NCBI GenBank assembly: GCA_050011875.1
Contig: JBEKIG010000008.1
Coordinates: forward strand, 1-64,000
DNA from: Nitrososphaeria archaeon
GTDB lineage: Archaea; Thermoproteota; Nitrososphaeria; JACIWG01
Direction: 5' to 3'
DNA length: 64,000 bases
This document shows, one piece after another, positions 1 to 64,000 of this stretch. The translations under genes and the position numbers were made by a program. The notes beneath the pieces are model-generated. The model worked only from the letters and a program-made list of their open reading frames with translations. It made no database searches and had not been told where the DNA came from. Position 1 is the stretch's first letter, and every line of letters starts with the position of its first letter.

Positions 1-112
1 GCTGCTGTATTGCAGGTGTGACCTTTAGGTCTTGGCCGCAGTAGGGACATATCGTCATGTAAGGCTGTAATTCTTTACCACAATGTGGGCATGTGGTTGT
101 TGTATTAGACAT
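1..112 (-). CDS. Zinc-ribbon domain protein, N-terminus only (runs off the window)
   Basis: Manual translation from ATG at 112: MSNTTTTCPHCGKELQPYMTICPYCGQDLK..., two CPxCG knuckles. Confidence 0.75.
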   Translation of the reverse strand, partial: MSNTTTTCPHCGKELQPYMTICPYCGQDLKVTPAIQQ

Positions 113-229
113 GCGGTTTATGCACGCGTAGCTAAACGATTTAAGCTTTTTCGTAATTAGATTCATTTAAGGCATTTTATGTCGTTGGATATACAAGCAC
201 ACCACTTTTACTTCCGTTAAAAAAAAACC

Positions 230-934
230 CTATTTTTCCATCGCCTTTGCCTTAAGATTTTTTGGCATCAGTTCTATAGCGTACCTTAGAGCGGTTCTTG
301 GCATCTTATCCCTCTTTTCTACTATATAATCAAATACGTCTTTTTGATGCGTTCTGCTTTCCTCCTTCAGTAGCCAGCCGTAGCCTTTCTGAACCATATC
401 GTCATCATCTTTCAACAGAATATCGCTTATTTCAAAAGCTTCTTTGAGGAATTCCCCTTTCTTTGCAGGAACGATGAGGGACACGGCAGAGGCTCTTTTC
501 AGCCACCTGTTGTCTGATTTAGCCCACCTTTTCAGTTCGTCTACCTTATCAGGATACTTTGCTATCAGATCCCCTACGGTGTGATTGCAGAGCCCGTCAC
601 ACTTCGCCCAGTTGTTAACATATTTTTTGACCCATCCTTCGAAGATTGTTAAATCTTCGGGCTCCAAAAAAGGTTTGAAATTCATCCCCCAGAAGCTGAC
701 GACGAACGCTTCTGTATAATCGGAGGAATAGAGCTCTTCGCATAACCTAAATATCTCCTCTTTATCCATGTCCTTGATTTCTTTCCAGTACTTTTTGGCA
801 ATCCTGCCAACGGTTCCCGTCTTTACTCCATAGTATTTTGCTTCTTCCCTGAAAAATCTCTGAAAACTACCTTTGGTTTTGGTGTCAACATTTTCCATGA
901 GCTCTTTTCTGATATTTTGTATAACGCTATTCAT
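230..934 (-). CDS. DNA alkylation repair protein (AlkD-like HEAT-repeat glycosylase)
   Basis: 234 aa; NNWAKCD, W-x-S-x-NRWLKR, DDMVQKGYGWLLKE, MPRTALRYAIE motifs typical of the AlkD family. Confidence 0.9.
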   Translation of the reverse strand: MNSVIQNIRKELMENVDTKTKGSFQRFFREEAKYYGVKTGTVGRIAKKYWKEIKDMDKEEIFRLCEELYSSDYTEAFVVSFWGMNFKPFLEPEDLTIFEGWVKKYVNNWAKCDGLCNHTVGDLIAKYPDKVDELKRWAKSDNRWLKRASAVSLIVPAKKGEFLKEAFEISDILLKDDDDMVQKGYGWLLKEESRTHQKDVFDYIVEKRDKMPRTALRYAIELMPKNLKAKAMEK

Positions 935-1172
935 TTTTTATTTTCCACTTCTTACCTAACTAGACACACCATCTATAAAATATCCCTTTCTTATTTTCCT
1001 TATAGATTTGGCCTCGGTCTTTAAATTTATGTAATTGTAAATGTGGAAGAGAACATCTTTTAATATTAAGATTACAGGTCAGTTGTACTAAGAAAGTTCC
1101 AATCATAGGAAGCTTTTCAAGGATAGCTCCACTGTGAAAAAGATCGCAGTAGATGACCTATTGCAAGAGTTT

Positions 1173-1508
1173 CTATTTTGATTGTTCCACAAGTCCCGAG
1201 AGGAATAGATTAATTCGCTGCTTGCCCGTTCTCCCAAAATCGAACATTGTTGAAATCGTCGTACCTGGTGTCTTGGCCGTAACCGATACTTTCGTCTTGT
1301 TTTCGTCTATGGATTTCACGTCAATTAAGAGGACTGTACTGTAGGACAGAAAACCTGATTCCGTCTTTGCTTTGATGTGATGCGCTTTGCCATCGATCTC
1401 TTCTATGTTCCACTTAAAGCTGGCAAGCACCTTTTGGATAGTCATCCAGACCTTTTCTAAAGGGCGACCTATTTCTACATCTTCCTTATCTTCCTTCAGG
1501 TAAGCCAT
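1173..1508 (-). CDS. Hypothetical protein
   Basis: 111-aa ORF with globular alpha/beta composition and an upstream TATA-like sequence. Confidence 0.65.
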   Translation of the reverse strand: MAYLKEDKEDVEIGRPLEKVWMTIQKVLASFKWNIEEIDGKAHHIKAKTESGFLSYSTVLLIDVKSIDENKTKVSVTAKTPGTTISTMFDFGRTGKQRINLFLSGLVEQSK

Positions 1509-1702
1509 ATACGTTCAGAATAAATCTTATCAGGTAGCTTATAACATATTCTCTAAAAATATTCTCAAGATACAGTTATGTAAGTTATATTCCTTAAATT
1601 TAAGTAAAATTTTAAATTCTAGCGCAGTGTTCTCTTAGTTGTCTTTTCTTGTTTTCGCGATGAAGCCTTGGGAAATCAAAAGAAAAAACGACGCAAATTC
1701 TA

Positions 1703-2428
1703 GTGATAACAATTGCTGTCATTGCTATTGCAATAATTCTGTCCGATACTTTGGAAGATACTTTGACCGGAGGAGTGCCATCTATAGGTCCACCTCTTAT
1801 TCAAATACTTGATGCTATAGTTATGTTTACGCGGAATGTTACTGCAGTTGTGTCATCTTGGAGTTATGTAGGTATCTTTCTGCTGATGGCGCTTGAGTCA
1901 AGCTCTTTGCCTATTCCCAGCGAAGTCGTACTTCCCTTCTCCGGCTACCTTGTCTCTCAAGGCCAGCTCAATTTGTTGCTAACAATCCTAGTTTCAACCA
2001 TCGGAGGCATAGCCGGCTCCTCCATTGATTATTATATTGGAATGAAGGGCATGAATCTCCTCTCCCAGCAGAAAGCTCTACGACACCTTCTAAGCCAAAG
2101 CAATTTGGAAATGGCTGATAAATGGTTCAAGAAGTTTGGCGCTTCTGCGGTATTCCTAAACCGTTTAATCCCAGGGTTCAGGACTGTGATATCCTTTCCG
2201 GCAGGAGCAGTGAAGATGTCCCTATCAAAATTTATAGTATATACAACTGCTGGATGCCTAGTATGGGACATTCTTCTAATATACCTTGGCGTATACGTTG
2301 GTGCTAACTGGCTGGAGATCGCAAGCATATGGCATTATTTAATCATAGGAGCCTTGATTGCGGTTCTAGGTGCATTTGTCTTGTTCTTGGTCAGGAGAAG
2401 AAGACGGATCCAAAGTGAAGCCAGTTAA
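1703..2428 (+). CDS. DedA family membrane protein
   Basis: LESSSLPIPSEVVLPFSG and RLIPGFRTVISFPAG motifs; the true start may be ATG 1660 if the A-run at 1683-1688 has one extra base. Confidence 0.9.
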   Translation: MITIAVIAIAIILSDTLEDTLTGGVPSIGPPLIQILDAIVMFTRNVTAVVSSWSYVGIFLLMALESSSLPIPSEVVLPFSGYLVSQGQLNLLLTILVSTIGGIAGSSIDYYIGMKGMNLLSQQKALRHLLSQSNLEMADKWFKKFGASAVFLNRLIPGFRTVISFPAGAVKMSLSKFIVYTTAGCLVWDILLIYLGVYVGANWLEIASIWHYLIIGALIAVLGAFVLFLVRRRRRIQSEAS

Positions 2429-2604
2429 TTAAAGAAAATTAGAGCATGGATGATAGACTAATCTTCATCTGGATCAGGCCTAGAAATTCAAGAGAGTTGG
2501 CTACAATACATCTCATAGCTTCTTGGAAATAGCATGTGAAATAAATAACCATTTTTGTGGGTTGTGCTAGCTTGGAAGATATTTTATTTCGATCCTTGAG
2601 ATCA

Positions 2605-3513
2605 CTAGGAAAGACCACTTCTACCATATGCCCTATCAATAGCTACCCTAAAATCTAGTAGAAATCTATCAAATGTTGTTCTTTGATAGTTAAGGATAGC
2701 TTGTCCTTTGGAAGTATCATACCAACTGAACCAGGTCGATTTTGTCGCAAACTTGACATCAGCCAAAGGTGCTTCCATTATCTCGCATACTTTGCTAATG
2801 TATTCTTTTCCCGTCATCTGCCATGTTTTTCCACCTGCTATATTAAATACACCCCATAAAGCTTCTTTCTTTTCAATACATGAAACAAATGCGATTACAA
2901 CATCTTCTCTACTTAGGAATTCTATTCTTTGGTCAGCTGAAAACTGTAGTACATCAGGAAATTCAAAGAAATCTGCTACAGATATGCCGGAAATTCTAAG
3001 AATTGCGTATCTTACCCCTGAGTTACGAATAATCTGCTCACATAAGATCTTGCTCTCGGAGTAGTTGTCCGTTTCTATAGTAGCGTGTTCTTCAGATATG
3101 AGCTTTCCATCATTTGACGGCATACCATAGACACATACAGATGAAGCAAAAACGAGTAATGGTCTTTTTGCCTCCAGTTTTAAGGCGTCCACAATATTCA
3201 TGGTACCACTACAATTTATTTTCATAGTTCTATCTCTGTTGAATTCAGAAGAGGGAGGAAGTATAGCCGCCAGATGCAATACAACATCAACTCCATTAAC
3301 TGCTTTTCTAACTTCGGAGTATTTCGTTATATCGCCTTTGAAGATTTCCGTTCTTTCCAGAGATTCAACTCTATAGAAGTCTACATTAGGTAAATCGAAG
3401 ATCCTGACTTCAAACCCCCTATTGGAAAATGTCTTTGCTAATTCTGATCCTAAAGCACCTGCGCCACCTGTAATCAAGATTTTCAAGGTGATGTCAGAAA
3501 ACACGATTTTCAT
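2605..3513 (-). CDS. NAD-dependent epimerase/dehydratase (extended SDR)
   Basis: ILITGGAGALG Rossmann motif, HLAA, SSxxVYG, YSESK (YxxxK); start taken at ATG 3513 (TTG 3486 also possible). Confidence 0.88.
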   Translation of the reverse strand: MKIVFSDITLKILITGGAGALGSELAKTFSNRGFEVRIFDLPNVDFYRVESLERTEIFKGDITKYSEVRKAVNGVDVVLHLAAILPPSSEFNRDRTMKINCSGTMNIVDALKLEAKRPLLVFASSVCVYGMPSNDGKLISEEHATIETDNYSESKILCEQIIRNSGVRYAILRISGISVADFFEFPDVLQFSADQRIEFLSREDVVIAFVSCIEKKEALWGVFNIAGGKTWQMTGKEYISKVCEIMEAPLADVKFATKSTWFSWYDTSKGQAILNYQRTTFDRFLLDFRVAIDRAYGRSGLS

Positions 3514-3580
3514 ACTATATTTAAATTTTTCTAAATATTTAAAAAAAGGCTTATATTTTTTCATTATCTACTATAAACGT

Positions 3581-3907
3581 ATGAGTGAAATAGTAAAAGA
3601 AAGCGTAGACAATTGCTCAAAGATTATTGAATTATTAGAACAAAGTGCAGAAAAAATCATACCAAACGAGTCAAAGGAAATCGTCTTAAAAACGATCGAC
3701 TTCCTCAAAGAAATGGAAAAGAAGGTTTGGATTAGAACGGTGAGAGGAAAGGAGGCATCCCTTCTTGTTAAGTCGAATACAGAGAAGCTGAAAGATATCA
3801 TTCAATGCGGAACTCCAATACAAATTATTGATCAAGCCAATAAATTAGAAGAAAGTATCTCCAAAATGCAAAGGGAATTTGAAAAGTCCAAATGGCTTGT
3901 AACCTAA
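3581..3907 (+). CDS. Hypothetical helical protein (108 aa)
   Basis: ATG 3581 follows an AT-rich divergent promoter region; the upstream part of the 161-aa ORF overlaps the epimerase gene and is probably not translated. Confidence 0.65.
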   Translation: MSEIVKESVDNCSKIIELLEQSAEKIIPNESKEIVLKTIDFLKEMEKKVWIRTVRGKEASLLVKSNTEKLKDIIQCGTPIQIIDQANKLEESISKMQREFEKSKWLVT

Positions 3908-3966
3908 TGCTATACCATTGTCAAGTTTAAATCTTGGTAAAAAAATACAAACGGATGTGATAGCAC

Positions 3967-5304
3967 ATGAGCGAAGAAGTTTATTTTATTGATGCAAAAG
4001 CAAATTCAGCCGCTAATACAAGTGTTCCAGCTAAGGCACAATGGCTTTTCGAAAAAGCTCATTTCGATCAAGTTTTTACGAAGGGTGATAACGTTGCCAT
4101 AAAAATTCATGTAGGTGAATGGTTCAACACGGGATACTTACGTCCTAACATCGTACGAGCTATAGTTGATAAAGTCAAAGAATACGGTGGTAGACCATTT
4201 GTGACCGACACAACGACTTTCCTTATTTCTCCTTTTTGGGGTAGAACCACAGCTCTTGACTGCCTTTACACTGCTGCCGCTAACGGTTTTACAGAATCAA
4301 CTCTGAAGTGCCCAGTTGTAATAGCTGATGGAGATGTGGGACTTAACGATGTGCATGTGGACCTTCCAGAAGGAATCCTTCTACAAGAGACCTTCGTTGC
4401 GAACGCCATTGCAAACGCAGACGCTGTAATCTGCTTAAGCCATTTTAAAGGACATGATATAGGAGTTTATGGCGGCTCTATAAAGAACGTTGGTGTCGGA
4501 TGTGTATCGAAGCGTGGAAAGATGATGTTACATCTGACTTCGCATCCCAAATATGGTATTGTGACTTGGCCTTCTGTTCCCGAATCATTAAAAGGAATAA
4601 ATCGTGACCAAGCTACTGCAATTGAAGGATGTTGTCCCGTGAATGCCTTGCATATCACACCTGAGGGCCTTGTATATGAAAAAGAGAAATGTATAGGTTG
4701 TGGATTTGTTCATGTTTCGGGAACATCAGATTTCGGTACATTTTCAATACCAGATGAATGGAGGAAATTGAGTGTAATTTGTATGGCGGATTCTGCTGCA
4801 GGAGTTATGAAGGTTGTGGGGAAGAAACAGATGGCTTTTATGAATTTCGCATATGATATAACGCCTTTTTGTGATTGTTGCCCTGGCAATGACAGGCCAA
4901 TTATGTCAAATCTAGGAGTTTTTGCCTCTAAGAGCATTACAGGAGTAGATTTAGCGTGCCTTGACATGTCAATGGAGACAGAAGGTTTAGCACAGTCTTT
5001 GGCTGAAGAAGAGGGTGCATTGGAAAAGGGCACAGAAAAATTTACATTAATACATCCATCTAAAGGAAGCCAATGGATTCAAGTTAATGCGGCTGCACAT
5101 TTGGGTTTGGGCACGAAGGACTATAAGCTGATCAAGATTGAACCAGGTCCTAAAGAGAAGTTCTGCTTTCCAGGTACTTCTTATCCAGACAGATCAGTAA
5201 GTTTTAGATTCAGAAAATACTATAAGCATAGTCCTATACCGCCAGGTGGCTTCAAATGGCGCGATATACCCAGTATATCGTCGGAAGAACTCTCTAAACG
5301 TTGA
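3967..5304 (+). CDS. DUF362 domain / Fe-S protein
   Basis: VAIKIHVGE, PFVTDT, SHFKGH, GGSIKNVGVG, ITPFCDC motifs; degenerate ferredoxin insert (CCP...CIGCG). Confidence 0.85.
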   Translation: MSEEVYFIDAKANSAANTSVPAKAQWLFEKAHFDQVFTKGDNVAIKIHVGEWFNTGYLRPNIVRAIVDKVKEYGGRPFVTDTTTFLISPFWGRTTALDCLYTAAANGFTESTLKCPVVIADGDVGLNDVHVDLPEGILLQETFVANAIANADAVICLSHFKGHDIGVYGGSIKNVGVGCVSKRGKMMLHLTSHPKYGIVTWPSVPESLKGINRDQATAIEGCCPVNALHITPEGLVYEKEKCIGCGFVHVSGTSDFGTFSIPDEWRKLSVICMADSAAGVMKVVGKKQMAFMNFAYDITPFCDCCPGNDRPIMSNLGVFASKSITGVDLACLDMSMETEGLAQSLAEEEGALEKGTEKFTLIHPSKGSQWIQVNAAAHLGLGTKDYKLIKIEPGPKEKFCFPGTSYPDRSVSFRFRKYYKHSPIPPGGFKWRDIPSISSEELSKR

Positions 5305-5404
5305 TTCATGCGCTTATGGTTTCTAACTCTTCCTTGACTTTCATTTTACTTTTTCAGCTCAACCTTCACTCTTTCGGTCCAGAGTTCTGCTTTGAAGATT
5401 TGAC

Positions 5405-5800
5405 CTAAGCTTTTGGGGATATAAAATGTAATGCGAAAAGATGACCACGATAGGCTACGGGAACAAGGATCATACGCGAATCGACTTTTTCTCCCGATTT
5501 CTTCTTCCATACAACTCTTATAGTTGAGCCAACCATCTTCGTCGTAGCTCTCTCATAAGTACTTGCCACAGTTTCCTGGCTCTTTTCATCCACCAAAGCT
5601 TCAAGAAAAGGCTTCTTAAGCGCGGTTATTTCTTCGAATGATTTATAACCTAAAAAAGACAGAAACTTCTTGTTAGGGACCCAGTGGTTGTCGTCAAGAT
5701 AGATGAAAACAGGCTGCTCTGACGATTCGAAGATAGTTTTCATTTCCTCGTAAAAGCCACTAACTAGTTTTTCATGATGCTCATATTCTCCGGTGCTCAT
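5405..5800 (-). CDS. Hypothetical PAS-like single-domain protein
   Basis: IFESSEQPVFIY...NKKFLSFLGY...WKKKSGEKV pattern resembles PAS domains; ATG 5800 preferred as start. Confidence 0.6.
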   Translation of the reverse strand: MSTGEYEHHEKLVSGFYEEMKTIFESSEQPVFIYLDDNHWVPNKKFLSFLGYKSFEEITALKKPFLEALVDEKSQETVASTYERATTKMVGSTIRVVWKKKSGEKVDSRMILVPVAYRGHLFALHFISPKA

Positions 5801-5937
5801 ATTTAATTCGACCAAGAGACTTTGGGGTTTTCTTGCCACATAAACCTTTCCCGAAGATGTTCGGATAATTTAGCAAGCACAAGCAGAGAACTGCAGGTTT
5901 CTATTCAAGACCAGACGTTGATGTACTTACACGCTTC

Positions 5938-6780
5938 CTATTTCTGACACATGGGGCAGAAATATACTTGGCCCCCTCCTAAACTTAACTTTCCTATAGA
6001 AGTCTTGCAGACTTTACAGGACTTTCCATTCATATTTGGACCCATAGCTGGCGTGTAATGTCCCTGCCTTTCATAGAGGTCGAGGAACTGGTCTTTTCCA
6101 CCTAATCGGACTCTCTCTTGAATTATGAGCCTTATCGCGTCGAATAAGGCGTGCTTCTCATCTTCGCCTAGATCGGATGCCTTCCGTTTCGGGTGGATTT
6201 TGGCCCGGTAGAGGAGATCTTGGAAAGCGCTGTTGCTCAAACCTACTATGACGGCGTCTTTGCCTAGGAGCATAGGTTTGATGTTTACATTTTTCTGGGC
6301 TAACTGCTCTGAGAAGTGCCTGAAGGTGAATTGTGTTTTGTCTAAGGGTGAGATCGCTTCAGAGAAGTCTCGTCTATAAACGTAACTCTGTTCTAGTTCA
6401 TCGTCCTTTAATACCTGGATCACGCCCATGCCAGTCAAGGTTACAGTCAACAACGTGTTATCGTTGAAATTGAGCTTCAAGTGAAATTTCTCTGGAATAG
6501 TACTTTCACTTATGTGATATATGATCCTACCACCGTACTCTGGCCCTAAAATCATGTTCACCCCGAGGTCAAACTTGACACGTATGACGTTGCCTCTTGG
6601 GGTGATCGATTCAATCCTCCTTTTTATAAGACGTTCAAAGGCTTCTATGTCCTTGTTTATGAAGCCTATTCTTTGCAGCTTCTGATAGTCCTTCAAGTGG
6701 AATACCTTGACCTGCTTCTGTAAGAGTTCTTTACGCATCTGTTCTGCAAGAATGTAGGCTTCGGGAAGTTCGATGCTCAT
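5938..6780 (-). CDS. Fpg/Nei-family DNA glycosylase-like protein
   Basis: N-terminal IELPE, H2TH-like GLSNSAFQDLLYRAKIHP, C-terminal zinc finger CKVC...FCPMCQ. Confidence 0.85.
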   Translation of the reverse strand: MSIELPEAYILAEQMRKELLQKQVKVFHLKDYQKLQRIGFINKDIEAFERLIKRRIESITPRGNVIRVKFDLGVNMILGPEYGGRIIYHISESTIPEKFHLKLNFNDNTLLTVTLTGMGVIQVLKDDELEQSYVYRRDFSEAISPLDKTQFTFRHFSEQLAQKNVNIKPMLLGKDAVIVGLSNSAFQDLLYRAKIHPKRKASDLGEDEKHALFDAIRLIIQERVRLGGKDQFLDLYERQGHYTPAMGPNMNGKSCKVCKTSIGKLSLGGGQVYFCPMCQK

Positions 6781-6885
6781 CAGTCAGCCACCATTCAAAT
6801 TAACCTATCAAGCAATACTTAAGACTTATTCTGCTTTACATCATATTATTTTTCCGGTATTTCAAAGTTTCAACAATATCAACAA

Positions 6886-7662
6886 TCATTCTTTTGGTTT
6901 AAATGCTACACATCTTACAGGGAAAGCCTCTAGGCCACCTAATAAGGGAGGCCAAGCGATTAAGAAGAATCTTTTCTTAGTTAATCTATCAAGATGTCCT
7001 ATTACTTCTATGATTGGTATGATTATCTTGCCACTTTTGTCGCCAATAAAAGTTTGATGAGCCTTCATATTTGCAAATCTCCCACTTACTGTTTGGGGCG
7101 TTTTCTTTGGATCGTTTATCCTGGGTCTATTTTCTAGGCCTGCCAGTGTAGTTCTATCAAATGCTATCATTTTTATAGGAAGAGAAGACATCCATTCTAC
7201 TGCTTCATCCGATAAGTAGGGTATCTTCTCCTCTTCTGTTGGATCTTTATCTGGATCGTGTCCGCTTAATCCTATTATGACAATATCGTCCCTCCTGACA
7301 CCTTCTTCTTTGAGAAACTCTACAGTGATCGGTGCACCATCAGGAAGCTTATTTGTTTTAATGAGAATACTTTCACCGTAAAACTTTTCCAGTGGAATGC
7401 TTGCCAAGTCCTTTCCTATTCCTGGCTTATTCTCGTTTGCATCGACAACATGTGCTGGCCCTTCGACATGTGAACTTATATGGGATTCCATTGTTACTTG
7501 ATGCATCCACTCTCCACCCGGTGCTGGAAACGAAAACTGACGAAGATGATATAATCTTGGCTTTTTTTGACCTGGCATACTAAAAGTCATTTCTCCAACA
7601 TATTCGGTTAAATCAACTAGTCTGTATTTATTATTCAATAACTTCGTTATTTCTAATGACAT
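6886..7662 (-). CDS. Cyclase family / kynurenine formamidase-like metal hydrolase
   Basis: HISSHVEGPAH (variant of HxGTHxDxPxH), IIE, and C-terminal GLEAFPVRCVA. Confidence 0.85.
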   Translation of the reverse strand: MSLEITKLLNNKYRLVDLTEYVGEMTFSMPGQKKPRLYHLRQFSFPAPGGEWMHQVTMESHISSHVEGPAHVVDANENKPGIGKDLASIPLEKFYGESILIKTNKLPDGAPITVEFLKEEGVRRDDIVIIGLSGHDPDKDPTEEEKIPYLSDEAVEWMSSLPIKMIAFDRTTLAGLENRPRINDPKKTPQTVSGRFANMKAHQTFIGDKSGKIIIPIIEVIGHLDRLTKKRFFLIAWPPLLGGLEAFPVRCVAFKPKE

Positions 7663-7743
7663 ATGTATTCATAGAATTTAAATATTATTGTTATTTAAAT
7701 ATTGTAGCTTTCTAATAATTCCTTTTTTTGGGACGATATAGGT

Positions 7744-8082
7744 TCATACGTTTCCTCCAACAACGATCAAACGTAGGTCGGTTTCTCCAATATTCTCTAG
7801 TCCATGTGAGCTTCCATTCTTCGTGAGCACAGCGTCACCAGGACCCACTTCGCTTGTTTCATCATTGACTCGCATAAGCCCCTTTCCCGAGATGATATAG
7901 TATATTTCCTCACTCCCTTGATGTTTATGAAAACCAATCGAAGCCCCTGGCCTTAATACCGTGTTATGCAAGAATATCTTAAGTTCAAGCCTATCCTGAA
8001 AAAACGACTTAAGCGTAGCTTTGCCTGAACCTTCATGTATAGATTCACGGAGAGTAAAAGACATATCATTTTCCTTAATCAT
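7744..8082 (-). CDS. Cupin domain protein
   Basis: HKHQGSEEIYYIISGKG and GSSHGLEN cupin motifs. Confidence 0.9.
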   Translation of the reverse strand: MIKENDMSFTLRESIHEGSGKATLKSFFQDRLELKIFLHNTVLRPGASIGFHKHQGSEEIYYIISGKGLMRVNDETSEVGPGDAVLTKNGSSHGLENIGETDLRLIVVGGNV

Positions 8083-8185
8083 CCTTATCTAACATCCAAA
8101 ATTAATCCAGGGCATATTAGTTTTTCGTAATAATTTGCATATATTAATAAGTTAGAAGTTAACACTGCAAAATTAGTGTATTGTT

Positions 8186-8335
8186 ATGGAGAAAAAATAT
8201 AGGGTATTATCAGAAGGAACTGCAGAAAAGATCGAAGAAGACTTAAACCAAGCGGCCTCAGAGGGATGGGAAATAGTAGAATTCGGGTACGGTGCTCAGC
8301 AGACTAAATTCTGGGCACTCGTAATCAAAAAGTGA
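8186..8335 (+). CDS. Small protein, DUF4177-like (49 aa)
   Basis: Manual translation MEKKYRVLSEGTAEKIEEDLNQAASEGWEIVEFG...; LN-x3-EGWE-hV pattern; below the ORF-track length cutoff. Confidence 0.6.
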   Translation: MEKKYRVLSEGTAEKIEEDLNQAASEGWEIVEFGYGAQQTKFWALVIKK

Positions 8336-8413
8336 AATCTAAACACTTAACGGTTCCAAATTAATGTGGTTAATGTTAAGAAGTTCATCTCTATAATTGT
8401 CGCTGGAAGTTTG

Positions 8414-8442
8414 AAAAAGGACAGGTTTTAGAGACAACCTGT
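8414..8442 (-). terminator. Hairpin plus T-tract downstream of AOR
   Basis: Minus strand ACAGGTT-gtctctaa-AACCTGT followed by CCTTTTT. Confidence 0.4.
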
Positions 8443-8537
8443 TACGTATTAAGTCGTAATATACACCTGCCTCTGGACAAAAGCACAGATGATGATACAA
8501 GCATAATCATTGAAAGACTATAGGAAAAGAGAAGGGT

Positions 8538-10385
8538 TTAAACACCTTCTTCTAGGGTGACGAGTTTCTCCAAAGTTGGAATTGTGAAGTCTAAGCCGAG
8601 TCTTCTCAGGGTATTCTTCGTCGGGATGCCGTGCTCGTCGCAACCCCTAGCCTTATACCAAGCCTGTTTGTCTTCTACGAACTTCTTCCTATCGTATATG
8701 GCCGCAGGCGTTCCTGCATTAGGTCCGAGGGTTAAAGGTTCCTCGAAGACTCTCTCAGGTAGGACATCATCTCTGTCTGGTCTAAGGCCTTCCCTGATGT
8801 TCCAAGCCCTTTCTAGGATGATTATCCTATTTGCTACGAGATCGAATTCACTCTGACTTGCAATGAGGTCCCAGCCCGTAGCTGCCTTCAAAGTCTTTGA
8901 AAGAGTTCCCAAGTCTATGACGGCTGTTCCGAAGGCTAAATGGTGGGTGCAGATTGTCAGGGAGTCGCTTATAGCAATCTTATCTTGCCCCTCGATGGTC
9001 GGTCCGTAGAGGTGGACTCCTCCATGGTCGGACATGACGTAGCAGAAGGTTTCCCTCTGGTCTCTATTATTTCCAACGCCTCCGACGCCCCATTCTACGC
9101 CTTTGCATTGCATAGCGAACTTCTCAGAGCCTTTACCGACCTTCTCAGAAGCGATTCTGATTCCTTCAGCTAGAAGGTCGCCTATACCTTCTCTGCGCAC
9201 TATCTTCTTAGTCATCTCGAACATCGCTGGAACATTTCCCCAAGTCAGATCGACTCCGCCTAAATCCTCCTTTGATAGGATTCCTTTCTCATAGCATTCC
9301 ATAGTCCATGAAAGCGTGTTTCCAAGGGAAATGGAGTCAAGACCCATAGCATCTAAGAAGGAACTTAAAGCGTAAACGCCGTTGGGATCAGTTATCATGC
9401 AGTTGGGGTGAAGCAGACATGTAGAATCATAGTCGGGAATGTCGAATGTTCCTGCCCAAGGTCCTTCCCTGATGATTCCTAACTGGTTACAGGGAGTTGG
9501 ACAGCCATAGCAGCTTCTATTCTTAACTCGACAGCGATTCTCAAACTGGAGGGGACCTCCCTTCTCAATGTCATCTCCCCAATAGGCTTCCCTCCAATTC
9601 TTCAAAGGACCAGTTGACGAGTCACTTGAGGAGATATTCGCCGTAGTGGATCCCCATCTCCGCCTAGTGTAGACAGTGCTAGGCTCTCTCAGAAGTTTGA
9701 TCGCGGCCTCCTCCATTGCCAGACAGGTCTCAGGATCATCCATAGGAATGTCTTGAGTGCCTCTCACAGCTATGGCCTTTAGCTTCTTCGAACCCATAAC
9801 TGTGCCTGCCCCGCATCGTGAGGCTGAGTAGAAGAACTCCTGATTCACACATGCGTATCTTACTAGGTTCTCTCATGCTGGACCTATCGAGAGAACGCGA
9901 GCGAAAGGATCGGTCTCCTCCTTAACTTTCACTTCTGTCTCAAAGATCGTTCTTCCCCATAGGTGCCTAGCACTTCTTAATTCCACATCATCGTCCTTTA
10001 TGTACAGGTACACTGGCTCAGAGGACTTGCCTTCAACAATTATACCGTCGTAGCCAGCGAACTTTAGTTCTGGACTGAAGTTCCCTCCGGTTGCAGTGTG
10101 ACCCATCAAGTTCAATCCTGTACTCGTCGAGGTGAGGGGCGACTTGAACCTGATTATTGTCCTGTTTCCACTTAGGATACCTGTCAAAGGACCGCCGAAG
10201 AGCATCAGTAAATTTTCTGGGCTCAAAGCTCCAGTTTCAGGCTTCAAGCGATCCCAAAGGAGCTTGTTCATGAGTCCACGACCACCAATAAACTTCCTAG
10301 CATCATCATGGTTCAGAGGAGTCTTCTTGATAGAACCCTTACTCAAGTTTACTTCCAGAATCTTTCCAGCATATCCACCAACCAT
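8538..10385 (-). pseudogene. AOR-family oxidoreductase interrupted by one in-frame TGA (9873-9875)
   Basis: ORFs 9873..10385 and 8538..9848 are in the same frame; read-through gives SIGPA*ENLVRYAC...GAGTVMGSKKLKAI, whereas the paralogues have GVAGENLV and GPAGENRC. Confidence 0.85.
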
Positions 10386-10402
10386 TCTTCATCATCCTCC
10401 TT

Positions 10403-10927
10403 TCAATCTATCTCCTTCTTCACGGGATAGAACTGGTCTGTGATCTGCTTCGCTATAACTTCAGGAGGCTTCGCCAATCGCTTTGGAAATCTTGAAATCG
10501 AGAAGTAGTGAAGGACATCGGATGGACAGTATTTTACGCATTGAGGATCACCGCTGCATTGATCGCATATTTGAGCTATACCCTTGCTTGGATGGAATGT
10601 TATTCGTCCACCCCTTCCACTGTCGAGGCAAGCCTGATTGCAGGCTTTGCAGCCAGTGCAGAGGACTTCATCAACATTCATTAGAAAAGTCTTAGTGTCG
10701 TAGGTGAGGGCTTTTGTAGGACAGGCTCCGACGCATGGACGATCTTCGCAATATTGACATACTATGGGAACGTCTATAGGTCCAGGATAGAATTGGTAGA
10801 CTCTTATCCTAGAATACGCGGGGTTAAGTCGTTTCTCATGCTTTATGGCGCACATCTTCTCGCATATTCGACATCCACAACAGCCCGGTAGAGCGTGATC
10901 TTCATAAACTTGCATTGGATTACTCAT
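10403..10927 (-). CDS. 4Fe-4S dicluster subunit of the AOR module
   Basis: CxGCxxCxxxC, CxxCxxxxCxxxCP, CTGCKAC and CDQC...CVKYCP motifs; 17 nt upstream of AOR. Confidence 0.9.
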   Translation of the reverse strand: MSNPMQVYEDHALPGCCGCRICEKMCAIKHEKRLNPAYSRIRVYQFYPGPIDVPIVCQYCEDRPCVGACPTKALTYDTKTFLMNVDEVLCTGCKACNQACLDSGRGGRITFHPSKGIAQICDQCSGDPQCVKYCPSDVLHYFSISRFPKRLAKPPEVIAKQITDQFYPVKKEID

Positions 10928-11046
10928 CTGTTTTTCACCATAAAGTTTTTATTCACATAAGCTCAGTTCTTTTCGGGTTTAAAAAGATTTGCCATCTCCT
11001 GAAAAGAGAATTGAGCAGAGGTGGAGGGATTAATCATTTGGGGGAG

Positions 11047-11286
11047 ATGGTGACTATCAAGGTTCTGACTTCGCTTATGAAAGACTGGAACCTCCCTGAT
11101 AACCTGAAGATCACGTGGGACAGAAATGACGCTCAGCAAGTCTCTAGAGCTGAGGAAGTCTTTAAAGAGTATCTGAAGGAAGGATGGTTGGCCTTCAGTG
11201 AGGAGGCAGATAGGAGAAGACAGATCTTCCGATTTGATGCTGAACTCAACAAGATAATCCTTATCCCTCCATTGGGAGGAGGGTGA
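11047..11286 (+). CDS. Small protein ending in a Gly-Gly motif (IILIPPLGGG)
   Basis: GGGGAG immediately before ATG 11047; 79 aa; C-terminus resembles MoaD/SAMP tails. Confidence 0.7.
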   Translation: MVTIKVLTSLMKDWNLPDNLKITWDRNDAQQVSRAEEVFKEYLKEGWLAFSEEADRRRQIFRFDAELNKIILIPPLGGG

Positions 11287-11457
11287 AATAATTCCTCCTT
11301 CGTTCTTTTTACATACCTAGATTGATTATTTAATTATACGTACTTGAAAAAGGATCGGCCAAGGTTAAAGAGATTTATTTGAAGGCCGGAAGAGAAAATC
11401 CTGAGGAGGTTGCTAAGACGATTATGATAACGGCCCCTAGGCCTAATAATTATTGTG

Positions 11458-12744
11458 TTATAACATACATTTGACTATATTCGTACTATAGAGACATTCA
11501 CAACAGGAGCCTTCTATCCTTTGGCAATCTATTTCATTAGAGCGAATATAGAAACAATCCAATGTGGAGTACACACAATCGCCACACCAAGGAATTTTTT
11601 CATCGATGGATTTTCGAGATTCTCTAAAGCCAGCATATTCATCACTATTCCAAATGTCTTTTACACTTTGACCTTTGACATTACCGAAGGCCATCATGCC
11701 TATGTCTTTCGCGTGATGGTTTACATATTCTGTATGAGGGTACATATACTCAAGACATGGCACTGCACTTCCGTCAGCTCTGACGACCATTACTTCGTTT
11801 TTGATATAAGGGCATACTCTTGACTTCCTGTCAGCGAAGATGCTGGGAAACTCCAAATTAACGCCTCCTTTCCTGGCTATTCTAGATGATTTCTCGAAAA
11901 CATCTTCTACTTCTTTAGTTCTATCAAGCTGATCTCTCATCTTTAGTAGAAGTGGCAGGTTTATCCAATAGCCTTCATTTTCAGCTTTTTCCCAAAGGTT
12001 CCGATACCTTTCTAAGTCAGCCTGTTCATACTTCCCCGTATGGGTTAACCCATAGGCTCCAACTATCGCTGCATGTATGATCTCCCAACCCTTATCCAGA
12101 ACATTCCCAACTATTTCATAAGATTTCCTGCTTGAAGGGATATAGAGCTGTTGCCCATTCAAAATCTGTGAATATACTATAAGGTTAGTAACAAGTACAT
12201 CATCTATTCCGTTCTCTACGGCAAACTCTATAAGATTTGGCAGGTCCTTGTAGTTATCCTTCATCAATGTCACTTCTATAGAAAGAGAAAATGGAAGCTT
12301 AGACTTACTCTTAATCTTTGAAATATTCACCAAGTTTTCTATTATATTATTTCCCACAGCACCTACTCTAAATTTCTCAAGGAACGAATGCTCTAATGTA
12401 TCTAGTGAGAATAATATCTTGTTTACGCCAATATTCCTAATAAGCTTGTTGGCAAGATCGCCTGTCAACATGGAACCGTTAGTGCTGAAGTCTATTTCAC
12501 CCTCATCGCCAAGTTGTTCCCTAGTTAGCTTAACGATGTCCACAAAACTTTCGTGAACAAGAGGCTCCCCTAGACCATGCAAAATAATTTTGTTCAAGTC
12601 TCCAAAAGACTCGGATAACTTCCTAAATGTTGAGAAATTCATTTCCTCTTCATTAATATTCCAGAAGTTCCGAATACAGTAGATACATTTGAAATTACAT
12701 TTGTTAGTAACCTCAATCTGAATTGCTCTAGGGAATGTGGACAT
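11458..12744 (-). CDS. Radical SAM/SPASM protein, tungsten-cofactor oxidoreductase maturase-like (Cmo-like)
   Basis: CNFKCIYC (CxxxCxxC); Cys-rich SPASM C-terminus (CPY, PWCGDC, CCECLY); directly downstream of an AOR gene. Confidence 0.8.
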   Translation of the reverse strand: MSTFPRAIQIEVTNKCNFKCIYCIRNFWNINEEEMNFSTFRKLSESFGDLNKIILHGLGEPLVHESFVDIVKLTREQLGDEGEIDFSTNGSMLTGDLANKLIRNIGVNKILFSLDTLEHSFLEKFRVGAVGNNIIENLVNISKIKSKSKLPFSLSIEVTLMKDNYKDLPNLIEFAVENGIDDVLVTNLIVYSQILNGQQLYIPSSRKSYEIVGNVLDKGWEIIHAAIVGAYGLTHTGKYEQADLERYRNLWEKAENEGYWINLPLLLKMRDQLDRTKEVEDVFEKSSRIARKGGVNLEFPSIFADRKSRVCPYIKNEVMVVRADGSAVPCLEYMYPHTEYVNHHAKDIGMMAFGNVKGQSVKDIWNSDEYAGFRESRKSIDEKIPWCGDCVYSTLDCFYIRSNEIDCQRIEGSCCECLYSTNIVKCML

Positions 12745-12803
12745 GACTCTGCACTAGTTATCCGCAACATACAGGTGGAAAGATAGCGAAAAAAGAAAAA
12801 GGG

Positions 12804-14651
12804 TTAGAGCTCAATTTCAAGCTCTTTCAACTTCTGTGGGGTTGGTACTCCATTTACCCATTCCCTGAGATTGTAATACTCTTTCTTCATTGTTTCCAGG
12901 TCGACTGTCTGTCCCTTCACTGGGCCCTCTGGCATGGGTTCAGACAGCAGACGAGAAGGTAGAGTATCATCTTTGTCTGTGAATCCATATTTGCTAATTA
13001 TGAAGCGCTCAAGGTTATAAATTCTTTCACCCATCTTCATTATTTCATCTTCTGTGAGACTCCATCCAGTTACAGCTGACAATAGAGATGCTAGATCAGA
13101 CGCACTCAAAGCAAAGGTTGTGAATAGACAGGTGACTGTAGAGTTCACTACACATGTCAAATCTTGGAAGGTTTTTGTCCACTTGGCTTTCCCTTCAGTA
13201 GTTAGTGGATCAATTTTTTCCGGGAGCCCTACTATTTCAGGAGCAATTGTATAGCCTGTCACGTGACAGCCTCCACGATTAGCGGTTGCATAGTTCAAGC
13301 CCATTCCTTTTACTCCTCGTGGATCATAGGCAGGCATCTCAAGCCCTTTGACAGTCATGGAAATCTCAGGAGCTCCAAACATTTCACAGAGTCTCTTTGA
13401 TCCTAGAGCTAAGTATTTTCCAAATCCATCTTTGTGAGCGATCCTCCAAACTGAATCAACTAAAGCAGAGGCATTTCCAAAAGATAGATCCATACCTTGA
13501 AGGTCTCCATCCTTAATGTAGCCTTTCTGGTGTAGTTCCATTGCAGCTGCAATTGTTGAACCGACTGAGATGGGGTCAAGTCCGAATTCATCACATAGGT
13601 GGTTTGCCTTTATGACAGCACCCATATCCATGACCCCTGTTGAGTTCCCCAGTGCCCATATGCTTTCATATTCTGGCCCCTCTGTGTGAAGTATTTGATA
13701 TGGGCCAGAGTTTACGGTAGTTGCGCGCCCACAAGCGATGTTGCATCCCCAACATGGCCTTTTCTTTTCGAGATATTGCTTTGTTAGAGTTTCTCCGCTG
13801 ATCTTGTCTGCTTCAGGATTAAATCCGAGCTGCCAGTTCATATAAGGCAAGATTCCTGCATTGTTTACAACATTGACTAGGACTGCTGTACCATAGGTTG
13901 GAAGACCTTCACCTGTAACGGAGTTCTTCCTTTCCTTTTCATAAGCTGCCTTAGAAGCCTCATTTAACTTTGCAGGATCCGCAATCGAAACATTTCCAGA
14001 ACCAGACACAACTACGGCCTTCAGCCTCTTCGATCCCATGACAGCACCTAATCCGGTTCTTCCTGCCGCACGATGCTTATCGTTCACGATTGCAGCCATT
14101 GGTACAAGATTCTCTCCAGCAACTCCTATACATGCTACGCTTACATTTTTCCCGCTTACAGTCTTCCTAAGAAACTCATCAGTATCGAAGACCGTCTTCC
14201 CCCAATACTCGGATGCATCATGAACCTCTATTGCACCATCTACGGCAGAGATGTAAACTGGTTTGTCAGAAGAACCTTTAATTACTAAAGCATCGAAACC
14301 TGAGAATTTTAGGAAGGCACCGAATTCTCCTCCAGAGTTCCCACTACCTATGGAACCTGTTAGTGGAGAACGTAACGCCATTGCCTGATATCTTCCAGGT
14401 GATGGGAAGCCTGGTATTCCAGTACCAGGACCTGTTGCAAATATGAGAACATTGTCCGCACCTAAGGGATCTAGGTCTCTTGCTGCGTGGCCTTCAGACT
14501 CAAATTCCTTCAAGTATTCGTAGAGAAGTGCTAGTGCGTAGCCTTTCCCTCCGAGATACTTCTTTGTGTATTCTTCGCATGTGGCCTTAATTTTCACTGT
14601 TTTATCAGAAAGATCTATTACACCAATTTTTCCAATATATCCGTTTTGCAT
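12804..14651 (-). CDS. aor: Tungsten-dependent aldehyde:ferredoxin oxidoreductase
   Basis: 615 aa; AAGRTGLGAVMGSKRLKA, CWGCNIAC, GPEYE, DEFGLD, YDPRG, NRGGCH; close to the classical AOR pattern. Confidence 0.9.
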   Translation of the reverse strand: MQNGYIGKIGVIDLSDKTVKIKATCEEYTKKYLGGKGYALALLYEYLKEFESEGHAARDLDPLGADNVLIFATGPGTGIPGFPSPGRYQAMALRSPLTGSIGSGNSGGEFGAFLKFSGFDALVIKGSSDKPVYISAVDGAIEVHDASEYWGKTVFDTDEFLRKTVSGKNVSVACIGVAGENLVPMAAIVNDKHRAAGRTGLGAVMGSKRLKAVVVSGSGNVSIADPAKLNEASKAAYEKERKNSVTGEGLPTYGTAVLVNVVNNAGILPYMNWQLGFNPEADKISGETLTKQYLEKKRPCWGCNIACGRATTVNSGPYQILHTEGPEYESIWALGNSTGVMDMGAVIKANHLCDEFGLDPISVGSTIAAAMELHQKGYIKDGDLQGMDLSFGNASALVDSVWRIAHKDGFGKYLALGSKRLCEMFGAPEISMTVKGLEMPAYDPRGVKGMGLNYATANRGGCHVTGYTIAPEIVGLPEKIDPLTTEGKAKWTKTFQDLTCVVNSTVTCLFTTFALSASDLASLLSAVTGWSLTEDEIMKMGERIYNLERFIISKYGFTDKDDTLPSRLLSEPMPEGPVKGQTVDLETMKKEYYNLREWVNGVPTPQKLKELEIEL

Positions 14652-14784
14652 GACTTTTCACTTTTTTTAGTCTAACAGGCTTATAATCTTTTGTAAAATT
14701 ATGATGACCTTTCAGACTTTACCAGAGAAATTGTAAAGAGACTTTCTAAAAGATATATATTCTTTTTTTGATGTTTAACCTCTA

Positions 14785-15306
14785 ATGGAAACTGTTAGAG
14801 TATTAATAGTATATGACAGTAAGACCGGAAATGTTGAGACAATGGCGCACGCGGTTGAAGAAGGAGCTGAAGAAGCAGGAGCCTTAGTTGACCTGAAAAG
14901 GGTTGAAGATGTTGATATCAACACTTTTTCTTCTTATGATGCATACGCATTTGGCTCTCCTACACATTGTGGTACTATGAGCGTTAAAATGAATGATTTT
15001 ATCAACAACAGAATGCACCCAAAATATTGGGGAAAATTGAGATACAAAGTTGCAGTAGCATTTACTTCTTCTGGAGGACTAGGAGGAGGAAATGAAACTG
15101 TTCTTTGGGCGTTAATATCCACAATATTAAATTTTGGTATGATGACTTTCGGTATACCCGATTATGTTTCCAAGGATGTTACACTACATTATGGTGCTGT
15201 AGCAATAAAAAAACCAAACAAGAATTCGCTAAATGCGTGTAGACTGCTTGGTAGACAGTTGGTCGAGTACGCTAAAGTGGTAAAAGCTGGCCTTAACGCC
15301 AAATAA
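14785..15306 (+). CDS. Flavodoxin / WrbA-like NAD(P)H:quinone oxidoreductase
   Basis: YDSKTGNVETMA, GSPTHCG, FTSSGGLGGGNE. Confidence 0.88.
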   Translation: METVRVLIVYDSKTGNVETMAHAVEEGAEEAGALVDLKRVEDVDINTFSSYDAYAFGSPTHCGTMSVKMNDFINNRMHPKYWGKLRYKVAVAFTSSGGLGGGNETVLWALISTILNFGMMTFGIPDYVSKDVTLHYGAVAIKKPNKNSLNACRLLGRQLVEYAKVVKAGLNAK

Positions 15307-15493
15307 GTGGGTAGAAATTTACCAATGGCAATAATGTTCATTAAATTCATCCATATATATCTTTAAGAATAGAATAATAAGACACTTACAAATTTACTAA
15401 CTTTAAATTTGGTGATAGAATAAAAAATAGAATGTGGCTAGTTGATCTCTAGCCTTTTTAGTTTGTCACGGTTTCTTTTTTGGTTCAAGTATT

Positions 15494-15667
15494 TTAGAGG
15501 GGCTCAGGGGAGCAAAGATTTTCCGCCTTGCCAGCTGCACGGCCACAGTCTTTGCAGATATATTTCGCGTTCTTCGCAAGAGGCTTCAACTTCTCTGTTG
15601 GCACTTTGTCCTCCACCATCTTACATAAGTGTTTTTCATGTCCTTTATGAGGTTGGGCTTTTGACAA
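15494..15667 (-). CDS. Small His/Cys metal-binding protein (57 aa)
   Basis: HKGHEKHLC...YICKDCGRAA...NLCSP; AGGTG upstream of TTG 15667. Confidence 0.65.
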   Translation of the reverse strand: MSKAQPHKGHEKHLCKMVEDKVPTEKLKPLAKNAKYICKDCGRAAGKAENLCSPEPL

Positions 15668-16125
15668 AACTTGCACCTGAATTACAAGGAAACAATGTTG
15701 AATATAAAAACCTTGTTGTTAAGGAGAAAATGGCTTCAAACGATCTAGGAATACCCAAATTCACCTACCACGTTCCGTCCACAGCAACAAAGCAGTGACA
15801 GCTGCACTTCAAAACCCGCACTGGGGGCTCGTGACCCTGCGCTTAAGCTGGCTTAGGAACGTTTGCGAGTTCGAAAAGGGCGGCTACTGCAAAAAAGCAA
15901 AAAAGAATTGTGACGCTCAAAACTGCCCCCAAACCAAAAATAAGAATTATAACCATTTTACGCCAATTTCGTGACAAGCCAGCGCACGTTTTTTTTTATT
16001 GAGAGAGTTAGTTAGGCAGTTTGGGTTTTGGATAAGACTTTACCCCAACCAACCAGAAAACGAAGATGAATGCGGAAGATTTATATTGAACAGAGAGCAT
16101 TTAACAGAATAGTTGAGGGCTTCGA

Positions 16126-16677
16126 ATGTCCAATTTTGGCTTCAAAACTATGGCTTTCACATTCAAGATTCGGGATTTCTTCAAACCGCGCAAGGACATA
16201 GTGAAGGAAGTGGGCATAAAAGAGGGATTTCGTGTTCTGGATTATGGTAGTGGGTCTGGAAGTTACATACCAGTTGTCTCTGAATTGGTTGGAAAGTCAG
16301 GGAAAGTTTATGCTTTGGATATTCAGCCCCTTGCCATCAAGATGGTTAAGAATATCGTTGCAAAGAAACAGCTGAAAAATGTGGAGACGATTCTTTCAGA
16401 CCGCAAGACTGGACTGCCAGACGACAGCATTGACAGCGTCTTGTTATATGATGTCTTCCATGACTTGACAGACTCCGATGGAGTGTTAGAAGAACTGCAT
16501 CGTGTGTTGAAGCCAAATGGAATCCTGTCCCTTAGTGACCATCACCTGAAAGAGAACGAGGCAGTGTCGAGCTTGACCAAGACAGAGTTATTCACGCTGT
16601 TGCGGAAAGGACAAAAAACATACAGCTTCATAAAAGCGACTGGAGGAAGAAGACAAGCTCGAACGACTATCGACTAG
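16126..16677 (+). CDS. Class I SAM-dependent methyltransferase
   Basis: VLDYGSGSG, VYALDI, RVLKPNG motifs. Confidence 0.9.
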   Translation: MSNFGFKTMAFTFKIRDFFKPRKDIVKEVGIKEGFRVLDYGSGSGSYIPVVSELVGKSGKVYALDIQPLAIKMVKNIVAKKQLKNVETILSDRKTGLPDDSIDSVLLYDVFHDLTDSDGVLEELHRVLKPNGILSLSDHHLKENEAVSSLTKTELFTLLRKGQKTYSFIKATGGRRQARTTID

Positions 16678-16862
16678 ATTCCATATTACAAAACATATTT
16701 TACCTATTCCTTTTGCATTTTTTATCCCAAAAAGTGGCTCTTTTGTCAGCTAAATCGGTCAGTATTATTAAATAGTTTACATCATGAAAAGAAGATATTA
16801 GTTTGTTACTATGCATATATAGCCATTAATTCGTCTAATTGAACGAGGTTGATGTTTTAAAC

Positions 16863-18008
16863 ATGTACGATTTGCTGCTAAAAGGTGGTATTATTATTGA
16901 CCCTTCGCAAAACTTGCACAGACAACAGGACATAGCGTGCAGCAAAGGTGTAATTGAAGCAGTTGAAGGTGATATTTCAGCTGACCAAGCTAGGGAAGTC
17001 CTCGATGTCTCTAGATATTTCGTAGCTCCTGGTTTTATTGACTTACATGTTCATGTCTATCCGGGAGTCAGCCATTATGGCATAGAATGTGACCCGTACA
17101 ATCTTGCAAATGGAGTTACAACTCTTGCTGAAGCAGGCTCCGCTGGCGCAGATACCTTTGAAGGTTTCCGCAGATATGTCGTTGACTCATCGAGGGCGAG
17201 GATCTACACTTTCTTGAATATTTCTTCGATGGGGATGATTTCACCGAATGTTGGGGAACTTGAAGATCTCCGTTTTGCAGATGTGGGGAAGGCAGTCAGA
17301 ACTTGTGACAGGAATCGGGATATTATGCGGGGAATAAAGGTAAGGCTTTCCAAAAACATCGTGGGAAAAAACAAGACTGAACCCTTGAAACTTGCTCTCA
17401 GGGCTGCAGAAGAGGTCGGAATGCCTGTTATGGTCCATCACGGAAACACACCAACGCCTCTAACGGACATATTGAATGAGCTGCGCAAAGGGGACATTCT
17501 CACCCACTGTTTTCACGGGCTAGAGCATGGAATACTTGACAGCGATGGAGTGGTTCTTGAATCCGTTAAGGACGCTATTAAAAGAGGCGTAATCCTCGAT
17601 GTGGGTCACGGTAAGGGAAGCTTTAGCTTCGATGTCGCAGAAAAAGCTTTATCCCAGGGAATAGTGCCGGAAACTATCAGCACAGACCTCCATTACTATA
17701 ACGTCTTTGGCCCCGTCTACAACCTTGCGGTCACGGCCTCAAAATTTCTCTATTTGGGCTTGACTTTAGATCAGGTGCTTGATAGGATCACAATTAAGCC
17801 AGCTAAGGTACTCGGAGTCGATAGAAATCTTGGAAACTTGAGAAAGGGAAGTTTAGCTGACATTACCGTATTCGAATTGAAAGAAGGTACATTTATTTTT
17901 GAAGATACCGTTGGGAAGGTTGTAACAGGTAGGAAGTTGATAGTGCCTGTTGCGGTAATCAAGGGCGGTCAAATTTATGTTAGTAAGCTAAAGCTTATTG
18001 GAAGATAA
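16863..18008 (+). CDS. Amidohydrolase (dihydroorotase-like / deacetylase family)
   Basis: PGFIDLHVH, DAGS-like EAGSAG, GIKVR, MVH, LTHCF, DVGHG, ISTDLH; ATG 16863. Confidence 0.88.
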   Translation: MYDLLLKGGIIIDPSQNLHRQQDIACSKGVIEAVEGDISADQAREVLDVSRYFVAPGFIDLHVHVYPGVSHYGIECDPYNLANGVTTLAEAGSAGADTFEGFRRYVVDSSRARIYTFLNISSMGMISPNVGELEDLRFADVGKAVRTCDRNRDIMRGIKVRLSKNIVGKNKTEPLKLALRAAEEVGMPVMVHHGNTPTPLTDILNELRKGDILTHCFHGLEHGILDSDGVVLESVKDAIKRGVILDVGHGKGSFSFDVAEKALSQGIVPETISTDLHYYNVFGPVYNLAVTASKFLYLGLTLDQVLDRITIKPAKVLGVDRNLGNLRKGSLADITVFELKEGTFIFEDTVGKVVTGRKLIVPVAVIKGGQIYVSKLKLIGR

Positions 18009-18243
18009 AGTTAAACGTAATGAACGAAAGGATGCCCTAAGAAATAATTACAGTTCCCCTTTTAGTGCAAGGTTCCTGAATCATCGCTAGTTTTTATATC
18101 AAAGAAATCAATTGGTGCAGGGTTTCACCAGCTTCCTTCAAGGCCGTCCTTCAACGTCCACGTTGTTATTCAGGTTTTGGCTCCATTTTCTACAGTCCCG
18201 ACACTATCCTCGCCGGTGAGCCTTAATCCTACAAGTCTAAGAA

Positions 18244-18660
18244 CTAGACCGATTTTTTGGCGACGATCTCGCTCGCTATTTGATCCATCGTTTTTCCTTC
18301 GGTATTTATTCCTAGATTGCGAGCAACCTCTAAAAGCTTGTCCTCAGTAGAGCCACTCGCTCCAGGCTTTTTGGCGACGATTTCGCTCGCCACCTGATCC
18401 ATCGATTTTCCTTCTGTATTTATTCCTAAATTATGAGCAACCTCTAACAACTTCTCATCGCTAGAGCTATTCCCTTCAGCTGCGACATTGACCACATTGG
18501 CATTTTCCTCACCAACACCTGATTGGGCTTTCTTAAACTCTTTCTGAGCCATGCCAAGTGAGCGGGCGAGTTGAGGTATCTTATTAGGCCCCCAGATTAG
18601 GAAGACAGCTAAAGCACCTACTATTACAGTGATCTCTATTGGATCCATCTTTATCGTCAA
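18244..18660 (-). CDS. tatA: Twin-arginine translocase TatA/E subunit with a duplicated C-terminal motif
   Basis: N-terminal TM helix, WGPNKIPQLARSLG hinge/amphipathic helix, EFKKA. Confidence 0.85.
   Translation of the reverse strand: MTIKMDPIEITVIVGALAVFLIWGPNKIPQLARSLGMAQKEFKKAQSGVGEENANVVNVAAEGNSSSDEKLLEVAHNLGINTEGKSMDQVASEIVAKKPGASGSTEDKLLEVARNLGINTEGKTMDQIASEIVAKKSV
18253..18459 (-). repeat. Intragenic tandem repeat with 114-bp period in tatA
   Basis: EKLLEVAHNLGINTEGKSMDQVASEIVAKK / DKLLEVARNLGINTEGKTMDQIASEIVAKK; the DNA copies are offset by 114 nt. Confidence 0.9.
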
Positions 18661-18853
18661 ACCATTTGGAGAGGGATGTATATAGGTCTAACGTTTGAAC
18701 CCGATATATTTGCAATTTTAGTTGATTCTGAACTTGATTAGACTCAATATATCTTGTAATGGTGGGTCTAAAATGATTTTCCCAAAAAAGGCTGATGAAA
18801 TGTTCTCAACATTGAGGAGAATCTATTGGAAGTCAAGTATTTTAATAAATGAA

Positions 18854-19801
18854 TTAGAGTTGTGCGTAAACTTTGCACAGGGATTCAAGAACCGTGGAGG
18901 TTGTAATAAGCCTCTTGGGATCCGGATAAAGCGTACCTGTGTCCTTACAGGTCCAAGGCTCAAAGCAGCCATTTTTGGTGAGCCTTATGATCGGCACACC
19001 TTTCCAGCTGCCGTCTGTTCCCTGCTCCCGAACAAGCTGATCTACGAGCTCAAGGACATTAGGCTCGCCCAATTCTGTAAATATAAACAGGACACATGAA
19101 ATCAGGAGGGCAGATTCAAAAGCGTTCTTGGGACTGACTCGAAACAGGCTCTCTTTAGTTTTAGTTTTGTCGAATCGAGCACCGATCGCGTCCAGAAGTG
19201 ACAGATTTACTTCGGTGCCATATAGGAATGAATCCCACCAGAAGGAGTTCCATAGCCCGTCAGCAGTTCTCTGCTTCAACACATATTCCATGCCCTTTTT
19301 TATGAAAGGGGTTTTGCGAACGTACTTTGTCAGAAGTGCCTGAAGGACGACAGGGGTAACGTCGAGATGGGAGACCCTCCAAGAGTCCGTTCTGCCAGTG
19401 GCGAGATATGTCGAGAAGCCTCCGTCACTGCACTGGAACTCCATCAGGAGTTTATAACTCCTAATCTGTACGTCAATCCCTTCAGAAGCCAGGAACAGTA
19501 TCGCGTAAGCCGTAGAGTCCGCATCCGATCCAGCCTCCCTATTGTACCCCCAACCCCCGTCTGGGTATTGGTTTCCTAGGAGCCATTTGGAGGCAGAAAG
19601 CGTCGAATCCGCAGTCCTCCTTCTTAGTCTGCCTGGAACGTGCCTTAACTTGTATCCCACGTAGGCAGTTACCCACGCGTCTGACCATCCGGGCGGCAGT
19701 TGGCAGTCCACCCAGCTTCCGTCATCGGATTGATGTAAGAATATGTACTCTAAGGAGCTGGCTATGGATCTTTCTACGGCCTCCTTCCTTTTCGCGCTCA
19801 A
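18854..19801 (-). CDS. Monodomain class II terpene cyclase-like protein (QW / prenyltransferase-squalene oxidase repeats)
   Basis: Five QW-type motifs (QSDDGSW, QYPDGGW, QCSDGGF, QRTADGLW, QGTDGSW) and SDADST acid motif; 315 aa fits a single alpha6/alpha6 barrel. Confidence 0.8.
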   Translation of the reverse strand: MSAKRKEAVERSIASSLEYIFLHQSDDGSWVDCQLPPGWSDAWVTAYVGYKLRHVPGRLRRRTADSTLSASKWLLGNQYPDGGWGYNREAGSDADSTAYAILFLASEGIDVQIRSYKLLMEFQCSDGGFSTYLATGRTDSWRVSHLDVTPVVLQALLTKYVRKTPFIKKGMEYVLKQRTADGLWNSFWWDSFLYGTEVNLSLLDAIGARFDKTKTKESLFRVSPKNAFESALLISCVLFIFTELGEPNVLELVDQLVREQGTDGSWKGVPIIRLTKNGCFEPWTCKDTGTLYPDPKRLITTSTVLESLCKVYAQL

Positions 19802-20865
19802 GTTCTATCACTTGACGGGTTTAAGCTCGGCTTTAGGTAGATACTCGCATAAGTCCTTTCATGTTTAGAGCCGAAGCCCACATAGCGGTGCAGGTCGACA
19901 TCGGTTCCACTGAGGCGACCTTCGGACATCACTTCAAGCGTGTTCAGATAGATGGCTGGGTCCACGTCTAGGATCCTGAGCCAGTCCAAGGTCTTTTCCT
20001 TCGCCTCTCTATCGCTTGCAAAGATGCAGTGTCCACAGAGCTCGAACTTAAAATCAAACCCTGTTCTTGCTCCGAATCCGAAGGAGCAGACGACCGACTT
20101 TGTGGGGTACCGGAGCTCTTCGCCCAAAAAGGTTTCGGTGAACCGCTTGAGGAGGTTGATGTACTCCTGGTCTGCGATAGAACTTATCAGACTTTCGTAG
20201 TATGTCAGCGTGTTCCCGAAGGCACTTACGTAGACCCTTCCACTAAGCTGACTATCTTTGCCGAGCGTCAGCGACATTCCAAGTGGCTTCATGCCCGTGA
20301 TGAGGGCCTTCTCTATTTCGTGCCATCGCTCAGCACCATTAAAATGTGAGACAAATGCATCGAACCTTGGCCACATTCTGTCTTCACGCCCCCACCTTCC
20401 GTTGATGTAAACCCTTAATTTCGGCTCAGCCGTCGGTGAAAAACCTGCCCCAATCCAGAACGCACCCGCAGGGTCCGCAAGCAGGTCTGGATCGCTTGAG
20501 GGAGCCAGCATGCCGAGGAGGTCCTTGGTTTCTGACACAACCTTTTCTGAGGAGTAAATGGGAGCGAGAACGCCTATGCGCTCTCTGCTCAGCGTCATCC
20601 GTTCGGCTCCAGATGAGCCCGGAACTCCTGCCTCACTCAGGAACTGTAAAGGCGGCCTATCGTGCCCCAAGGACAATGAAAACTGGAAGGGTGTTCCATC
20701 TTCGTTTATTCTGGAAAATTGGGGTGGCCTTCTGCCGAGAGGCATCGCAAGCGATTCCCTGCATATAATTTCATAGGTTTTCATGATCTGGGAGCTTGAG
20801 CGTTCTAGGCCAAAATGGGGGATCAGCTTTGTCAGTAATTCGCCTATGTAATCGTATAGAGACAG
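19798..20865 (-). CDS. ABBA/DMATS-like aromatic prenyltransferase
   Basis: SRINEDGTPFQFS (cf. DMATS DDGsPxEfS), KLRVY, GRVY, terminal YASIYLKP; frame is open 27 codons upstream of ATG 20784 to a CTG preceded by GGGGTGAT; ATGA overlap with the cyclase. Confidence 0.65.
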   Translation of the reverse strand: MSLYDYIGELLTKLIPHFGLERSSSQIMKTYEIICRESLAMPLGRRPPQFSRINEDGTPFQFSLSLGHDRPPLQFLSEAGVPGSSGAERMTLSRERIGVLAPIYSSEKVVSETKDLLGMLAPSSDPDLLADPAGAFWIGAGFSPTAEPKLRVYINGRWGREDRMWPRFDAFVSHFNGAERWHEIEKALITGMKPLGMSLTLGKDSQLSGRVYVSAFGNTLTYYESLISSIADQEYINLLKRFTETFLGEELRYPTKSVVCSFGFGARTGFDFKFELCGHCIFASDREAKEKTLDWLRILDVDPAIYLNTLEVMSEGRLSGTDVDLHRYVGFGSKHERTYASIYLKPSLNPSSDRT

Positions 20866-20904
20866 CTCTAAATCACCCCTATGATATACGTAACGATGAC
20901 TGCT

Positions 20905-21651
20905 TTAGCTCTTTTTTGACAGATTCTGCGCCTGCTCTTTTTGTTGAAGTACCACTGATGGCCTCTTGACAGGTTCACTTCGAATATTTGGCCCATCGTC
21001 GGGTTTCAACAGCTCGATCTTGATGTGTGAAGGAGCTTTGAAGTGGTAAAGCATACCCTGCCCTGGCTGTAGTTCGATCCTGTTAGGTTCGAAGGCCTCA
21101 CGTGAACATTCAACCCTTACTGGACTAGGGGGACGGTAGGCAACCTTACCGATCTTTGGATAGGCTACAACAATATCCCCTTTGGTCTTCGTAAGCAGGT
21201 TGGTGACGGAGTACGTTCCGGGACGTATGATTATCGCTGAGAAGATGTCCCTTTCATCAAGCTTGCTACTGTTGAACAGGTTTTTCCTAGGGTCCTCCTC
21301 CACCTTTTCGACGCTTACGTGATAACCGCCGCTTCCGCCTGAAACGTGGAAGACAACGTAACCCTTCGGATTTACGACGAAATGGATCCTTGAATCTCCG
21401 TTGTCTGGGCTGCACTTGGACGGCTCAGCCATCACCCCACCCAACTTAGCTAGGTCTACGTTCGCCTGCGCTACCGGGCTGTTCTTCTCAACCGTTATGT
21501 AGAAGGCTCCAACGATTTCTGTTCCCCTATACAGCACCCCCCGGTATTCGCCGGGTTCTGGGAAGCTGTGTATTATCGCTCCTAATATGGTGAGCGAACC
21601 GCTGTCCAGCCCGATCTGCGAGAAAATGTTCTGATCGATTGGTATTGTCAT
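20905..21651 (-). CDS. Hypothetical beta-rich protein with possible cupredoxin-like repeats
   Basis: HSFPEPGEY, RPGTYSV and FEPNRIELQPGQ strands resemble cupredoxin-fold segments without an obvious Cu ligand set; starts 2 nt after the preceding stop. Confidence 0.6.
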   Translation of the reverse strand: MTIPIDQNIFSQIGLDSGSLTILGAIIHSFPEPGEYRGVLYRGTEIVGAFYITVEKNSPVAQANVDLAKLGGVMAEPSKCSPDNGDSRIHFVVNPKGYVVFHVSGGSGGYHVSVEKVEEDPRKNLFNSSKLDERDIFSAIIIRPGTYSVTNLLTKTKGDIVVAYPKIGKVAYRPPSPVRVECSREAFEPNRIELQPGQGMLYHFKAPSHIKIELLKPDDGPNIRSEPVKRPSVVLQQKEQAQNLSKKS

Positions 21652-21653
21652 GT

Positions 21654-22562
21654 CTATGTACCCACCTCCGCCTGCACGGTCATCTCCTTCGAATTGATCT
21701 TGGCTGTAAGGTTTCGGATAGGGATCTTGACCGGGATGAGAACGCCGCTCTTAGGGAGGATCGGATAGGGGTCTTCGAACTCGTAGATCGGGTACTTGCT
21801 CGCAAAATAGTCAGAAATAGCTGTTTCGATCAACCCGAGAAGGTCAAATAAATTGCCCAGCAAATTCGAAACCCAGTCACTGATTTCCCCTACGATCCCT
21901 AGAGCACTTGTTATGAGGTCAATTACCGGTCCTATTATCGCCCAGATCAGGTCCTTCATAAAGCCTGGCAAGAACCAGAGCTCGTCGTCTATCGCGCTCT
22001 TTACAGCCTGCTCAAGAATGTTTCCCACCGTTTCCGGAATATCGATCGGATCAGCGTGGACCCAGATTGGGTTGATGAAAATCTTCCACTTATTTGGGTG
22101 ACCACCGTATTCCGCATCAAGATCCGATTCGCCTGCAACCCGGGCTGGGTCTATATAGTATTTCGGAGCTAGATTTGCCTTCACATCAGAAATATTCGAT
22201 ACAAGTCCGCTGAGGTCAAAATCGGCGCAAACGGGACCGCCTATGCAGACCTTGGGCAGAGATACGAGGCAGCCGTTCCATGGATCAGGTATAATACACC
22301 AGCCTCCGACACAGATTCCTGGCAGGTCAAAGCAGACCTGAGCCTTCAAGGTGTCGAAAACGACGTCGACGTTCTTTACCTCCAGCGTGTTGTCGTCATT
22401 CAGGGTCAGGCTGCCATCGTCCAAGTGGAGCTTGACGGAGTAGCTGGCGGAGAACGGGCCGAAGTTTTTGCTGTCCGACTTGGACAGACTGAAGTTATCA
22501 ATTACTGTATCAAAAAGCTTGCCAAACGCTTTACCTGAAGCCGCGAGCGTTATGTGGTTCAT
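21654..22562 (-). CDS. Hypothetical protein with a Cys/Trp-rich insert (possible TULIP/BPI-like fold)
   Basis: 302 aa; ATGA overlap with the upstream gene; CFDLPGICVGGWCIIPDPWNGCLVSLPKVCIGGPVC; long amphipathic helices; fold is a guess. Confidence 0.6.
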   Translation of the reverse strand: MNHITLAASGKAFGKLFDTVIDNFSLSKSDSKNFGPFSASYSVKLHLDDGSLTLNDDNTLEVKNVDVVFDTLKAQVCFDLPGICVGGWCIIPDPWNGCLVSLPKVCIGGPVCADFDLSGLVSNISDVKANLAPKYYIDPARVAGESDLDAEYGGHPNKWKIFINPIWVHADPIDIPETVGNILEQAVKSAIDDELWFLPGFMKDLIWAIIGPVIDLITSALGIVGEISDWVSNLLGNLFDLLGLIETAISDYFASKYPIYEFEDPYPILPKSGVLIPVKIPIRNLTAKINSKEMTVQAEVGT

Positions 22563-23377
22563 GGTCCCACCCCCATACTGATGAACGCTTTGAGCTGATC
22601 ATCCTCAACCGCAGGGTTGTTTGGAACAGGTGGGTTAGGTGTGGGCGAAAGCGTGATCGTGGCTATGTTAAAGAGCGGAAAGCTCAAGAACATCTTCTCA
22701 AACGGGATGGCCAGCTTCTGCCTAAGGACCAGGTTTAACGTAGTCTTAAGGTAGCATACCAAGTTCTGCTCCAGTCCGTCCGGCTTGATGTCGACGATAT
22801 CTAGTCTATCGACCTTGCCCAACAGGCACTCCTTGCCGAGTATCACAGTCCTTTCGAAGTGGCCTACTACAAATATGTCCAGACAGAAGCAGTTCAGCTT
22901 TCCCTTTACGTGGACTGGTGGCACTGTCGTCTGCTTATCCCCTTGTTGTGGTGGCACGACCGGAATCGTGTCAACATCCTTTTCTGATGGGCAACCGATA
23001 GCGCCGCATATCTTGAACTGCATCGCGAAGTGCTGTTTCTGAAGAGGCGGGTTAAGCTCCGAAGGAAGGGATATGACATTTCCAGGGTGAAAGTCAATGC
23101 TGGCCTTGGTTAGCTGTGCGCAGAAACTTAACTCTACCGGCGGCGAGTCAGCACCCAGAACCGGAATAGGGTTGCTCACAGTGAAAATTGGGTTACCGTA
23201 TTTTTTAACATCGGATGTGATGTCAACAGGTGCGCACCATAGTTCTTGGTCTGCTGCTATGTCAGAGGTCGCGTAATTGAAGAGTGAAGGCCGCTGGCGC
23301 ATTATGTGCTGGACTACTAAGTTAATTCCATTTTCGTTGATAGCAACATATAGGTCACAATTATCTGTTAATGCCAT
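22559..23377 (-). CDS. Hypothetical protein (possible TULIP/BPI-like fold)
   Basis: 272 aa, first gene of the operon; N-terminal DLYVAINENGINLVVQH strand-helix, long beta strands, helix, terminal strand; fold is a guess. Confidence 0.6.
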   Translation of the reverse strand: MALTDNCDLYVAINENGINLVVQHIMRQRPSLFNYATSDIAADQELWCAPVDITSDVKKYGNPIFTVSNPIPVLGADSPPVELSFCAQLTKASIDFHPGNVISLPSELNPPLQKQHFAMQFKICGAIGCPSEKDVDTIPVVPPQQGDKQTTVPPVHVKGKLNCFCLDIFVVGHFERTVILGKECLLGKVDRLDIVDIKPDGLEQNLVCYLKTTLNLVLRQKLAIPFEKMFLSFPLFNIATITLSPTPNPPVPNNPAVEDDQLKAFISMGVGP

Positions 23378-23407
23378 TAGTTTTCGGGTAATGTATCAGT
23401 ATCACCT

Positions 23408-23415
23408 TATTTAAA
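23408..23415 (-). promoter_or_regulatory. Putative TATA box of the five-gene operon
   Basis: TTTAAATA on the minus strand about 30 nt upstream of ATG 23377; an imperfect inverted repeat (AAAAGTGTC..GACATCTTTT) lies just upstream. Confidence 0.5.
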
Positions 23416-23749
23416 CTTTACAAAAAAAGTGTCAATAAAGGACATCTTTTTGGGTTTATTTTTATTAAAGCATAGTTATTATAAAAAAATAAAAAAAAGG
23501 AAAAAATATTACAATTTATGCTTCGCTATCTTGTAGTATCCTTTTATTGAAAATTTTAGCTCCTTCATGCTTGAGTAATGAATAGAGAAAAAAATTGCAA
23601 TAACTCAACAAGATAGACTAATAGTACATCTTTTCCCTTATAGGTTAAAGTTAGCGCGCTACGGCCATCTGGGAGGATTTGGCCAATTCTTAAACCCAAT
23701 TTTCTGTGAGAGCCTCTTGCCCTTTTAGATAAACTTCTATATGCTGATG

Positions 23750-23963
23750 CTATTTCAAGCTTTTACTCCACTTGCTTTAGACTATAACCGTCAAAAAGGT
23801 CGAACCTGTAATACTCTACCTCTCCAGGTGGAAGGTTTTCGATAGTGGCTTCAACCATTGTCTTAGCATTTTCACCGTTTAAGACACCGATCTCCATGAT
23901 CCTCTTACAACGGTTCTTGTGGATGTACTCGTTTAGGAATTAATGTGATCCGTACCAAGGCAA
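23750..23963 (-). pseudogene. Decayed class I SAM methyltransferase (Methyltransf_24-like)
   Basis: Manual translation MPWYGSH*FLNEYIHKNRCKRIMEIGVLNGENA...EVEYYRFDLFD...VE*; in-frame TAA at 23940 and 23763. Confidence 0.65.
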
Positions 23964-24129
23964 AGTTGACTCTTCCCTTCCTCATAGATACAAAAATTTA
24001 TTCCCCTTAGATCTTATCAATAACAGAGGACCATAGGATCTAAACCGATTGACGTGGATGAGGTTTAATTATCGATTACAAATCTTTTGAACACTTATAT
24101 AATGTATATCGGATTAAGTTGATTCACAG

Positions 24130-25395
24130 ATGTCAGAACAGAAAGATAGTAAGTTCGCTGTTAAAGCTGGGTTTTTTTTAGACGGAACAGGTGATGCACC
24201 AAAAAATGACGTATACGTCGTAGTTAACAAGGGCCGGATCGAGAAAGTTTCCAAGAATCTTGGAGAATCCTTGGATGTCGTCGACGCGGGGAACTATACA
24301 GTCATGCCCGGTCTAATAGACTCGCACCTACACATAACTGGCTTCCAGACCGACAGAATGGTCGAGGAGGAGATTCTTAGGCCACCTGGACTAAACCTCC
24401 TAAAGGCCGCGAACGACATAAAGGATCTCCTTGAATCGGGCTACACAACCGTTAGGGATATCGGTGGGCTACCTGGCCTTTCCCTTAAAGTAGCAGTTGA
24501 AACACATATAACGAAGGGGCCAAGGATCGTCACTGCCGGAAGGATACTGACTCAGACCTTTGGGCATTCTGAGAATCACTATTTTCCTATAGAGATGTTT
24601 AAGGAAAGAAGTAGGTTGGGACTTGGTTTCGGTAGTCTGATCTGCGATGGTGTAGAAGAATGCATAAAAGCTGCAAGGCTTACATTGAGAGAAGGTGCTG
24701 ACTTCATAAAGATCTGTTCAACTGGTGGAGTCATGTCACAGAGGGATAAGCCTGAGGATGAGCAGTTCACAGTTGAAGAAATAAAGGCCATAGTTAATGA
24801 GGCAAGGAAGGTGGGAACATTTGTGGCTTCCCACGCGCAAGGTCTCCAGGGAATAAAGAACGCCCTCGTCGCTGGTGTCAGGACAATAGAACATGGTATA
24901 TTCATAGACGAGACGGCCGCTAAGATGATGATAGAGAGGAATGCGATAATGGTTCCAACACTAGCCATACCACACCAGATAGTCGCGAAAGGCAGAGAAG
25001 CAGGTGTAGCGGAGTGGGGCATAAGAAAGTCTGAAGAAGTCATCGAGATTCATACAAGGAACACTAGACTGGCTAAGGAATGGGGTGTGAAGATAGCGAT
25101 GGGGACAGACTTCTGTGGGACACCGATGCTCAAGTTTGGCTTGAACTCTGTGGAACTCCAACTATTGGTCGAAGAATGTGGTTTTACGCCGATGGAGGCT
25201 ATAGTGGCAGCGACCAAAAACGGAGCCGAAGCCTGTAACCTGCTGAGTAAAACTGGTACGCTTGAAGTAGGCAAGTTCGCTGACCTGATAGTCGTAAAGG
25301 GTAACCCTCTGGAAGACGTCAAGATCCTTCAGGATAAAGATAACATAAAGTTCGTCGTCAAGGAAGGGGTAACAGAATACAACCGGGGACTGTAA
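24130..25395 (+). CDS. Amidohydrolase (Xaa-Pro dipeptidase-like metal-dependent hydrolase)
   Basis: MPGLIDSHLH, GADFIKICSTGGV, SHA, TIEHG, AMGTD, GKFADL. Confidence 0.9.
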   Translation: MSEQKDSKFAVKAGFFLDGTGDAPKNDVYVVVNKGRIEKVSKNLGESLDVVDAGNYTVMPGLIDSHLHITGFQTDRMVEEEILRPPGLNLLKAANDIKDLLESGYTTVRDIGGLPGLSLKVAVETHITKGPRIVTAGRILTQTFGHSENHYFPIEMFKERSRLGLGFGSLICDGVEECIKAARLTLREGADFIKICSTGGVMSQRDKPEDEQFTVEEIKAIVNEARKVGTFVASHAQGLQGIKNALVAGVRTIEHGIFIDETAAKMMIERNAIMVPTLAIPHQIVAKGREAGVAEWGIRKSEEVIEIHTRNTRLAKEWGVKIAMGTDFCGTPMLKFGLNSVELQLLVEECGFTPMEAIVAATKNGAEACNLLSKTGTLEVGKFADLIVVKGNPLEDVKILQDKDNIKFVVKEGVTEYNRGL

Positions 25396-25545
25396 AAACT
25401 AATCTTTCTACTATTGTACTTTCATGATATATTATTCTATTCTTCTGAGGACTGCGATTTTTTTAATCCTTTTAGTTATTTAACGCCCTGAGTCTAGCAA
25501 TTATGGCAGCGATCCTATTCTTCAAGGTACAGTCCCATATTTAAC

Positions 25546-27336
25546 TTAAATTCCAAGCCTGTCAAGCAGTATTTCTTCGTTATTCGGGGTCTGTATGAAG
25601 GCCGGAACGTTCTTCTGCTTTGTCGCCTTGTAGGATACGAAAAGCCACTGTCCTGTATCAAGTTCGGTAGTCTTTTCGAGCATGTCATAGCTGAGTGAGA
25701 AGGCGTCCGCTATGACCATCCTGTCGTAGAATCTTGGCAGCGTGCTGACGAAGTAGCTGTGCAGCTGCTGTAGGGCGTTGACGTTCAGGTGCGCTACCCT
25801 CTGGGTGCAGAGCCAGCAGTGGACCCTATACTTTCTCCCCTGCCTCAAAAGGGCTTCCACGCTCTTGTTCGAGCTATCCGAGAAGTCACCTCTGACCGCC
25901 CTGTCTGGGATGAACTCCTGGGCTTCATCCAATACTACGAGTACCTTGCTTCTCACGCCCGATGTCTTCTTTATGCGCAGGAGCCTGTCGATGAACCTTG
26001 ACGCCGCAAGCCTTGCTTCATCCGGCTCAGGAACGTAAAGGATGTTCACCTGAGGGCTGTCCTCTCTCAGGACGAAGGATGCCAGGCCTTCTGGGTTCAT
26101 CGGGGCCAAATCAACCTCCTCAGGTTCACCTTCGACCTCCTGCTGGATGCCGATACCTGTGATGTAGTCCACCAGCGCTGTCAGGTCCACCTTTATGGAG
26201 GACATTCCGTGAACGGTCTGGGCCATGCTGTTCAGTATTTCTACCAGACGGCTTCTTTCCTCCTCCTTTAGGACTGAAACATCGGTTTTAGTCTCATACC
26301 CTTTTTCCCTGATGAAGTACTTGACTATGCTCTGGAGCGCTATCGTAGCCTGGATCGCACCGGAGCCCCCTTCGGACGCCTTTTCTAGGATTGACATTAT
26401 GTACCCTAACGTAATCGCCGAAGTTTCCTCAGGAACGCTGAGAGAGATCCTCTTCACCCTTTCATTGTCGAAGAGCCCCCTAACCTTCCGCAACAGCGTT
26501 TCTTCGCTTATCTCTTCCTCTAGGGTTTCCGGGATTGCCTGAGAGTTTAGGAAGTTGGTTACGTTGTTTCCGAAGTCCTCTGTAGAGAACACGATACCGT
26601 CCTTCTCAAGCAGGTCCAGGAGGTGAATGGAATATTCTCCTGCCACGTCGACTATGATGACCTTCAGGTCTGGCATGCCCTTTACAGCCTCCCTTATCAG
26701 GTATGAGGCCAGGTTGGATTTTCCTGAGCCCGTGAAACCGAAGAGGCCCGCGTGATACTTTATCATGTTGTCGAGCCTAACCGTCAGCGGCATGTTGAAG
26801 CCCATCAGCGTACCCACAGGAATACCATCCTCCACGCAGAGGAACTTCCTGACGGTGTCGTTGGAGAGTAGATGGACCCTTGAGCCCGTCAGCGGGACGA
26901 GCCTTCCCCTGCTGAACTTGAGCTCTTCGTTTTCCACGTCCATCCTGTAGTTGGTCGGAACGGCAACAACGTCTATCCACGTCTCATCGCTCTTCCCCCA
27001 GCTGCTGTCTATGACGTCGAGGTACTCCTTCCTTAACACCGTAGGCATCGCGACGTCCATGCCGAGCATCTGAAAGTGGGTGGGCCTGAGGGCGACGATT
27101 TCGTAAATCATGTAAGTGGGTTTCTTTGATGTCTGCCTTTCTATGCCCACAAATGAAGGCTCATGCAACCTGTCTAGGACTTCAAAGTCGAACTTGACCT
27201 CCAGAACAGCCACAGGATTCGCGATGGTGATCTCCCCTTCACGCATGCTCGCTGTCCTCGTAACCATCCTGTGGTCTCTTAACCTAGCTTCGAACCTTCC
27301 ATCGAGATCGTCAAACATTTCCTGTGGAGCGTTCAT
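25546..27336 (-). CDS. herA: HerA-like ATPase/helicase (DUF87)
   Basis: N-terminal HAS-barrel-like region, Walker A GFTGSGKS, Walker B VVLDEAQ, RQGRKY, TQR; ATGA overlap with nurA. Confidence 0.85.
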   Translation of the reverse strand: MNAPQEMFDDLDGRFEARLRDHRMVTRTASMREGEITIANPVAVLEVKFDFEVLDRLHEPSFVGIERQTSKKPTYMIYEIVALRPTHFQMLGMDVAMPTVLRKEYLDVIDSSWGKSDETWIDVVAVPTNYRMDVENEELKFSRGRLVPLTGSRVHLLSNDTVRKFLCVEDGIPVGTLMGFNMPLTVRLDNMIKYHAGLFGFTGSGKSNLASYLIREAVKGMPDLKVIIVDVAGEYSIHLLDLLEKDGIVFSTEDFGNNVTNFLNSQAIPETLEEEISEETLLRKVRGLFDNERVKRISLSVPEETSAITLGYIMSILEKASEGGSGAIQATIALQSIVKYFIREKGYETKTDVSVLKEEERSRLVEILNSMAQTVHGMSSIKVDLTALVDYITGIGIQQEVEGEPEEVDLAPMNPEGLASFVLREDSPQVNILYVPEPDEARLAASRFIDRLLRIKKTSGVRSKVLVVLDEAQEFIPDRAVRGDFSDSSNKSVEALLRQGRKYRVHCWLCTQRVAHLNVNALQQLHSYFVSTLPRFYDRMVIADAFSLSYDMLEKTTELDTGQWLFVSYKATKQKNVPAFIQTPNNEEILLDRLGI

Positions 27337-29135
27337 GCTCTTGTCCCCTCCCCACTAACCCTTAACCTCTTCTCCTCGCTTTCCGCCCTCATGTCCCTGT
27401 ACCTTCTTGAAATGGAGAACACCTTCTCCTTTCTTGCAAGGGTTCCAAGCTGGAGGTCGGCGACCCCCCTAAGCATCCCTCTCATCGACTTTATCTCCAC
27501 CTTAACAGCCTTGTCAGCGAGGTAGAGCAGCTGGTTGTGTCCGTAGGCTTCAAGGACTTCAGGATTGTCAGAGCGTGAAAGAAGATACAATATCAGGTTG
27601 TCGATTTCATTCACCGAAGACCCCTCAAAGTAGGGGTTGATGGAAACCAACTTATCCCTTTCAAAGACGTCCACCTTCTTGGTCAACGGTCCATCGTATT
27701 CTCTGTTAAAGAACCTGTCGTAGACGAAGACAGGTGACCTTGTTTCGGGATCGGTCTTAAACTCCCTCAGCTGGAAGTACGATTTGATGAACAAGTTCTC
27801 TCTTGAAACAAACTTCCTAGCAGCTCTTAAACTTATCTTCTCACCCTCTTTGGTTCCAATAATCGTTGTAAAGCACGTGTCATACGCGATCGTCCTCCAC
27901 GGCGCCCTAATAGAGGCAGAGTTCGTGGCGGCCATTATGGTAAGGAAGGCCTTGTCGTTCTTGAGGTTTGGCAGAGGTGATTTAGATTCCAACAACTTTG
28001 TGCTTGTCGCATAGGGTATGACGGACCTAGTGAAGTCTGATGCGCTGGTGTCCTTGGTTATCCCGATGACGAGAACCTTTTTCTCAAGAGACTCTTTCAT
28101 AAGCTGGAAGATCAGGAAGACGTTGACCGCATCGAGGTCTAAGACTGAGAGCCATTTGTTTTCTTCTAACTGTAGGGGATGATCGTTGCCTTCAAAGACC
28201 CTTTTCACCACCTGCTGGGAAGCTTCCCAGACCCTGTCCCAGTAGTGCCTAACCTCATCATTAACCTCTAAAGATCCCAATTCGCTGGACTTGAGCAGCT
28301 GACCCTTGTAGGCCTTGTCCATCTGCTTAAGCCTCCTAAATATTCCGTTAACCCCCTTTTCGCCTATATGCAGATCCTTGGCAAGCTCATTCCTACTGAC
28401 CCTGCCCTTCTCAATCAGCTTCTGGAGAGCGGCATAGAGCAGGTAGGGACTGCGCTTTGGAACGTAGAGCTGCCCCGGCCCAAGGACTGACGCGATGCTG
28501 AGGTCAAACATCGAAAGGTTGCCGTGAGAGGTACTGAAAGATGTTAGCGCGGAATCCCCTGACCTCAGGAGGAGCCTCAGGTCTCTTGAGGCAGGGCCGA
28601 ACGTACCCGAAAGTGGTCGGTCAAGGAAAAGCACCTTATTCCCTTCATTGTCTAAGGTCTTCAGAGCAAGGGAAAGCTCTCCGAGGGTCATAAGGGCGTA
28701 CGGGATCCTTTCAACAGAGCGCTCAAAGTCGAATTCGGTTTCTAAAGCTTGATAGGATCTTGTTACGTCGGAGAGGTCTTCAAGCCATAGTGGAACTGCT
28801 GCTGAAACGGACAGTCTGGAATCCCGGACCACCTTACTGAATTCAAAGGAGACTTCATCTCCGACCTTAAGAGGGGATTTGTAGGCTGTCGCACAGATAT
28901 AGAACAGAAGCATTTCAAGTCTCTCATCATAGTCCATGGAGCCATCGATTCCAACTGCAAAATTCTCACCATCACCTAGCAACTCATTAGCCATCTTCAA
29001 AGCCTTGTTCCCATCAACCTGCTTACAGAGCAGACAGGTTTCAGGATGGCTTCTCATGGTTGCTAGACGCTTTGAGAAGGTTCCCACAAGTGAGGATGTC
29101 TGATCCTTAAGCTTCTGAGCGATTAAGTTTGACAT
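27333..29135 (-). CDS. nurA: NurA-family nuclease with an internal HTH insertion
   Basis: VGIDGS, LFLDRPL, IGITKD and GHNQLLYLADK motifs; 600 aa; SRNELAKDLHI HTH-like insert. Confidence 0.8.
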   Translation of the reverse strand: MSNLIAQKLKDQTSSLVGTFSKRLATMRSHPETCLLCKQVDGNKALKMANELLGDGENFAVGIDGSMDYDERLEMLLFYICATAYKSPLKVGDEVSFEFSKVVRDSRLSVSAAVPLWLEDLSDVTRSYQALETEFDFERSVERIPYALMTLGELSLALKTLDNEGNKVLFLDRPLSGTFGPASRDLRLLLRSGDSALTSFSTSHGNLSMFDLSIASVLGPGQLYVPKRSPYLLYAALQKLIEKGRVSRNELAKDLHIGEKGVNGIFRRLKQMDKAYKGQLLKSSELGSLEVNDEVRHYWDRVWEASQQVVKRVFEGNDHPLQLEENKWLSVLDLDAVNVFLIFQLMKESLEKKVLVIGITKDTSASDFTRSVIPYATSTKLLESKSPLPNLKNDKAFLTIMAATNSASIRAPWRTIAYDTCFTTIIGTKEGEKISLRAARKFVSRENLFIKSYFQLREFKTDPETRSPVFVYDRFFNREYDGPLTKKVDVFERDKLVSINPYFEGSSVNEIDNLILYLLSRSDNPEVLEAYGHNQLLYLADKAVKVEIKSMRGMLRGVADLQLGTLARKEKVFSISRRYRDMRAESEEKRLRVSGEGTRA

Positions 29136-29207
29136 AAAACAATCAATTTCTTTCCTATACTATATATAAAAGGTTTAGCTAGGCGGATCAGAATTTTTAA
29201 AAGGCAG

Positions 29208-29254
29208 CGGGTCCGGTGGGATTTGAACCCACGACCTACAGCTTAGGAGGCTGC
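29208..29254 (-). tRNA. 3' part of tRNA-Arg(CCU), positions about 27-73; no 5' acceptor strand or intact D-arm
   Basis: Minus strand: GCAGC-CTCCTAA-GCTGT anticodon arm, AGGTC variable loop, GTGGG-TTCAAAT-CCCAC T-arm, CGGACCC-G; the expected GGGTCCG 5' strand is absent upstream. Confidence 0.85.
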
Positions 29255-29961
29255 AAACTCTATATAGGCTTATTTTCTAAATACCATTAAGTAAAAGGTA
29301 TGTCGACTGCTCCACCCAGAGCCAAAAAAGAGTACGTCGATGTCAGTATAGAGGGGGAAGTAGAATAACAGTTCCTTTATTAAGCCAGACGGGTTCTGAG
29401 CTGGCTTCGTTCTGCACAACGACCCTTCCGATTACAATCCTTCCGATAGAACCGAATGGCAGCGTGTATCGCATTATTTGATTATCAATGCATCATCAAT
29501 CTGTATGCATCAAGTCATGTAAGTATCTTTTTGCCTACAGTTAGAACTACTTTGTTTAAAGAAGATAACAAATTTTCGGAGAAAAGATTGAAGCAATATT
29601 CGGATATGATGAAAAATAAATGACCTTAGGAACCTAAATCAAAGTGAACAACTAAAAGAAACAAATACCGTTCAAAGATTGATTGGAGAAGAAAAAAATG
29701 GAATCATATATTCAAAATAAATCTGAAGTTGATGACATCGCAATTAATAGACTGAAATCTATAGCATGGGAAATCAAAAATACACAGTTTTTAACTAATT
29801 ACTATATAATCCTTAAAGTGCTTTAAGATGAATATTCGACCGTTATATCTAAGGTATATCGATTAGGAAAGCCATGTCCCTTAATCGAACAGAATAATTT
29901 TTAATAAAATTTATAAACATCTATAAAATAGGGGTTTTTAGTTATTGGTGTGATATAATAT

Positions 29962-31614
29962 ATGTCAACAACAGCAATGTCAGGTGTGACTTCCTCAGGT
30001 CAACCCGTGTTGATTTTGAAGGAAGGAACAGGTCAAACAAGGGGTAGAGACGCTCAAAGGAACAACATTATGGCAGCAAAACTGGTTGGTGAAATCGTCA
30101 AATCATCTTTGGGTCCGAGGGGAATGGATAAGATGCTCGTTGACGGTCTAGGTGATGTTACAATTACAAACGACGGGGCAACAATACTTAAAGAAATTGA
30201 TGTGCAGCATCCTGCTGCTAAAGCGATGGTGGAAATTTCGAAGGCGACAGACAACGAAGTCGGCGACGGAACAACTTCCGCAGTAGTTCTCGCAAGCGCC
30301 CTTCTAGATAAGGCGGAGGAACTAATAGACAAGGACGTTCATCCGATAGTCATAGTGGATGGCTACAACAAAGCAGCTGAAAAAGCAAGGGAAATTCTTT
30401 CATCGATTTCAATAAAAGTAGATCCAAAAGATAAGCAATGGCTTACTAAAATAGGCACAACAAGCATGGCAACCAAACTTGTCTCATCTGAAGGCGAATT
30501 CTTATCCAAAATGATCGTCGACGCCATGCTTATGGTGACAGAAGAGCAAAATGGGAAGCTAAAAGTCGACATCGACGACGTCAAGGTAGAAAAGAAAGCA
30601 GGTAGATCTCTTACCGACACAAAACTAATAAAAGGCATAATATTGGACAAAGAAGTTGTTCACAACGGTATGCCGAAGAGGGTGACAAATGCAAGGATCG
30701 CGCTAATTAACTGTCCACTAGAAATTGAGAAAACAGAATTTGACGCAAAGATCAATATCAACAACCCTGAGCAGATTAAGATGTTCCTAGACGAAGAAAA
30801 TAGCATGCTCAAATCGATGGTCGACAAGCTTGTAAACGTAAAAGCAAACGTCGTCGTCTGCCAGAAGGGTATCGATGATATAGCTCAGCACTATCTGGCT
30901 AAGGCAGGAATACTTGCCGTAAGGAGAGCTAAACAATCTGACATAGATAAATTAGCGAAAGCAACTGGGGGAAGAGTCATAACGAGCCTAGAAGATCTCA
31001 GCACGGACGATTTGGGTAAAGCAGAACTCGTTGAAGAAAGAAAAATTGAAGAAGACAAATGGGTCTTTATCGAGGGATGCAAGAATCCAAAATCAGTGAC
31101 ACTATTCCTAAGAGGGGGAACACAGAGAATAGTCGAAGAAGCCGAAAGATCGGTGCATGACGCACTTAGCGTCGTCAAAGACGTGATCCTTGAACCATAC
31201 ATTGTAGTAGGTGCAGGCGCACCAGAAGCAGAAATCGCTTCAAAGTTGTTCGATTGGGCTCAGACATTATCTGGTAGGGAACAGCTTGCAGTACAAAAGT
31301 TTGCTGAAGCAATGGAAGTAATACCTTTGGCTCTTGCAGAAAATGCTGGAATGGACCCAATAGATACTCTGGTAGAGCTAAGGGCAAGACATAGCAAGGG
31401 TGACAAGAACTTCGGTATTAACGCATTCGAAGGAAAGGTTCAAGATGCATCGAAATTCAGCGTTTATGAACCAAAGGCAGTGAAGGAACAGATACTTGCT
31501 GCTGCGACTGAAGCAGCGACCATGATTCTAAGAATAGACGATGTCATAGCATCGAGTAAGACCAGGGCTCCACCTCCATCACCAGGTGGCGGCGGCGGAT
31601 ACCCTGAAATGTAA
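29962..31614 (+). CDS. ths: Thermosome (group II chaperonin) subunit
   Basis: [25 protein letters not shown]; T-rich terminator-like tract after the stop. Confidence 0.97.
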
Positions 31615-31701
31615 TAAGCGTTTTCTTCCCTTCTCCTTTCTTTTTTTGTTCTGCATTCATAAACAAATTCTTTTTAAACCGAAGCTCCTAAAGCATCATG
31701 T

Positions 31702-33054
31702 ATGACTGTAGATCGATTTGACGCTGTGGTAGTGGGTGCTGGAACAGGTGGAGCACTTACAGCCTTGACTCTAGCGGAAAAAAATGCTAAAGTCCTCCTT
31801 ATTGACTCTAAAGAGGAGAAGCTGATCGGTAAGAAGGTCTGTGGAGATGCTCTTGGAACCCATCATATAAAGAACGTAGGAATCCCTTTTCCTCCAAAAG
31901 AAACCTTCAAGGGTATGTTAGATACGATTAGGGTCTACTCTCCTTCCACAAAAAATTTTATGAATGTGGAAGGCAAAGGATTTGCATTAAACAGGTATAA
32001 ATTTGGAAGATGGCTCTTAGACATGGCCCTTGATAAGGGTGCAGAGCTATTGCCTGCTACAAGAGCTGACGACATAGTTTTCGAAGACGGCAGAGCAGAA
32101 CAGCTGAAGATTGTTGACACGAAGACCAAGGATTCTAAATACGTAAAGGCAAAATATTTTGTTGATGCATCAGGTTTCATAGGCGCCTTGAGGAGACAGA
32201 TACCGGATACTCTGGGAGTCGATAAAGAAATACGGATGTCGGATGTTGCCATTTTGTACAGAGAAATAAGAAAGGTCGAAAAGGTTGAAGACCTAGGAAT
32301 AGCAAAAATTTTCTTGGACCAAGGTACAGCCCCCGGAGGCTACTGGTGGTATTTTCCACAAGATGAGCGCACACTAAATATTGGAGTAGGAATTCAAGGA
32401 GGAAAGAACATCAACCCAAAAGATGTGTTCACAGAAATAATAAGAGGAAGAACTGATCTACAAAAGTCAGAAATTTTGGATGCAGGAGGAGGTGTAGTAT
32501 CACTCAGAAGAAGTCTCTACACTTTAGTCGCCAACAATGTACTTTTCGTTGGCGATGCAGCTTGCACGGCGAATCCGATACACGGTGGAGGCATCGGCCC
32601 ATCCATGCTAACCGGCAGAGCTTGTGGACAAGCCATAATCAACGCGCTAAATAATACGGAAAAAGAGAAAGAGGAGCTTTGGGCGGCTAACGTAAACTTT
32701 GTAAAGATGTACGGGGCAAAGGCTGCTTCACTGGACGTTTTCAGAATCTTCCTTCAAGCTCTTACAAACGAAGAAATAGAGTTTGGAATGGCTAAGAAAT
32801 TAGTTACAGATGAGGATGTCGCCGACCTCGGATACGGCACAGCAGATCTGTCGATAAAGGACAAAGCTCTAAAAATGCTACGCGGATTTTCCAAGCCTGG
32901 AGTACTAAAACACCTTGCAGAAACAGCGAAGTACATGAAATCTGTTAAACAAGAATACAACAGGTACCCAGCCTACGAGAACTTCCCAGTGTGGGTTGCG
33001 ACGGTCGAAAGGATGTTCAGAGAATATTCGAACAAATACCTGCCACACACCTAA
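31702..33054 (+). CDS. Geranylgeranyl reductase family (DGGGPL reductase-like)
   Basis: VVGAGTGG, KVCGD, PGGYWWYFP (PxxYxWxFP), VGDAA...NPIHGGG. Confidence 0.9.
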   Translation: MTVDRFDAVVVGAGTGGALTALTLAEKNAKVLLIDSKEEKLIGKKVCGDALGTHHIKNVGIPFPPKETFKGMLDTIRVYSPSTKNFMNVEGKGFALNRYKFGRWLLDMALDKGAELLPATRADDIVFEDGRAEQLKIVDTKTKDSKYVKAKYFVDASGFIGALRRQIPDTLGVDKEIRMSDVAILYREIRKVEKVEDLGIAKIFLDQGTAPGGYWWYFPQDERTLNIGVGIQGGKNINPKDVFTEIIRGRTDLQKSEILDAGGGVVSLRRSLYTLVANNVLFVGDAACTANPIHGGGIGPSMLTGRACGQAIINALNNTEKEKEELWAANVNFVKMYGAKAASLDVFRIFLQALTNEEIEFGMAKKLVTDEDVADLGYGTADLSIKDKALKMLRGFSKPGVLKHLAETAKYMKSVKQEYNRYPAYENFPVWVATVERMFREYSNKYLPHT

Positions 33055-33266
33055 TTTTTCCAGTTAATAGCAGGGTAAAATATTTAGTTGCTCAAATTTA
33101 TAATGCTCTAATTCGACTTGGATCTATGTAAAGGGTCTAATAATTATTTGTAATAATTAAATATCGATTTTAATTCCGTTGGAATATGTTTGGAACTTGA
33201 ACATTCCTCCTTATGATATTATAAAGGTTTTATCACGTTATACTTAAAACTAAGTCGATCAACTGC

Positions 33267-33827
33267 CTACGTCTTCTCAAGCATTTTTTCAAGTGTCCAA
33301 GTAACTAGATTCACTATCTCTTTTAAGCGAATCTTTGTTCGGTAATTCTTCACAGTAATCTTTTTTATAAATCCACCGTCTTCCTCGACTGAAAAGGATA
33401 GTAGGTCTTCTTCACCTATAATTCCGCTCCTAGCCTGGTCCTTGTCGGCCTGAACCATTTGAGGTAACTTTTTACCTATAAGATAGGAAGTGAATGGTGG
33501 CGTAGATGTTTTAAGCTTAACTGTTGAGGCAGGTACAACGGTAATTGTATTGGGTGCAAGGTAGGCTGTTGCCACTATTCTCCCATCTTTGATCTTGAGA
33601 GAAACAACTTCCTCTGCTACTTCCTCAGTTTTGGGGATTTCTTCCCTTACCTTTTCAACAGCTTCAGTTTGAATTTCAGCAGCAGGTTTAAACCCCTTCT
33701 GCAGAAGGAAGCTGTCTAAAACAATTAGTGTCTCACGTAACGCGTCTATTTCCTTCTCGAGCGCCTTTATCCTTTCTTCGATCCACACCTTAGTTCCGGC
33801 TACCTTTTTAACGTCTTCTTCGCTCAA
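33267..33827 (-). CDS. Hypothetical protein with N-terminal coiled coil
   Basis: 186-aa ORF, heptad-rich N-terminus, co-oriented with the upstream membrane gene. Confidence 0.7.
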   Translation of the reverse strand: MSEEDVKKVAGTKVWIEERIKALEKEIDALRETLIVLDSFLLQKGFKPAAEIQTEAVEKVREEIPKTEEVAEEVVSLKIKDGRIVATAYLAPNTITVVPASTVKLKTSTPPFTSYLIGKKLPQMVQADKDQARSGIIGEEDLLSFSVEEDGGFIKKITVKNYRTKIRLKEIVNLVTWTLEKMLEKT

Positions 33828-33875
33828 ATCTTCTCACATAAAATGAGCCTTGTTAAGTATATAACTTTTTTATAG

Positions 33876-34517
33876 TTAGGTTAAAAACGTTTTAACACGC
33901 TTTTCGATAGCGAGTATTACAAGTAGCGCACCGACAGAGGCAATTGTCCTTTCATAAATAGTAAGTGGAAATATCACATACCACTCTCCAGAAGTTAATG
34001 AAAGCATAAATATCGAAAGGAAAGTGCCAGTCGCCTGCTGCGCAAAAGTTGAAGATAAAGTACTGAAGAATACGCTAAGACGGGAAGATTTTTTAAAGAA
34101 AAGGATTAGAACAGCGCAGCATGATGCGACGATATGAGGTAAAATATACCACCAAGCTGTAGGATATATTATGCAAAAAAAGAAAGAGAAAAACACCAGA
34201 TATATTGCTGTTATGAAAGGAAATCCTCGTTTATTTAATCCTGCAAAAAAGGCACCTGACGTTGAAATTAAAACACTTAAAAACCCAAACGTAGCTGTCA
34301 TAGAAATGAAATTGCCAGCTGCAAAACTGATGACCATTGAAAGGGCACCGTAATAAGGTCCAAGAATCCAACCGACAACAGGCGGAACAATTATGGCAAG
34401 ACCAAATGAACTCGTACCTCCGATAACAGTTGTTCCTATAGGTACGAATGCAAGGACTATATAAAGGGAGGCAAAGACTATGGCGGCAGAGAGCTTCCTG
34501 CTTGTAATTTTTGCCAT
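33876..34517 (-). CDS. Membrane protein, ECF transporter S-component-like
   Basis: About 6 hydrophobic segments; VGWILGPYYGAL; ERTIA near the C-terminus. Confidence 0.65.
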   Translation of the reverse strand: MAKITSRKLSAAIVFASLYIVLAFVPIGTTVIGGTSSFGLAIIVPPVVGWILGPYYGALSMVISFAAGNFISMTATFGFLSVLISTSGAFFAGLNKRGFPFITAIYLVFFSFFFCIIYPTAWWYILPHIVASCCAVLILFFKKSSRLSVFFSTLSSTFAQQATGTFLSIFMLSLTSGEWYVIFPLTIYERTIASVGALLVILAIEKRVKTFLT

Positions 34518-34670
34518 GAAAGTGAATTGCCAAAGCTACCTTATATAAATCTTATTCTGCTACAGATAGAATGATTTTGAGTTACATCGATAACTATTTT
34601 TTAGCCTTTTAACTAAGCTGGAAAGCTTATTATTCCTATTTATAAATTAGTGAACGTGTGTTGGTTGGCT

Positions 34671-35957
34671 ATGTCCAGGACATCACAATTTTCAGGGTTC
34701 TATAAATTGAGTCTAGAGGAGAAGTTGGAGATAGTGAAGGAGTTCTCAGGCCTGTCTGAAGATGAGGTTTTGCAGCTAAAGACGTCTTCGGCGTTAAAGA
34801 TGGACAGTGCGGAAAGAATGATCGAAAATGTTATTGGAATAATGCCTGTTCCACTCGGCGTCGCCGTCAACTTCCTCATCAACGGCAGAGACTTCCTTGT
34901 ACCTATGGCGATAGAGGAACCATCGGTGGTCGCGGCTGCCAGTAATGCGGCAAGAATGGCAAGAATCAAAGGTGGCTTCTTAGCTTCCAGCACAGAGCCG
35001 ATCATGATTTCACAGATACAGGTAATAAAAATAGAAGATCCCTTCCAAGGGAAGAACGAAGTCTTTAACAGAAAGGCAGATATCATAAAACTGGCGAATG
35101 AGCAGGACCCTTTTCTTGTTTCAGTGGGCGGAGGAGTGAGAGACATTGGAGCGAAAGTTATAGACACCATCAGGGGGAAGATGCTTATCGTAGAACTGTA
35201 CGTCGACTGCAAAGATGCTATGGGAGCGAATGTCGTTAACACGATGGCTGAGGCTGTGGCACCGCTGATAGAAGAAATAACTGGAGGAACCGTGCTCCTG
35301 CGTATTGTAAGCAACCTTGCAACCTTTAGATTAGCTCGGGCTTCTGCGACGTTCGAAAAAGATGTCTTAGGAGGCGAAGACGTTGTCGACGCCATTTTGG
35401 ACGCGTACGCGTTTGCTGAAGCGGACCCGTACAGGTGCGCTACACACAACAAGGGAATAATGAACGGTATCACCGCAGTCGTATTAGCAACCGGAAATGA
35501 TACGAGAGCCATTGAGGCGGGAGCACACGCTTATGCGGCTAGGAATGGGGGATACGGTTCCCTAACGAAGTGGGAAAAGAATCGTTTGGGTGACCTTGTG
35601 GGCTTTATAGAACTCCCACTCGCAGTAGGCATTGTAGGCGGTGCAACGAAATCTAACCCTATAGCGAAAATATGCACAAAAATACTTGGAATCAGGAGCG
35701 CAACCGAACTCGGAGAAGTTATCGCTTCTGTAGGATTAGCGCAGAACTTCGCAGCATTAAGAGCCCTAGCTACCGAAGGAATACAGAAAGGGCACATGAA
35801 ACTTCACGCGAGGAACATAGCTATTATGGCCGGAGCAACAGGCGAACTTGCCGATAAAATAGCAGAGAAGATGGTTCAAGAAGGTAAGGTTAGGATAGAT
35901 AAGGCGAAAGAAATTCTCGAAAAGGTGAAAGAAAGTCAATCTTCAAAGACTGAGTGA
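34671..35957 (+). CDS. mvaA: Class II HMG-CoA reductase
   Basis: ENVIG, EEPSVVAA, DAMGANVVNT, ATHNKGIMNG, GNDTRA, GIQKGHMKLHAR. Confidence 0.95.
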   Translation: MSRTSQFSGFYKLSLEEKLEIVKEFSGLSEDEVLQLKTSSALKMDSAERMIENVIGIMPVPLGVAVNFLINGRDFLVPMAIEEPSVVAAASNAARMARIKGGFLASSTEPIMISQIQVIKIEDPFQGKNEVFNRKADIIKLANEQDPFLVSVGGGVRDIGAKVIDTIRGKMLIVELYVDCKDAMGANVVNTMAEAVAPLIEEITGGTVLLRIVSNLATFRLARASATFEKDVLGGEDVVDAILDAYAFAEADPYRCATHNKGIMNGITAVVLATGNDTRAIEAGAHAYAARNGGYGSLTKWEKNRLGDLVGFIELPLAVGIVGGATKSNPIAKICTKILGIRSATELGEVIASVGLAQNFAALRALATEGIQKGHMKLHARNIAIMAGATGELADKIAEKMVQEGKVRIDKAKEILEKVKESQSSKTE

Positions 35958-36068
35958 ATAAGGCTCGTTAGATGGCTGGCATACTGAATTCATCAAAAGC
36001 AAAATGAAAGAAAATAGTTTTTTTAAAAAGTTTTTTAAGATGTCTGATTGAGAAACCTGCGAACGGGA

Positions 36069-37520
36069 ATGTCACTTAAATCATTTTTTGAACCAGCTTC
36101 GATTGCGATTGTTGGCGCATCTCCAAACATAGACAAGGTGGGCGGTGTTGTCGCCAATACGCTAATAACCAATATGAAAAGAGGTATTCTTAAAGCCAAG
36201 ATCTACCCCGTGAATTCTAAATATGATAGCATATATGATGTACCATGTTATAAGTCGATTAAGGATATTAAAGATAATATCGACCTTTTAATTGTAGCTA
36301 TACCGGCTTCTGCGGTGCCAGAAATAATTAGAGAGGCAGGTGAATCAGGGGTAAAATCGGCTATAATAATTACTTCAGGCTTCAAGGAGGTCGGCAATGT
36401 TCAACTGCAAGATGAAGTGGTAAATGTAGCTAAACAATATGGTATAAGAATTATGGGTCCAAATTGTCTTGGAGTCTATGACTCGCTCACTGGCGTGGAC
36501 TCGCTCTTTCTACCCGAATTTAAACTATTATCTACAGGAAAAGAAGTGTTAGCTACACCAAGACCGCGGCCGGGATCGATAGTTCTTATCAGCCAGAGTG
36601 GTGCGCTGGGCGCGGCCCTACTCGATTACATGGCGGGAATTAACCTCGGTCTAAGGTGCTTTGTAAGCTTTGGAAACAGAGCGGATGTAAATGAATCCGA
36701 ACTTCTGGAATATTTCAAGGAGGATCGTCTAACAAAAGTCATACTGCTCTACCTCGAATCCGTAAGCGATGGCAGACTGTTCCTTGAAGCAGCAAGGAAG
36801 ACCTGCGAAAAAAAGCCTATTATCGCGCTCAAAGTGGGAAAATCTCGGTCTGGTGCAAGAGGGGCGGTTTCGCACACGGGTTCTCTTGCAGGGATGGATC
36901 AGATATATCAGGCCGCATTTGAAGAATGCGGAGTCATCAGAGCTAACACTATAGAAGATCTCTTCGACATGGGTAGAGCGCTCCTTTATCAGCCTCCAGC
37001 GTTAGGCAAGAACGTCGCGGTTTTGACTAATGCGGGTGGGCCTGGAATAATCGCCGCTGACGCACTGGATGCTTCTGGATTGCAGGTTGTTGAACTATCA
37101 GAGGGGTCTAAGAAAATCTTCCAGGATAAAATAAAGGAAGGGGTATTCCCACCCTATATGTCGTATGCAAATCCCGTGGATCTCTCAGCCCAGGTAGGCA
37201 GCGACGCATTCAGAGAAGCCTTGAACATACTCTTGGACGATCCTGTTGTGAACGGAATACTGGTCATAACACTGCATCACACGCCGTTTGTAATGGATGA
37301 TGTCGTCGGAAAAATCGCCGGTCCGGCATTTGAAAAATCCAAGCCTGTTGTAGCAGTCGATATAGGTGCAACAGAAATGGCTCAAGAAATCAGGGCAAGA
37401 TTTGAGAAGTTCAGGGTGCCAGCGTTTAATGCGCCTGAGCGGGCGGCTAGAGCGCTTTACGCGCTAGCCTATTATGGGACATTCCTCAAAGAAAAAATGA
37501 TTGTGCAAGCTCCGCAATAG
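36069..37520 (+). CDS. acdA: Acyl/acetate-CoA ligase (ADP-forming) alpha subunit
   Basis: IVGAS, GPNCLG, ISQSGA, SFGN, catalytic-His motif SHTGSLAG, TNAGG, NPVD. Confidence 0.92.
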   Translation: MSLKSFFEPASIAIVGASPNIDKVGGVVANTLITNMKRGILKAKIYPVNSKYDSIYDVPCYKSIKDIKDNIDLLIVAIPASAVPEIIREAGESGVKSAIIITSGFKEVGNVQLQDEVVNVAKQYGIRIMGPNCLGVYDSLTGVDSLFLPEFKLLSTGKEVLATPRPRPGSIVLISQSGALGAALLDYMAGINLGLRCFVSFGNRADVNESELLEYFKEDRLTKVILLYLESVSDGRLFLEAARKTCEKKPIIALKVGKSRSGARGAVSHTGSLAGMDQIYQAAFEECGVIRANTIEDLFDMGRALLYQPPALGKNVAVLTNAGGPGIIAADALDASGLQVVELSEGSKKIFQDKIKEGVFPPYMSYANPVDLSAQVGSDAFREALNILLDDPVVNGILVITLHHTPFVMDDVVGKIAGPAFEKSKPVVAVDIGATEMAQEIRARFEKFRVPAFNAPERAARALYALAYYGTFLKEKMIVQAPQ

Positions 37521-38064
37521 AGTGATTGAAAGGATGCTGTCCTCAAGCGGGTCAACGGAAGAGTACAGCAAAAAAGTGACCCTGAAGGATGGCTCATCGG
37601 TTCTGCTCAGGAAAGTAAAGGAAGGTGACGAAAAAGCTCTTTTAAACATGTTTACCGGCCTTAAGCCTGAGACGGTATACAACAGATTCTTCAAACTTAG
37701 AAAACCTTTTTCAATCGAAGAAGTAACAAAGATGGTTCTGGTTAAACCGGATGAAGAATTCGCGATAGTGGGGTCACCGTTGCAGCCTTCGGAACTTGAC
37801 GTCATCGCGGATGCGAGATACTATGTTGAAGAGGACATGAACGCAGAGGTGTCTATTGTAGTGCAGGATAGGTGGCAACTTAAAGGATTGGGAACGGCTA
37901 TGTTGAGCCATCTGATAGAAATTGGAAAAGAACATAAGATAAAGTTGTTCTTCGTCTACGTCTTGAGCGATAACGCGGTTATGATTCACGTAGCCAAGAA
38001 GCTAGGCTTCAAACTTAAGTCTCAATCTTATGGTATAACACGGCTGGACCTTAAAGTTGAATAG
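37501..38064 (+). CDS. GNAT acetyltransferase, Pat-like
   Basis: LKDG...LR, RFF, ARY, AEVSIVVQDRWQLKGLGT, N..MI..AKKLGF match the GNAT domain of protein lysine acetyltransferases; start uncertain. Confidence 0.85.
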   Translation: MCKLRNRVIERMLSSSGSTEEYSKKVTLKDGSSVLLRKVKEGDEKALLNMFTGLKPETVYNRFFKLRKPFSIEEVTKMVLVKPDEEFAIVGSPLQPSELDVIADARYYVEEDMNAEVSIVVQDRWQLKGLGTAMLSHLIEIGKEHKIKLFFVYVLSDNAVMIHVAKKLGFKLKSQSYGITRLDLKVE

Positions 38065-38111
38065 AAAATGTCAGAGCACTTTTTTTGGTAAAATCTATCG
38101 TTGACATTCTT

Positions 38112-38816
38112 CTATGCTTTTAATATTATTCTTGCGTCAACGACAACTAGTCCTTTTTCATATACTATAACGGGGTTTAAGTCGACCTGATCTATGACTG
38201 GATTTTCAGTGGAGATCCTTGAAACATTGCATATAACGTCTGCGATTGCATCGACATCGAGAGGTTTCGACCCTCTGAAACCCGAAAGAAGGGGGTAGCC
38301 TTTGACCTTCTTGATCATGTCGATAGCTTCCTCTTTGCTTACGGGAGTGATTCTGAAGATAACGTCCTTCATTATTTCTATTAGAACACCTCCTAAACCG
38401 AACATTACAGCAGGTCCGAATGTCGGGTCGCGCAACATTCCAACAACAACTTCAACAGATTTCGGAGCCATCTTTTCGACGAGAACGCCGACTATTCTTG
38501 CGCTAGGGGCTTTTTCCCTGACGTCATCCAAAAGAGAAGCGTAATCCTCCTTGAGCTGTTGTTCGTCTTTGATGCCTATTCTAACTCCTCCTATATCGCT
38601 CTTGTGGATTATGTCGGGTGAGACGATTTTAACGACAATCGGATATCCGATGCTGTTGGCAGCGGATTCGGCTTCCTCAATCGAATCGACCACTTTGTAG
38701 GGACAAATTGGGATACTGTAAGAAGATAAAATTTCATATGCTTCAGGTTCCAATAGATTCTTTCTGCCTTCTGAGAGAGCGTGCTCAAGTAACTTTTGGG
38801 CTGCCATATCCACCAC
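38112..38816 (-). CDS. acdB: Acyl/acetate-CoA ligase (ADP-forming) beta subunit (ATP-grasp)
   Basis: VKIVSPDIIHKSDIGGV, DPTFGPAVMFGLGG, DLNP, VDARI. Confidence 0.93.
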   Translation of the reverse strand: MVDMAAQKLLEHALSEGRKNLLEPEAYEILSSYSIPICPYKVVDSIEEAESAANSIGYPIVVKIVSPDIIHKSDIGGVRIGIKDEQQLKEDYASLLDDVREKAPSARIVGVLVEKMAPKSVEVVVGMLRDPTFGPAVMFGLGGVLIEIMKDVIFRITPVSKEEAIDMIKKVKGYPLLSGFRGSKPLDVDAIADVICNVSRISTENPVIDQVDLNPVIVYEKGLVVVDARIILKA

Positions 38817-38848
38817 ATTATCCCTTATTTCGATTGAATATTTAATCC

Positions 38849-40765
38849 TTAACCGTCATAGTCAGGTGACCCTTTTCCAATTTCTTTGTCCCGCAGGAAC
38901 CTTCTTAATATCTTGCCGCTTCTTGTCTTAGGAAGGTTGTTTATCGCTTCAATCTCTGATGGGACAGCTATTAAGCCAATGTATTCAGTGATTCTGCGCC
39001 GAATCTCTTCCATTAATTCGTCGTCGAGTGTCCATCCTTCCTTTAAAACAACGAAGACTTTCACTGTTTCACCTCCTAAAGGAGATGGTTTTCCTATTGC
39101 AGCAGCGTCAATTATCGCAGGATGAGATAGTACAGCCTTCTCTATTTCAGCTGTTCCGATTCTGTACCCTGCTATCTTAATTACGTCATCAGACCTCCCC
39201 TTGATCCAAAAGTATCCATCAGCGTCTCTTGAAGCGATATCGCCTGTGATGTACCATCCTTGAACGATATCCCAATAGTCTATATACTTCCTAGGATCTT
39301 GGAAAACCGTCTCCATCATACCAGGCCAGGGGCCACCGATCGCGAGCAGGCCTTCGTCCCCGTTCTTTAATACTTCACCCGTCGGGGATATCACAGCGGC
39401 TTTTATTGATGGAAAAGGTTTTCCAACGGAACCTGGTTTTAAGGGGATAGATGAGAAACCTGTAATAAGTATTATACCTGTCTCAGTCTGCCACCATGTG
39501 TCAATGACGGGACAGCACTCTTTCCCGACAGCCCTATAGAACCATTTCCAAGTTGAAGAATCAATTGGTTCACCAACGGTTCCGAGTATTCGAAGAGACC
39601 GGAGAGAATATTTTTTTAGAGACGCTTCTTCGGAGATGAAACTCCTGATGTATGTCGGTATGGTGTAAAAGGCGTTGATACCATAATCGTCAATGATCTT
39701 AGCCCACCTTGTAGAGTTTGGATAGCCGAGGTCACCTTCATAGATGAATATGGTTGAACCATTGATTAACGGGCCATAGACTACATAGGTATGCCCTGTA
39801 ATCCAATCGGGTGAGGCCGTGCACCAATAGATGTCGTCGTCCCGAATATTAAAAACCCACTTTGTTGTTAAATAGGAGCTAACCATGTAACCTCCATGAG
39901 AGTGGATTATTCCTTTCGGCTTACCGGCGGTGCCTGAGGTGTAAATTATGAACAGTGGATCATAGGACTCCATTATCTCACATTCGGCGACATCGGGAGC
40001 TCCGTTAACAATTTCGTCCCAAAAGAGGTATACCGGTTCTTCTTTCAAAGGAGTAGGTCTGTACTGCTCTGTTATGATCGGTATGTCCACCCTTTTCTTT
40101 AATATTACGTACTTTAGCGAAGGACACTGTGATAGTTGAGCGATGGTGTTTGCAACTACGGTCAGCTTTCCGCCATAATATGCCCCGTTGGAGGTGATCA
40201 GAACCTTGGAGGCGGTTTCCATAACGCGTTCCCTTAAGATCCTTCCACTATAACCGTAATATATTACATTATGAACTGCACCTATCTTGGCGCAGGCGAG
40301 CATAGCAATAATCTGTTCCGGGACTATTGGAAGAAAGATCGTTACAAAATCGCCTTTTCTGATTCCAAGCTTCTTCAGCGCGTTTGCGAGTTTGTTTACG
40401 TGCCTGTACAGTTCACCATATGTGATGGATCTCTTTTCCCCAGGCTCACCTTCCCAGTAAATGGCGACCTTATTTCTTCTCCATGTATTCGCATGCCTAT
40501 CTAAAGCATTCTGTACAATATTGCATTTGGCGTCAACAAACCATCTTGCTCTAGGGTACTGCCAATCTAAAACCTTGGTCCATGGGTTAAACCATTCAAC
40601 TTCTTTAGCGGCGTCTCCCCAAAAGCCTTCAACGTCGTTTATCGACTTTTCGTAAACTTCATCGTATCTTTTTAAATAAGCTGTTTCGACTACATCTTTT
40701 TGAGGGTAAACCATTTCTTTCCCAGAGTCCAGTGTATTCATGTTCACATTGGCAGGTATTCCCAA
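38849..40765 (-). CDS. acs: Acetyl-CoA synthetase (AMP-forming)
   Basis: YTSGTAGKPKG, WITGHTY, DTWWQTETG, GRSDD, PKTRSGKILRR. Confidence 0.92.
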   Translation of the reverse strand: MGIPANVNMNTLDSGKEMVYPQKDVVETAYLKRYDEVYEKSINDVEGFWGDAAKEVEWFNPWTKVLDWQYPRARWFVDAKCNIVQNALDRHANTWRRNKVAIYWEGEPGEKRSITYGELYRHVNKLANALKKLGIRKGDFVTIFLPIVPEQIIAMLACAKIGAVHNVIYYGYSGRILRERVMETASKVLITSNGAYYGGKLTVVANTIAQLSQCPSLKYVILKKRVDIPIITEQYRPTPLKEEPVYLFWDEIVNGAPDVAECEIMESYDPLFIIYTSGTAGKPKGIIHSHGGYMVSSYLTTKWVFNIRDDDIYWCTASPDWITGHTYVVYGPLINGSTIFIYEGDLGYPNSTRWAKIIDDYGINAFYTIPTYIRSFISEEASLKKYSLRSLRILGTVGEPIDSSTWKWFYRAVGKECCPVIDTWWQTETGIILITGFSSIPLKPGSVGKPFPSIKAAVISPTGEVLKNGDEGLLAIGGPWPGMMETVFQDPRKYIDYWDIVQGWYITGDIASRDADGYFWIKGRSDDVIKIAGYRIGTAEIEKAVLSHPAIIDAAAIGKPSPLGGETVKVFVVLKEGWTLDDELMEEIRRRITEYIGLIAVPSEIEAINNLPKTRSGKILRRFLRDKEIGKGSPDYDG

Positions 40766-40850
40766 GGCAGTTTAAAAATTGTTTCCAACTGTGATTAACA
40801 TTTCAGACTTCGACCCAAGATTTATAAAGAAAAGTTTAAAATGATAGTTT

Positions 40851-41654
40851 ATGGAGCAATTTAGAATCGGTAAAGATGGGAAGATCGATGTTCTGGGGTT
40901 CGGAACATACCGCATAGGAGAAACAATAGGCCTCTCAAGTGATGAAAGCAACATCAAAGCTTTGAAGAAAGCATTCGAGCTGGGCTATAGACTGATTGAT
41001 ACCGCAGAAGAGTATGCTGCAGGGCATACAGAGGAGCTCATCGGAAAAGCGTTGAGGTATGTTGAAAGGGATAATTTTTTTATAACTTCAAAGGTTTGGA
41101 CAAACCATCTGCACTACGGGGATGTGATTAAAGCGTGTGAAGGAAGTCTTAGGCGACTTCAAGTGAAATGCATCGACCTCTACCTCATCCACTGGCCGAA
41201 CTCTCAGGTTCCAATAAAGGAAACGGTCAGTGCTCTTGAAAAGCTTGTAGACGACGGGAAGATAAAGTACATAGGTGTAAGCAACTTTTCAGCGGAAGAG
41301 CTGAAGGAGGCGATGGAATGCACAAGCAAACATCAGATAGTCGCAAACCAAGTTCGCTACAGTCTTCTAGATAAGGAGCCAGAAGTAGACCTGTTGCCTT
41401 TCGCTAAGGAGAACAACGTTAGAATAATCGCTTATACGCCGCTGGAAAGAGGGCACATCAGAATCCCCATGCTAAGAGAACTGTCCTCAAAGTATGTTAA
41501 AACGGAAAACCAGATCGCATTGAACTACCTCATATGTAAAGGATCTGTACCGATACCAAAAGCCGTTCATGAAGAACACATGATCGAAAACCTTGGAGCT
41601 GTCGGATGGAGACTGAGCGACGAAGATGTGGAGAAATTAAGTTCACTGAAATAA
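40851..41654 (+). CDS. Aldo/keto reductase
   Basis: IDTAEEY, ITSKV, DLYLIHWP, IGVSNF, IPKA. Confidence 0.93.
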   Translation: MEQFRIGKDGKIDVLGFGTYRIGETIGLSSDESNIKALKKAFELGYRLIDTAEEYAAGHTEELIGKALRYVERDNFFITSKVWTNHLHYGDVIKACEGSLRRLQVKCIDLYLIHWPNSQVPIKETVSALEKLVDDGKIKYIGVSNFSAEELKEAMECTSKHQIVANQVRYSLLDKEPEVDLLPFAKENNVRIIAYTPLERGHIRIPMLRELSSKYVKTENQIALNYLICKGSVPIPKAVHEEHMIENLGAVGWRLSDEDVEKLSSLK

Positions 41655-41818
41655 ATGGTGCACAAATTTCTTAAAAAAACCTCAAACTTTACATTCAACC
41701 TTCGAGCTTCTGGCCTAAAATGAGCTTGCTTTCGTAGATTATTATCATTTTCATAGTATTAACTATTCTGACGCTGATAGTTATGTTTTTTGAGAAAAAA
41801 TGATGTGAGGAGGAAGCT

Positions 41819-43681
41819 TTAAGCTTTTAGCTTCTCCTTCAATATTTTGTCGACATTATCTAGCCCAAGTTGTTTAAGAGTTTCGGAGGTTGGGATGCCT
41901 TTACTGTCCCATCCCATTATTTGATAGTATTCATTTATCATCTTTTCAACTTCGTCCCTGTTCGTACTTTTACCTTTGTAGGGTCCTGAGGGTAGAGGCT
42001 CATAGAACCTTGAAGGATTTTCGTCGACTCCGGCCCAGCTCGCATCAGGTCCTCCTACAAGAACCGCTGCCCTTTGAATCTGGAGAATTCTTTTGGCGAT
42101 GTCGTTGTACCATTCATCAAAAGATATTCCGAATCCTGTAACCGCATTTATAAAGTCTATCTGGAATTGTGGAGTGACCTTGAATTGATTGAACATACAG
42201 AATACACCGGAATCCGATATGAGTGTTGTATGCTCACTGCTTCCATGCGTTATCGGTATATAGGCTACTGAAGTGTGGTCACCTCCCTGCACCGAACAGG
42301 CATAGGATACAGGCTGTACAAAATCGAGGCCGCTTCTTATTCCGTGTGCTCCACAGGAAACTCCCTTGGATTGAATTGCATACTTTAGCAGATCTTTACC
42401 CTTAGTCTTACCTAGCTTCTGTGCCGCCCGATATGTGCCCTCAGCTAGCGTGTTGCCAATGCCTTTTCTAAAAGCGATCATTTCAGCAAGTTTTGCAAAG
42501 GCTTTAGCATCACCCCACTTTAGCTCTATTCCATCAAGATCTTCCTTGGTCAAAATGCCGCGTTGATATAATTCCCCTGCAAAGCCCATGACGTTTCCCC
42601 CTTGAATGCCACAGAAACCTAGGTCTTCAATCATGGAATTCAGATACACGTTAGCTTCTGGCGTGAAAACCCCCAGGTTTGGCCCAAAATATGCTTGAGT
42701 TTCATAGTCTGGATTGTCTGTTACAGCGCCCTTGAACTCGCCTACCCTTACAACCGAGAGTTTTTCGCATGCTGTTGGGCAGCCGAAGTCAGCCCAAAAT
42801 CTTTTAACCCAAACCCTGCTCTCATACTGTTCAACACCAATGGATTTTTCATCATGCCACTCCTCTTGCCAGTTCCTAACAGGCTCTGAGCTTGAATCGT
42901 TGCCTACAGCGTAACCTAAATTACCTGTGCCCCATCTTCTAAAAGAGTCGTTTGTATAACATGCTTTTCTGCATTCTTCAATAAGTTTTATTGTCCGATC
43001 CATGTCGTCAACAGCTGGCAGAGGTCCTGTGCCTCTAGCTAGAACAGCTTTAAGTTTCTTCGACCCCATTACGGAGCCGTAGCCGCCATATCCTGCTCCA
43101 TGCGCCCACTTGCCCTGTACACCGGCTATTCTGCATCTATTCTCTCCCGCTGGACCTATGTACACCATCGAAGGCTCTCTCCACTCACGTTCGGTGTACT
43201 TTTTGTTCCATTCGTCCCTCACATCTCTTGATAGCGTCAGCGAGGTTTTTTTACCGTCTTTACCCCAAACATAGCTGGCGTCTCTTACTTCAATTGTAGA
43301 ATCTTTTACGAGTATGTAGGAAGGTTTCTCCGCTACGCCGGTAACGATTAATCCGTCCCAGCCTGCGCATCTTAGGTCAATTGCAAACTCACCCGCCATT
43401 GTGCTTCCGACGATGCCGTTGCTTTGAGGGGACTTCCCTGAAATACAGATTCTCCCGCCAGGATAATATCCCGTTAGCGGGCCAGTTAAAATTAGTAAAA
43501 CATTTTCTGGGCCTAGTGGGTCAACTTCATCCCATTTGTCTCCAAGCCGATCCCATAATATTTTTACGGATAAACCTCTTCCACCGATGTACGTTCTCAG
43601 TGTTTTATCATCAAACTTTACATCCTTTATTTTCCCACTGCTCAAGTCCACTTCAGCATATTTTCCTGCATATCCTTTCAT
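41819..43681 (-). CDS. AOR-family tungsten oxidoreductase (non-classical branch)
   Basis: GGRGL, KSPQS, GPAGEN, GSVMGSKKLKA, GCPTAC, DNPDYE; shares subfamily motifs with the 8538-10385 paralogue. Confidence 0.9.
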   Translation of the reverse strand: MKGYAGKYAEVDLSSGKIKDVKFDDKTLRTYIGGRGLSVKILWDRLGDKWDEVDPLGPENVLLILTGPLTGYYPGGRICISGKSPQSNGIVGSTMAGEFAIDLRCAGWDGLIVTGVAEKPSYILVKDSTIEVRDASYVWGKDGKKTSLTLSRDVRDEWNKKYTEREWREPSMVYIGPAGENRCRIAGVQGKWAHGAGYGGYGSVMGSKKLKAVLARGTGPLPAVDDMDRTIKLIEECRKACYTNDSFRRWGTGNLGYAVGNDSSSEPVRNWQEEWHDEKSIGVEQYESRVWVKRFWADFGCPTACEKLSVVRVGEFKGAVTDNPDYETQAYFGPNLGVFTPEANVYLNSMIEDLGFCGIQGGNVMGFAGELYQRGILTKEDLDGIELKWGDAKAFAKLAEMIAFRKGIGNTLAEGTYRAAQKLGKTKGKDLLKYAIQSKGVSCGAHGIRSGLDFVQPVSYACSVQGGDHTSVAYIPITHGSSEHTTLISDSGVFCMFNQFKVTPQFQIDFINAVTGFGISFDEWYNDIAKRILQIQRAAVLVGGPDASWAGVDENPSRFYEPLPSGPYKGKSTNRDEVEKMINEYYQIMGWDSKGIPTSETLKQLGLDNVDKILKEKLKA

Positions 43682-43685
43682 ACCT

Positions 43686-44225
43686 TCACACCTCCAGTTT
43701 TTCTCCGTAAATCAGCTCAGATAACCCTTCCGTTATTAGCTTGGGAAGCTTAGAATAGAGCCTGTGATTAATATGTTCACCCTCCCCCTTAGTATAGTAT
43801 TTTGTGCTCAGACAGTTGTACTGGGCTTCCTGACATATTTTTGAACATTGAGGTTCTCCGTTGCACAGGTCACAAATCGTTGCCTTGTTGTCTGCGGGGT
43901 GCAAAAATGGAACATGCCCGGGGCATGCTCGGATGCAATTCTTGCAACTTATGCAGATTTTCCTATCAACTAAAACCGCACCAGTTTTCTCGTCGACTGA
44001 AAGCGCCTTTTTTGGTTTTGTTGGACAGGAAGCTACACATGGGTAATCATGACATTGAGCGCAAAGATGAGGAACTTCTAAACCGGGTGCAAGCATGAAG
44101 ACGCGTACCATTGAAGCTTCAGGCCAGATCTTCTTTTCATGGTATAAGGAGCACGCGATTTCACACATTCTACAGCCGGTGCATTTGGGGTAATCTCTCA
44201 TTACCCAAACCCAATCCGATGACAT
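43686..44225 (-). CDS. 4Fe-4S dicluster subunit of the AOR module
   Basis: CTGCRMCEIAC, CAQCHDYPCVASCP, CISCKNCIRACP, CDLC. Confidence 0.92.
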   Translation of the reverse strand: MSSDWVWVMRDYPKCTGCRMCEIACSLYHEKKIWPEASMVRVFMLAPGLEVPHLCAQCHDYPCVASCPTKPKKALSVDEKTGAVLVDRKICISCKNCIRACPGHVPFLHPADNKATICDLCNGEPQCSKICQEAQYNCLSTKYYTKGEGEHINHRLYSKLPKLITEGLSELIYGEKLEV

Positions 44226-44470
44226 GGCAAACCATTTGGAAGCTTAACCTAATAAGTATTTCCAAGTTTGGCTCTGGTGCGTCTTAGGGGCTTACCAATC
44301 GGAATATTAGGGTGGTGCATGTCGGGGCATGCAAAGTTCTTAAGACCTGCTTTTGATGATTAGATCACGACTCTCCGCCACTTATTCTGTGTGACGTTCA
44401 CCCCAGCCTTCTATTACTTTCAACCGATTATGGTTTAGAAAAAACTAATTATTACATTGAGGATTTTAAA

Positions 44471-44640
44471 GATGTTGATGTTGTTGATGTTGTTGATGTT
44501 GTTAGAGTAGATATAGTAGATAAAGTAGATACTTGCCTATACTTGTATGGTGCATGCCTATACTTGCATGATGCTTATGCGTACGTACGTTGTTTATATA
44601 CGGTGTTTTACTTTGTTTTACGGGGTTTTACTATGTTTAA
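44471..44640. repeat. Consecutive short tandem arrays inside the element
   Basis: GATGTTGTT x3; AGTAGATA x3 (9-bp period); TGCCTATACTTG x2 (21-bp period); CNNNGTTTWA x4 (10-bp period). Confidence 0.85.
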
Positions 44641-44827
44641 TTCATATTATATTTTTCTTGTTATGCTTGGCTTCACATTTCTTGTTTTTTCACTCAACTT
44701 GTATATTGATTTAAACTACAATACTTTAGAAAAAAACTTAATACTGTGGTTGTACTTCCTCTTTGGTCTTTCAAGTGTTATTGTTGGCCATCTTATAAAA
44801 AGGGGTAAATTTTTTGCGCCACCATAA
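44633..44827 (+). CDS. Small two-TM membrane protein, possible passenger of the element
   Basis: 64 aa MFNSYYIFLVMLGFTFLVFSLNL...LILWLYFLFGLSSVIVGHLIKRGK; hydrophobicity may simply reflect T-rich DNA. Confidence 0.4.
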   Translation: MFNSYYIFLVMLGFTFLVFSLNLYIDLNYNTLEKNLILWLYFLFGLSSVIVGHLIKRGKFFAPP

Positions 44828-45127
44828 TGCAATGGAGAGATTGCACCTTTTTTTAAGATAAAATGTTCTTTTCAATATCTAAAAGATAATGCAAAAAAGG
44901 GCTTTTCTGGATTATTATCTACTTTTTTCTCCTTACTTAGATTCGGTATTCTTCTGCTGGCACCATGCCCCGACTTGCACCACAAGACAATCCTAATTGA
45001 CTAAGCCCCTAAGACGCACCAGAGCCCCAAGTTTCATCTAAAACTTATGTTAATGTTTAGAGGGTTGCGAAGTGTACGCTTTTAAAATCGTAACACTTAA
45101 TAAAAAGAAAGGAGATAAGGTGATTGA

Positions 45128-45892
45128 GTGAATAAATTGACAGACACTGGAAAAATTTTGCGAATGGGTAATATAACAAAAAAGGATGGCAGAACATTAG
45201 TGATCGCCATGGACCATGGCGGTGGTGGAACAACTCTTGGAATAGAAGATATTGAAGACGTTGTTGACAAAGTAATAGAAGGGGGGGCAGACTCGATACT
45301 TGCAAACCTGGGTTTCGCTAGGAGAATAGCGAAGACAATTAGAGGGAGAATTGGATTAGTATTGTCGATACCATACGATCCGGTCTACGTTAAACTAGCT
45401 GCTCAGATCGGTGCGGACATGGTGAAGACGACATACTTTGGCCCTGTACCTCTCAGCGAGGAAAAAATGAAGCAAATTGAAGAAATAACGTTAGCTTCAG
45501 AAGAATGGGGAATGCCCTCAATGGTTGAAGTTGTCCCGGTGGACAACCAAGGTAGGACTATCTACGACTTGTCCGCAATAAAGCAGGCGGCAAGAATAGG
45601 GTCAGAGCTTGGAGGGGACATCATTAAAACAGCGTATGTAGGTAGCCCGCATGAATACAGAGAAGTGACAAGAACCTGCCTTACGCCTATAGTCGTAATG
45701 GGCGGTCCAAAAATGGATAGCGCTTCGGATCTACTGAAGATGGTTAAAGACAGTGTTGAAGCTGGTGCCATCGGTGGTGCCATAGGAAGGAACATATGGC
45801 AGTACAAAGATCCTGTAAAGATTACGAGAGCAGCAATAAGTATCATTCACGAAAAAGCGAGCTTAGAAGAAGCTTTGAAGGTGCTCAAATAG
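45128..45892 (+). CDS. Class I aldolase, DhnA/FbaB/LsrF family
   Basis: IAMDHG, ARIGSELGGDIIKTAY (Schiff-base Lys), MGGPK, GAIGRNIWQ. Confidence 0.88.
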   Translation: MNKLTDTGKILRMGNITKKDGRTLVIAMDHGGGGTTLGIEDIEDVVDKVIEGGADSILANLGFARRIAKTIRGRIGLVLSIPYDPVYVKLAAQIGADMVKTTYFGPVPLSEEKMKQIEEITLASEEWGMPSMVEVVPVDNQGRTIYDLSAIKQAARIGSELGGDIIKTAYVGSPHEYREVTRTCLTPIVVMGGPKMDSASDLLKMVKDSVEAGAIGGAIGRNIWQYKDPVKITRAAISIIHEKASLEEALKVLK

Positions 45893-45954
45893 AAACCGAA
45901 GATAAAATCTTTATTGTTTTATCCTTTTACTGCATCTTCCAAAACAACTGTTTA

Positions 45955-46233
45955 TCAATATTCTATACCAAATGTTTGAAACTCCCCGCTATATGTATCT
46001 GATGTAACTTCAACCTTTTCGACCTCCGCACCAGGGGGGCCTGTCTTGCACCATTCGATAAGCTTTCTGAGAGAAGCCTCTTCGCCCTCCAAAACCGCAT
46101 ATACGCGTCCGTCATCAAGGTTTCTGGCATAGCCTTTTACACCTAATTCCATAGCTTTATTTCTAATACTTCCTCTGAAGAAGACACCTTGAACTGAGCC
46201 AGAAATATATATGTGAACTCTTGTCTCCGCCAT
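45955..46233 (-). CDS. acyP: Acylphosphatase
   Basis: GSVQGVFFR, GYARNLDDGRV, GPPGA. Confidence 0.95.
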   Translation of the reverse strand: MAETRVHIYISGSVQGVFFRGSIRNKAMELGVKGYARNLDDGRVYAVLEGEEASLRKLIEWCKTGPPGAEVEKVEVTSDTYSGEFQTFGIEY

Positions 46234-46630
46234 ATCATCACAGTATTTTGGACTGATATTATTTAATATGTTTAAGATTGGCCAGTAATTCCAATATTCT
46301 TATTTCTATATCATCTATTTCAAGGTCTTCATCTAGATTTCTGACGCCTAAAAGGGGCTGTTAAATAATAAATGGGCCAATTCATGAATATGTTTTTGTT
46401 ACTCTAACTCTAACAAAAGACCTTGGTCTCACACATGATTGAAGCAGTAGAACTTCCCCAGATGGTTTAAAAATCTAATGTAGCTTCCGTTGCCAAGACC
46501 TTATAGATGACAAGATAGATTCTATTAGTGTATTTACAGTAGGTCAGTTTACAAAAACGTTCTTATTAATTCTAAGATAAGAGCCTATTTTTATTTTTCT
46601 TTAAAAAATAATAAAAAGGAATAAAAAGGA

Positions 46631-46939
46631 TCAGGTGAGGGAAACCCTAAGTTGGACCTCTTCAGGCATCTTCAAACGCATGAACTGCCTTAGAGTACGT
46701 TCATCCTGATCAATTTCCACATACCTTCTGTGAATTCTCAGCTCCCATTTATTAAAAGTATTTGTGCCTTCACCACTCGGAGATTTCCTTACAGTGAGCT
46801 TTCTCTTCTTCGTTGGTAAAGGTACAGGCCCGCGCATCTTTACCCCAGTCTTTTCAGTAATAGCCTTTATCTGGTTGCAAACATCATCCAGTAGTTTGAC
46901 GTTTGTACTCGTTAGTATTATTTTTGCTTTTCCTGGCAA
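46631..46939 (-). CDS. rps10: 30S ribosomal protein S10 (uS10)
   Basis: GPVPLPT, RKSPSGEG, WELRIHRR; followed by two tandem TCCTTTTTAT tracts. Confidence 0.97.
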   Translation of the reverse strand: MPGKAKIILTSTNVKLLDDVCNQIKAITEKTGVKMRGPVPLPTKKRKLTVRKSPSGEGTNTFNKWELRIHRRYVEIDQDERTLRQFMRLKMPEEVQLRVSLT

Positions 46940-46976
46940 ACAGGCACACCACCAATGGGTAAAGGTCAGAAGGTTT

Positions 46977-48275
46977 TTAGCCTTTTATCGTAACTTCTTT
47001 CACAATACCTGCGCCTATAGTTGTGCCCATGTCACGTACCGCAAAGCGGCCCATTTGTGGTATCACGCTATACGGTTCAATCGCGAGAGGTCTTAATGGA
47101 GCGAGTCTCACTAGCGCGCTGTCTCCTGTTTTTATAGACTTAGGTTTATCTTCGACGACTTGGCCACTTCTTGGGTCTATTCTAGCAATAATCTCCTTAA
47201 ATGTCGTAGCCACTTGGGAAGTGTGCGCGTGCAATACAGGAGTGTATCCCGCTGATATTGCAGAAGGATGGTATATTATAATCAGCTGAGCGATGAATTC
47301 CTTAGCTACCGTAGGTGGGTTATCTGCTAATCCAATTACAAAACCTCTTTTAATGTCCGTCTTAGAAACTCCCCTTAGGTTTACGCCTACATTATCTCCT
47401 GGAATAGCTTTTTCTATTGGAGTGTGATGCATTTCGATTGACTTGACTTCAGCTGCAAAGTTACCCGGATTGATTACTACTTTATCATTTGGTCTGAGAA
47501 CACCTGTCTCTACTCGTCCGACTGGCACAGTGCCTACACCCGTAATGGAGTAAACATCTTGAATCGGCATACGGAAAGGTTTGTCGATGGGCTTCGATGG
47601 CTCACTAATGTTGTCAAGCGCCTCCTGAATTGTGGGTCCCTTGTACCATGGCATGTTAGTTGATCTCTGAACAAGGTTTTCTCCAGTCCATCCTGAAACA
47701 GGAATGAACGGAATCTTTGATATGTCGAATCCTGTTGTCCTTAGCAATTTCTCGAATTCTGGCTTAACAACATTATACCTTTCTTCAGCATATTTCACTG
47801 TGGCATCATCCATCTTGTTTATCAGTGCTATGATTTGTTGAACTCCCAAGGTTTTTAGTAAAAATGCATGCTCCCTTGTCTGTCCTCCAAAACCTAGTCC
47901 GACTTCAGTTTCTCCAGGTTTCCCTGAAAGGACGACTATTGCGACATCGGCTTGGCTGGCACCTGTGATCATATTCTTTATGAAATCTCTATGACCAGGT
48001 GCGTCTATTAGAGTATAGTAATATTTTTTTGTTTCAAATTTCTGAAATGCTAGATCGATGGTAACACCACGTTCTCTTTCATCCTTCAATCTATCGAGAA
48101 CCCAAGCATATTTGAAAGAATCTCCTACACCAAGTTTTTCAGATTCCTTGGCGTATTCTTCTATTGTCCTGGCATCGACTCCTCCCATTTCAACTAGGAA
48201 ATGGCCCATAGTGGTTGACTTACCGTGGTCAACATGGCCTGTAACTACCAGGTTTAGATGTGGTTTAGTAGACAT
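46977..48275 (-). CDS. tuf: Translation elongation factor EF-1 alpha
   Basis: GHVDHGKST, ERERGVTID, DAPGHRDFIKNMITG, NKMD. Confidence 0.98.
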   Translation of the reverse strand: MSTKPHLNLVVTGHVDHGKSTTMGHFLVEMGGVDARTIEEYAKESEKLGVGDSFKYAWVLDRLKDERERGVTIDLAFQKFETKKYYYTLIDAPGHRDFIKNMITGASQADVAIVVLSGKPGETEVGLGFGGQTREHAFLLKTLGVQQIIALINKMDDATVKYAEERYNVVKPEFEKLLRTTGFDISKIPFIPVSGWTGENLVQRSTNMPWYKGPTIQEALDNISEPSKPIDKPFRMPIQDVYSITGVGTVPVGRVETGVLRPNDKVVINPGNFAAEVKSIEMHHTPIEKAIPGDNVGVNLRGVSKTDIKRGFVIGLADNPPTVAKEFIAQLIIIYHPSAISAGYTPVLHAHTSQVATTFKEIIARIDPRSGQVVEDKPKSIKTGDSALVRLAPLRPLAIEPYSVIPQMGRFAVRDMGTTIGAGIVKEVTIKG

Positions 48276-48456
48276 TTTCTACACCTTTGCACCGATTTTG
48301 AACTTCAACCTTATTATATAAACTATATGGTTCAAGACATGTTTAGCAATCTTATCATAATTTAATAATCGAATGGTATCGTCCTAGATTAAGATCTTCT
48401 CGAGTTTGAAGTAGGTTTCGTTACAAGCTGTTGTATTCGATTTATTCTCTATAGTT

Positions 48457-49065
48457 CTACCTGGATGACATAGCAATCCGTTCCTGCTCGTTCTTCTTCT
48501 TCACCGCATAACTGTTCTGATCGTTGTTGGAAGCTAAGATAAGTTCGTCTGATAGAGCTTCTTCAATCGATATCTCTCTGTTGAAGGTGGCTTCCCTCAA
48601 ACCCTCCGATATAAATCTAAGCGCTAAGTCGATGCGTCTCTGTGGAGAAATGTCCACTGCGACATGATATACTACACCGCCATACATCAGCCTTGTAGTG
48701 TCTTCGTTTGGGGAGGAATTTTCTATTGCTTTAACAAGAACCTGCAGAGGATTTGTTCCCGTCTTTAAGTTGATGATTTCTAAAGCCGATCTTACAGTTT
48801 TAAGTGAATTGTATTTCTTGCCTCCCATTCTACCAGTGTTCTTTGCATACTTCTTCCCAAAGTGCATAAGCACATTTGAGAGGCGTTCAGTTATGTTGGT
48901 TTTTGACTTTGCAAATTTCTGGTGAGCGTGTCTCCCGAAAGAATGCGGTAGAAACGTAGGTGTAAGGTCTATAACGTTCTTTAGTCCAATGTCTTCGACT
49001 TTCACGTCCTTGAAGCTCCATTTGCCGAAAAGCAGCATGTTTGAGGCGTCCGATTTTGATGACAA
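48457..49065 (-). CDS. rps7: 30S ribosomal protein S7 (uS7)
   Basis: LFGKW, PHSFGRH, AVDISPQRRIDLAL, ERIAMSSR. Confidence 0.97.
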   Translation of the reverse strand: MSSKSDASNMLLFGKWSFKDVKVEDIGLKNVIDLTPTFLPHSFGRHAHQKFAKSKTNITERLSNVLMHFGKKYAKNTGRMGGKKYNSLKTVRSALEIINLKTGTNPLQVLVKAIENSSPNEDTTRLMYGGVVYHVAVDISPQRRIDLALRFISEGLREATFNREISIEEALSDELILASNNDQNSYAVKKKNEQERIAMSSR

Positions 49066-49070
49066 ATCGT

Positions 49071-49514
49071 TTACCTCCTCGGCTTCTCCTTTCTGCCCAA
49101 GACGAGCATAGGTAGCGAAATGCCGTTTACTTTGAATACCTTATAGCGGACTCCTGGTATATCACCCATAGATCGTCCAAGAGTGCCACCGATACCTTCA
49201 ATGTGAACTTCATCGTGCTCATCAATATAGTTCAGGGCACCGTCTCCCGGCAAAAAAGCTGTTACCTGCTTGTTGTTTTTTATAAGCTGAACGCGAACAC
49301 ATTTTCTAATGGCTGAGTTAGGCTGCTTTGACTCCACACCCACCTTCTCTAAAACGATTCCTCTACCCTGCGGCGCGCCTTCAAGCGGGTCAAATCTTTC
49401 CTTAATCCTTAGAGCACGTTTAACATAGTGTTTACTTGACCACTTGAAATGCTTTCTTTTCTCGATCAGTATTCGAGCAGAAAATTCGCCCGTAGTCTTG
49501 GTGGACTTTCCCAT
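49071..49514 (-). CDS. rps12: 30S ribosomal protein S12 (uS12)
   Basis: [30 protein letters not shown]. Confidence 0.98.
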
Positions 49515-49571
49515 ATTATCAGCAGAAAGGCGGACCTATTACCGTTATTTAACCGTTTTCATTCTGCAACC

Positions 49572-50021
49572 TTAGGGCTGCACTACGATTCTCACGTCGG
49601 CTATGTCGAAATATCTCCTGATAAGAAGCCTTGCTCTCTCAGCGTTTTTCCCACCTAAGCCGACGACGGCGCCCTGAAATTTCGGGCTGCTCAACACCAC
49701 AACAGCTATCTTACTGCCGTCCAGCCTCTCACTTAGCCTAACTTCGCTTATGTACTTCTTGTTCAGAGAATTCTTTATCAGCTGTATTGGGTCATCGGAA
49801 TGTATGACTATTTCAACCGGTTTCTTGATCATGTTTTCGATGGTCTTCACGCATGAACCATTCTTCCCTATAGCTAAACCTATCTCGTTTGGGGCGACTA
49901 AGAAGATAACTCTGTTCATCTTTTGATCAATGATGCAGTCCTTGGCTGTGGCTCCACTTATCCTCTGGAAGAGTGACATCAATTCGAGCTCTTGTGAGGA
50001 CCAATTTATCCTGCTTGGCAT
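49572..50021 (-). CDS. nusA: Archaeal NusA (KH-domain) transcription factor
   Basis: GLAIGKNG and GAVVGLGG KH motifs; conserved position between rpl30e and rps12. Confidence 0.93.
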   Translation of the reverse strand: MPSRINWSSQELELMSLFQRISGATAKDCIIDQKMNRVIFLVAPNEIGLAIGKNGSCVKTIENMIKKPVEIVIHSDDPIQLIKNSLNKKYISEVRLSERLDGSKIAVVVLSSPKFQGAVVGLGGKNAERARLLIRRYFDIADVRIVVQP

Positions 50022-50028
50022 CTAAAGG

Positions 50029-50343
50029 TCAGCTTTTTGTTTCCTCATGTAGGATTTCTTTAAGCTCGTATCCACCCGTAGCTTTGATCGAAAAAGTGGA
50101 TATTCTAAAGTTCTTCCCGACAGCTTTTGCCAGCTCCATTGAGCTGCCTTCGTATTCTATGAAGGGTATAGAAAGCTTCTTACAGTCCCTCTGCAGCTTT
50201 TGCGATATTTTGTGTTCCAAATTCTCTGACACGATAACTGCTTTGGAACCCTTTAATTCGTCGACGACCTCCTTTGTGCCGTAAACTATCTTTCCCTTCT
50301 TAGACACCTTTTTCAGATAGCTCTCAAGAATCTTCTTTTCCAA
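50029..50343 (-). CDS. rpl30e: 50S ribosomal protein L30e
   Basis: GKIVYG, YEGSSMELAKAVGK; conserved position after rpoA. Confidence 0.88.
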   Translation of the reverse strand: MEKKILESYLKKVSKKGKIVYGTKEVVDELKGSKAVIVSENLEHKISQKLQRDCKKLSIPFIEYEGSSMELAKAVGKNFRISTFSIKATGGYELKEILHEETKS

Positions 50344-53300
50344 CTTCCTTGCCTCCTTGCGTCATAAACAGGTCCACCATACCTGTTCCTACTGGGATAG
50401 GCAGCCCTACTATAACACTTTCGGTTACACCCTTCAAATGCTCGGTTTCACCTTTGACAGAAGCTTCGGCCAGCGTGGGAACAGTTATTTCGAAGGCGGC
50501 TCTTGCTAGAACACTCGCTTTGCCTCCAACTACACCGTGGCGGCCTACCTGCTTAAGTGAGCCTGTAACAGTCATGAGGTCTGCGACAAGACATATGTGT
50601 CTTATATCCACTTCCAACCCCTGCTCCTCCATAGTGTCTCTTACTTCCCTTACCAGAGCAGATCTCGCAGCTTCGATGCCTAACGTTGACCATATTTCGT
50701 AGACGTCATTTGTAGTGGTTCTAGCTGGGTTGACGCCTTCGATCTTCATGACCTTTGCAAGGTTGGATCCCTTAGTCTGGATAACCCATTCCCCCCCTTC
50801 GTGAACCACTGTCGCATCGGTTATGCCCGGTATACCTTTTAGTCTGCTGTTCAAGATTTTCGTCTTCATTCTCTGAAGAGATAGAGGATCCGCGCCTTCG
50901 GCCATTATTATTAAGGTGTCCTCGCCGACGATCTCAGGCTTCCTCTTGCTGGTCTCTATCGCAGCCGCTACATCTTTAGCCTCGACGACGAGGTCGTTCA
51001 TGGCTTTTACGTCGAGGACTATCGTAATCTGGCCGCTGGGGTCGATCTCACTGCTCTTTATAACATAGTCTATCTTTGAGAAACGTATCTCTGCGGCGAT
51101 CCTTTTGGCCACATCCAAATCGTCAGCGAATTCGGATAGGAGGTAAATGTCCATAGTGGGGGTGGACGGTTGTCTTCTTGCATCAACCAGTTCTATGAGC
51201 CTTGGCAGACCCAACGTTATGTCCCTTTCTTTAACGCCGGCAAAGTGGAATGTTCTAAGCGTCATCTGCGTACTTGGCTCACCTATAGACTGTGCGGCGA
51301 CGACGCCTACAGCTTCCCCCGGCTCTATCAGCGCTTGCTCAAAAAGCTCTGATGTACGCGATATAACACGCTCTGCGCTCGCCTTCGGAAGTTTTGACTT
51401 AGATAATTCTGTCTTAAGTTCCTCGATTACTTTCGGATTAAGTGACTGGGCATATTTTTCGAGGTTTGCTTCAAGATCTTTTTCTTTTATTGCTGCCCCA
51501 CCTGCTGTGAGCAGTTCTGCTTCAATAAGTCTTTTAACGTTTACGGCTTTGCTGTGGTCGCTCTTGGAGGGGTCAACGCCGTCTTCACTGTAGAGGAACT
51601 GGATTATCGCGCCTTCCGGATCCCTTACAGTTCGGTCGTATTCGACCCTGAGATGTTCCATTGCGTTGACGAGACGTCTTTGCATGTAACCGCTCTGCTG
51701 TGTTCTAACGGCTGTATCAACAAGCCCCTCTCTACCGCCCATTGCGTGGAAGAAGAATTCAAGAGCGTTAAGGCCTTCCCTATAGTTTGCCTTAATGAAC
51801 CCTTTTGCGTCGGGGTTTGTGTCATTTGATTCAAAGTGGCATAAAGTCCTGTATTCATAGCCTCTCATAATTCGTTTGCCACGGATGGACTGTTGTCCAA
51901 GAGCGGCGGCCATGTGACCTATGTTCAAAGGCGACCCCCTCGCACCCGTCCTCGCCATAATGATAGCGCTGTTTTCGTCTGAAAGGTTCTTGTCAGCGAC
52001 CTTTCCAGCGGCGTCACGCGCTTTGGAAAGTTCGTTGACTATGTAAAGTTCGAGCGCTTCCTCAGAGGAAAGGCCTCTCATCAGAGTCAGAGTGCCTTCT
52101 CTATAACGTTTCTGAAGGTCGTCGATTCTTCCGTAAGCGTCTTTAATCGACTGTTTAACGGAGTCCACAACGCTTGGAGGCAGCCAAAAATCGTCGTAAC
52201 CGATCGTGAATCCTTTGAATGTTATGTAAGCCTTTATAACCCTAAGAATCGAATTAAGGAAATTTTTTGCCGTCTCACTACCATATTCTTTTACGATCCT
52301 ATGGAGCACACTGTCCGGTCTTTCAGCACCGATAGAGGCTTTGTCGATAACACCGGAGACCAGTTCGCCGTCCCTTATAACCACCTGTTTACCGTACCAG
52401 CTCGACTTCAACACGTAGTTGAATCCTTCCGGTAGAAAGAGCGAGAACAGCTGTCTTCCATGATAAAGTTCTTCCGGTTCTTGCTTCGCCGGTTTAGGTA
52501 TCTTTCCTACATATCCTCCGATTGTAGCGAGATTCACGAACTCCTCCTTTGTTAGGTATGAGTCTTCTTTAGTCAGCAAATATGCTCCGGTGATGTAGTC
52601 TCTAATAGCGCCTATTATGGGTCCCCCGTATCTCGGAGACAGTATCTGATCCTGAACACGCATCAGCAACTCTGCTTCACATCTTGCTTCCTCTCCCTGT
52701 GGCACGTGAAGGTTCATTTCGTCTCCGTCGAAGTCGGCGTTGTATGGAGTGCAAACCGCTGGATGAAGTCTAAATGTTCTGCCCGGCAGAACCCTTGCGC
52801 TGTGCGCCATGATGGACATCCTGTGCAATGAAGGCTGTCTGTTGAAAAGGACGATGTCTCCGTCTACAAGATGTCTTTCGACAATATATCCTGGACCGAG
52901 CGCGGAGGCAACTGCTGCTCTATCCTGAACGTAATCCAGTCTTATTTTTACTCCGTCTGGGCGTATAATGTAGTTGGCGCCAGGATACTTGTCGCCGTTT
53001 GCGACGAGCTGCCTTAGGCGGTCGATGTTCCAGCCTGTAACCTTCTCCGGTATCGTAAGCTTCTTTGCTACTTCAGCCGGTATGCCCACTTCGTTTATGT
53101 CCATGTTTGGATCAGGTGAGATGACCGTACGGCTTGAGAAGTCAACACGTTTTCCTGAAAGGTTGCCTCTAAACCTTCCCTCCTTACCCTTAAGTCTCTG
53201 GCTCAGTGTTCTCAGAGGTCTGCCTGAGCGATGGTGGGCTTGAGGGATGCCGCTGACTTCGTTGTCAAAGTAGGTTGTAACATGGTATTGAACTAGGTCA

Positions 53301-54118
53301 ACGAGGTCTTGAACGATCAGCGGGGGTGAACCGGACTCCTTACTTTCTTTCACACGCTGATTCGTCCTAAGTATGTCCACAAGCTTGTGGGTTAAATCAT
53401 CTTCGGACCGGATCCCTGTTTCAAGAATGATTGAAGGACGAACAGTAACAGGGGGAACCGGAAGCACCTGAAGGACAAACCACTCCGGTCTAACCTTATC
53501 CAATTCGTAGCCCAAGAGAACAAGGTTTTTATCGTTTATTTCTTCAAGCCATGCACGTATCGAGCTCGCCAACAGTCTAGAAGGGCCTTCGTCTCTAATT
53601 TCATAGAACGTTGTTGGCTTCACCAACTGGATTTCGTACTTTACGCTTCCGCAATGAGGGCACTGTCTTGCCTTCTTTGCTTTTAGTCTGATCTCTCTAG
53701 AGATCTTCTCCAACACTTCAGAAGTGATGTACTTTCTGTCCTCGAGCCCTTTCTTGTATTCGTTTATTATCTCGTCACTTAATATTACCTTGTGGCAGAC
53801 ACGGCAAGTTGTCTGAAGAATAATGTATATGTCGTCTACGAAGGCGACATGAATTATCGGCTCAGCTAATTCGATGTGTCCGAAATGTCCAGGGCATTTT
53901 ACTGAAGTGTTTCCGCATGTTGCACATTTCTGACCGGGTTCTAGCGTGCCCAGTCTTGGGTCCATTAAGCCTCCGGGAACAGGAAGTCCGTCCCTGTCGT
54001 ATGTTTCCGGCGCCATTACTTCAACAACGCTGTACAATCTGACAATTTGAGGAGAAAATATCGTAAACTTTATTCCACCAATATTCTTTTGAAGATCTTC
54101 GACTGACATTTCAACCAC
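50324..54118 (-). CDS. rpoA: DNA-directed RNA polymerase subunit A, fused A'+A'' (Rpo1)
   Basis: NADFDGD catalytic motif and the A'' motif QSIGEPSTQMTLRTFH in one 1264-aa ORF. Confidence 0.97.
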   Translation of the reverse strand: MVEMSVEDLQKNIGGIKFTIFSPQIVRLYSVVEVMAPETYDRDGLPVPGGLMDPRLGTLEPGQKCATCGNTSVKCPGHFGHIELAEPIIHVAFVDDIYIILQTTCRVCHKVILSDEIINEYKKGLEDRKYITSEVLEKISREIRLKAKKARQCPHCGSVKYEIQLVKPTTFYEIRDEGPSRLLASSIRAWLEEINDKNLVLLGYELDKVRPEWFVLQVLPVPPVTVRPSIILETGIRSEDDLTHKLVDILRTNQRVKESKESGSPPLIVQDLVDLVQYHVTTYFDNEVSGIPQAHHRSGRPLRTLSQRLKGKEGRFRGNLSGKRVDFSSRTVISPDPNMDINEVGIPAEVAKKLTIPEKVTGWNIDRLRQLVANGDKYPGANYIIRPDGVKIRLDYVQDRAAVASALGPGYIVERHLVDGDIVLFNRQPSLHRMSIMAHSARVLPGRTFRLHPAVCTPYNADFDGDEMNLHVPQGEEARCEAELLMRVQDQILSPRYGGPIIGAIRDYITGAYLLTKEDSYLTKEEFVNLATIGGYVGKIPKPAKQEPEELYHGRQLFSLFLPEGFNYVLKSSWYGKQVVIRDGELVSGVIDKASIGAERPDSVLHRIVKEYGSETAKNFLNSILRVIKAYITFKGFTIGYDDFWLPPSVVDSVKQSIKDAYGRIDDLQKRYREGTLTLMRGLSSEEALELYIVNELSKARDAAGKVADKNLSDENSAIIMARTGARGSPLNIGHMAAALGQQSIRGKRIMRGYEYRTLCHFESNDTNPDAKGFIKANYREGLNALEFFFHAMGGREGLVDTAVRTQQSGYMQRRLVNAMEHLRVEYDRTVRDPEGAIIQFLYSEDGVDPSKSDHSKAVNVKRLIEAELLTAGGAAIKEKDLEANLEKYAQSLNPKVIEELKTELSKSKLPKASAERVISRTSELFEQALIEPGEAVGVVAAQSIGEPSTQMTLRTFHFAGVKERDITLGLPRLIELVDARRQPSTPTMDIYLLSEFADDLDVAKRIAAEIRFSKIDYVIKSSEIDPSGQITIVLDVKAMNDLVVEAKDVAAAIETSKRKPEIVGEDTLIIMAEGADPLSLQRMKTKILNSRLKGIPGITDATVVHEGGEWVIQTKGSNLAKVMKIEGVNPARTTTNDVYEIWSTLGIEAARSALVREVRDTMEEQGLEVDIRHICLVADLMTVTGSLKQVGRHGVVGGKASVLARAAFEITVPTLAEASVKGETEHLKGVTESVIVGLPIPVGTGMVDLFMTQGGKEVGKEDS

Positions 54119-57100
54119 CTAAATTTTATCTTTAAGAAGGACACGGGGTAGTATGTTAAGACTCATCATTTCCTGCACCAGCAATTTGAAAGCGTACGCC
54201 ATGGACACTGTAGCTATTTTCGCGTTTGGACCACAGACTCTACAAATGTACTTCCTTGTCCTCGCATCGAAGTACGCTATTAGACCACAATTTTCACATA
54301 TGAACACATCTGTCTTGTCTGATTCATCAAGAAGCCTATCCTTTAAAACCATCGACGTGCCATACGCTATAAGGCAATCACGTTCCATCTCTCCAAACCT
54401 TAGGCCTCCGCCTCTTGATCTTCCTTCGGTCGGCTGTTTTGTAAGCATCTGTACCTGACCTCTTGCTCTGGCATGAATCTTATCCGCAACCATATGGTGC
54501 AGCTTCTGATAATAGACTACACCGACAAAGATTTCGGCCGGGTATTTTCTTCCGGTTCTCCCATCATACATAACCTCCTTGCCCGTATTCACGAATCCGA
54601 GTTCCTTCAGCTGGCCCTCTATCGAGTCCACCGTCTCGCCACAGAACGTTGAGCCGTCAACCTGCGCCCCTCTTAATGAGCCGGCCTTTCCTCCCATCGA
54701 TTCAATGAACTGTCCCACGGTCATCCTTGAAGGGAATGCGTGGGGGTTGAGGATAATGTCTGGAATAACCCCTTCTTCAGTGTAAGGTAGATCTTCTGGG
54801 TTCGCTAGAAGACCGAGGATACCCTTTTGACCGTGTCTGGACGCAAACTTGTCGCCTATCTCAGGAACACGCATGTCTCTTACCTTAATCTTGAACATCT
54901 TTCCTCCTTCAACATTGACCGACATTATTATGGAGTCTACGATGCCCGTCTCCGAAGGCCTCACAGATACTGAGGTGTCTCTCATATACGGGCCGCTGAC
55001 CTCTATCTCCCTATATTCTTCGGTAAAACGTGGCGGGCTTGTTCTTCCGATCAGAACATCGCCGCCTGAGACATTCGCTTCCGGGAAGAGGGCACCATCG
55101 GATTCCAGAAGACGATAGAACTTATCGCCGCGGTATCCCTTTATGTTGGCGTCAGGGTTTGGCACTTCAAATCGGTCCTTCATTCCTCCTAGGTAGAGCT
55201 GCGCCTCCGCATCATAGAGTCTGAAGAAGAATGTCCTTCCGAATCCTCTTTCCACAGAAGACTTGTTCATCACGATGGCGTCTTCGATGTTGTAACCTTC
55301 ATAGGACATAACTGCGACCACAGCGTTTTGCCCTAGGGGCCTATCGTTCAAGTTCAGCATTTCGAATGAGCCTGTTGTCACCATAGGCTTTTGAGGGTAG
55401 ACCAGAAGATGGGCTCTGACGTTCATCGTATTTTTATAAATCGGCGATGGGAAGCCAAGCGCCTGTTTTGCCATGGCGCTTTCATAAGTGTTTCTCGGCG
55501 ATTGGTTGTGCTCTGCATATGGTATTATTGAGGCTACTGCGCCAAGCATGCCGGTCATAGAGATCTCTAAATGACTGTGCTTAGAGTTAAGCTGGTCTGG
55601 TTTCGTCGCAATAAGGCAATTTTCTTCCTCGTTAGCGTCAATGAGTTCGAGTTCACCCTTCTTCAAGAGCTCTCTCCAAGATATTTTTTCTTTCAGAGCT
55701 TCTTCCAGGTCTTCCTTTTTTAAGAGAGGCGAACCGTTCTTAGTTACAATAAGCGGTCTCAAGACTCTGCCTGAATAGGCGTTGATGTAAATTCTTGTTT
55801 CCGCTTTCGGGTTTTGTGGAAACTTAAGGTATATGCTCACATCACTGTTGATCAACGCATTTCTCCTCATGTTCCTGAACTCGCTGCAGAATTCTTCAGG
55901 ATTCATAACGTAGCCTGATAAGCTGCTGTCCAAGAACACCCTTGCGCCGGCCATTTTGACTTCATTGGAAGCATCTTTATATGATATGAGCCCTATCTGT
56001 GATATGACGTTGAAAATTTCTCTGGGATCCGCTGAAACAGATATTACCGCTGAAAGCGCGAGGTTCTTTACTAATCCACAGTTTGAGCCTTCAGGGGTCT
56101 CACACGGGCATATTCTCCCGAAATGTGTAGGATGAAGGTCTCTTGCCTCAAAGTTGGGCTGGCTTCTGGATAGAGGTGACTGAATTCTTCTTAGATGGCT
56201 GATTGTTGAAAGGTAGTTCGTCCTATCGAGCAGCTGGGTTATACCCACCTTGCCTCTTCCCCAGTTTCCTGTAGCTATCGCGTTCCTAAGCTTGTCAGTT
56301 ATTATACCCGGCCTAATTGCTACGTTTACTACTCCGATCCCCCTTTTCTGTCCTGAATGCTCTAGCTGGTATTTCATATCCTTTATCAGGTTTCTGAAGC
56401 ACGTTCTGAACAGGTCGGCTAAAAGCTGACCCGAGAGACGGATAACTTTGTTACCGTAATGGTCCTTATCGTCTGAATTAATCCACCCAAGCTTGTATTC
56501 GAGAAGCTTGCAGACAGATTCACCTATGAAAAGAGCCTTGTCCAAACGGTTCTGTGTAGACTTCCCAAGGTGCGGTAGCAGCCCCCAATCGAGAACGTTT
56601 TCAGCCCGTTTAACCCGGTACTCCTCCTGTAATCCATGAGCAACTCTGTTCCCTAGGTATACGAGTGCATCGTTGATGGTGACAACTTCGCTACTTTTAT
56701 CAAATGTGGGCCCTAGGAAGTCTTGGATCTCAGATTTTAGCGAAATCGACTCAACAATTTCTTTATCCGATTCCACACCCAGCGCTCTCATCAGGACGAC
56801 AACTGGAATGTCGGTGGGAACATTTGAGAATCTGGCGTAGATGACGCCGTCTTGATGCAGAGATATTTCCAGCTTTGACCTGTACCCTACGACAGACGAA
56901 TAGACGGTTGCAGTGGATATATTAACTCCACCCTGCTTCTTTACGTCGACAAGAATCTTGTTAGGTGCAAGATCTTCAAGTCCTACAATAACACGTTCTG
57001 AACCATTGATTATGAAGTAACCTCCAGGGTCCAGATAATCTTCACCTTCTTCGATGAGCTCTTCGTAAGACTTCTTAGACAGCGTGCAGAGCTCCGATTT

Positions 57101-57502
57101 AACCATAACGGGGAGGTCGCCGATGTACAAATATTGAGAGTCCGTAACAATTCCATTCGACAGGATCTTCATCTCAAGCTCTATAGGCGACGAATATGTC
57201 AGGTTCCTCATTCGCGCCTCCATTGGCGATACAGAGGTTTTGGAAGCGTCGTGTTCGGTTACTCTTGGTAAACCGATGCGAACCTTTCCAAACTGCACAG
57301 TGTACGGGTTCGTCAACGTCTCAACATCTATTTTCGCTATTTCGTCAACGATCACCTGAACGCCATATCTTATGAATTCGTTGTATGAGTTTATGTGCTG
57401 TCTAGCGATACCTTCTTCTTCTACGACCTTCTTTAAGAGAGGCCATAAGTCTTGAGATTTCTTTTCAACCAACCCTATCACTCTTTCAACCAATCCTATC
57501 AC
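54119..57502 (-). CDS. rpoB: DNA-directed RNA polymerase subunit B (Rpo2, unsplit)
   Basis: GDKFASRHGQKG, GLRFGEMERD, C-terminal zinc finger; start ambiguous because of a 21-bp duplication (TTG 57472 possible). Confidence 0.97.
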   Translation of the reverse strand: MIGLVERVIGLVEKKSQDLWPLLKKVVEEEGIARQHINSYNEFIRYGVQVIVDEIAKIDVETLTNPYTVQFGKVRIGLPRVTEHDASKTSVSPMEARMRNLTYSSPIELEMKILSNGIVTDSQYLYIGDLPVMVKSELCTLSKKSYEELIEEGEDYLDPGGYFIINGSERVIVGLEDLAPNKILVDVKKQGGVNISTATVYSSVVGYRSKLEISLHQDGVIYARFSNVPTDIPVVVLMRALGVESDKEIVESISLKSEIQDFLGPTFDKSSEVVTINDALVYLGNRVAHGLQEEYRVKRAENVLDWGLLPHLGKSTQNRLDKALFIGESVCKLLEYKLGWINSDDKDHYGNKVIRLSGQLLADLFRTCFRNLIKDMKYQLEHSGQKRGIGVVNVAIRPGIITDKLRNAIATGNWGRGKVGITQLLDRTNYLSTISHLRRIQSPLSRSQPNFEARDLHPTHFGRICPCETPEGSNCGLVKNLALSAVISVSADPREIFNVISQIGLISYKDASNEVKMAGARVFLDSSLSGYVMNPEEFCSEFRNMRRNALINSDVSIYLKFPQNPKAETRIYINAYSGRVLRPLIVTKNGSPLLKKEDLEEALKEKISWRELLKKGELELIDANEEENCLIATKPDQLNSKHSHLEISMTGMLGAVASIIPYAEHNQSPRNTYESAMAKQALGFPSPIYKNTMNVRAHLLVYPQKPMVTTGSFEMLNLNDRPLGQNAVVAVMSYEGYNIEDAIVMNKSSVERGFGRTFFFRLYDAEAQLYLGGMKDRFEVPNPDANIKGYRGDKFYRLLESDGALFPEANVSGGDVLIGRTSPPRFTEEYREIEVSGPYMRDTSVSVRPSETGIVDSIIMSVNVEGGKMFKIKVRDMRVPEIGDKFASRHGQKGILGLLANPEDLPYTEEGVIPDIILNPHAFPSRMTVGQFIESMGGKAGSLRGAQVDGSTFCGETVDSIEGQLKELGFVNTGKEVMYDGRTGRKYPAEIFVGVVYYQKLHHMVADKIHARARGQVQMLTKQPTEGRSRGGGLRFGEMERDCLIAYGTSMVLKDRLLDESDKTDVFICENCGLIAYFDARTRKYICRVCGPNAKIATVSMAYAFKLLVQEMMSLNILPRVLLKDKI

Positions 57503-57504
57503 TC
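57463..57504. repeat. 21-bp tandem duplication at the rpoH stop / rpoB start
   Basis: TTTCAACCAACCCTATCACTC then TTTCAACCAATCCTATCACTC (1 mismatch). Confidence 0.9.
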
Positions 57505-57753
57505 TATAACATACCTGTAGTAGGATACTACTCCGGAAACTTCACTTTTCCTAGTTATCTTAATGATGTCTCCAGGCTTGACACCAAGTTCTCTTATCGC
57601 GGGATCTAATGAAAAAATGTATGGAAGCTGGTGGGGCTTGATGTGGAACGTATCCAGAATCTTCTGAGCTTCCTCAGCCGATAATATCTCGTGCTTTGGT
57701 ACGAGAACGTGATCCGATATCAAAAAATCCTTCTTCTCTGTTTTTTTACTCAT
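57499..57753 (-). CDS. rpoH: RNA polymerase subunit H (Rpo5)
   Basis: HVLVPKHEIL, QLPYI, DP, GDIIKITRKS, YYRYV. Confidence 0.97.
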   Translation of the reverse strand: MSKKTEKKDFLISDHVLVPKHEILSAEEAQKILDTFHIKPHQLPYIFSLDPAIRELGVKPGDIIKITRKSEVSGVVSYYRYVIE

Positions 57754-57866
57754 ATATAAAAACCTCTATGTAGAGGAAAAGAATAAATTTCCATTTAAAA
57801 ATACCTAAGGAACCCTTAGATGACGGTTATTTAAATGTTACCATATTCTGCTAAACGAAGGCAATG

Positions 57867-60146
57867 TTATGAACAGGCGCTGTAACCGCACGCTGGACAA
57901 CTCAGGCATCCTTCGGAATATTGTACCGGCGCACCGCATTCAGGGCAGGTCGGTGGCATACCGTTGAGAAAGTCTTTACGCTCTACGTTCGCATCATCGT
58001 TTGAATCCTTCTCCTCGCCCCTTGTTGATGAGGATCCGGAATATTTCAGCAGAGATTCCTGTTCTTTGAGTCGTCCGTCAAGACGCATTTCCATCGTCAA
58101 CGATATCGCATGTGAACATGAAAGAATCTGAACGCCTTCGCTCCAAGTTGGGATAGGACACCTTATGCCTTTAAGCTGTTCGACGATCGCTCGAGGGTCG
58201 ACACCACTTCTTAAGGAAAGCGAGACGAGCCTGCTCAGGCCTTCCGCGAAACTGTTCATACATCCACCAGACTTACCCATGGTCGTGAAGACTTCACATA
58301 AACCGTTTTCATCTTCGTTAATTGTGACATACAGGTTGCCGCAGCCTGTCCGAATCTTGTACGTGAATCCTCTTGTGATCGGGGGGCGATCCCTAGGCTT
58401 AGTCACAGTCTTCTCTTTCAATTCGCCGAGGCCGAAGCTTATTACCTGAGTATCCTTGCTTTTGTCTCGATAGATTGTTACACCCTTGCATCCCAGATCG
58501 TGCGCTAAAAGGTATATCCTTGCCACGTCTTCTTTGGTCGCATCGCTTTCAAGATTAACCGTCTTGGACACCGCGTTATCTACATATTTCTGGAACGCGG
58601 CCTGTATTCTGACATGCGTCTCCGGAGCGATGTCATGAGCGCTCACAAAGATTTTTTGGACATCTTCAGGTATAGACTCCATCCCCCTTACAGAGCCTTT
58701 TTCAGCAACTTTCTTCATAACATCTTCGGTGTAGAAACCCTTTGCTCTAGCATATTTTTCAAAGTGCGGGTTGACTTCAACTAAATCAGCTCCATCGAGC
58801 ACGTGCTTGACGTAGACGACAGAGAAGATGGGCTCGATGCCGCTTGAACAGCCTGCGATCATGCTTATTGTACCGGTCGGAGCGATGGTAGTAATAGTAG
58901 CGTTCCTCAAATAGGGATACTTACCAAAAAATGTGCTCTTCTCAAAATTGGGAAAACTCCCCTTCTCATTCCCCAAAGCCACCGAACAAGCTCTAGCCTC
59001 ATCTGAAATAAATCTCATGACATCATCCGCTACTTTAAGAGCTTCATCGCTGTCGTAAGCGATCTCCAAAAGAATCAGCATATCAGCGAACCCCATCACA
59101 CCTAAACCAATCTTCCTGTTTCCCTTAGTCATCCGCTCAATTTCCTCCAAAGGATACTTGTTCACATCAATCACGTCATCGAGGAAGCGCACCGAAGACC
59201 AGACAACCCTCCTTAACCTATCAAAATCGATCACAAACCTGCCCTCCACTTCACTAGCCATCAAAGTAAGATTGATCGATCCCAAATTACATGACTCATA
59301 AGGCAAAAGTGGCTGTTCTCCACATGGGTTTGTGCTCTCTATCTGCTCTATGGACTGAAGGGAGTTTGCTTTGTTTATCTGGTCAATGAAAATTATCCCT
59401 GGGTCACCGGTGGCCCACGCTGTTTCTACTATTAAGTTAAAGACGTCCTTTGCTTTCTCATTCTTTACAGGCTGGTTTGTTCTCGGGTTTATTAGTTGAT
59501 ATTCTTCATCGGCTCTCATCTTCTTCATGAAGTCATCGGTGACCGATACTGAAATGTTAAAATTCGTGAACGACCTCTTATCAAGTTTGCATATAACAAA
59601 AGATCTTATGTCTGGATGGTCGATTCTGAGAACTCCCATATTTGCGCCTCTCCTTGTGCCACCTTGTTTTATTGCTTCAGTAGCGGAGTCAAACACCCTC
59701 ATAAAAGAGACTGGGCCGCTTGATACCCCTCTTGTCGACTTGACGATGTCATTAGCAGGTCTAAGCCTTGAAAAAGAGAAACCTGTTCCGCCACCACTTT
59801 TATGGATGAGCGCCGCATTCTTTACTGCGTCAAAAATGCCTTCCATCGAGTCTTCCACTGGAAGGACAAAGCATGCTGAGAGTTGTCCAAGCGGGCGCCC
59901 GGCGTTCATCAAAGTCGGGCTGTTAGGTAAAAATTCTAGATCAACCATCATCCTATAGAATTCATTCGCTATAAGGCCGATTTCTTCATCATTTTTTCCG
60001 TGTAATTTTTCAGCTGAAGCAACTGTCTTAGCTACACGTAAGAACATTTCTTCCGGAGTCTCGATAGTGTGCCCATTTTCATCCTTTGCCAAATATCTTT
60101 TCTCCAAAATGGTCAGCGAGTTATCGGAGAGTTTTATTTGTTCCAA
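57867..60146 (-). CDS. nrdJ: Class II (B12-dependent) ribonucleotide reductase
   Basis: PNSPTLMNAG, SACFV, TNPCGEQPL, TIAPTG; C-terminal TSCPD-like domain and CPECG...CPACG zinc finger. Confidence 0.95.
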   Translation of the reverse strand: MEQIKLSDNSLTILEKRYLAKDENGHTIETPEEMFLRVAKTVASAEKLHGKNDEEIGLIANEFYRMMVDLEFLPNSPTLMNAGRPLGQLSACFVLPVEDSMEGIFDAVKNAALIHKSGGGTGFSFSRLRPANDIVKSTRGVSSGPVSFMRVFDSATEAIKQGGTRRGANMGVLRIDHPDIRSFVICKLDKRSFTNFNISVSVTDDFMKKMRADEEYQLINPRTNQPVKNEKAKDVFNLIVETAWATGDPGIIFIDQINKANSLQSIEQIESTNPCGEQPLLPYESCNLGSINLTLMASEVEGRFVIDFDRLRRVVWSSVRFLDDVIDVNKYPLEEIERMTKGNRKIGLGVMGFADMLILLEIAYDSDEALKVADDVMRFISDEARACSVALGNEKGSFPNFEKSTFFGKYPYLRNATITTIAPTGTISMIAGCSSGIEPIFSVVYVKHVLDGADLVEVNPHFEKYARAKGFYTEDVMKKVAEKGSVRGMESIPEDVQKIFVSAHDIAPETHVRIQAAFQKYVDNAVSKTVNLESDATKEDVARIYLLAHDLGCKGVTIYRDKSKDTQVISFGLGELKEKTVTKPRDRPPITRGFTYKIRTGCGNLYVTINEDENGLCEVFTTMGKSGGCMNSFAEGLSRLVSLSLRSGVDPRAIVEQLKGIRCPIPTWSEGVQILSCSHAISLTMEMRLDGRLKEQESLLKYSGSSSTRGEEKDSNDDANVERKDFLNGMPPTCPECGAPVQYSEGCLSCPACGYSACS

Positions 60147-60428
60147 GCAAACCTAAACGTCTGCTATGTTGCATAATTAACTTTTGTGTTCGAAATAATT
60201 GACTAAAATTACATCAGAACATTCTTGGTTGCTCTGGAGGGTAAAAAAGTTTTGATAAAAATTACTAATACTGGAAAGACATTTATATTTCAGAAAAATG
60301 TGATAAATTGCAATCACTTAATGAAATATGTATAGCATATTTGGTTACGTTGCATCTTTTGGAATTGACTGTTTTATGCTCGTACTATTTAACCTGAACA
60401 CGTACGATCAAACTCTTTAAAGTTAAAC

Positions 60429-61488
60429 TTAAATTCTTGCCTTCTGAAATGCTAAAGCTACACCTTCATTTGTTAAAACTCCGATAACTTTGGTTTCATC
60501 AGATCTGTCAACTACGGGTACAAGATCTAGCTTTTCCTGTTGCATAACCTTATAGGCTTCCGTGACCGGCTCGTCACAGAAGACATATACTTTCTTTAAC
60601 GGAAATTGGTTCAATCGAAATCCATTCCTCTCTTCAGGCTTTTTCTTAATTTCTTCCCAACTCACTACCCTCTGCATAATGTTATCCTTTATCACAATTA
60701 TATCATGATATTTTGCTTTGAACATGATTTCTACAGCTTCCGCAAGTGTAGTTTCTGGGCTAGATGCGACCACTTCGGTGTACATAACGTCTATTACTCT
60801 TATATTCTTCATAGACGTAGATAGGATTGTCGATTCGGCTTCTTCTGCTGCACCTACATATACAAACAAACCGATGATAATCAACCAGAAATTTGTAAAG
60901 GCTCCAAGGAAAGCCATAGCTATGCCAAAAAATTTTCCGATAGTAGTCGCGTACCGTGTTGCGTCTGAAAAATCCATTCTTTCAGCCAGAATTGCTCTAA
61001 GCACCCTTCCGCCATCCATTGGGAATGCAGGAATTAGGTTAAATGCTGCTAAAACAATGTTTATAGCCCCTAGGTCTAGAGGAAGATTTTTGGTGGGAGT
61101 TAAATTTAAGAGAGAAAAGGAAGGGAGTTTCCCACCAGATATAATCAGCCCGAGTGCTAGTAGTAGTAGACCCAAAATCAGGCTTGTTAAAGGTCCAGCG
61201 ATAGCCATCCTCCATTCCACTCTAGGATTGTCTGGAATCTGATCTATTTGAGATGCCCCCCCCAATGGGATAAAGGATAATCTTTCTAACTCTTATACCA
61301 TAATGTCTAGTAATCGTTGAATGAGATACTTCGTGTGCCACAACCGAAATAAAAAGAAATACTGTGAGGATGAAAAGGTAAAGGTCCGGATAGGAAAAAA
61401 TAAGCACAAAAACCATTAACAATATAAATGTGATATGAAGTTCTATAGGAATACCCCAGATAGTAAGGACTCTAAATGAATACTTCAC
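60429..61488 (-). pseudogene. Site-2 protease (M50) with CBS domains, frameshifted at a G8 run
   Basis: HEVSH in ORF 61222..61488; AGP and NLIPAFPMDGGR plus CBS pair in ORF 60429..61265; removing one C from 61256-61263 restores YPIGGASQI. Confidence 0.85.
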
Positions 61489-61593
61489 AAATAATAGAGG
61501 TCTAATAAATTTATAAGTCTTTTGAATCTTCAGAAGTTTTCCAGATTCAAAGCGATTTACATATATAAATTAAAATATATAACTTGTTTTCTC

Positions 61594-61731
61594 TTAATTA
61601 ATTATCACTTTATATATCATTTCCAGGATGATGCCTGCGACTATTCCAATTAAAATAGGGCCGATAATCGGCAACCAGCTGAGTATGACCATGAACATGA
61701 AGCCAGCGCTTATTCCGCCCTTAACAGTCAA
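61594..61731 (-). pseudogene. Short membrane-protein fragment (DUF5518-like)
   Basis: Manual translation MTVKGGISAGFMFMVILSWLPIIGPILIGIVAGIILEMIYKVIIN*. Confidence 0.35.
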
Positions 61732-61747
61732 ACCTTTTAATAATATT

Positions 61748-61912
61748 TCAATCCCTCATCAGTGCAGACCTTGAAGCAATCAATGCAGCAGTAATTAAGA
61801 AGACAAGGCCGAAGACGTCGTTCAACATGTGCCATGCGTCAGTCGTCAGCGCTAAGCTGTCTGTGAGAATACCGCCCACAAGTACAAAGAAGACAACTGT
61901 GATGCTCTTTAG
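61748..61912 (-). pseudogene. N-terminal fragment of a cation diffusion facilitator (CzcD/ZitB-like)
   Basis: Manual translation ...VGGILTDSLALTTDAWHMLNDVFGL... matches the CDF TM2 HxxxD signature; stops after about 55 codons. Confidence 0.65.
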
Positions 61913-61958
61913 ATCTCAAAAACTTTTTTAAAGAAGTGAGCCCTCGAAATATTCTGCA

Positions 61959-62387
61959 ATGAGAAGGAAAACACCAAGCGTTTTCAAGAAAATACCTAAA
62001 AAGGAGAAAAGTGATCTTATTGCAGCAATAAAAGATAAGAAATATTGGAACGTTTCTGAAGAAGACAAGAACTACGTCTATGTAGTTGCACTATCGAGAG
62101 CTAGAGAGAAAGCTCCAGTCGGATATTATGCGAAGACTTCCGCTTTTGGGAAGGTTCAGGTGATTCCAGAAGCGGCAAAATATTGTAGGAAATATAGAAT
62201 ATTAATTTTAGACTTTAAGAATCGTGCTGCGTTTTCGGTATTGACTTGGATGGCATTCACAAGAATGATGAGAAGAAACGATGAGTTAGTTAAGACGCTA
62301 ATTAAGAGCAGGCTGACTCCTCCATATATTAACAGGAAGGTTCTTAGGGAACTTTCTGAAAGTGTCCTAGGTAAAGGTAAAAAGTAA
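61959..62387 (+). CDS. Hypothetical basic protein
   Basis: 142-aa K/R-rich ORF with an upstream TTTTTTAAA box. Confidence 0.6.
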   Translation: MRRKTPSVFKKIPKKEKSDLIAAIKDKKYWNVSEEDKNYVYVVALSRAREKAPVGYYAKTSAFGKVQVIPEAAKYCRKYRILILDFKNRAAFSVLTWMAFTRMMRRNDELVKTLIKSRLTPPYINRKVLRELSESVLGKGKK

Positions 62388-62571
62388 AAAGGAATTAATA
62401 TTATTCACACTCATTTAAAAGACTTTTTTCGTTAAATGTAAAACGATAATTTTTTAAACTATTAAATTAATCAATATAAAAATATATTTTGTTTGAAAGG
62501 ATAACTTTTTTAGTAAGGTTTCTAAAAATATACGGTTGGAGCTAAAATATGTTCTGGGTGAATCAAATAAT

Positions 62572-63099
62572 ATGGCTGAAAAAAGGGCTAGCAAAAAATC
62601 TGATAATATATGGAGCGATAAACCTTGGATATTGCCTTCTATCATAATTAGAGGAATAGCATCAGTTATATTTGCACTTTTATTGGCTTGGCTTGAAGTC
62701 CAATTTAAAGTAGCTGCACAAATGGTTATAGGTATTAGACTCGACATTTGGACATATTCTATCATATTTATAGTCTGGTTTGTCAGTGCATCTGGTTTCC
62801 TTTTGTTAAGAGCTTCGAACTTTTATATTCTTAGACAAAACAGCATTGAAATCATATATGGCGTTGTCAGCAAGAGGTCTTTCTTGATAGCTGCAACCGG
62901 ATTCTCAGAGCTGGAAGTCGTGAGATCTGTTACAGACAGACTGCTGAACATGGGTCAGATAGTTGTTATATCCGACAGTGGACGAAAAGTCAAACTAAGA
63001 AATATCAGAAGCCCGATAGAAGTTTCCAACATGATTAGAGAAGCGATGACGAAACCTGTGGTAAGATTAGAGCATGAAGAAGCTTCTAACAAAAGTTAA
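62572..63099 (+). CDS. Membrane protein with bacterial PH (bPH_2) domain
   Basis: Two TM helices, then YIL...YGVVSK...DRLLNMGQIVV...LRNIRSP. Confidence 0.75.
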   Translation: MAEKRASKKSDNIWSDKPWILPSIIIRGIASVIFALLLAWLEVQFKVAAQMVIGIRLDIWTYSIIFIVWFVSASGFLLLRASNFYILRQNSIEIIYGVVSKRSFLIAATGFSELEVVRSVTDRLLNMGQIVVISDSGRKVKLRNIRSPIEVSNMIREAMTKPVVRLEHEEASNKS

Positions 63100-63453
63100 G
63101 CTCTTTTTACATAGTTAAATCTTAATGCTCAGTTTCTCACATAATCGTATCCATTACAAAAAAAAGTTAACATATGCATTCATTTTTTACCAGATAGTCA
63201 CCGTGATTATTTTTGCGATTCTCAATGTACTTCTTGGTTAACTATTCGGTATTAATCTATCTGCCTCTTTCTTCCCTAGAATTTAGCGCACTTTGCTAGT
63301 GTTGAACTAAGTTTACCTAAGAATATGGCACATCATTTCTTTTTTTGTACACTGATGTAACATACATTTCTTGTGTTTCTTTGAAATTAAATCGGTCTCA
63401 TATAGTATTGCACCTTCGTGAATTGAAAATATATATCCATTAAGAGTGCAAAC

Positions 63454-64000
63454 TTATCGCAACATTTCTTTTAATTTGATGAAATCATTTTCTAAAATTT
63501 TTAAATTTTTTGGGTCATAAAGGGCCGCAGCTGGATGTATAGTTGGGAGAAGTGAAAGTTTCCTTGAATCGCTCTGGAATTCATAAATCTTTCCTCTCAC
63601 AGATAAAATTCCTCCTGCGACGATTCCAACCTTTGACAAAAAATAAATAGTTGAATATCTTCCCAAGCTTGAAACAATCTGCGGCTTAACTATGCTTAAT
63701 TGCTTTTCCAAGTAAGGGGTGCAGGTTTTAATCTCCAATTGGAAAGGGCCTCTGTTTTCAGGTGGCCGACATTTAACAATATTCGTAATATAGACGTTTT
63801 CGCGCCTAATATCAAGCGTCTGTTCAATCATTTTAGTAAGAAGTTTTCCGGCAGCCCCCACAAAAGGTCTGCCCTCTAAATCTTCGTGATATCCAGGTGC
63901 CTCGCCAACAAACATCAATTTAGCGTTAGAATCTCCCTCTCCGGGAACGGCGACAGTTCGAGACATGTGAAGGGGGCATTTAATGCAGCCTCTTACTTCC
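63454..64000 (-). CDS. udg: Family 4 uracil-DNA glycosylase (5' end beyond the window)
   Basis: Frame open to the window edge (EVRGCIKCPLH); GEAPG, GRPFVG, KCRPPENR, HPAA. Confidence 0.95.
   Translation of the reverse strand, partial: EVRGCIKCPLHMSRTVAVPGEGDSNAKLMFVGEAPGYHEDLEGRPFVGAAGKLLTKMIEQTLDIRRENVYITNIVKCRPPENRGPFQLEIKTCTPYLEKQLSIVKPQIVSSLGRYSTIYFLSKVGIVAGGILSVRGKIYEFQSDSRKLSLLPTIHPAAALYDPKNLKILENDFIKLKEMLR

Follow-up and report, generated by a model that had tools for sequence, protein, structure and literature searches.

A compact locus in the window (the whole 64,000-nt stretch of archaeal DNA analyzed here) appears to be a self-contained, horizontally mobile cassette that combines two terpenoid enzymes with a lipid-handling complex. 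The open reading frame listing places five co-oriented genes, g1 to g5, on the minus strand at 18854-23377, as an earlier note on this DNA had reported, and none of the five frames is interrupted in the window. The cassette would divide into Module A (g1, g2 and g3), a putative lipid-handling complex, and Module B (g4 and g5), which would make a cyclic terpenoid. Our preferred but tentative reading, to which we give a little under even chances, is that g4 and g5 make a cyclized prenylated product and that the TULIP complex of Module A holds or delivers this product. The g4 enzyme would ionize a polyprenyl diphosphate from the host pool (FPP or GGPP) and join its chain to an aromatic acceptor, Asp95 in the D-A-D motif of g5 would protonate the terminal double bond so that the chain folds into rings, and the very hydrophobic product would enter the TULIP tube as cargo, either staying soluble or going to the membrane. 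The analysis itself shows the g2 fold and the predicted pairing of g1 with g2, along with gene order, conservation, homologies, gene fusions and signs of mobility; which donor and acceptor are used, in which order the two enzymes act and that the product is cargo of Module A are what we infer. The host has one polyprenyl synthase, encoded away from the cassette, which favors this reading. Such a cassette, moving between soil bacteria and archaea, suggests that a cyclic terpenoid is made along with its own carrier or anchor.

The genes are closely spaced. g1 and g2 overlap by ATGA at 22559-22562 and g2 and g3 are separated by 2 nt (21652-21653), both as previously described, whereas the overlap of g4 and g5 at 19798-19801, also described as ATGA, is TTGA, with g5 starting at TTG. 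These junctions do not account for the whole spacing: the ATG of g4 is separated from g3 by 120 nt that had gone unmentioned and that are coding. The TATA box proposed ahead of the operon is present as TTTAAATA (23408..23415, minus strand), approximately 30 nt ahead of the start codon (ATG) of g1 and within the stretch conserved in the same-genus genome G001; from this sequence we infer that it is the operon promoter. Scans for sigma-70-type promoters and terminators gave no signal above shuffles, as expected since the host is archaeal. Two negative results count against the preferred reading: searches of the five proteins against Pfam and NCBIfam found no transporter or regulator family, and no N-terminal signal-peptide-like segment was seen in g1-g5 when the translations were judged by eye.

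Horizontal acquisition, also suggested earlier, fits the composition, borders and phylogeny of the block. Its GC content, which had been described as higher than that of its surroundings, is 0.504 against 0.4075 for the genome (sd 0.031 across 2313 equally sized windows), placing it at the 99.6th percentile. Blastn against G001 finds identity restricted to 18824-23492 on the minus strand (4671 nt, 91% identity), with unrelated flanks, which gives the limits of the transferable block; both borders are bridged by contigs from two runs. The gene tree scrambles phyla, and the neighbors of the cassette in 10 diverse loci are unrelated. The order g1-g2-g3-g4-g5 is intact in 26 of the 34 loci retrieved with the g4 family, and another four are truncated by contig ends, so the enzyme pair is indeed accompanied by the three hypothetical genes. 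No sixth gene is common across phyla, and no description of the five-gene cassette was found in the literature searched. Since the loci cover six phyla (Acidobacteriota, Pseudomonadota, represented by nitrifiers, Chloroflexota, Actinomycetota, Dormiibacterota and Nitrososphaerota) and 17 of the 26 complete ones are from Acidobacteriota, the cassette is mainly bacterial and not specifically archaeal, contrary to the original description as an archaeal pathway. Within the class of the window, the g4 family occurs in 3 of 401 genomes and a g2 homologue in 15 of 401.

As called from its ATG, g4 spans 19798-20784 (328 aa). The 120 nt upstream of this ATG, read in the g4 frame as LSLYDYIGELLTKLIPHFGLERSSSQI, align with homologous proteins at their N-termini, and the profile of the g4 family picks up the window from 20871 onward. 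Judged by these alignments, the stretch between g3 and the ATG is coding and forms the conserved N-terminus of g4. Against the preferred reading, it contains no ATG, GTG or TTG; the likely start is CTG at 20865, which would give g4 a length of about 355 aa (19798..20865, minus strand). This CTG is conserved in both the window genome and G001, and an SD-like GGGGTGAT lies 6 nt ahead of it.

It is very improbable that the cassette is a decaying passenger whose g4 is not fully translated in this genome, so that no product is made here. The lack of ATG, GTG and TTG in the conserved N-terminus points in this direction, and a contig from another study's run (X2, 19812-21859) is identical with no differences. 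g1 and g4 of G001 carry frameshifts, and the cassette in this genus may be decaying; elsewhere, solo g4 genes are found in L023, L025 and L029, and g2 is broken in an Actinoplanes locus (L032). Errors in assembling base runs may, however, account for the G001 frameshifts. Comparison of the window with G001 gives a dN/dS of 0.2-0.29 for each of the five genes and 0.38 across the 27-codon g4 extension, which, with the conserved CTG, the SD-like sequence ahead of it and the five open frames, argues against decay.

The sequence of g4 is that of a remote, full-length homologue of the DMATS superfamily, a divergent relative of ABBA-type prenyltransferases. The g4 family, with at least 112 clusters annotated solely as hypothetical, has a profile that matches PDB 6zrz (E 1.3e-10, positions 18-356 of 362 against 12-346 of 360), with further PDB matches to 4yzj, 7w8u, CymD and PriB. 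The motifs first used to recognize it, DGTPFQFS (29), RVY (124, 183) and YASIYLKP (312), are present, and invariant Y126, R183, Y185, K246 and Y316 belong to strand motifs whose counterparts in the 6zrz alignment are the basic-x-Tyr strands. g4 thus resembles bacterial DMATS-type indole prenyltransferases (6zrz/6zs0, 7w8u 6-DMATS, CymD 6os3, PriB 5inj) in its near full-length alignment and basic-x-Tyr strands, but it shares only about 20% identity with them and lies under Pfam and TIGRFAM cut-offs. Several points weigh against the preferred reading here. g4 has no match in Pfam and scores 16.2 bits against the curated DMATS model TIGR03429, whose cut-off is 163.85. Invariant Gln34 in DGTPFQFS stands where 6zrz has Glu (TPVEFS), at what we take to be the site of the DMATS catalytic Glu that binds the indole N-H. 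DMATS enzymes also typically take C5 donors, which are too short for class II cyclization. The DMATS/ABBA-like assignment made earlier holds as superfamily homology to solved structures, on which the putative ABBA barrel is based; it fails at curated thresholds and at the Glu position.

g5 (18854..19801, minus strand; 315 aa from a TTG start) is, on profile evidence, an MstE-type monodomain class II terpene cyclase with its D-x-D acid intact (D93-A-D95), which bears out the proposal of a stand-alone cyclase. It matches Pfam SQHop_cyclase_C at 45.1 bits (cut-off 26.1), and its family profile matches 8pak best in the PDB (1.2e-42), 6ij1 at 2.9e-30 and MstE end to end (8.4e-31, residues 7-312 against 22-364). 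D93, A94, D95 and T97 (D-A-D-x-T) are invariant across 25 sequences. The five QW-like repeats (24, 78, 123, 178, 260) and the DADS (93) noted previously are found, and two or more such repeats arose in 0 of 2000 shuffles. MstE (merosterolic acid synthase, Scytonema, PDB 6sbb) and g5 are alike in their single beta-domain, similar size, D-A-D acid motif replacing DxDD and QW-type repeats, although MstE is about 50 aa longer and g5 is nearer to 8pak/8paj, for which no citing paper was found in the literature searched. The MstE pathway reportedly uses a membrane UbiA-type prenyltransferase, whereas g5 adjoins a soluble DMATS-like enzyme and TULIP proteins. MstE is described as closing its active site with a mobile capping loop, and archaeal members of its clade are already in print (PMC12414744), which qualifies the earlier statement that archaea are not generally known to make such polycyclic terpenoids.

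Drimenyl diphosphate synthases (7xq4, 3.3e-16; 8zg0) and copalyl diphosphate synthases are further matches of the g5 profile. Class II cyclases of these types retain the diphosphate, leaving a product that a prenyltransferase can use. The enzyme steps could then be reversed: cyclization of FPP or GGPP by g5 would yield a bicyclic allylic diphosphate of drimenyl or copalyl type, g4 would transfer the cyclic terpenyl group to an acceptor, and the TULIP complex would act as carrier. This order is decidedly improbable, as the nearest solved relatives of g5 are MstE and 8pak/8paj and not diphosphate-retaining synthases, and MstE is described as acting on an already prenylated aromatic (PMC12414744).

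Module A had been regarded as three uncharacterized partners; it is instead predicted to be a lipid-binding module, a split double TULIP with a partner, which also occurs without g4 and g5. For g2 (21654..22562, minus strand; 302 aa), the most conserved gene within the block, the AF2 model (pLDDT 79.8) shows a lipid-binding domain of the TULIP fold. Its hairpin region (77-112) is rich in Cys and Trp, and its helical insert at about 180-254 is hydrophobic, with a Kyte-Doolittle maximum of 2.02 at 206-224. VIA-wide matches are led by YceB (Z 9.9, rmsd 4.4, 157 aligned) and BPI (9.3, 5.2, 204), followed by CETP (8.4), JHBP (8.2), P47 (7.6), OrfX2 (7.3) and OrfX1-OrfX3 (6.9); Foldseek finds BPI at 9e-4, and Atlas finds CETP at TM 0.54 and a P47/OrfX-like lead at 0.81. 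Among the structures matched are binders of juvenile hormone and of beta-carotene, and TULIP proteins carry terpenoids and other lipids. g1 (22559..23377, minus strand; 272 aa) is probably a TULIP-like domain and the predicted partner of g2. It has no sequence match in Pfam, NCBIfam or PDB, and its AF2 model has a pLDDT of 70, with a conserved Pro-rich C-terminal tail of low confidence. Its best Foldseek matches are BPI (E 0.03), CETP, BPIFA1 and LBP, and its best VIA-wide Z is 4.5, a fold match that is weak by itself and counts against the preferred reading.

The predicted g1+g2 complex reached a median ipSAE of 0.71 (best of three controls, 0.00), with runs sharing at least 82% of contacts and a partner pLDDT of at least 76. 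When the tool was calibrated, 58 of 80 solved complexes attained the score mark, as did 2 of 110 mismatched pairs; these counts apply only approximately here because we supplied our own alignments. In other archaea, g1 and g2 are fused as one protein of 590-697 aa, again with g3 next. The fold matches, the complex score and these fusions lead to the prediction that g1 and g2 form a split BPI-like double-TULIP lipid binder, in which the N-terminal strands of the two proteins would pair to build the tube. g3 (20905..21651, minus strand; 248 aa) is the constant partner of this pair, always placed after g2 or after the g1-g2 fusion, in a family of 654 representative clusters (E<=1e-3). It has no match in Pfam, NCBIfam or PDB, and a cupredoxin lead reached only 0.77. 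It would be an obligate partner of the tube, perhaps serving as an adaptor in the way TipB serves TipA. TipA/TipB of Bdellovibrio are described as an operon of a BPI-like double TULIP and a beta-sandwich adaptor (10.1101/2025.09.09.675085), an arrangement like that of g1-g3, with a double-TULIP lipid binder and a smaller partner. N-terminal strands contribute to the central sheet that joins the TipA double TULIP, and the predicted interface of g1 with g2 is built likewise. TipA is a single chain that homodimerizes, whereas g1 and g2 are encoded separately or, in other archaea, as a fusion; g3 (248 aa) is likened to TipB as the smaller partner in the operon. Terpenoid enzymes are not mentioned in the abstract or Discussion of that study.

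Of the 15 genomes with Module A in the class sample, 12 have it without Module B, which counts against the preferred reading and means that the terpenoid cannot be the sole ligand of Module A. g4 and g5 were not found in any of the five genomes with fused g1-g2 (two of them single-contig and 99% complete), and g4 was not found in one Acidobacteriota genome with g2. g4 stands alone in three Acidobacteriota loci, and a relative has the whole cassette at the same site. The two modules may be merely co-transferred, or Module A may be membrane-active or a toxin accessory like BPI or OrfX/P47, with the terpenoid a helper, an immunity factor or unrelated; the hydrophobic helical insert of g2 and its fold neighbors BPI, P47, OrfX2 and OrfX1-OrfX3 (the last three from neurotoxin gene clusters) agree with this. 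We consider such separate roles quite unlikely, as the genes have stayed in strict order and closely packed (by overlaps or a few nt) through transfers in the 26 loci of six phyla, one promoter region serves the block, the loci have no toxin, secretion or immunity genes in common, and PADLOC gave no match. Clostridial OrfX1/OrfX2/OrfX3/P47 are likewise products of adjacent genes, cytosolic TULIP-fold proteins that form complexes, but the cassette has no Pfam OrfX-like match, no toxin gene nearby, and a different number and size of genes.

The preferred reading, a small cyclized product carried by the TULIP complex, has one main rival, which concerns the acceptor. g4 would prenylate Trp or another nucleophilic side chain of g1, g2, g3 or a peptide encoded elsewhere, g5 would cyclize the chain, and the outcome would be a TULIP complex with a covalent polycyclic terpenoid anchor. 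Ribosomal peptides already provide an example of an ABBA prenyltransferase paired with an MstE-like cyclase: NctPC, in which the two are fused, geranylgeranylates Trp and then performs class II cyclization of the chain (Hubrich et al. 2024, as described in the review PMC13290415). The likeness to g4/g5 is by description only; NctPC is one polypeptide acting on a precursor peptide, whereas g4 and g5 are two genes with TULIP-like partners, and no conserved small ORF (18-110 aa) lies within 1.2 kb of the cassette in 27 loci. The cassette brings no acceptor-making gene and no tailoring enzyme, which makes a cassette protein an economical acceptor. g1-g3 are better conserved (50-72%) than the enzymes g4 and g5 (31-52%), and Module A occurs with and without the enzymes, as for an optional modification. 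We nevertheless judge this lipidation unlikely; among PDB entries, g4 is nearest to small-molecule DMATS enzymes. Cassette-linked g2 has invariant W95 (in the PDPWNGC hairpin), W197, C77 and C112, all absent from four of four enzyme-less fusions, but these differences are undistinctive, since 51 of 115 conserved columns differ in this comparison with four related archaeal sequences only.

The five co-oriented genes form a head-to-tail series on the minus strand, as the earlier note had read them, with g1 at 22559-23377 (272 aa), g2 at 21654-22562 (302 aa), g3 at 20905-21651 (248 aa), g4 at 19798-20784 when counted from its first ATG (328 aa), and g5 at 18854-19801 (315 aa, TTG start). Their combined size is 4.7 kb. 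The ATGA overlap of g1 and g2 and the 2-nt gap between g2 and g3 can both be seen in the sequence. A second ATGA overlap had been claimed for g4 and g5, but this is wrong: the actual overlap is TTGA and the start codon of g5 is TTG. A TTTAAATA box is found at 23415-23408 on the minus strand, about 30 nt before the ATG of g1, and a scan of the block for bacterial-type promoters and terminators gave no signal above shuffled sequences. The impression of a GC-rich block was correct, as its G+C content is 50.4% versus 40.75% for the genome, which is the 99.6th percentile of 2313 block-sized genome windows (sd 3.1%). All of the motifs that had been quoted from g4 and g5 are present. The five proteins have no predicted membrane-spanning segment, with the exception of one hydrophobic helix in g2.

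The supposition that the partner genes accompany the prenyltransferase and cyclase elsewhere also held. A scan for the g4 family, using one genome per species, gave 34 loci, and all five genes are present in the same order and tightly spaced in 26 of them. Four further loci are cut by a contig end and are consistent with the cassette (L004, L007, L013, L026), one is without g5 (L019), and three Acidobacteriota loci have g4 alone, at about 9700-10990 (L023, L029, and L025, which keeps a 42-aa remnant of g5 beside it). In the Actinoplanes chromosome L032 (8558-9300), g2 is broken into residues 1-173 and then 235-302 with one TGA, and the other four genes are present. The complete loci belong to Acidobacteriota (17), Actinomycetota (3), nitrifying Pseudomonadota (2), Chloroflexota, Dormiibacterota and Nitrososphaerota (1 each), and one unlabelled metagenome chromosome. 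Cassette hosts are abundant but little-studied organisms of soil and peat, e.g. Acidobacteriota, nitrifying bacteria and Nitrososphaerota. Because the intact solo g4 of L023, L025 and L029 occupies a site syntenic to the full cassette of L024, these loci look like decay products left by stepwise loss of the cassette.

The tree of the five concatenated proteins is discordant with the phyla. The window copy groups with a Conexivisphaerales copy (SH-aLRT 99), a pairing of two long branches according to the warning of the tool. No sixth gene is common to the loci across phyla when ORFs of at least 60 aa are considered, and the neighbours of the cassette are unrelated among ten diverse loci. Identity to the window proteins is 50-72% for g1-g3 and 31-52% for g4 and g5. 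In a set of 41 relatives, g5 turned up in two genomes only, that of the window and G001. The latter is of the same genus and carries all five genes with 82-96% protein identity and, relative to the window, a dN/dS of 0.2-0.29 for every gene. DNA similarity between the window and G001 is confined to 18824-23492 (4671 nt, 91%), the flanks are unrelated, and both block borders are bridged by contigs of two sequencing runs. In run X3, some portions of the stretch are uncovered. The block borders show neither direct nor inverted terminal repeats, the 64-kb window contains no tRNA, and a scan of the ten neighbouring proteins found no integrase-like family. Contigs of three runs branch into other sequence at 23875-23971 and 18068-18254, which suggests that strain variants differ just outside the cassette.

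The description of g5 as a stand-alone class II cyclase was well founded. On sequence grounds, g5 belongs to the MstE type of monodomain class II cyclases and retains an intact acid motif, an assignment that follows from end-to-end profile matches and an invariant D-A-D. The protein is a single alpha/alpha-toroid (beta) domain of 315 aa, homologous over its full length, with no gamma or alpha domain, and it exceeds the threshold of Pfam SQHop_cyclase_C (45.1 bits vs a cut-off of 26.1). In the PDB, the g5 family profile (A5) matches 8pak (E 1.2e-42, A5 9-311) and 8paj (E 3.2e-42), both structures of 361-365 aa, as well as MstE (E 8.4e-31, A5 7-312 against 22-364) and 6ij1 (E 2.9e-30). A literature search for papers on structures 8PAJ/8PAK and 6IJ1 found nothing relevant. 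The general-acid motif is DxD in MstE and DxDD in SHC. Within the stretch D93-A94-D95-S96-T97 of g5, residues D93, A94, D95 and T97 are invariant in 25 sequences, and the DAD aligns with DADTT of MstE and DADST of 8pak. Excerpts of one paper describe the DAD of MstE as a DxD acid motif (PMC12414744). The five QW-like repeats noticed previously are located at 24, 78, 123, 178 and 260, and two or more such repeats occurred in 0 of 2000 shuffles. The putative function of g5 is protonation-initiated cyclisation of a prenylated substrate.

The g4 protein is a homologue of the DMATS superfamily and presumably folds as an ABBA barrel. The profile of 56 g4 family members (A1) matches 6zrz in the PDB with E 1.3e-10 (18-356 of 362 against 12-346 of 360), and further matches are 4yzj (6.2e-9), 7w8u (4.4e-8), CymD (5.1e-8) and PriB (7e-7). 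Searching the PDB with the single g4 sequence gave a best E of only 1.3e-3. No Pfam family, including Trp_DMAT, was matched at E<=1, and g4 falls below the threshold of TIGR03429 (16.2 bits vs a cut-off of 163.85). The invariant residues Y126, R183, Y185, K246 and Y316 align with the basic-x-Tyr strands of 6zrz (KVY, KVY, AYL) and are candidates for the basic and Tyr residues that line the barrel of such enzymes and hold the diphosphate. Q34 of the motif DGTPFQFS is also invariant in the 56 members, and the same column is Glu in 6zrz (TPVEFS), presumably the DMATS residue that binds the indole N-H. If Glu has this role, its replacement by an invariant Gln suggests that the acceptor or the chemistry of g4 differs from that of DMATS. 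The g4 family, comprising at least 112 clusters annotated only as hypothetical, is a new DMATS-superfamily branch in which Gln replaces this Glu. No relatives of g4 with a length of 724-2065 aa were found, which is weak evidence as a prenyltransferase-cyclase fusion would fall in 575-723 aa.

The remaining three genes had been introduced as uncharacterised partners. This anonymity is lifted for g2, which has a TULIP fold by its model, whereas the TULIP fold of g1 is only a lead and no relative of known fold was detected for g3. The three proteins have no credible match in Pfam, NCBIfam or PADLOC, no curated family (LBP_BPI_CETP, OrfX-like, DUF4403) was matched by g1 or g2 in Pfam/NCBIfam at E<=1, and the profiles of g1, g2 and g3 have zero matches to PDB sequences at E<=10. 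The AlphaFold model of g2 has a mean pLDDT of 79.8, and its matches in the VIA-wide search (model against structure representatives) span residues 1-302. These are YceB (Z 9.9, rmsd 4.4, 157 aligned residues), BPI (Z 9.3, rmsd 5.2, 204 aligned residues), CETP (Z 8.4, rmsd 4.6, 206 aligned residues), juvenile-hormone binding protein (JHBP, Z 8.2), P47 (Z 7.6), Der f 7 (Z 7.5), OrfX2 (Z 7.3), Der p 7 (Z 7.0) and OrfX1-OrfX3 (Z 6.9). These nine are the best entries of the search apart from Aha1, which stands at rank 8, and all nine are TULIP members. Foldseek places BPI first (E 9.1e-4), and the Atlas leads for g2 are CETP (TM 0.54) and P47/OrfX-like (0.81). As modelled, g2 has the TULIP fold, i.e. 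an N-terminal strand, a long helix and a wrapped long-stranded sheet.

The model of g1 has a pLDDT of 70 alone and 77-86 in complex runs. Its five top Foldseek hits are BPI, CETP, BPI, BPIFA1 and LBP, although these are weak (E 0.03-0.07), and its best Z in the VIA-wide search is 4.5; taken alone, the predicted TULIP fold of g1 is only a lead. Complex prediction of g1 with g2 gave a median ipSAE of 0.71 vs 0.00 for the best of three controls, with at least 82% contact agreement between runs and a partner pLDDT of at least 76. In calibration, 58 of 80 solved complexes and 2 of 110 mismatched pairs attained the ipSAE mark; because the present alignments were our own, these counts are only approximate here. 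The predicted contact consists of paired N-terminal strands (g2 1-12 with g1 2-14). This prediction supports, short of showing, the binding of g1 and g2 to each other as a back-to-back double TULIP, and lipid binding in the tube of the modelled pair is putative. Profile-profile comparison among g1, g2 and g3 gave probabilities of at most 0.5%, so the three are not detectably paralogous. The sole named fold lead for g3 is cupredoxin (0.77), with no Atlas model, and its family has 654 representative clusters at E<=1e-3. Assignment of g3 to a fructose-bisphosphatase subfamily was rejected, its only basis being a sub-threshold NCBIfam match of 16.2 bits vs a cut-off of 428. Taken together, g1-g3 would delineate a large prokaryotic family of double TULIPs, split or fused, that have a constant partner protein.

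The trio also occurs without the enzymes. A g2 homologue is present in 15 of 401 genomes of the window's class, lying in 12 of the 15 within an open frame of about 590-700 aa, and the g4 family was detected in just 3 of these 401. Four of these frames (590-697 aa) were read, and each comprises the g1 domain, a Gly-rich linker and the g2 domain, followed by a g3 homologue (same-class archaea: L044 8605-11263; L045 8511-11394; L046 8830-11441; L048 1961-4598). No prenyltransferase or cyclase lies near these four fused modules, and the genes surrounding the fused module are unrelated from one locus to another. Genome-wide searches with A1 and A5 found g4 or g5 in 0 of 5 fused-form genomes (the four sources of these loci and G209), two of which are single-contig and 99% complete. 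Among 301 Acidobacteriota sampled, 3 have g2, and g4 was not found in 1 of those 3. Since the trio occurs without g4 and g5, the cassette consists of two modules: a widespread trio predicted to bind lipids, and a prenyltransferase and cyclase that accompany some copies of it.

Combining an ABBA prenyltransferase with an MstE-like cyclase has a known precedent in NctPC. In this fusion of the two enzymes, Trp of a ribosomal peptide is geranylgeranylated first, and the chain is cyclised afterwards (PMC13290415). NctPC holds two activities in one chain, whereas g4 and g5 are separate genes in all loci. A system of the NctPC type would be expected to have a precursor peptide gene next to the enzymes. 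Among ORFs of 18-110 aa lying up to 1.2 kb from the cassette, none is conserved across phyla in 27 loci; a precursor may be encoded elsewhere. For the trio, a preprint describes an operon of the double TULIP TipA and its beta-sandwich adaptor TipB, and its authors mention a similar pairing in a planctomycete (10.1101/2025.09.09.675085). MstE-like cyclases in archaea have already been mentioned in print (PMC12414744). In the literature searched, no description was found of a cluster of TULIP, prenyltransferase and cyclase, nor of the five-gene cassette, the Gln-bearing DMATS branch, or terpenoid enzymes linked to a split double TULIP and its constant partner; the primary NctPC paper and the supplements of papers lie outside this set and may hold related clusters. 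The cassette joins two fields that have so far been apart, i.e. class II meroterpenoid chemistry and tubular lipid-transfer proteins.

In the simplest and most likely reading, the product of the enzyme pair is the cargo of the TULIP proteins. The g4 and g5 enzymes would make a cyclised, prenylated compound from the host's polyprenyl diphosphate, and the TULIP tube would then take up this product. The host genome has one polyprenyl synthase, on another contig. TULIP tubes elsewhere hold juvenile hormone, carotenoid or sterol esters. The main rival, by analogy with NctPC, places the acceptor within the cassette itself as a side chain of one of g1-g3. Here g4 and g5 would attach a polyprenyl chain covalently to the side chain of a TULIP-module protein and cyclise it there, which is judged improbable, and the invariant Trp95 of g2 (PDPWNGC hairpin) is a candidate attachment site. 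Cassette-linked g2 has W95, W197, C77, C112 and a loop at 141-151, all absent in the four enzyme-less versions; however, 51 of 115 conserved columns also differ in this comparison, so that the Trp and Cys differences cannot be told apart from general divergence and provide only a hint. If true, covalent attachment would leave the protein with a polycyclic anchor resembling a sterol or hopanoid, and would be a new kind of protein lipidation in bacteria and archaea that is spread by gene transfer. A TULIP complex that carries or bears a cyclic terpenoid, if this is what the cassette encodes, would give prokaryotes a soluble system dedicated to handling a sterol-like lipid.

The start of g4 bears on whether the cassette is active in the window's genus. 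Homologues of g4 are about 366 aa long and have about 33 extra N-terminal residues relative to the ATG-called protein. The g4 frame is open upstream of this ATG to the stop of g3 and reads SSHRYVYHRGDLELSLYDYIGELLTKLIPHFGLERSSSQI, the later part of which aligns with the N-termini of g4 homologues, and the window match of the g4 family profile begins at 20871. The stretch at 20785-20904 on the minus strand, which encodes the conserved N-terminus, contains zero ATG, GTG or TTG codons, and likewise in G001. A contig from X2, a public run of another study, is identical to the window over 19812-21859; the missing canonical start therefore does not look like an error of a single assembly, with the proviso that the contig may share the population. 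A CTG at 20865, conserved between the window and G001, is preceded at a distance of 6 nt by an SD-like GGGGTGAT. From this arrangement, we infer that g4 starts at the CTG, giving a protein of about 355 aa and a possible CTG-initiated archaeal gene. In both the window and G001, g4 continues the reading frame of g3 after one TAA codon. Read-through of this TAA was rejected as a general mechanism because g3 and g4 are in different frames in at least some other loci, e.g. L006, where they have their own starts.

In the G001 locus (L003), one nucleotide is inserted in an A-run around codon 25 of g4 (about 9580-9700) and the frame shifts around codon 205 of g1 (about 11650-11690); these changes are either early decay or assembly errors. 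No RNA dataset that contains the stretch is listed among public runs. The lack of a canonical g4 start and these frameshifts point against activity of the cassette in this genus, whereas the low dN/dS and the conserved SD-like motif followed by CTG point for it.

Genes flanking the block encode an aldehyde:ferredoxin oxidoreductase, a radical-SAM/SPASM protein, a flavodoxin, a methyltransferase, two amidohydrolases, TatA, a HerA/NurA pair and a thermosome subunit (Cpn60_TCP1, E 1.9e-188); the thermosome and HerA/NurA identify the genome as archaeal. A 43-codon ORF (MEIGVLNGENAK...) upstream of the cassette and on the same strand (23765-23896, minus) is probably unrelated to it, as the ORF is outside the stretch common to the window and G001. 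The TatA-like protein (18244-18660, minus) has a duplicated C-terminal segment (EDKLLEVA.NLGINTEGK.MDQ.ASEIVAKK), and some X1 and X2 contigs skip 149 nt of its gene at 18359-18509, which looks like a repeat-number variant. The HerA/NurA-like pair at 25546-29135 has a GC content of 0.51-0.53 vs 0.41 for the genome and may be another acquired segment. At 11458-14651, the radical-SAM/SPASM protein adjoins the aldehyde:ferredoxin oxidoreductase, a possible maturase pairing, and the flavodoxin is located at 14785-15306.
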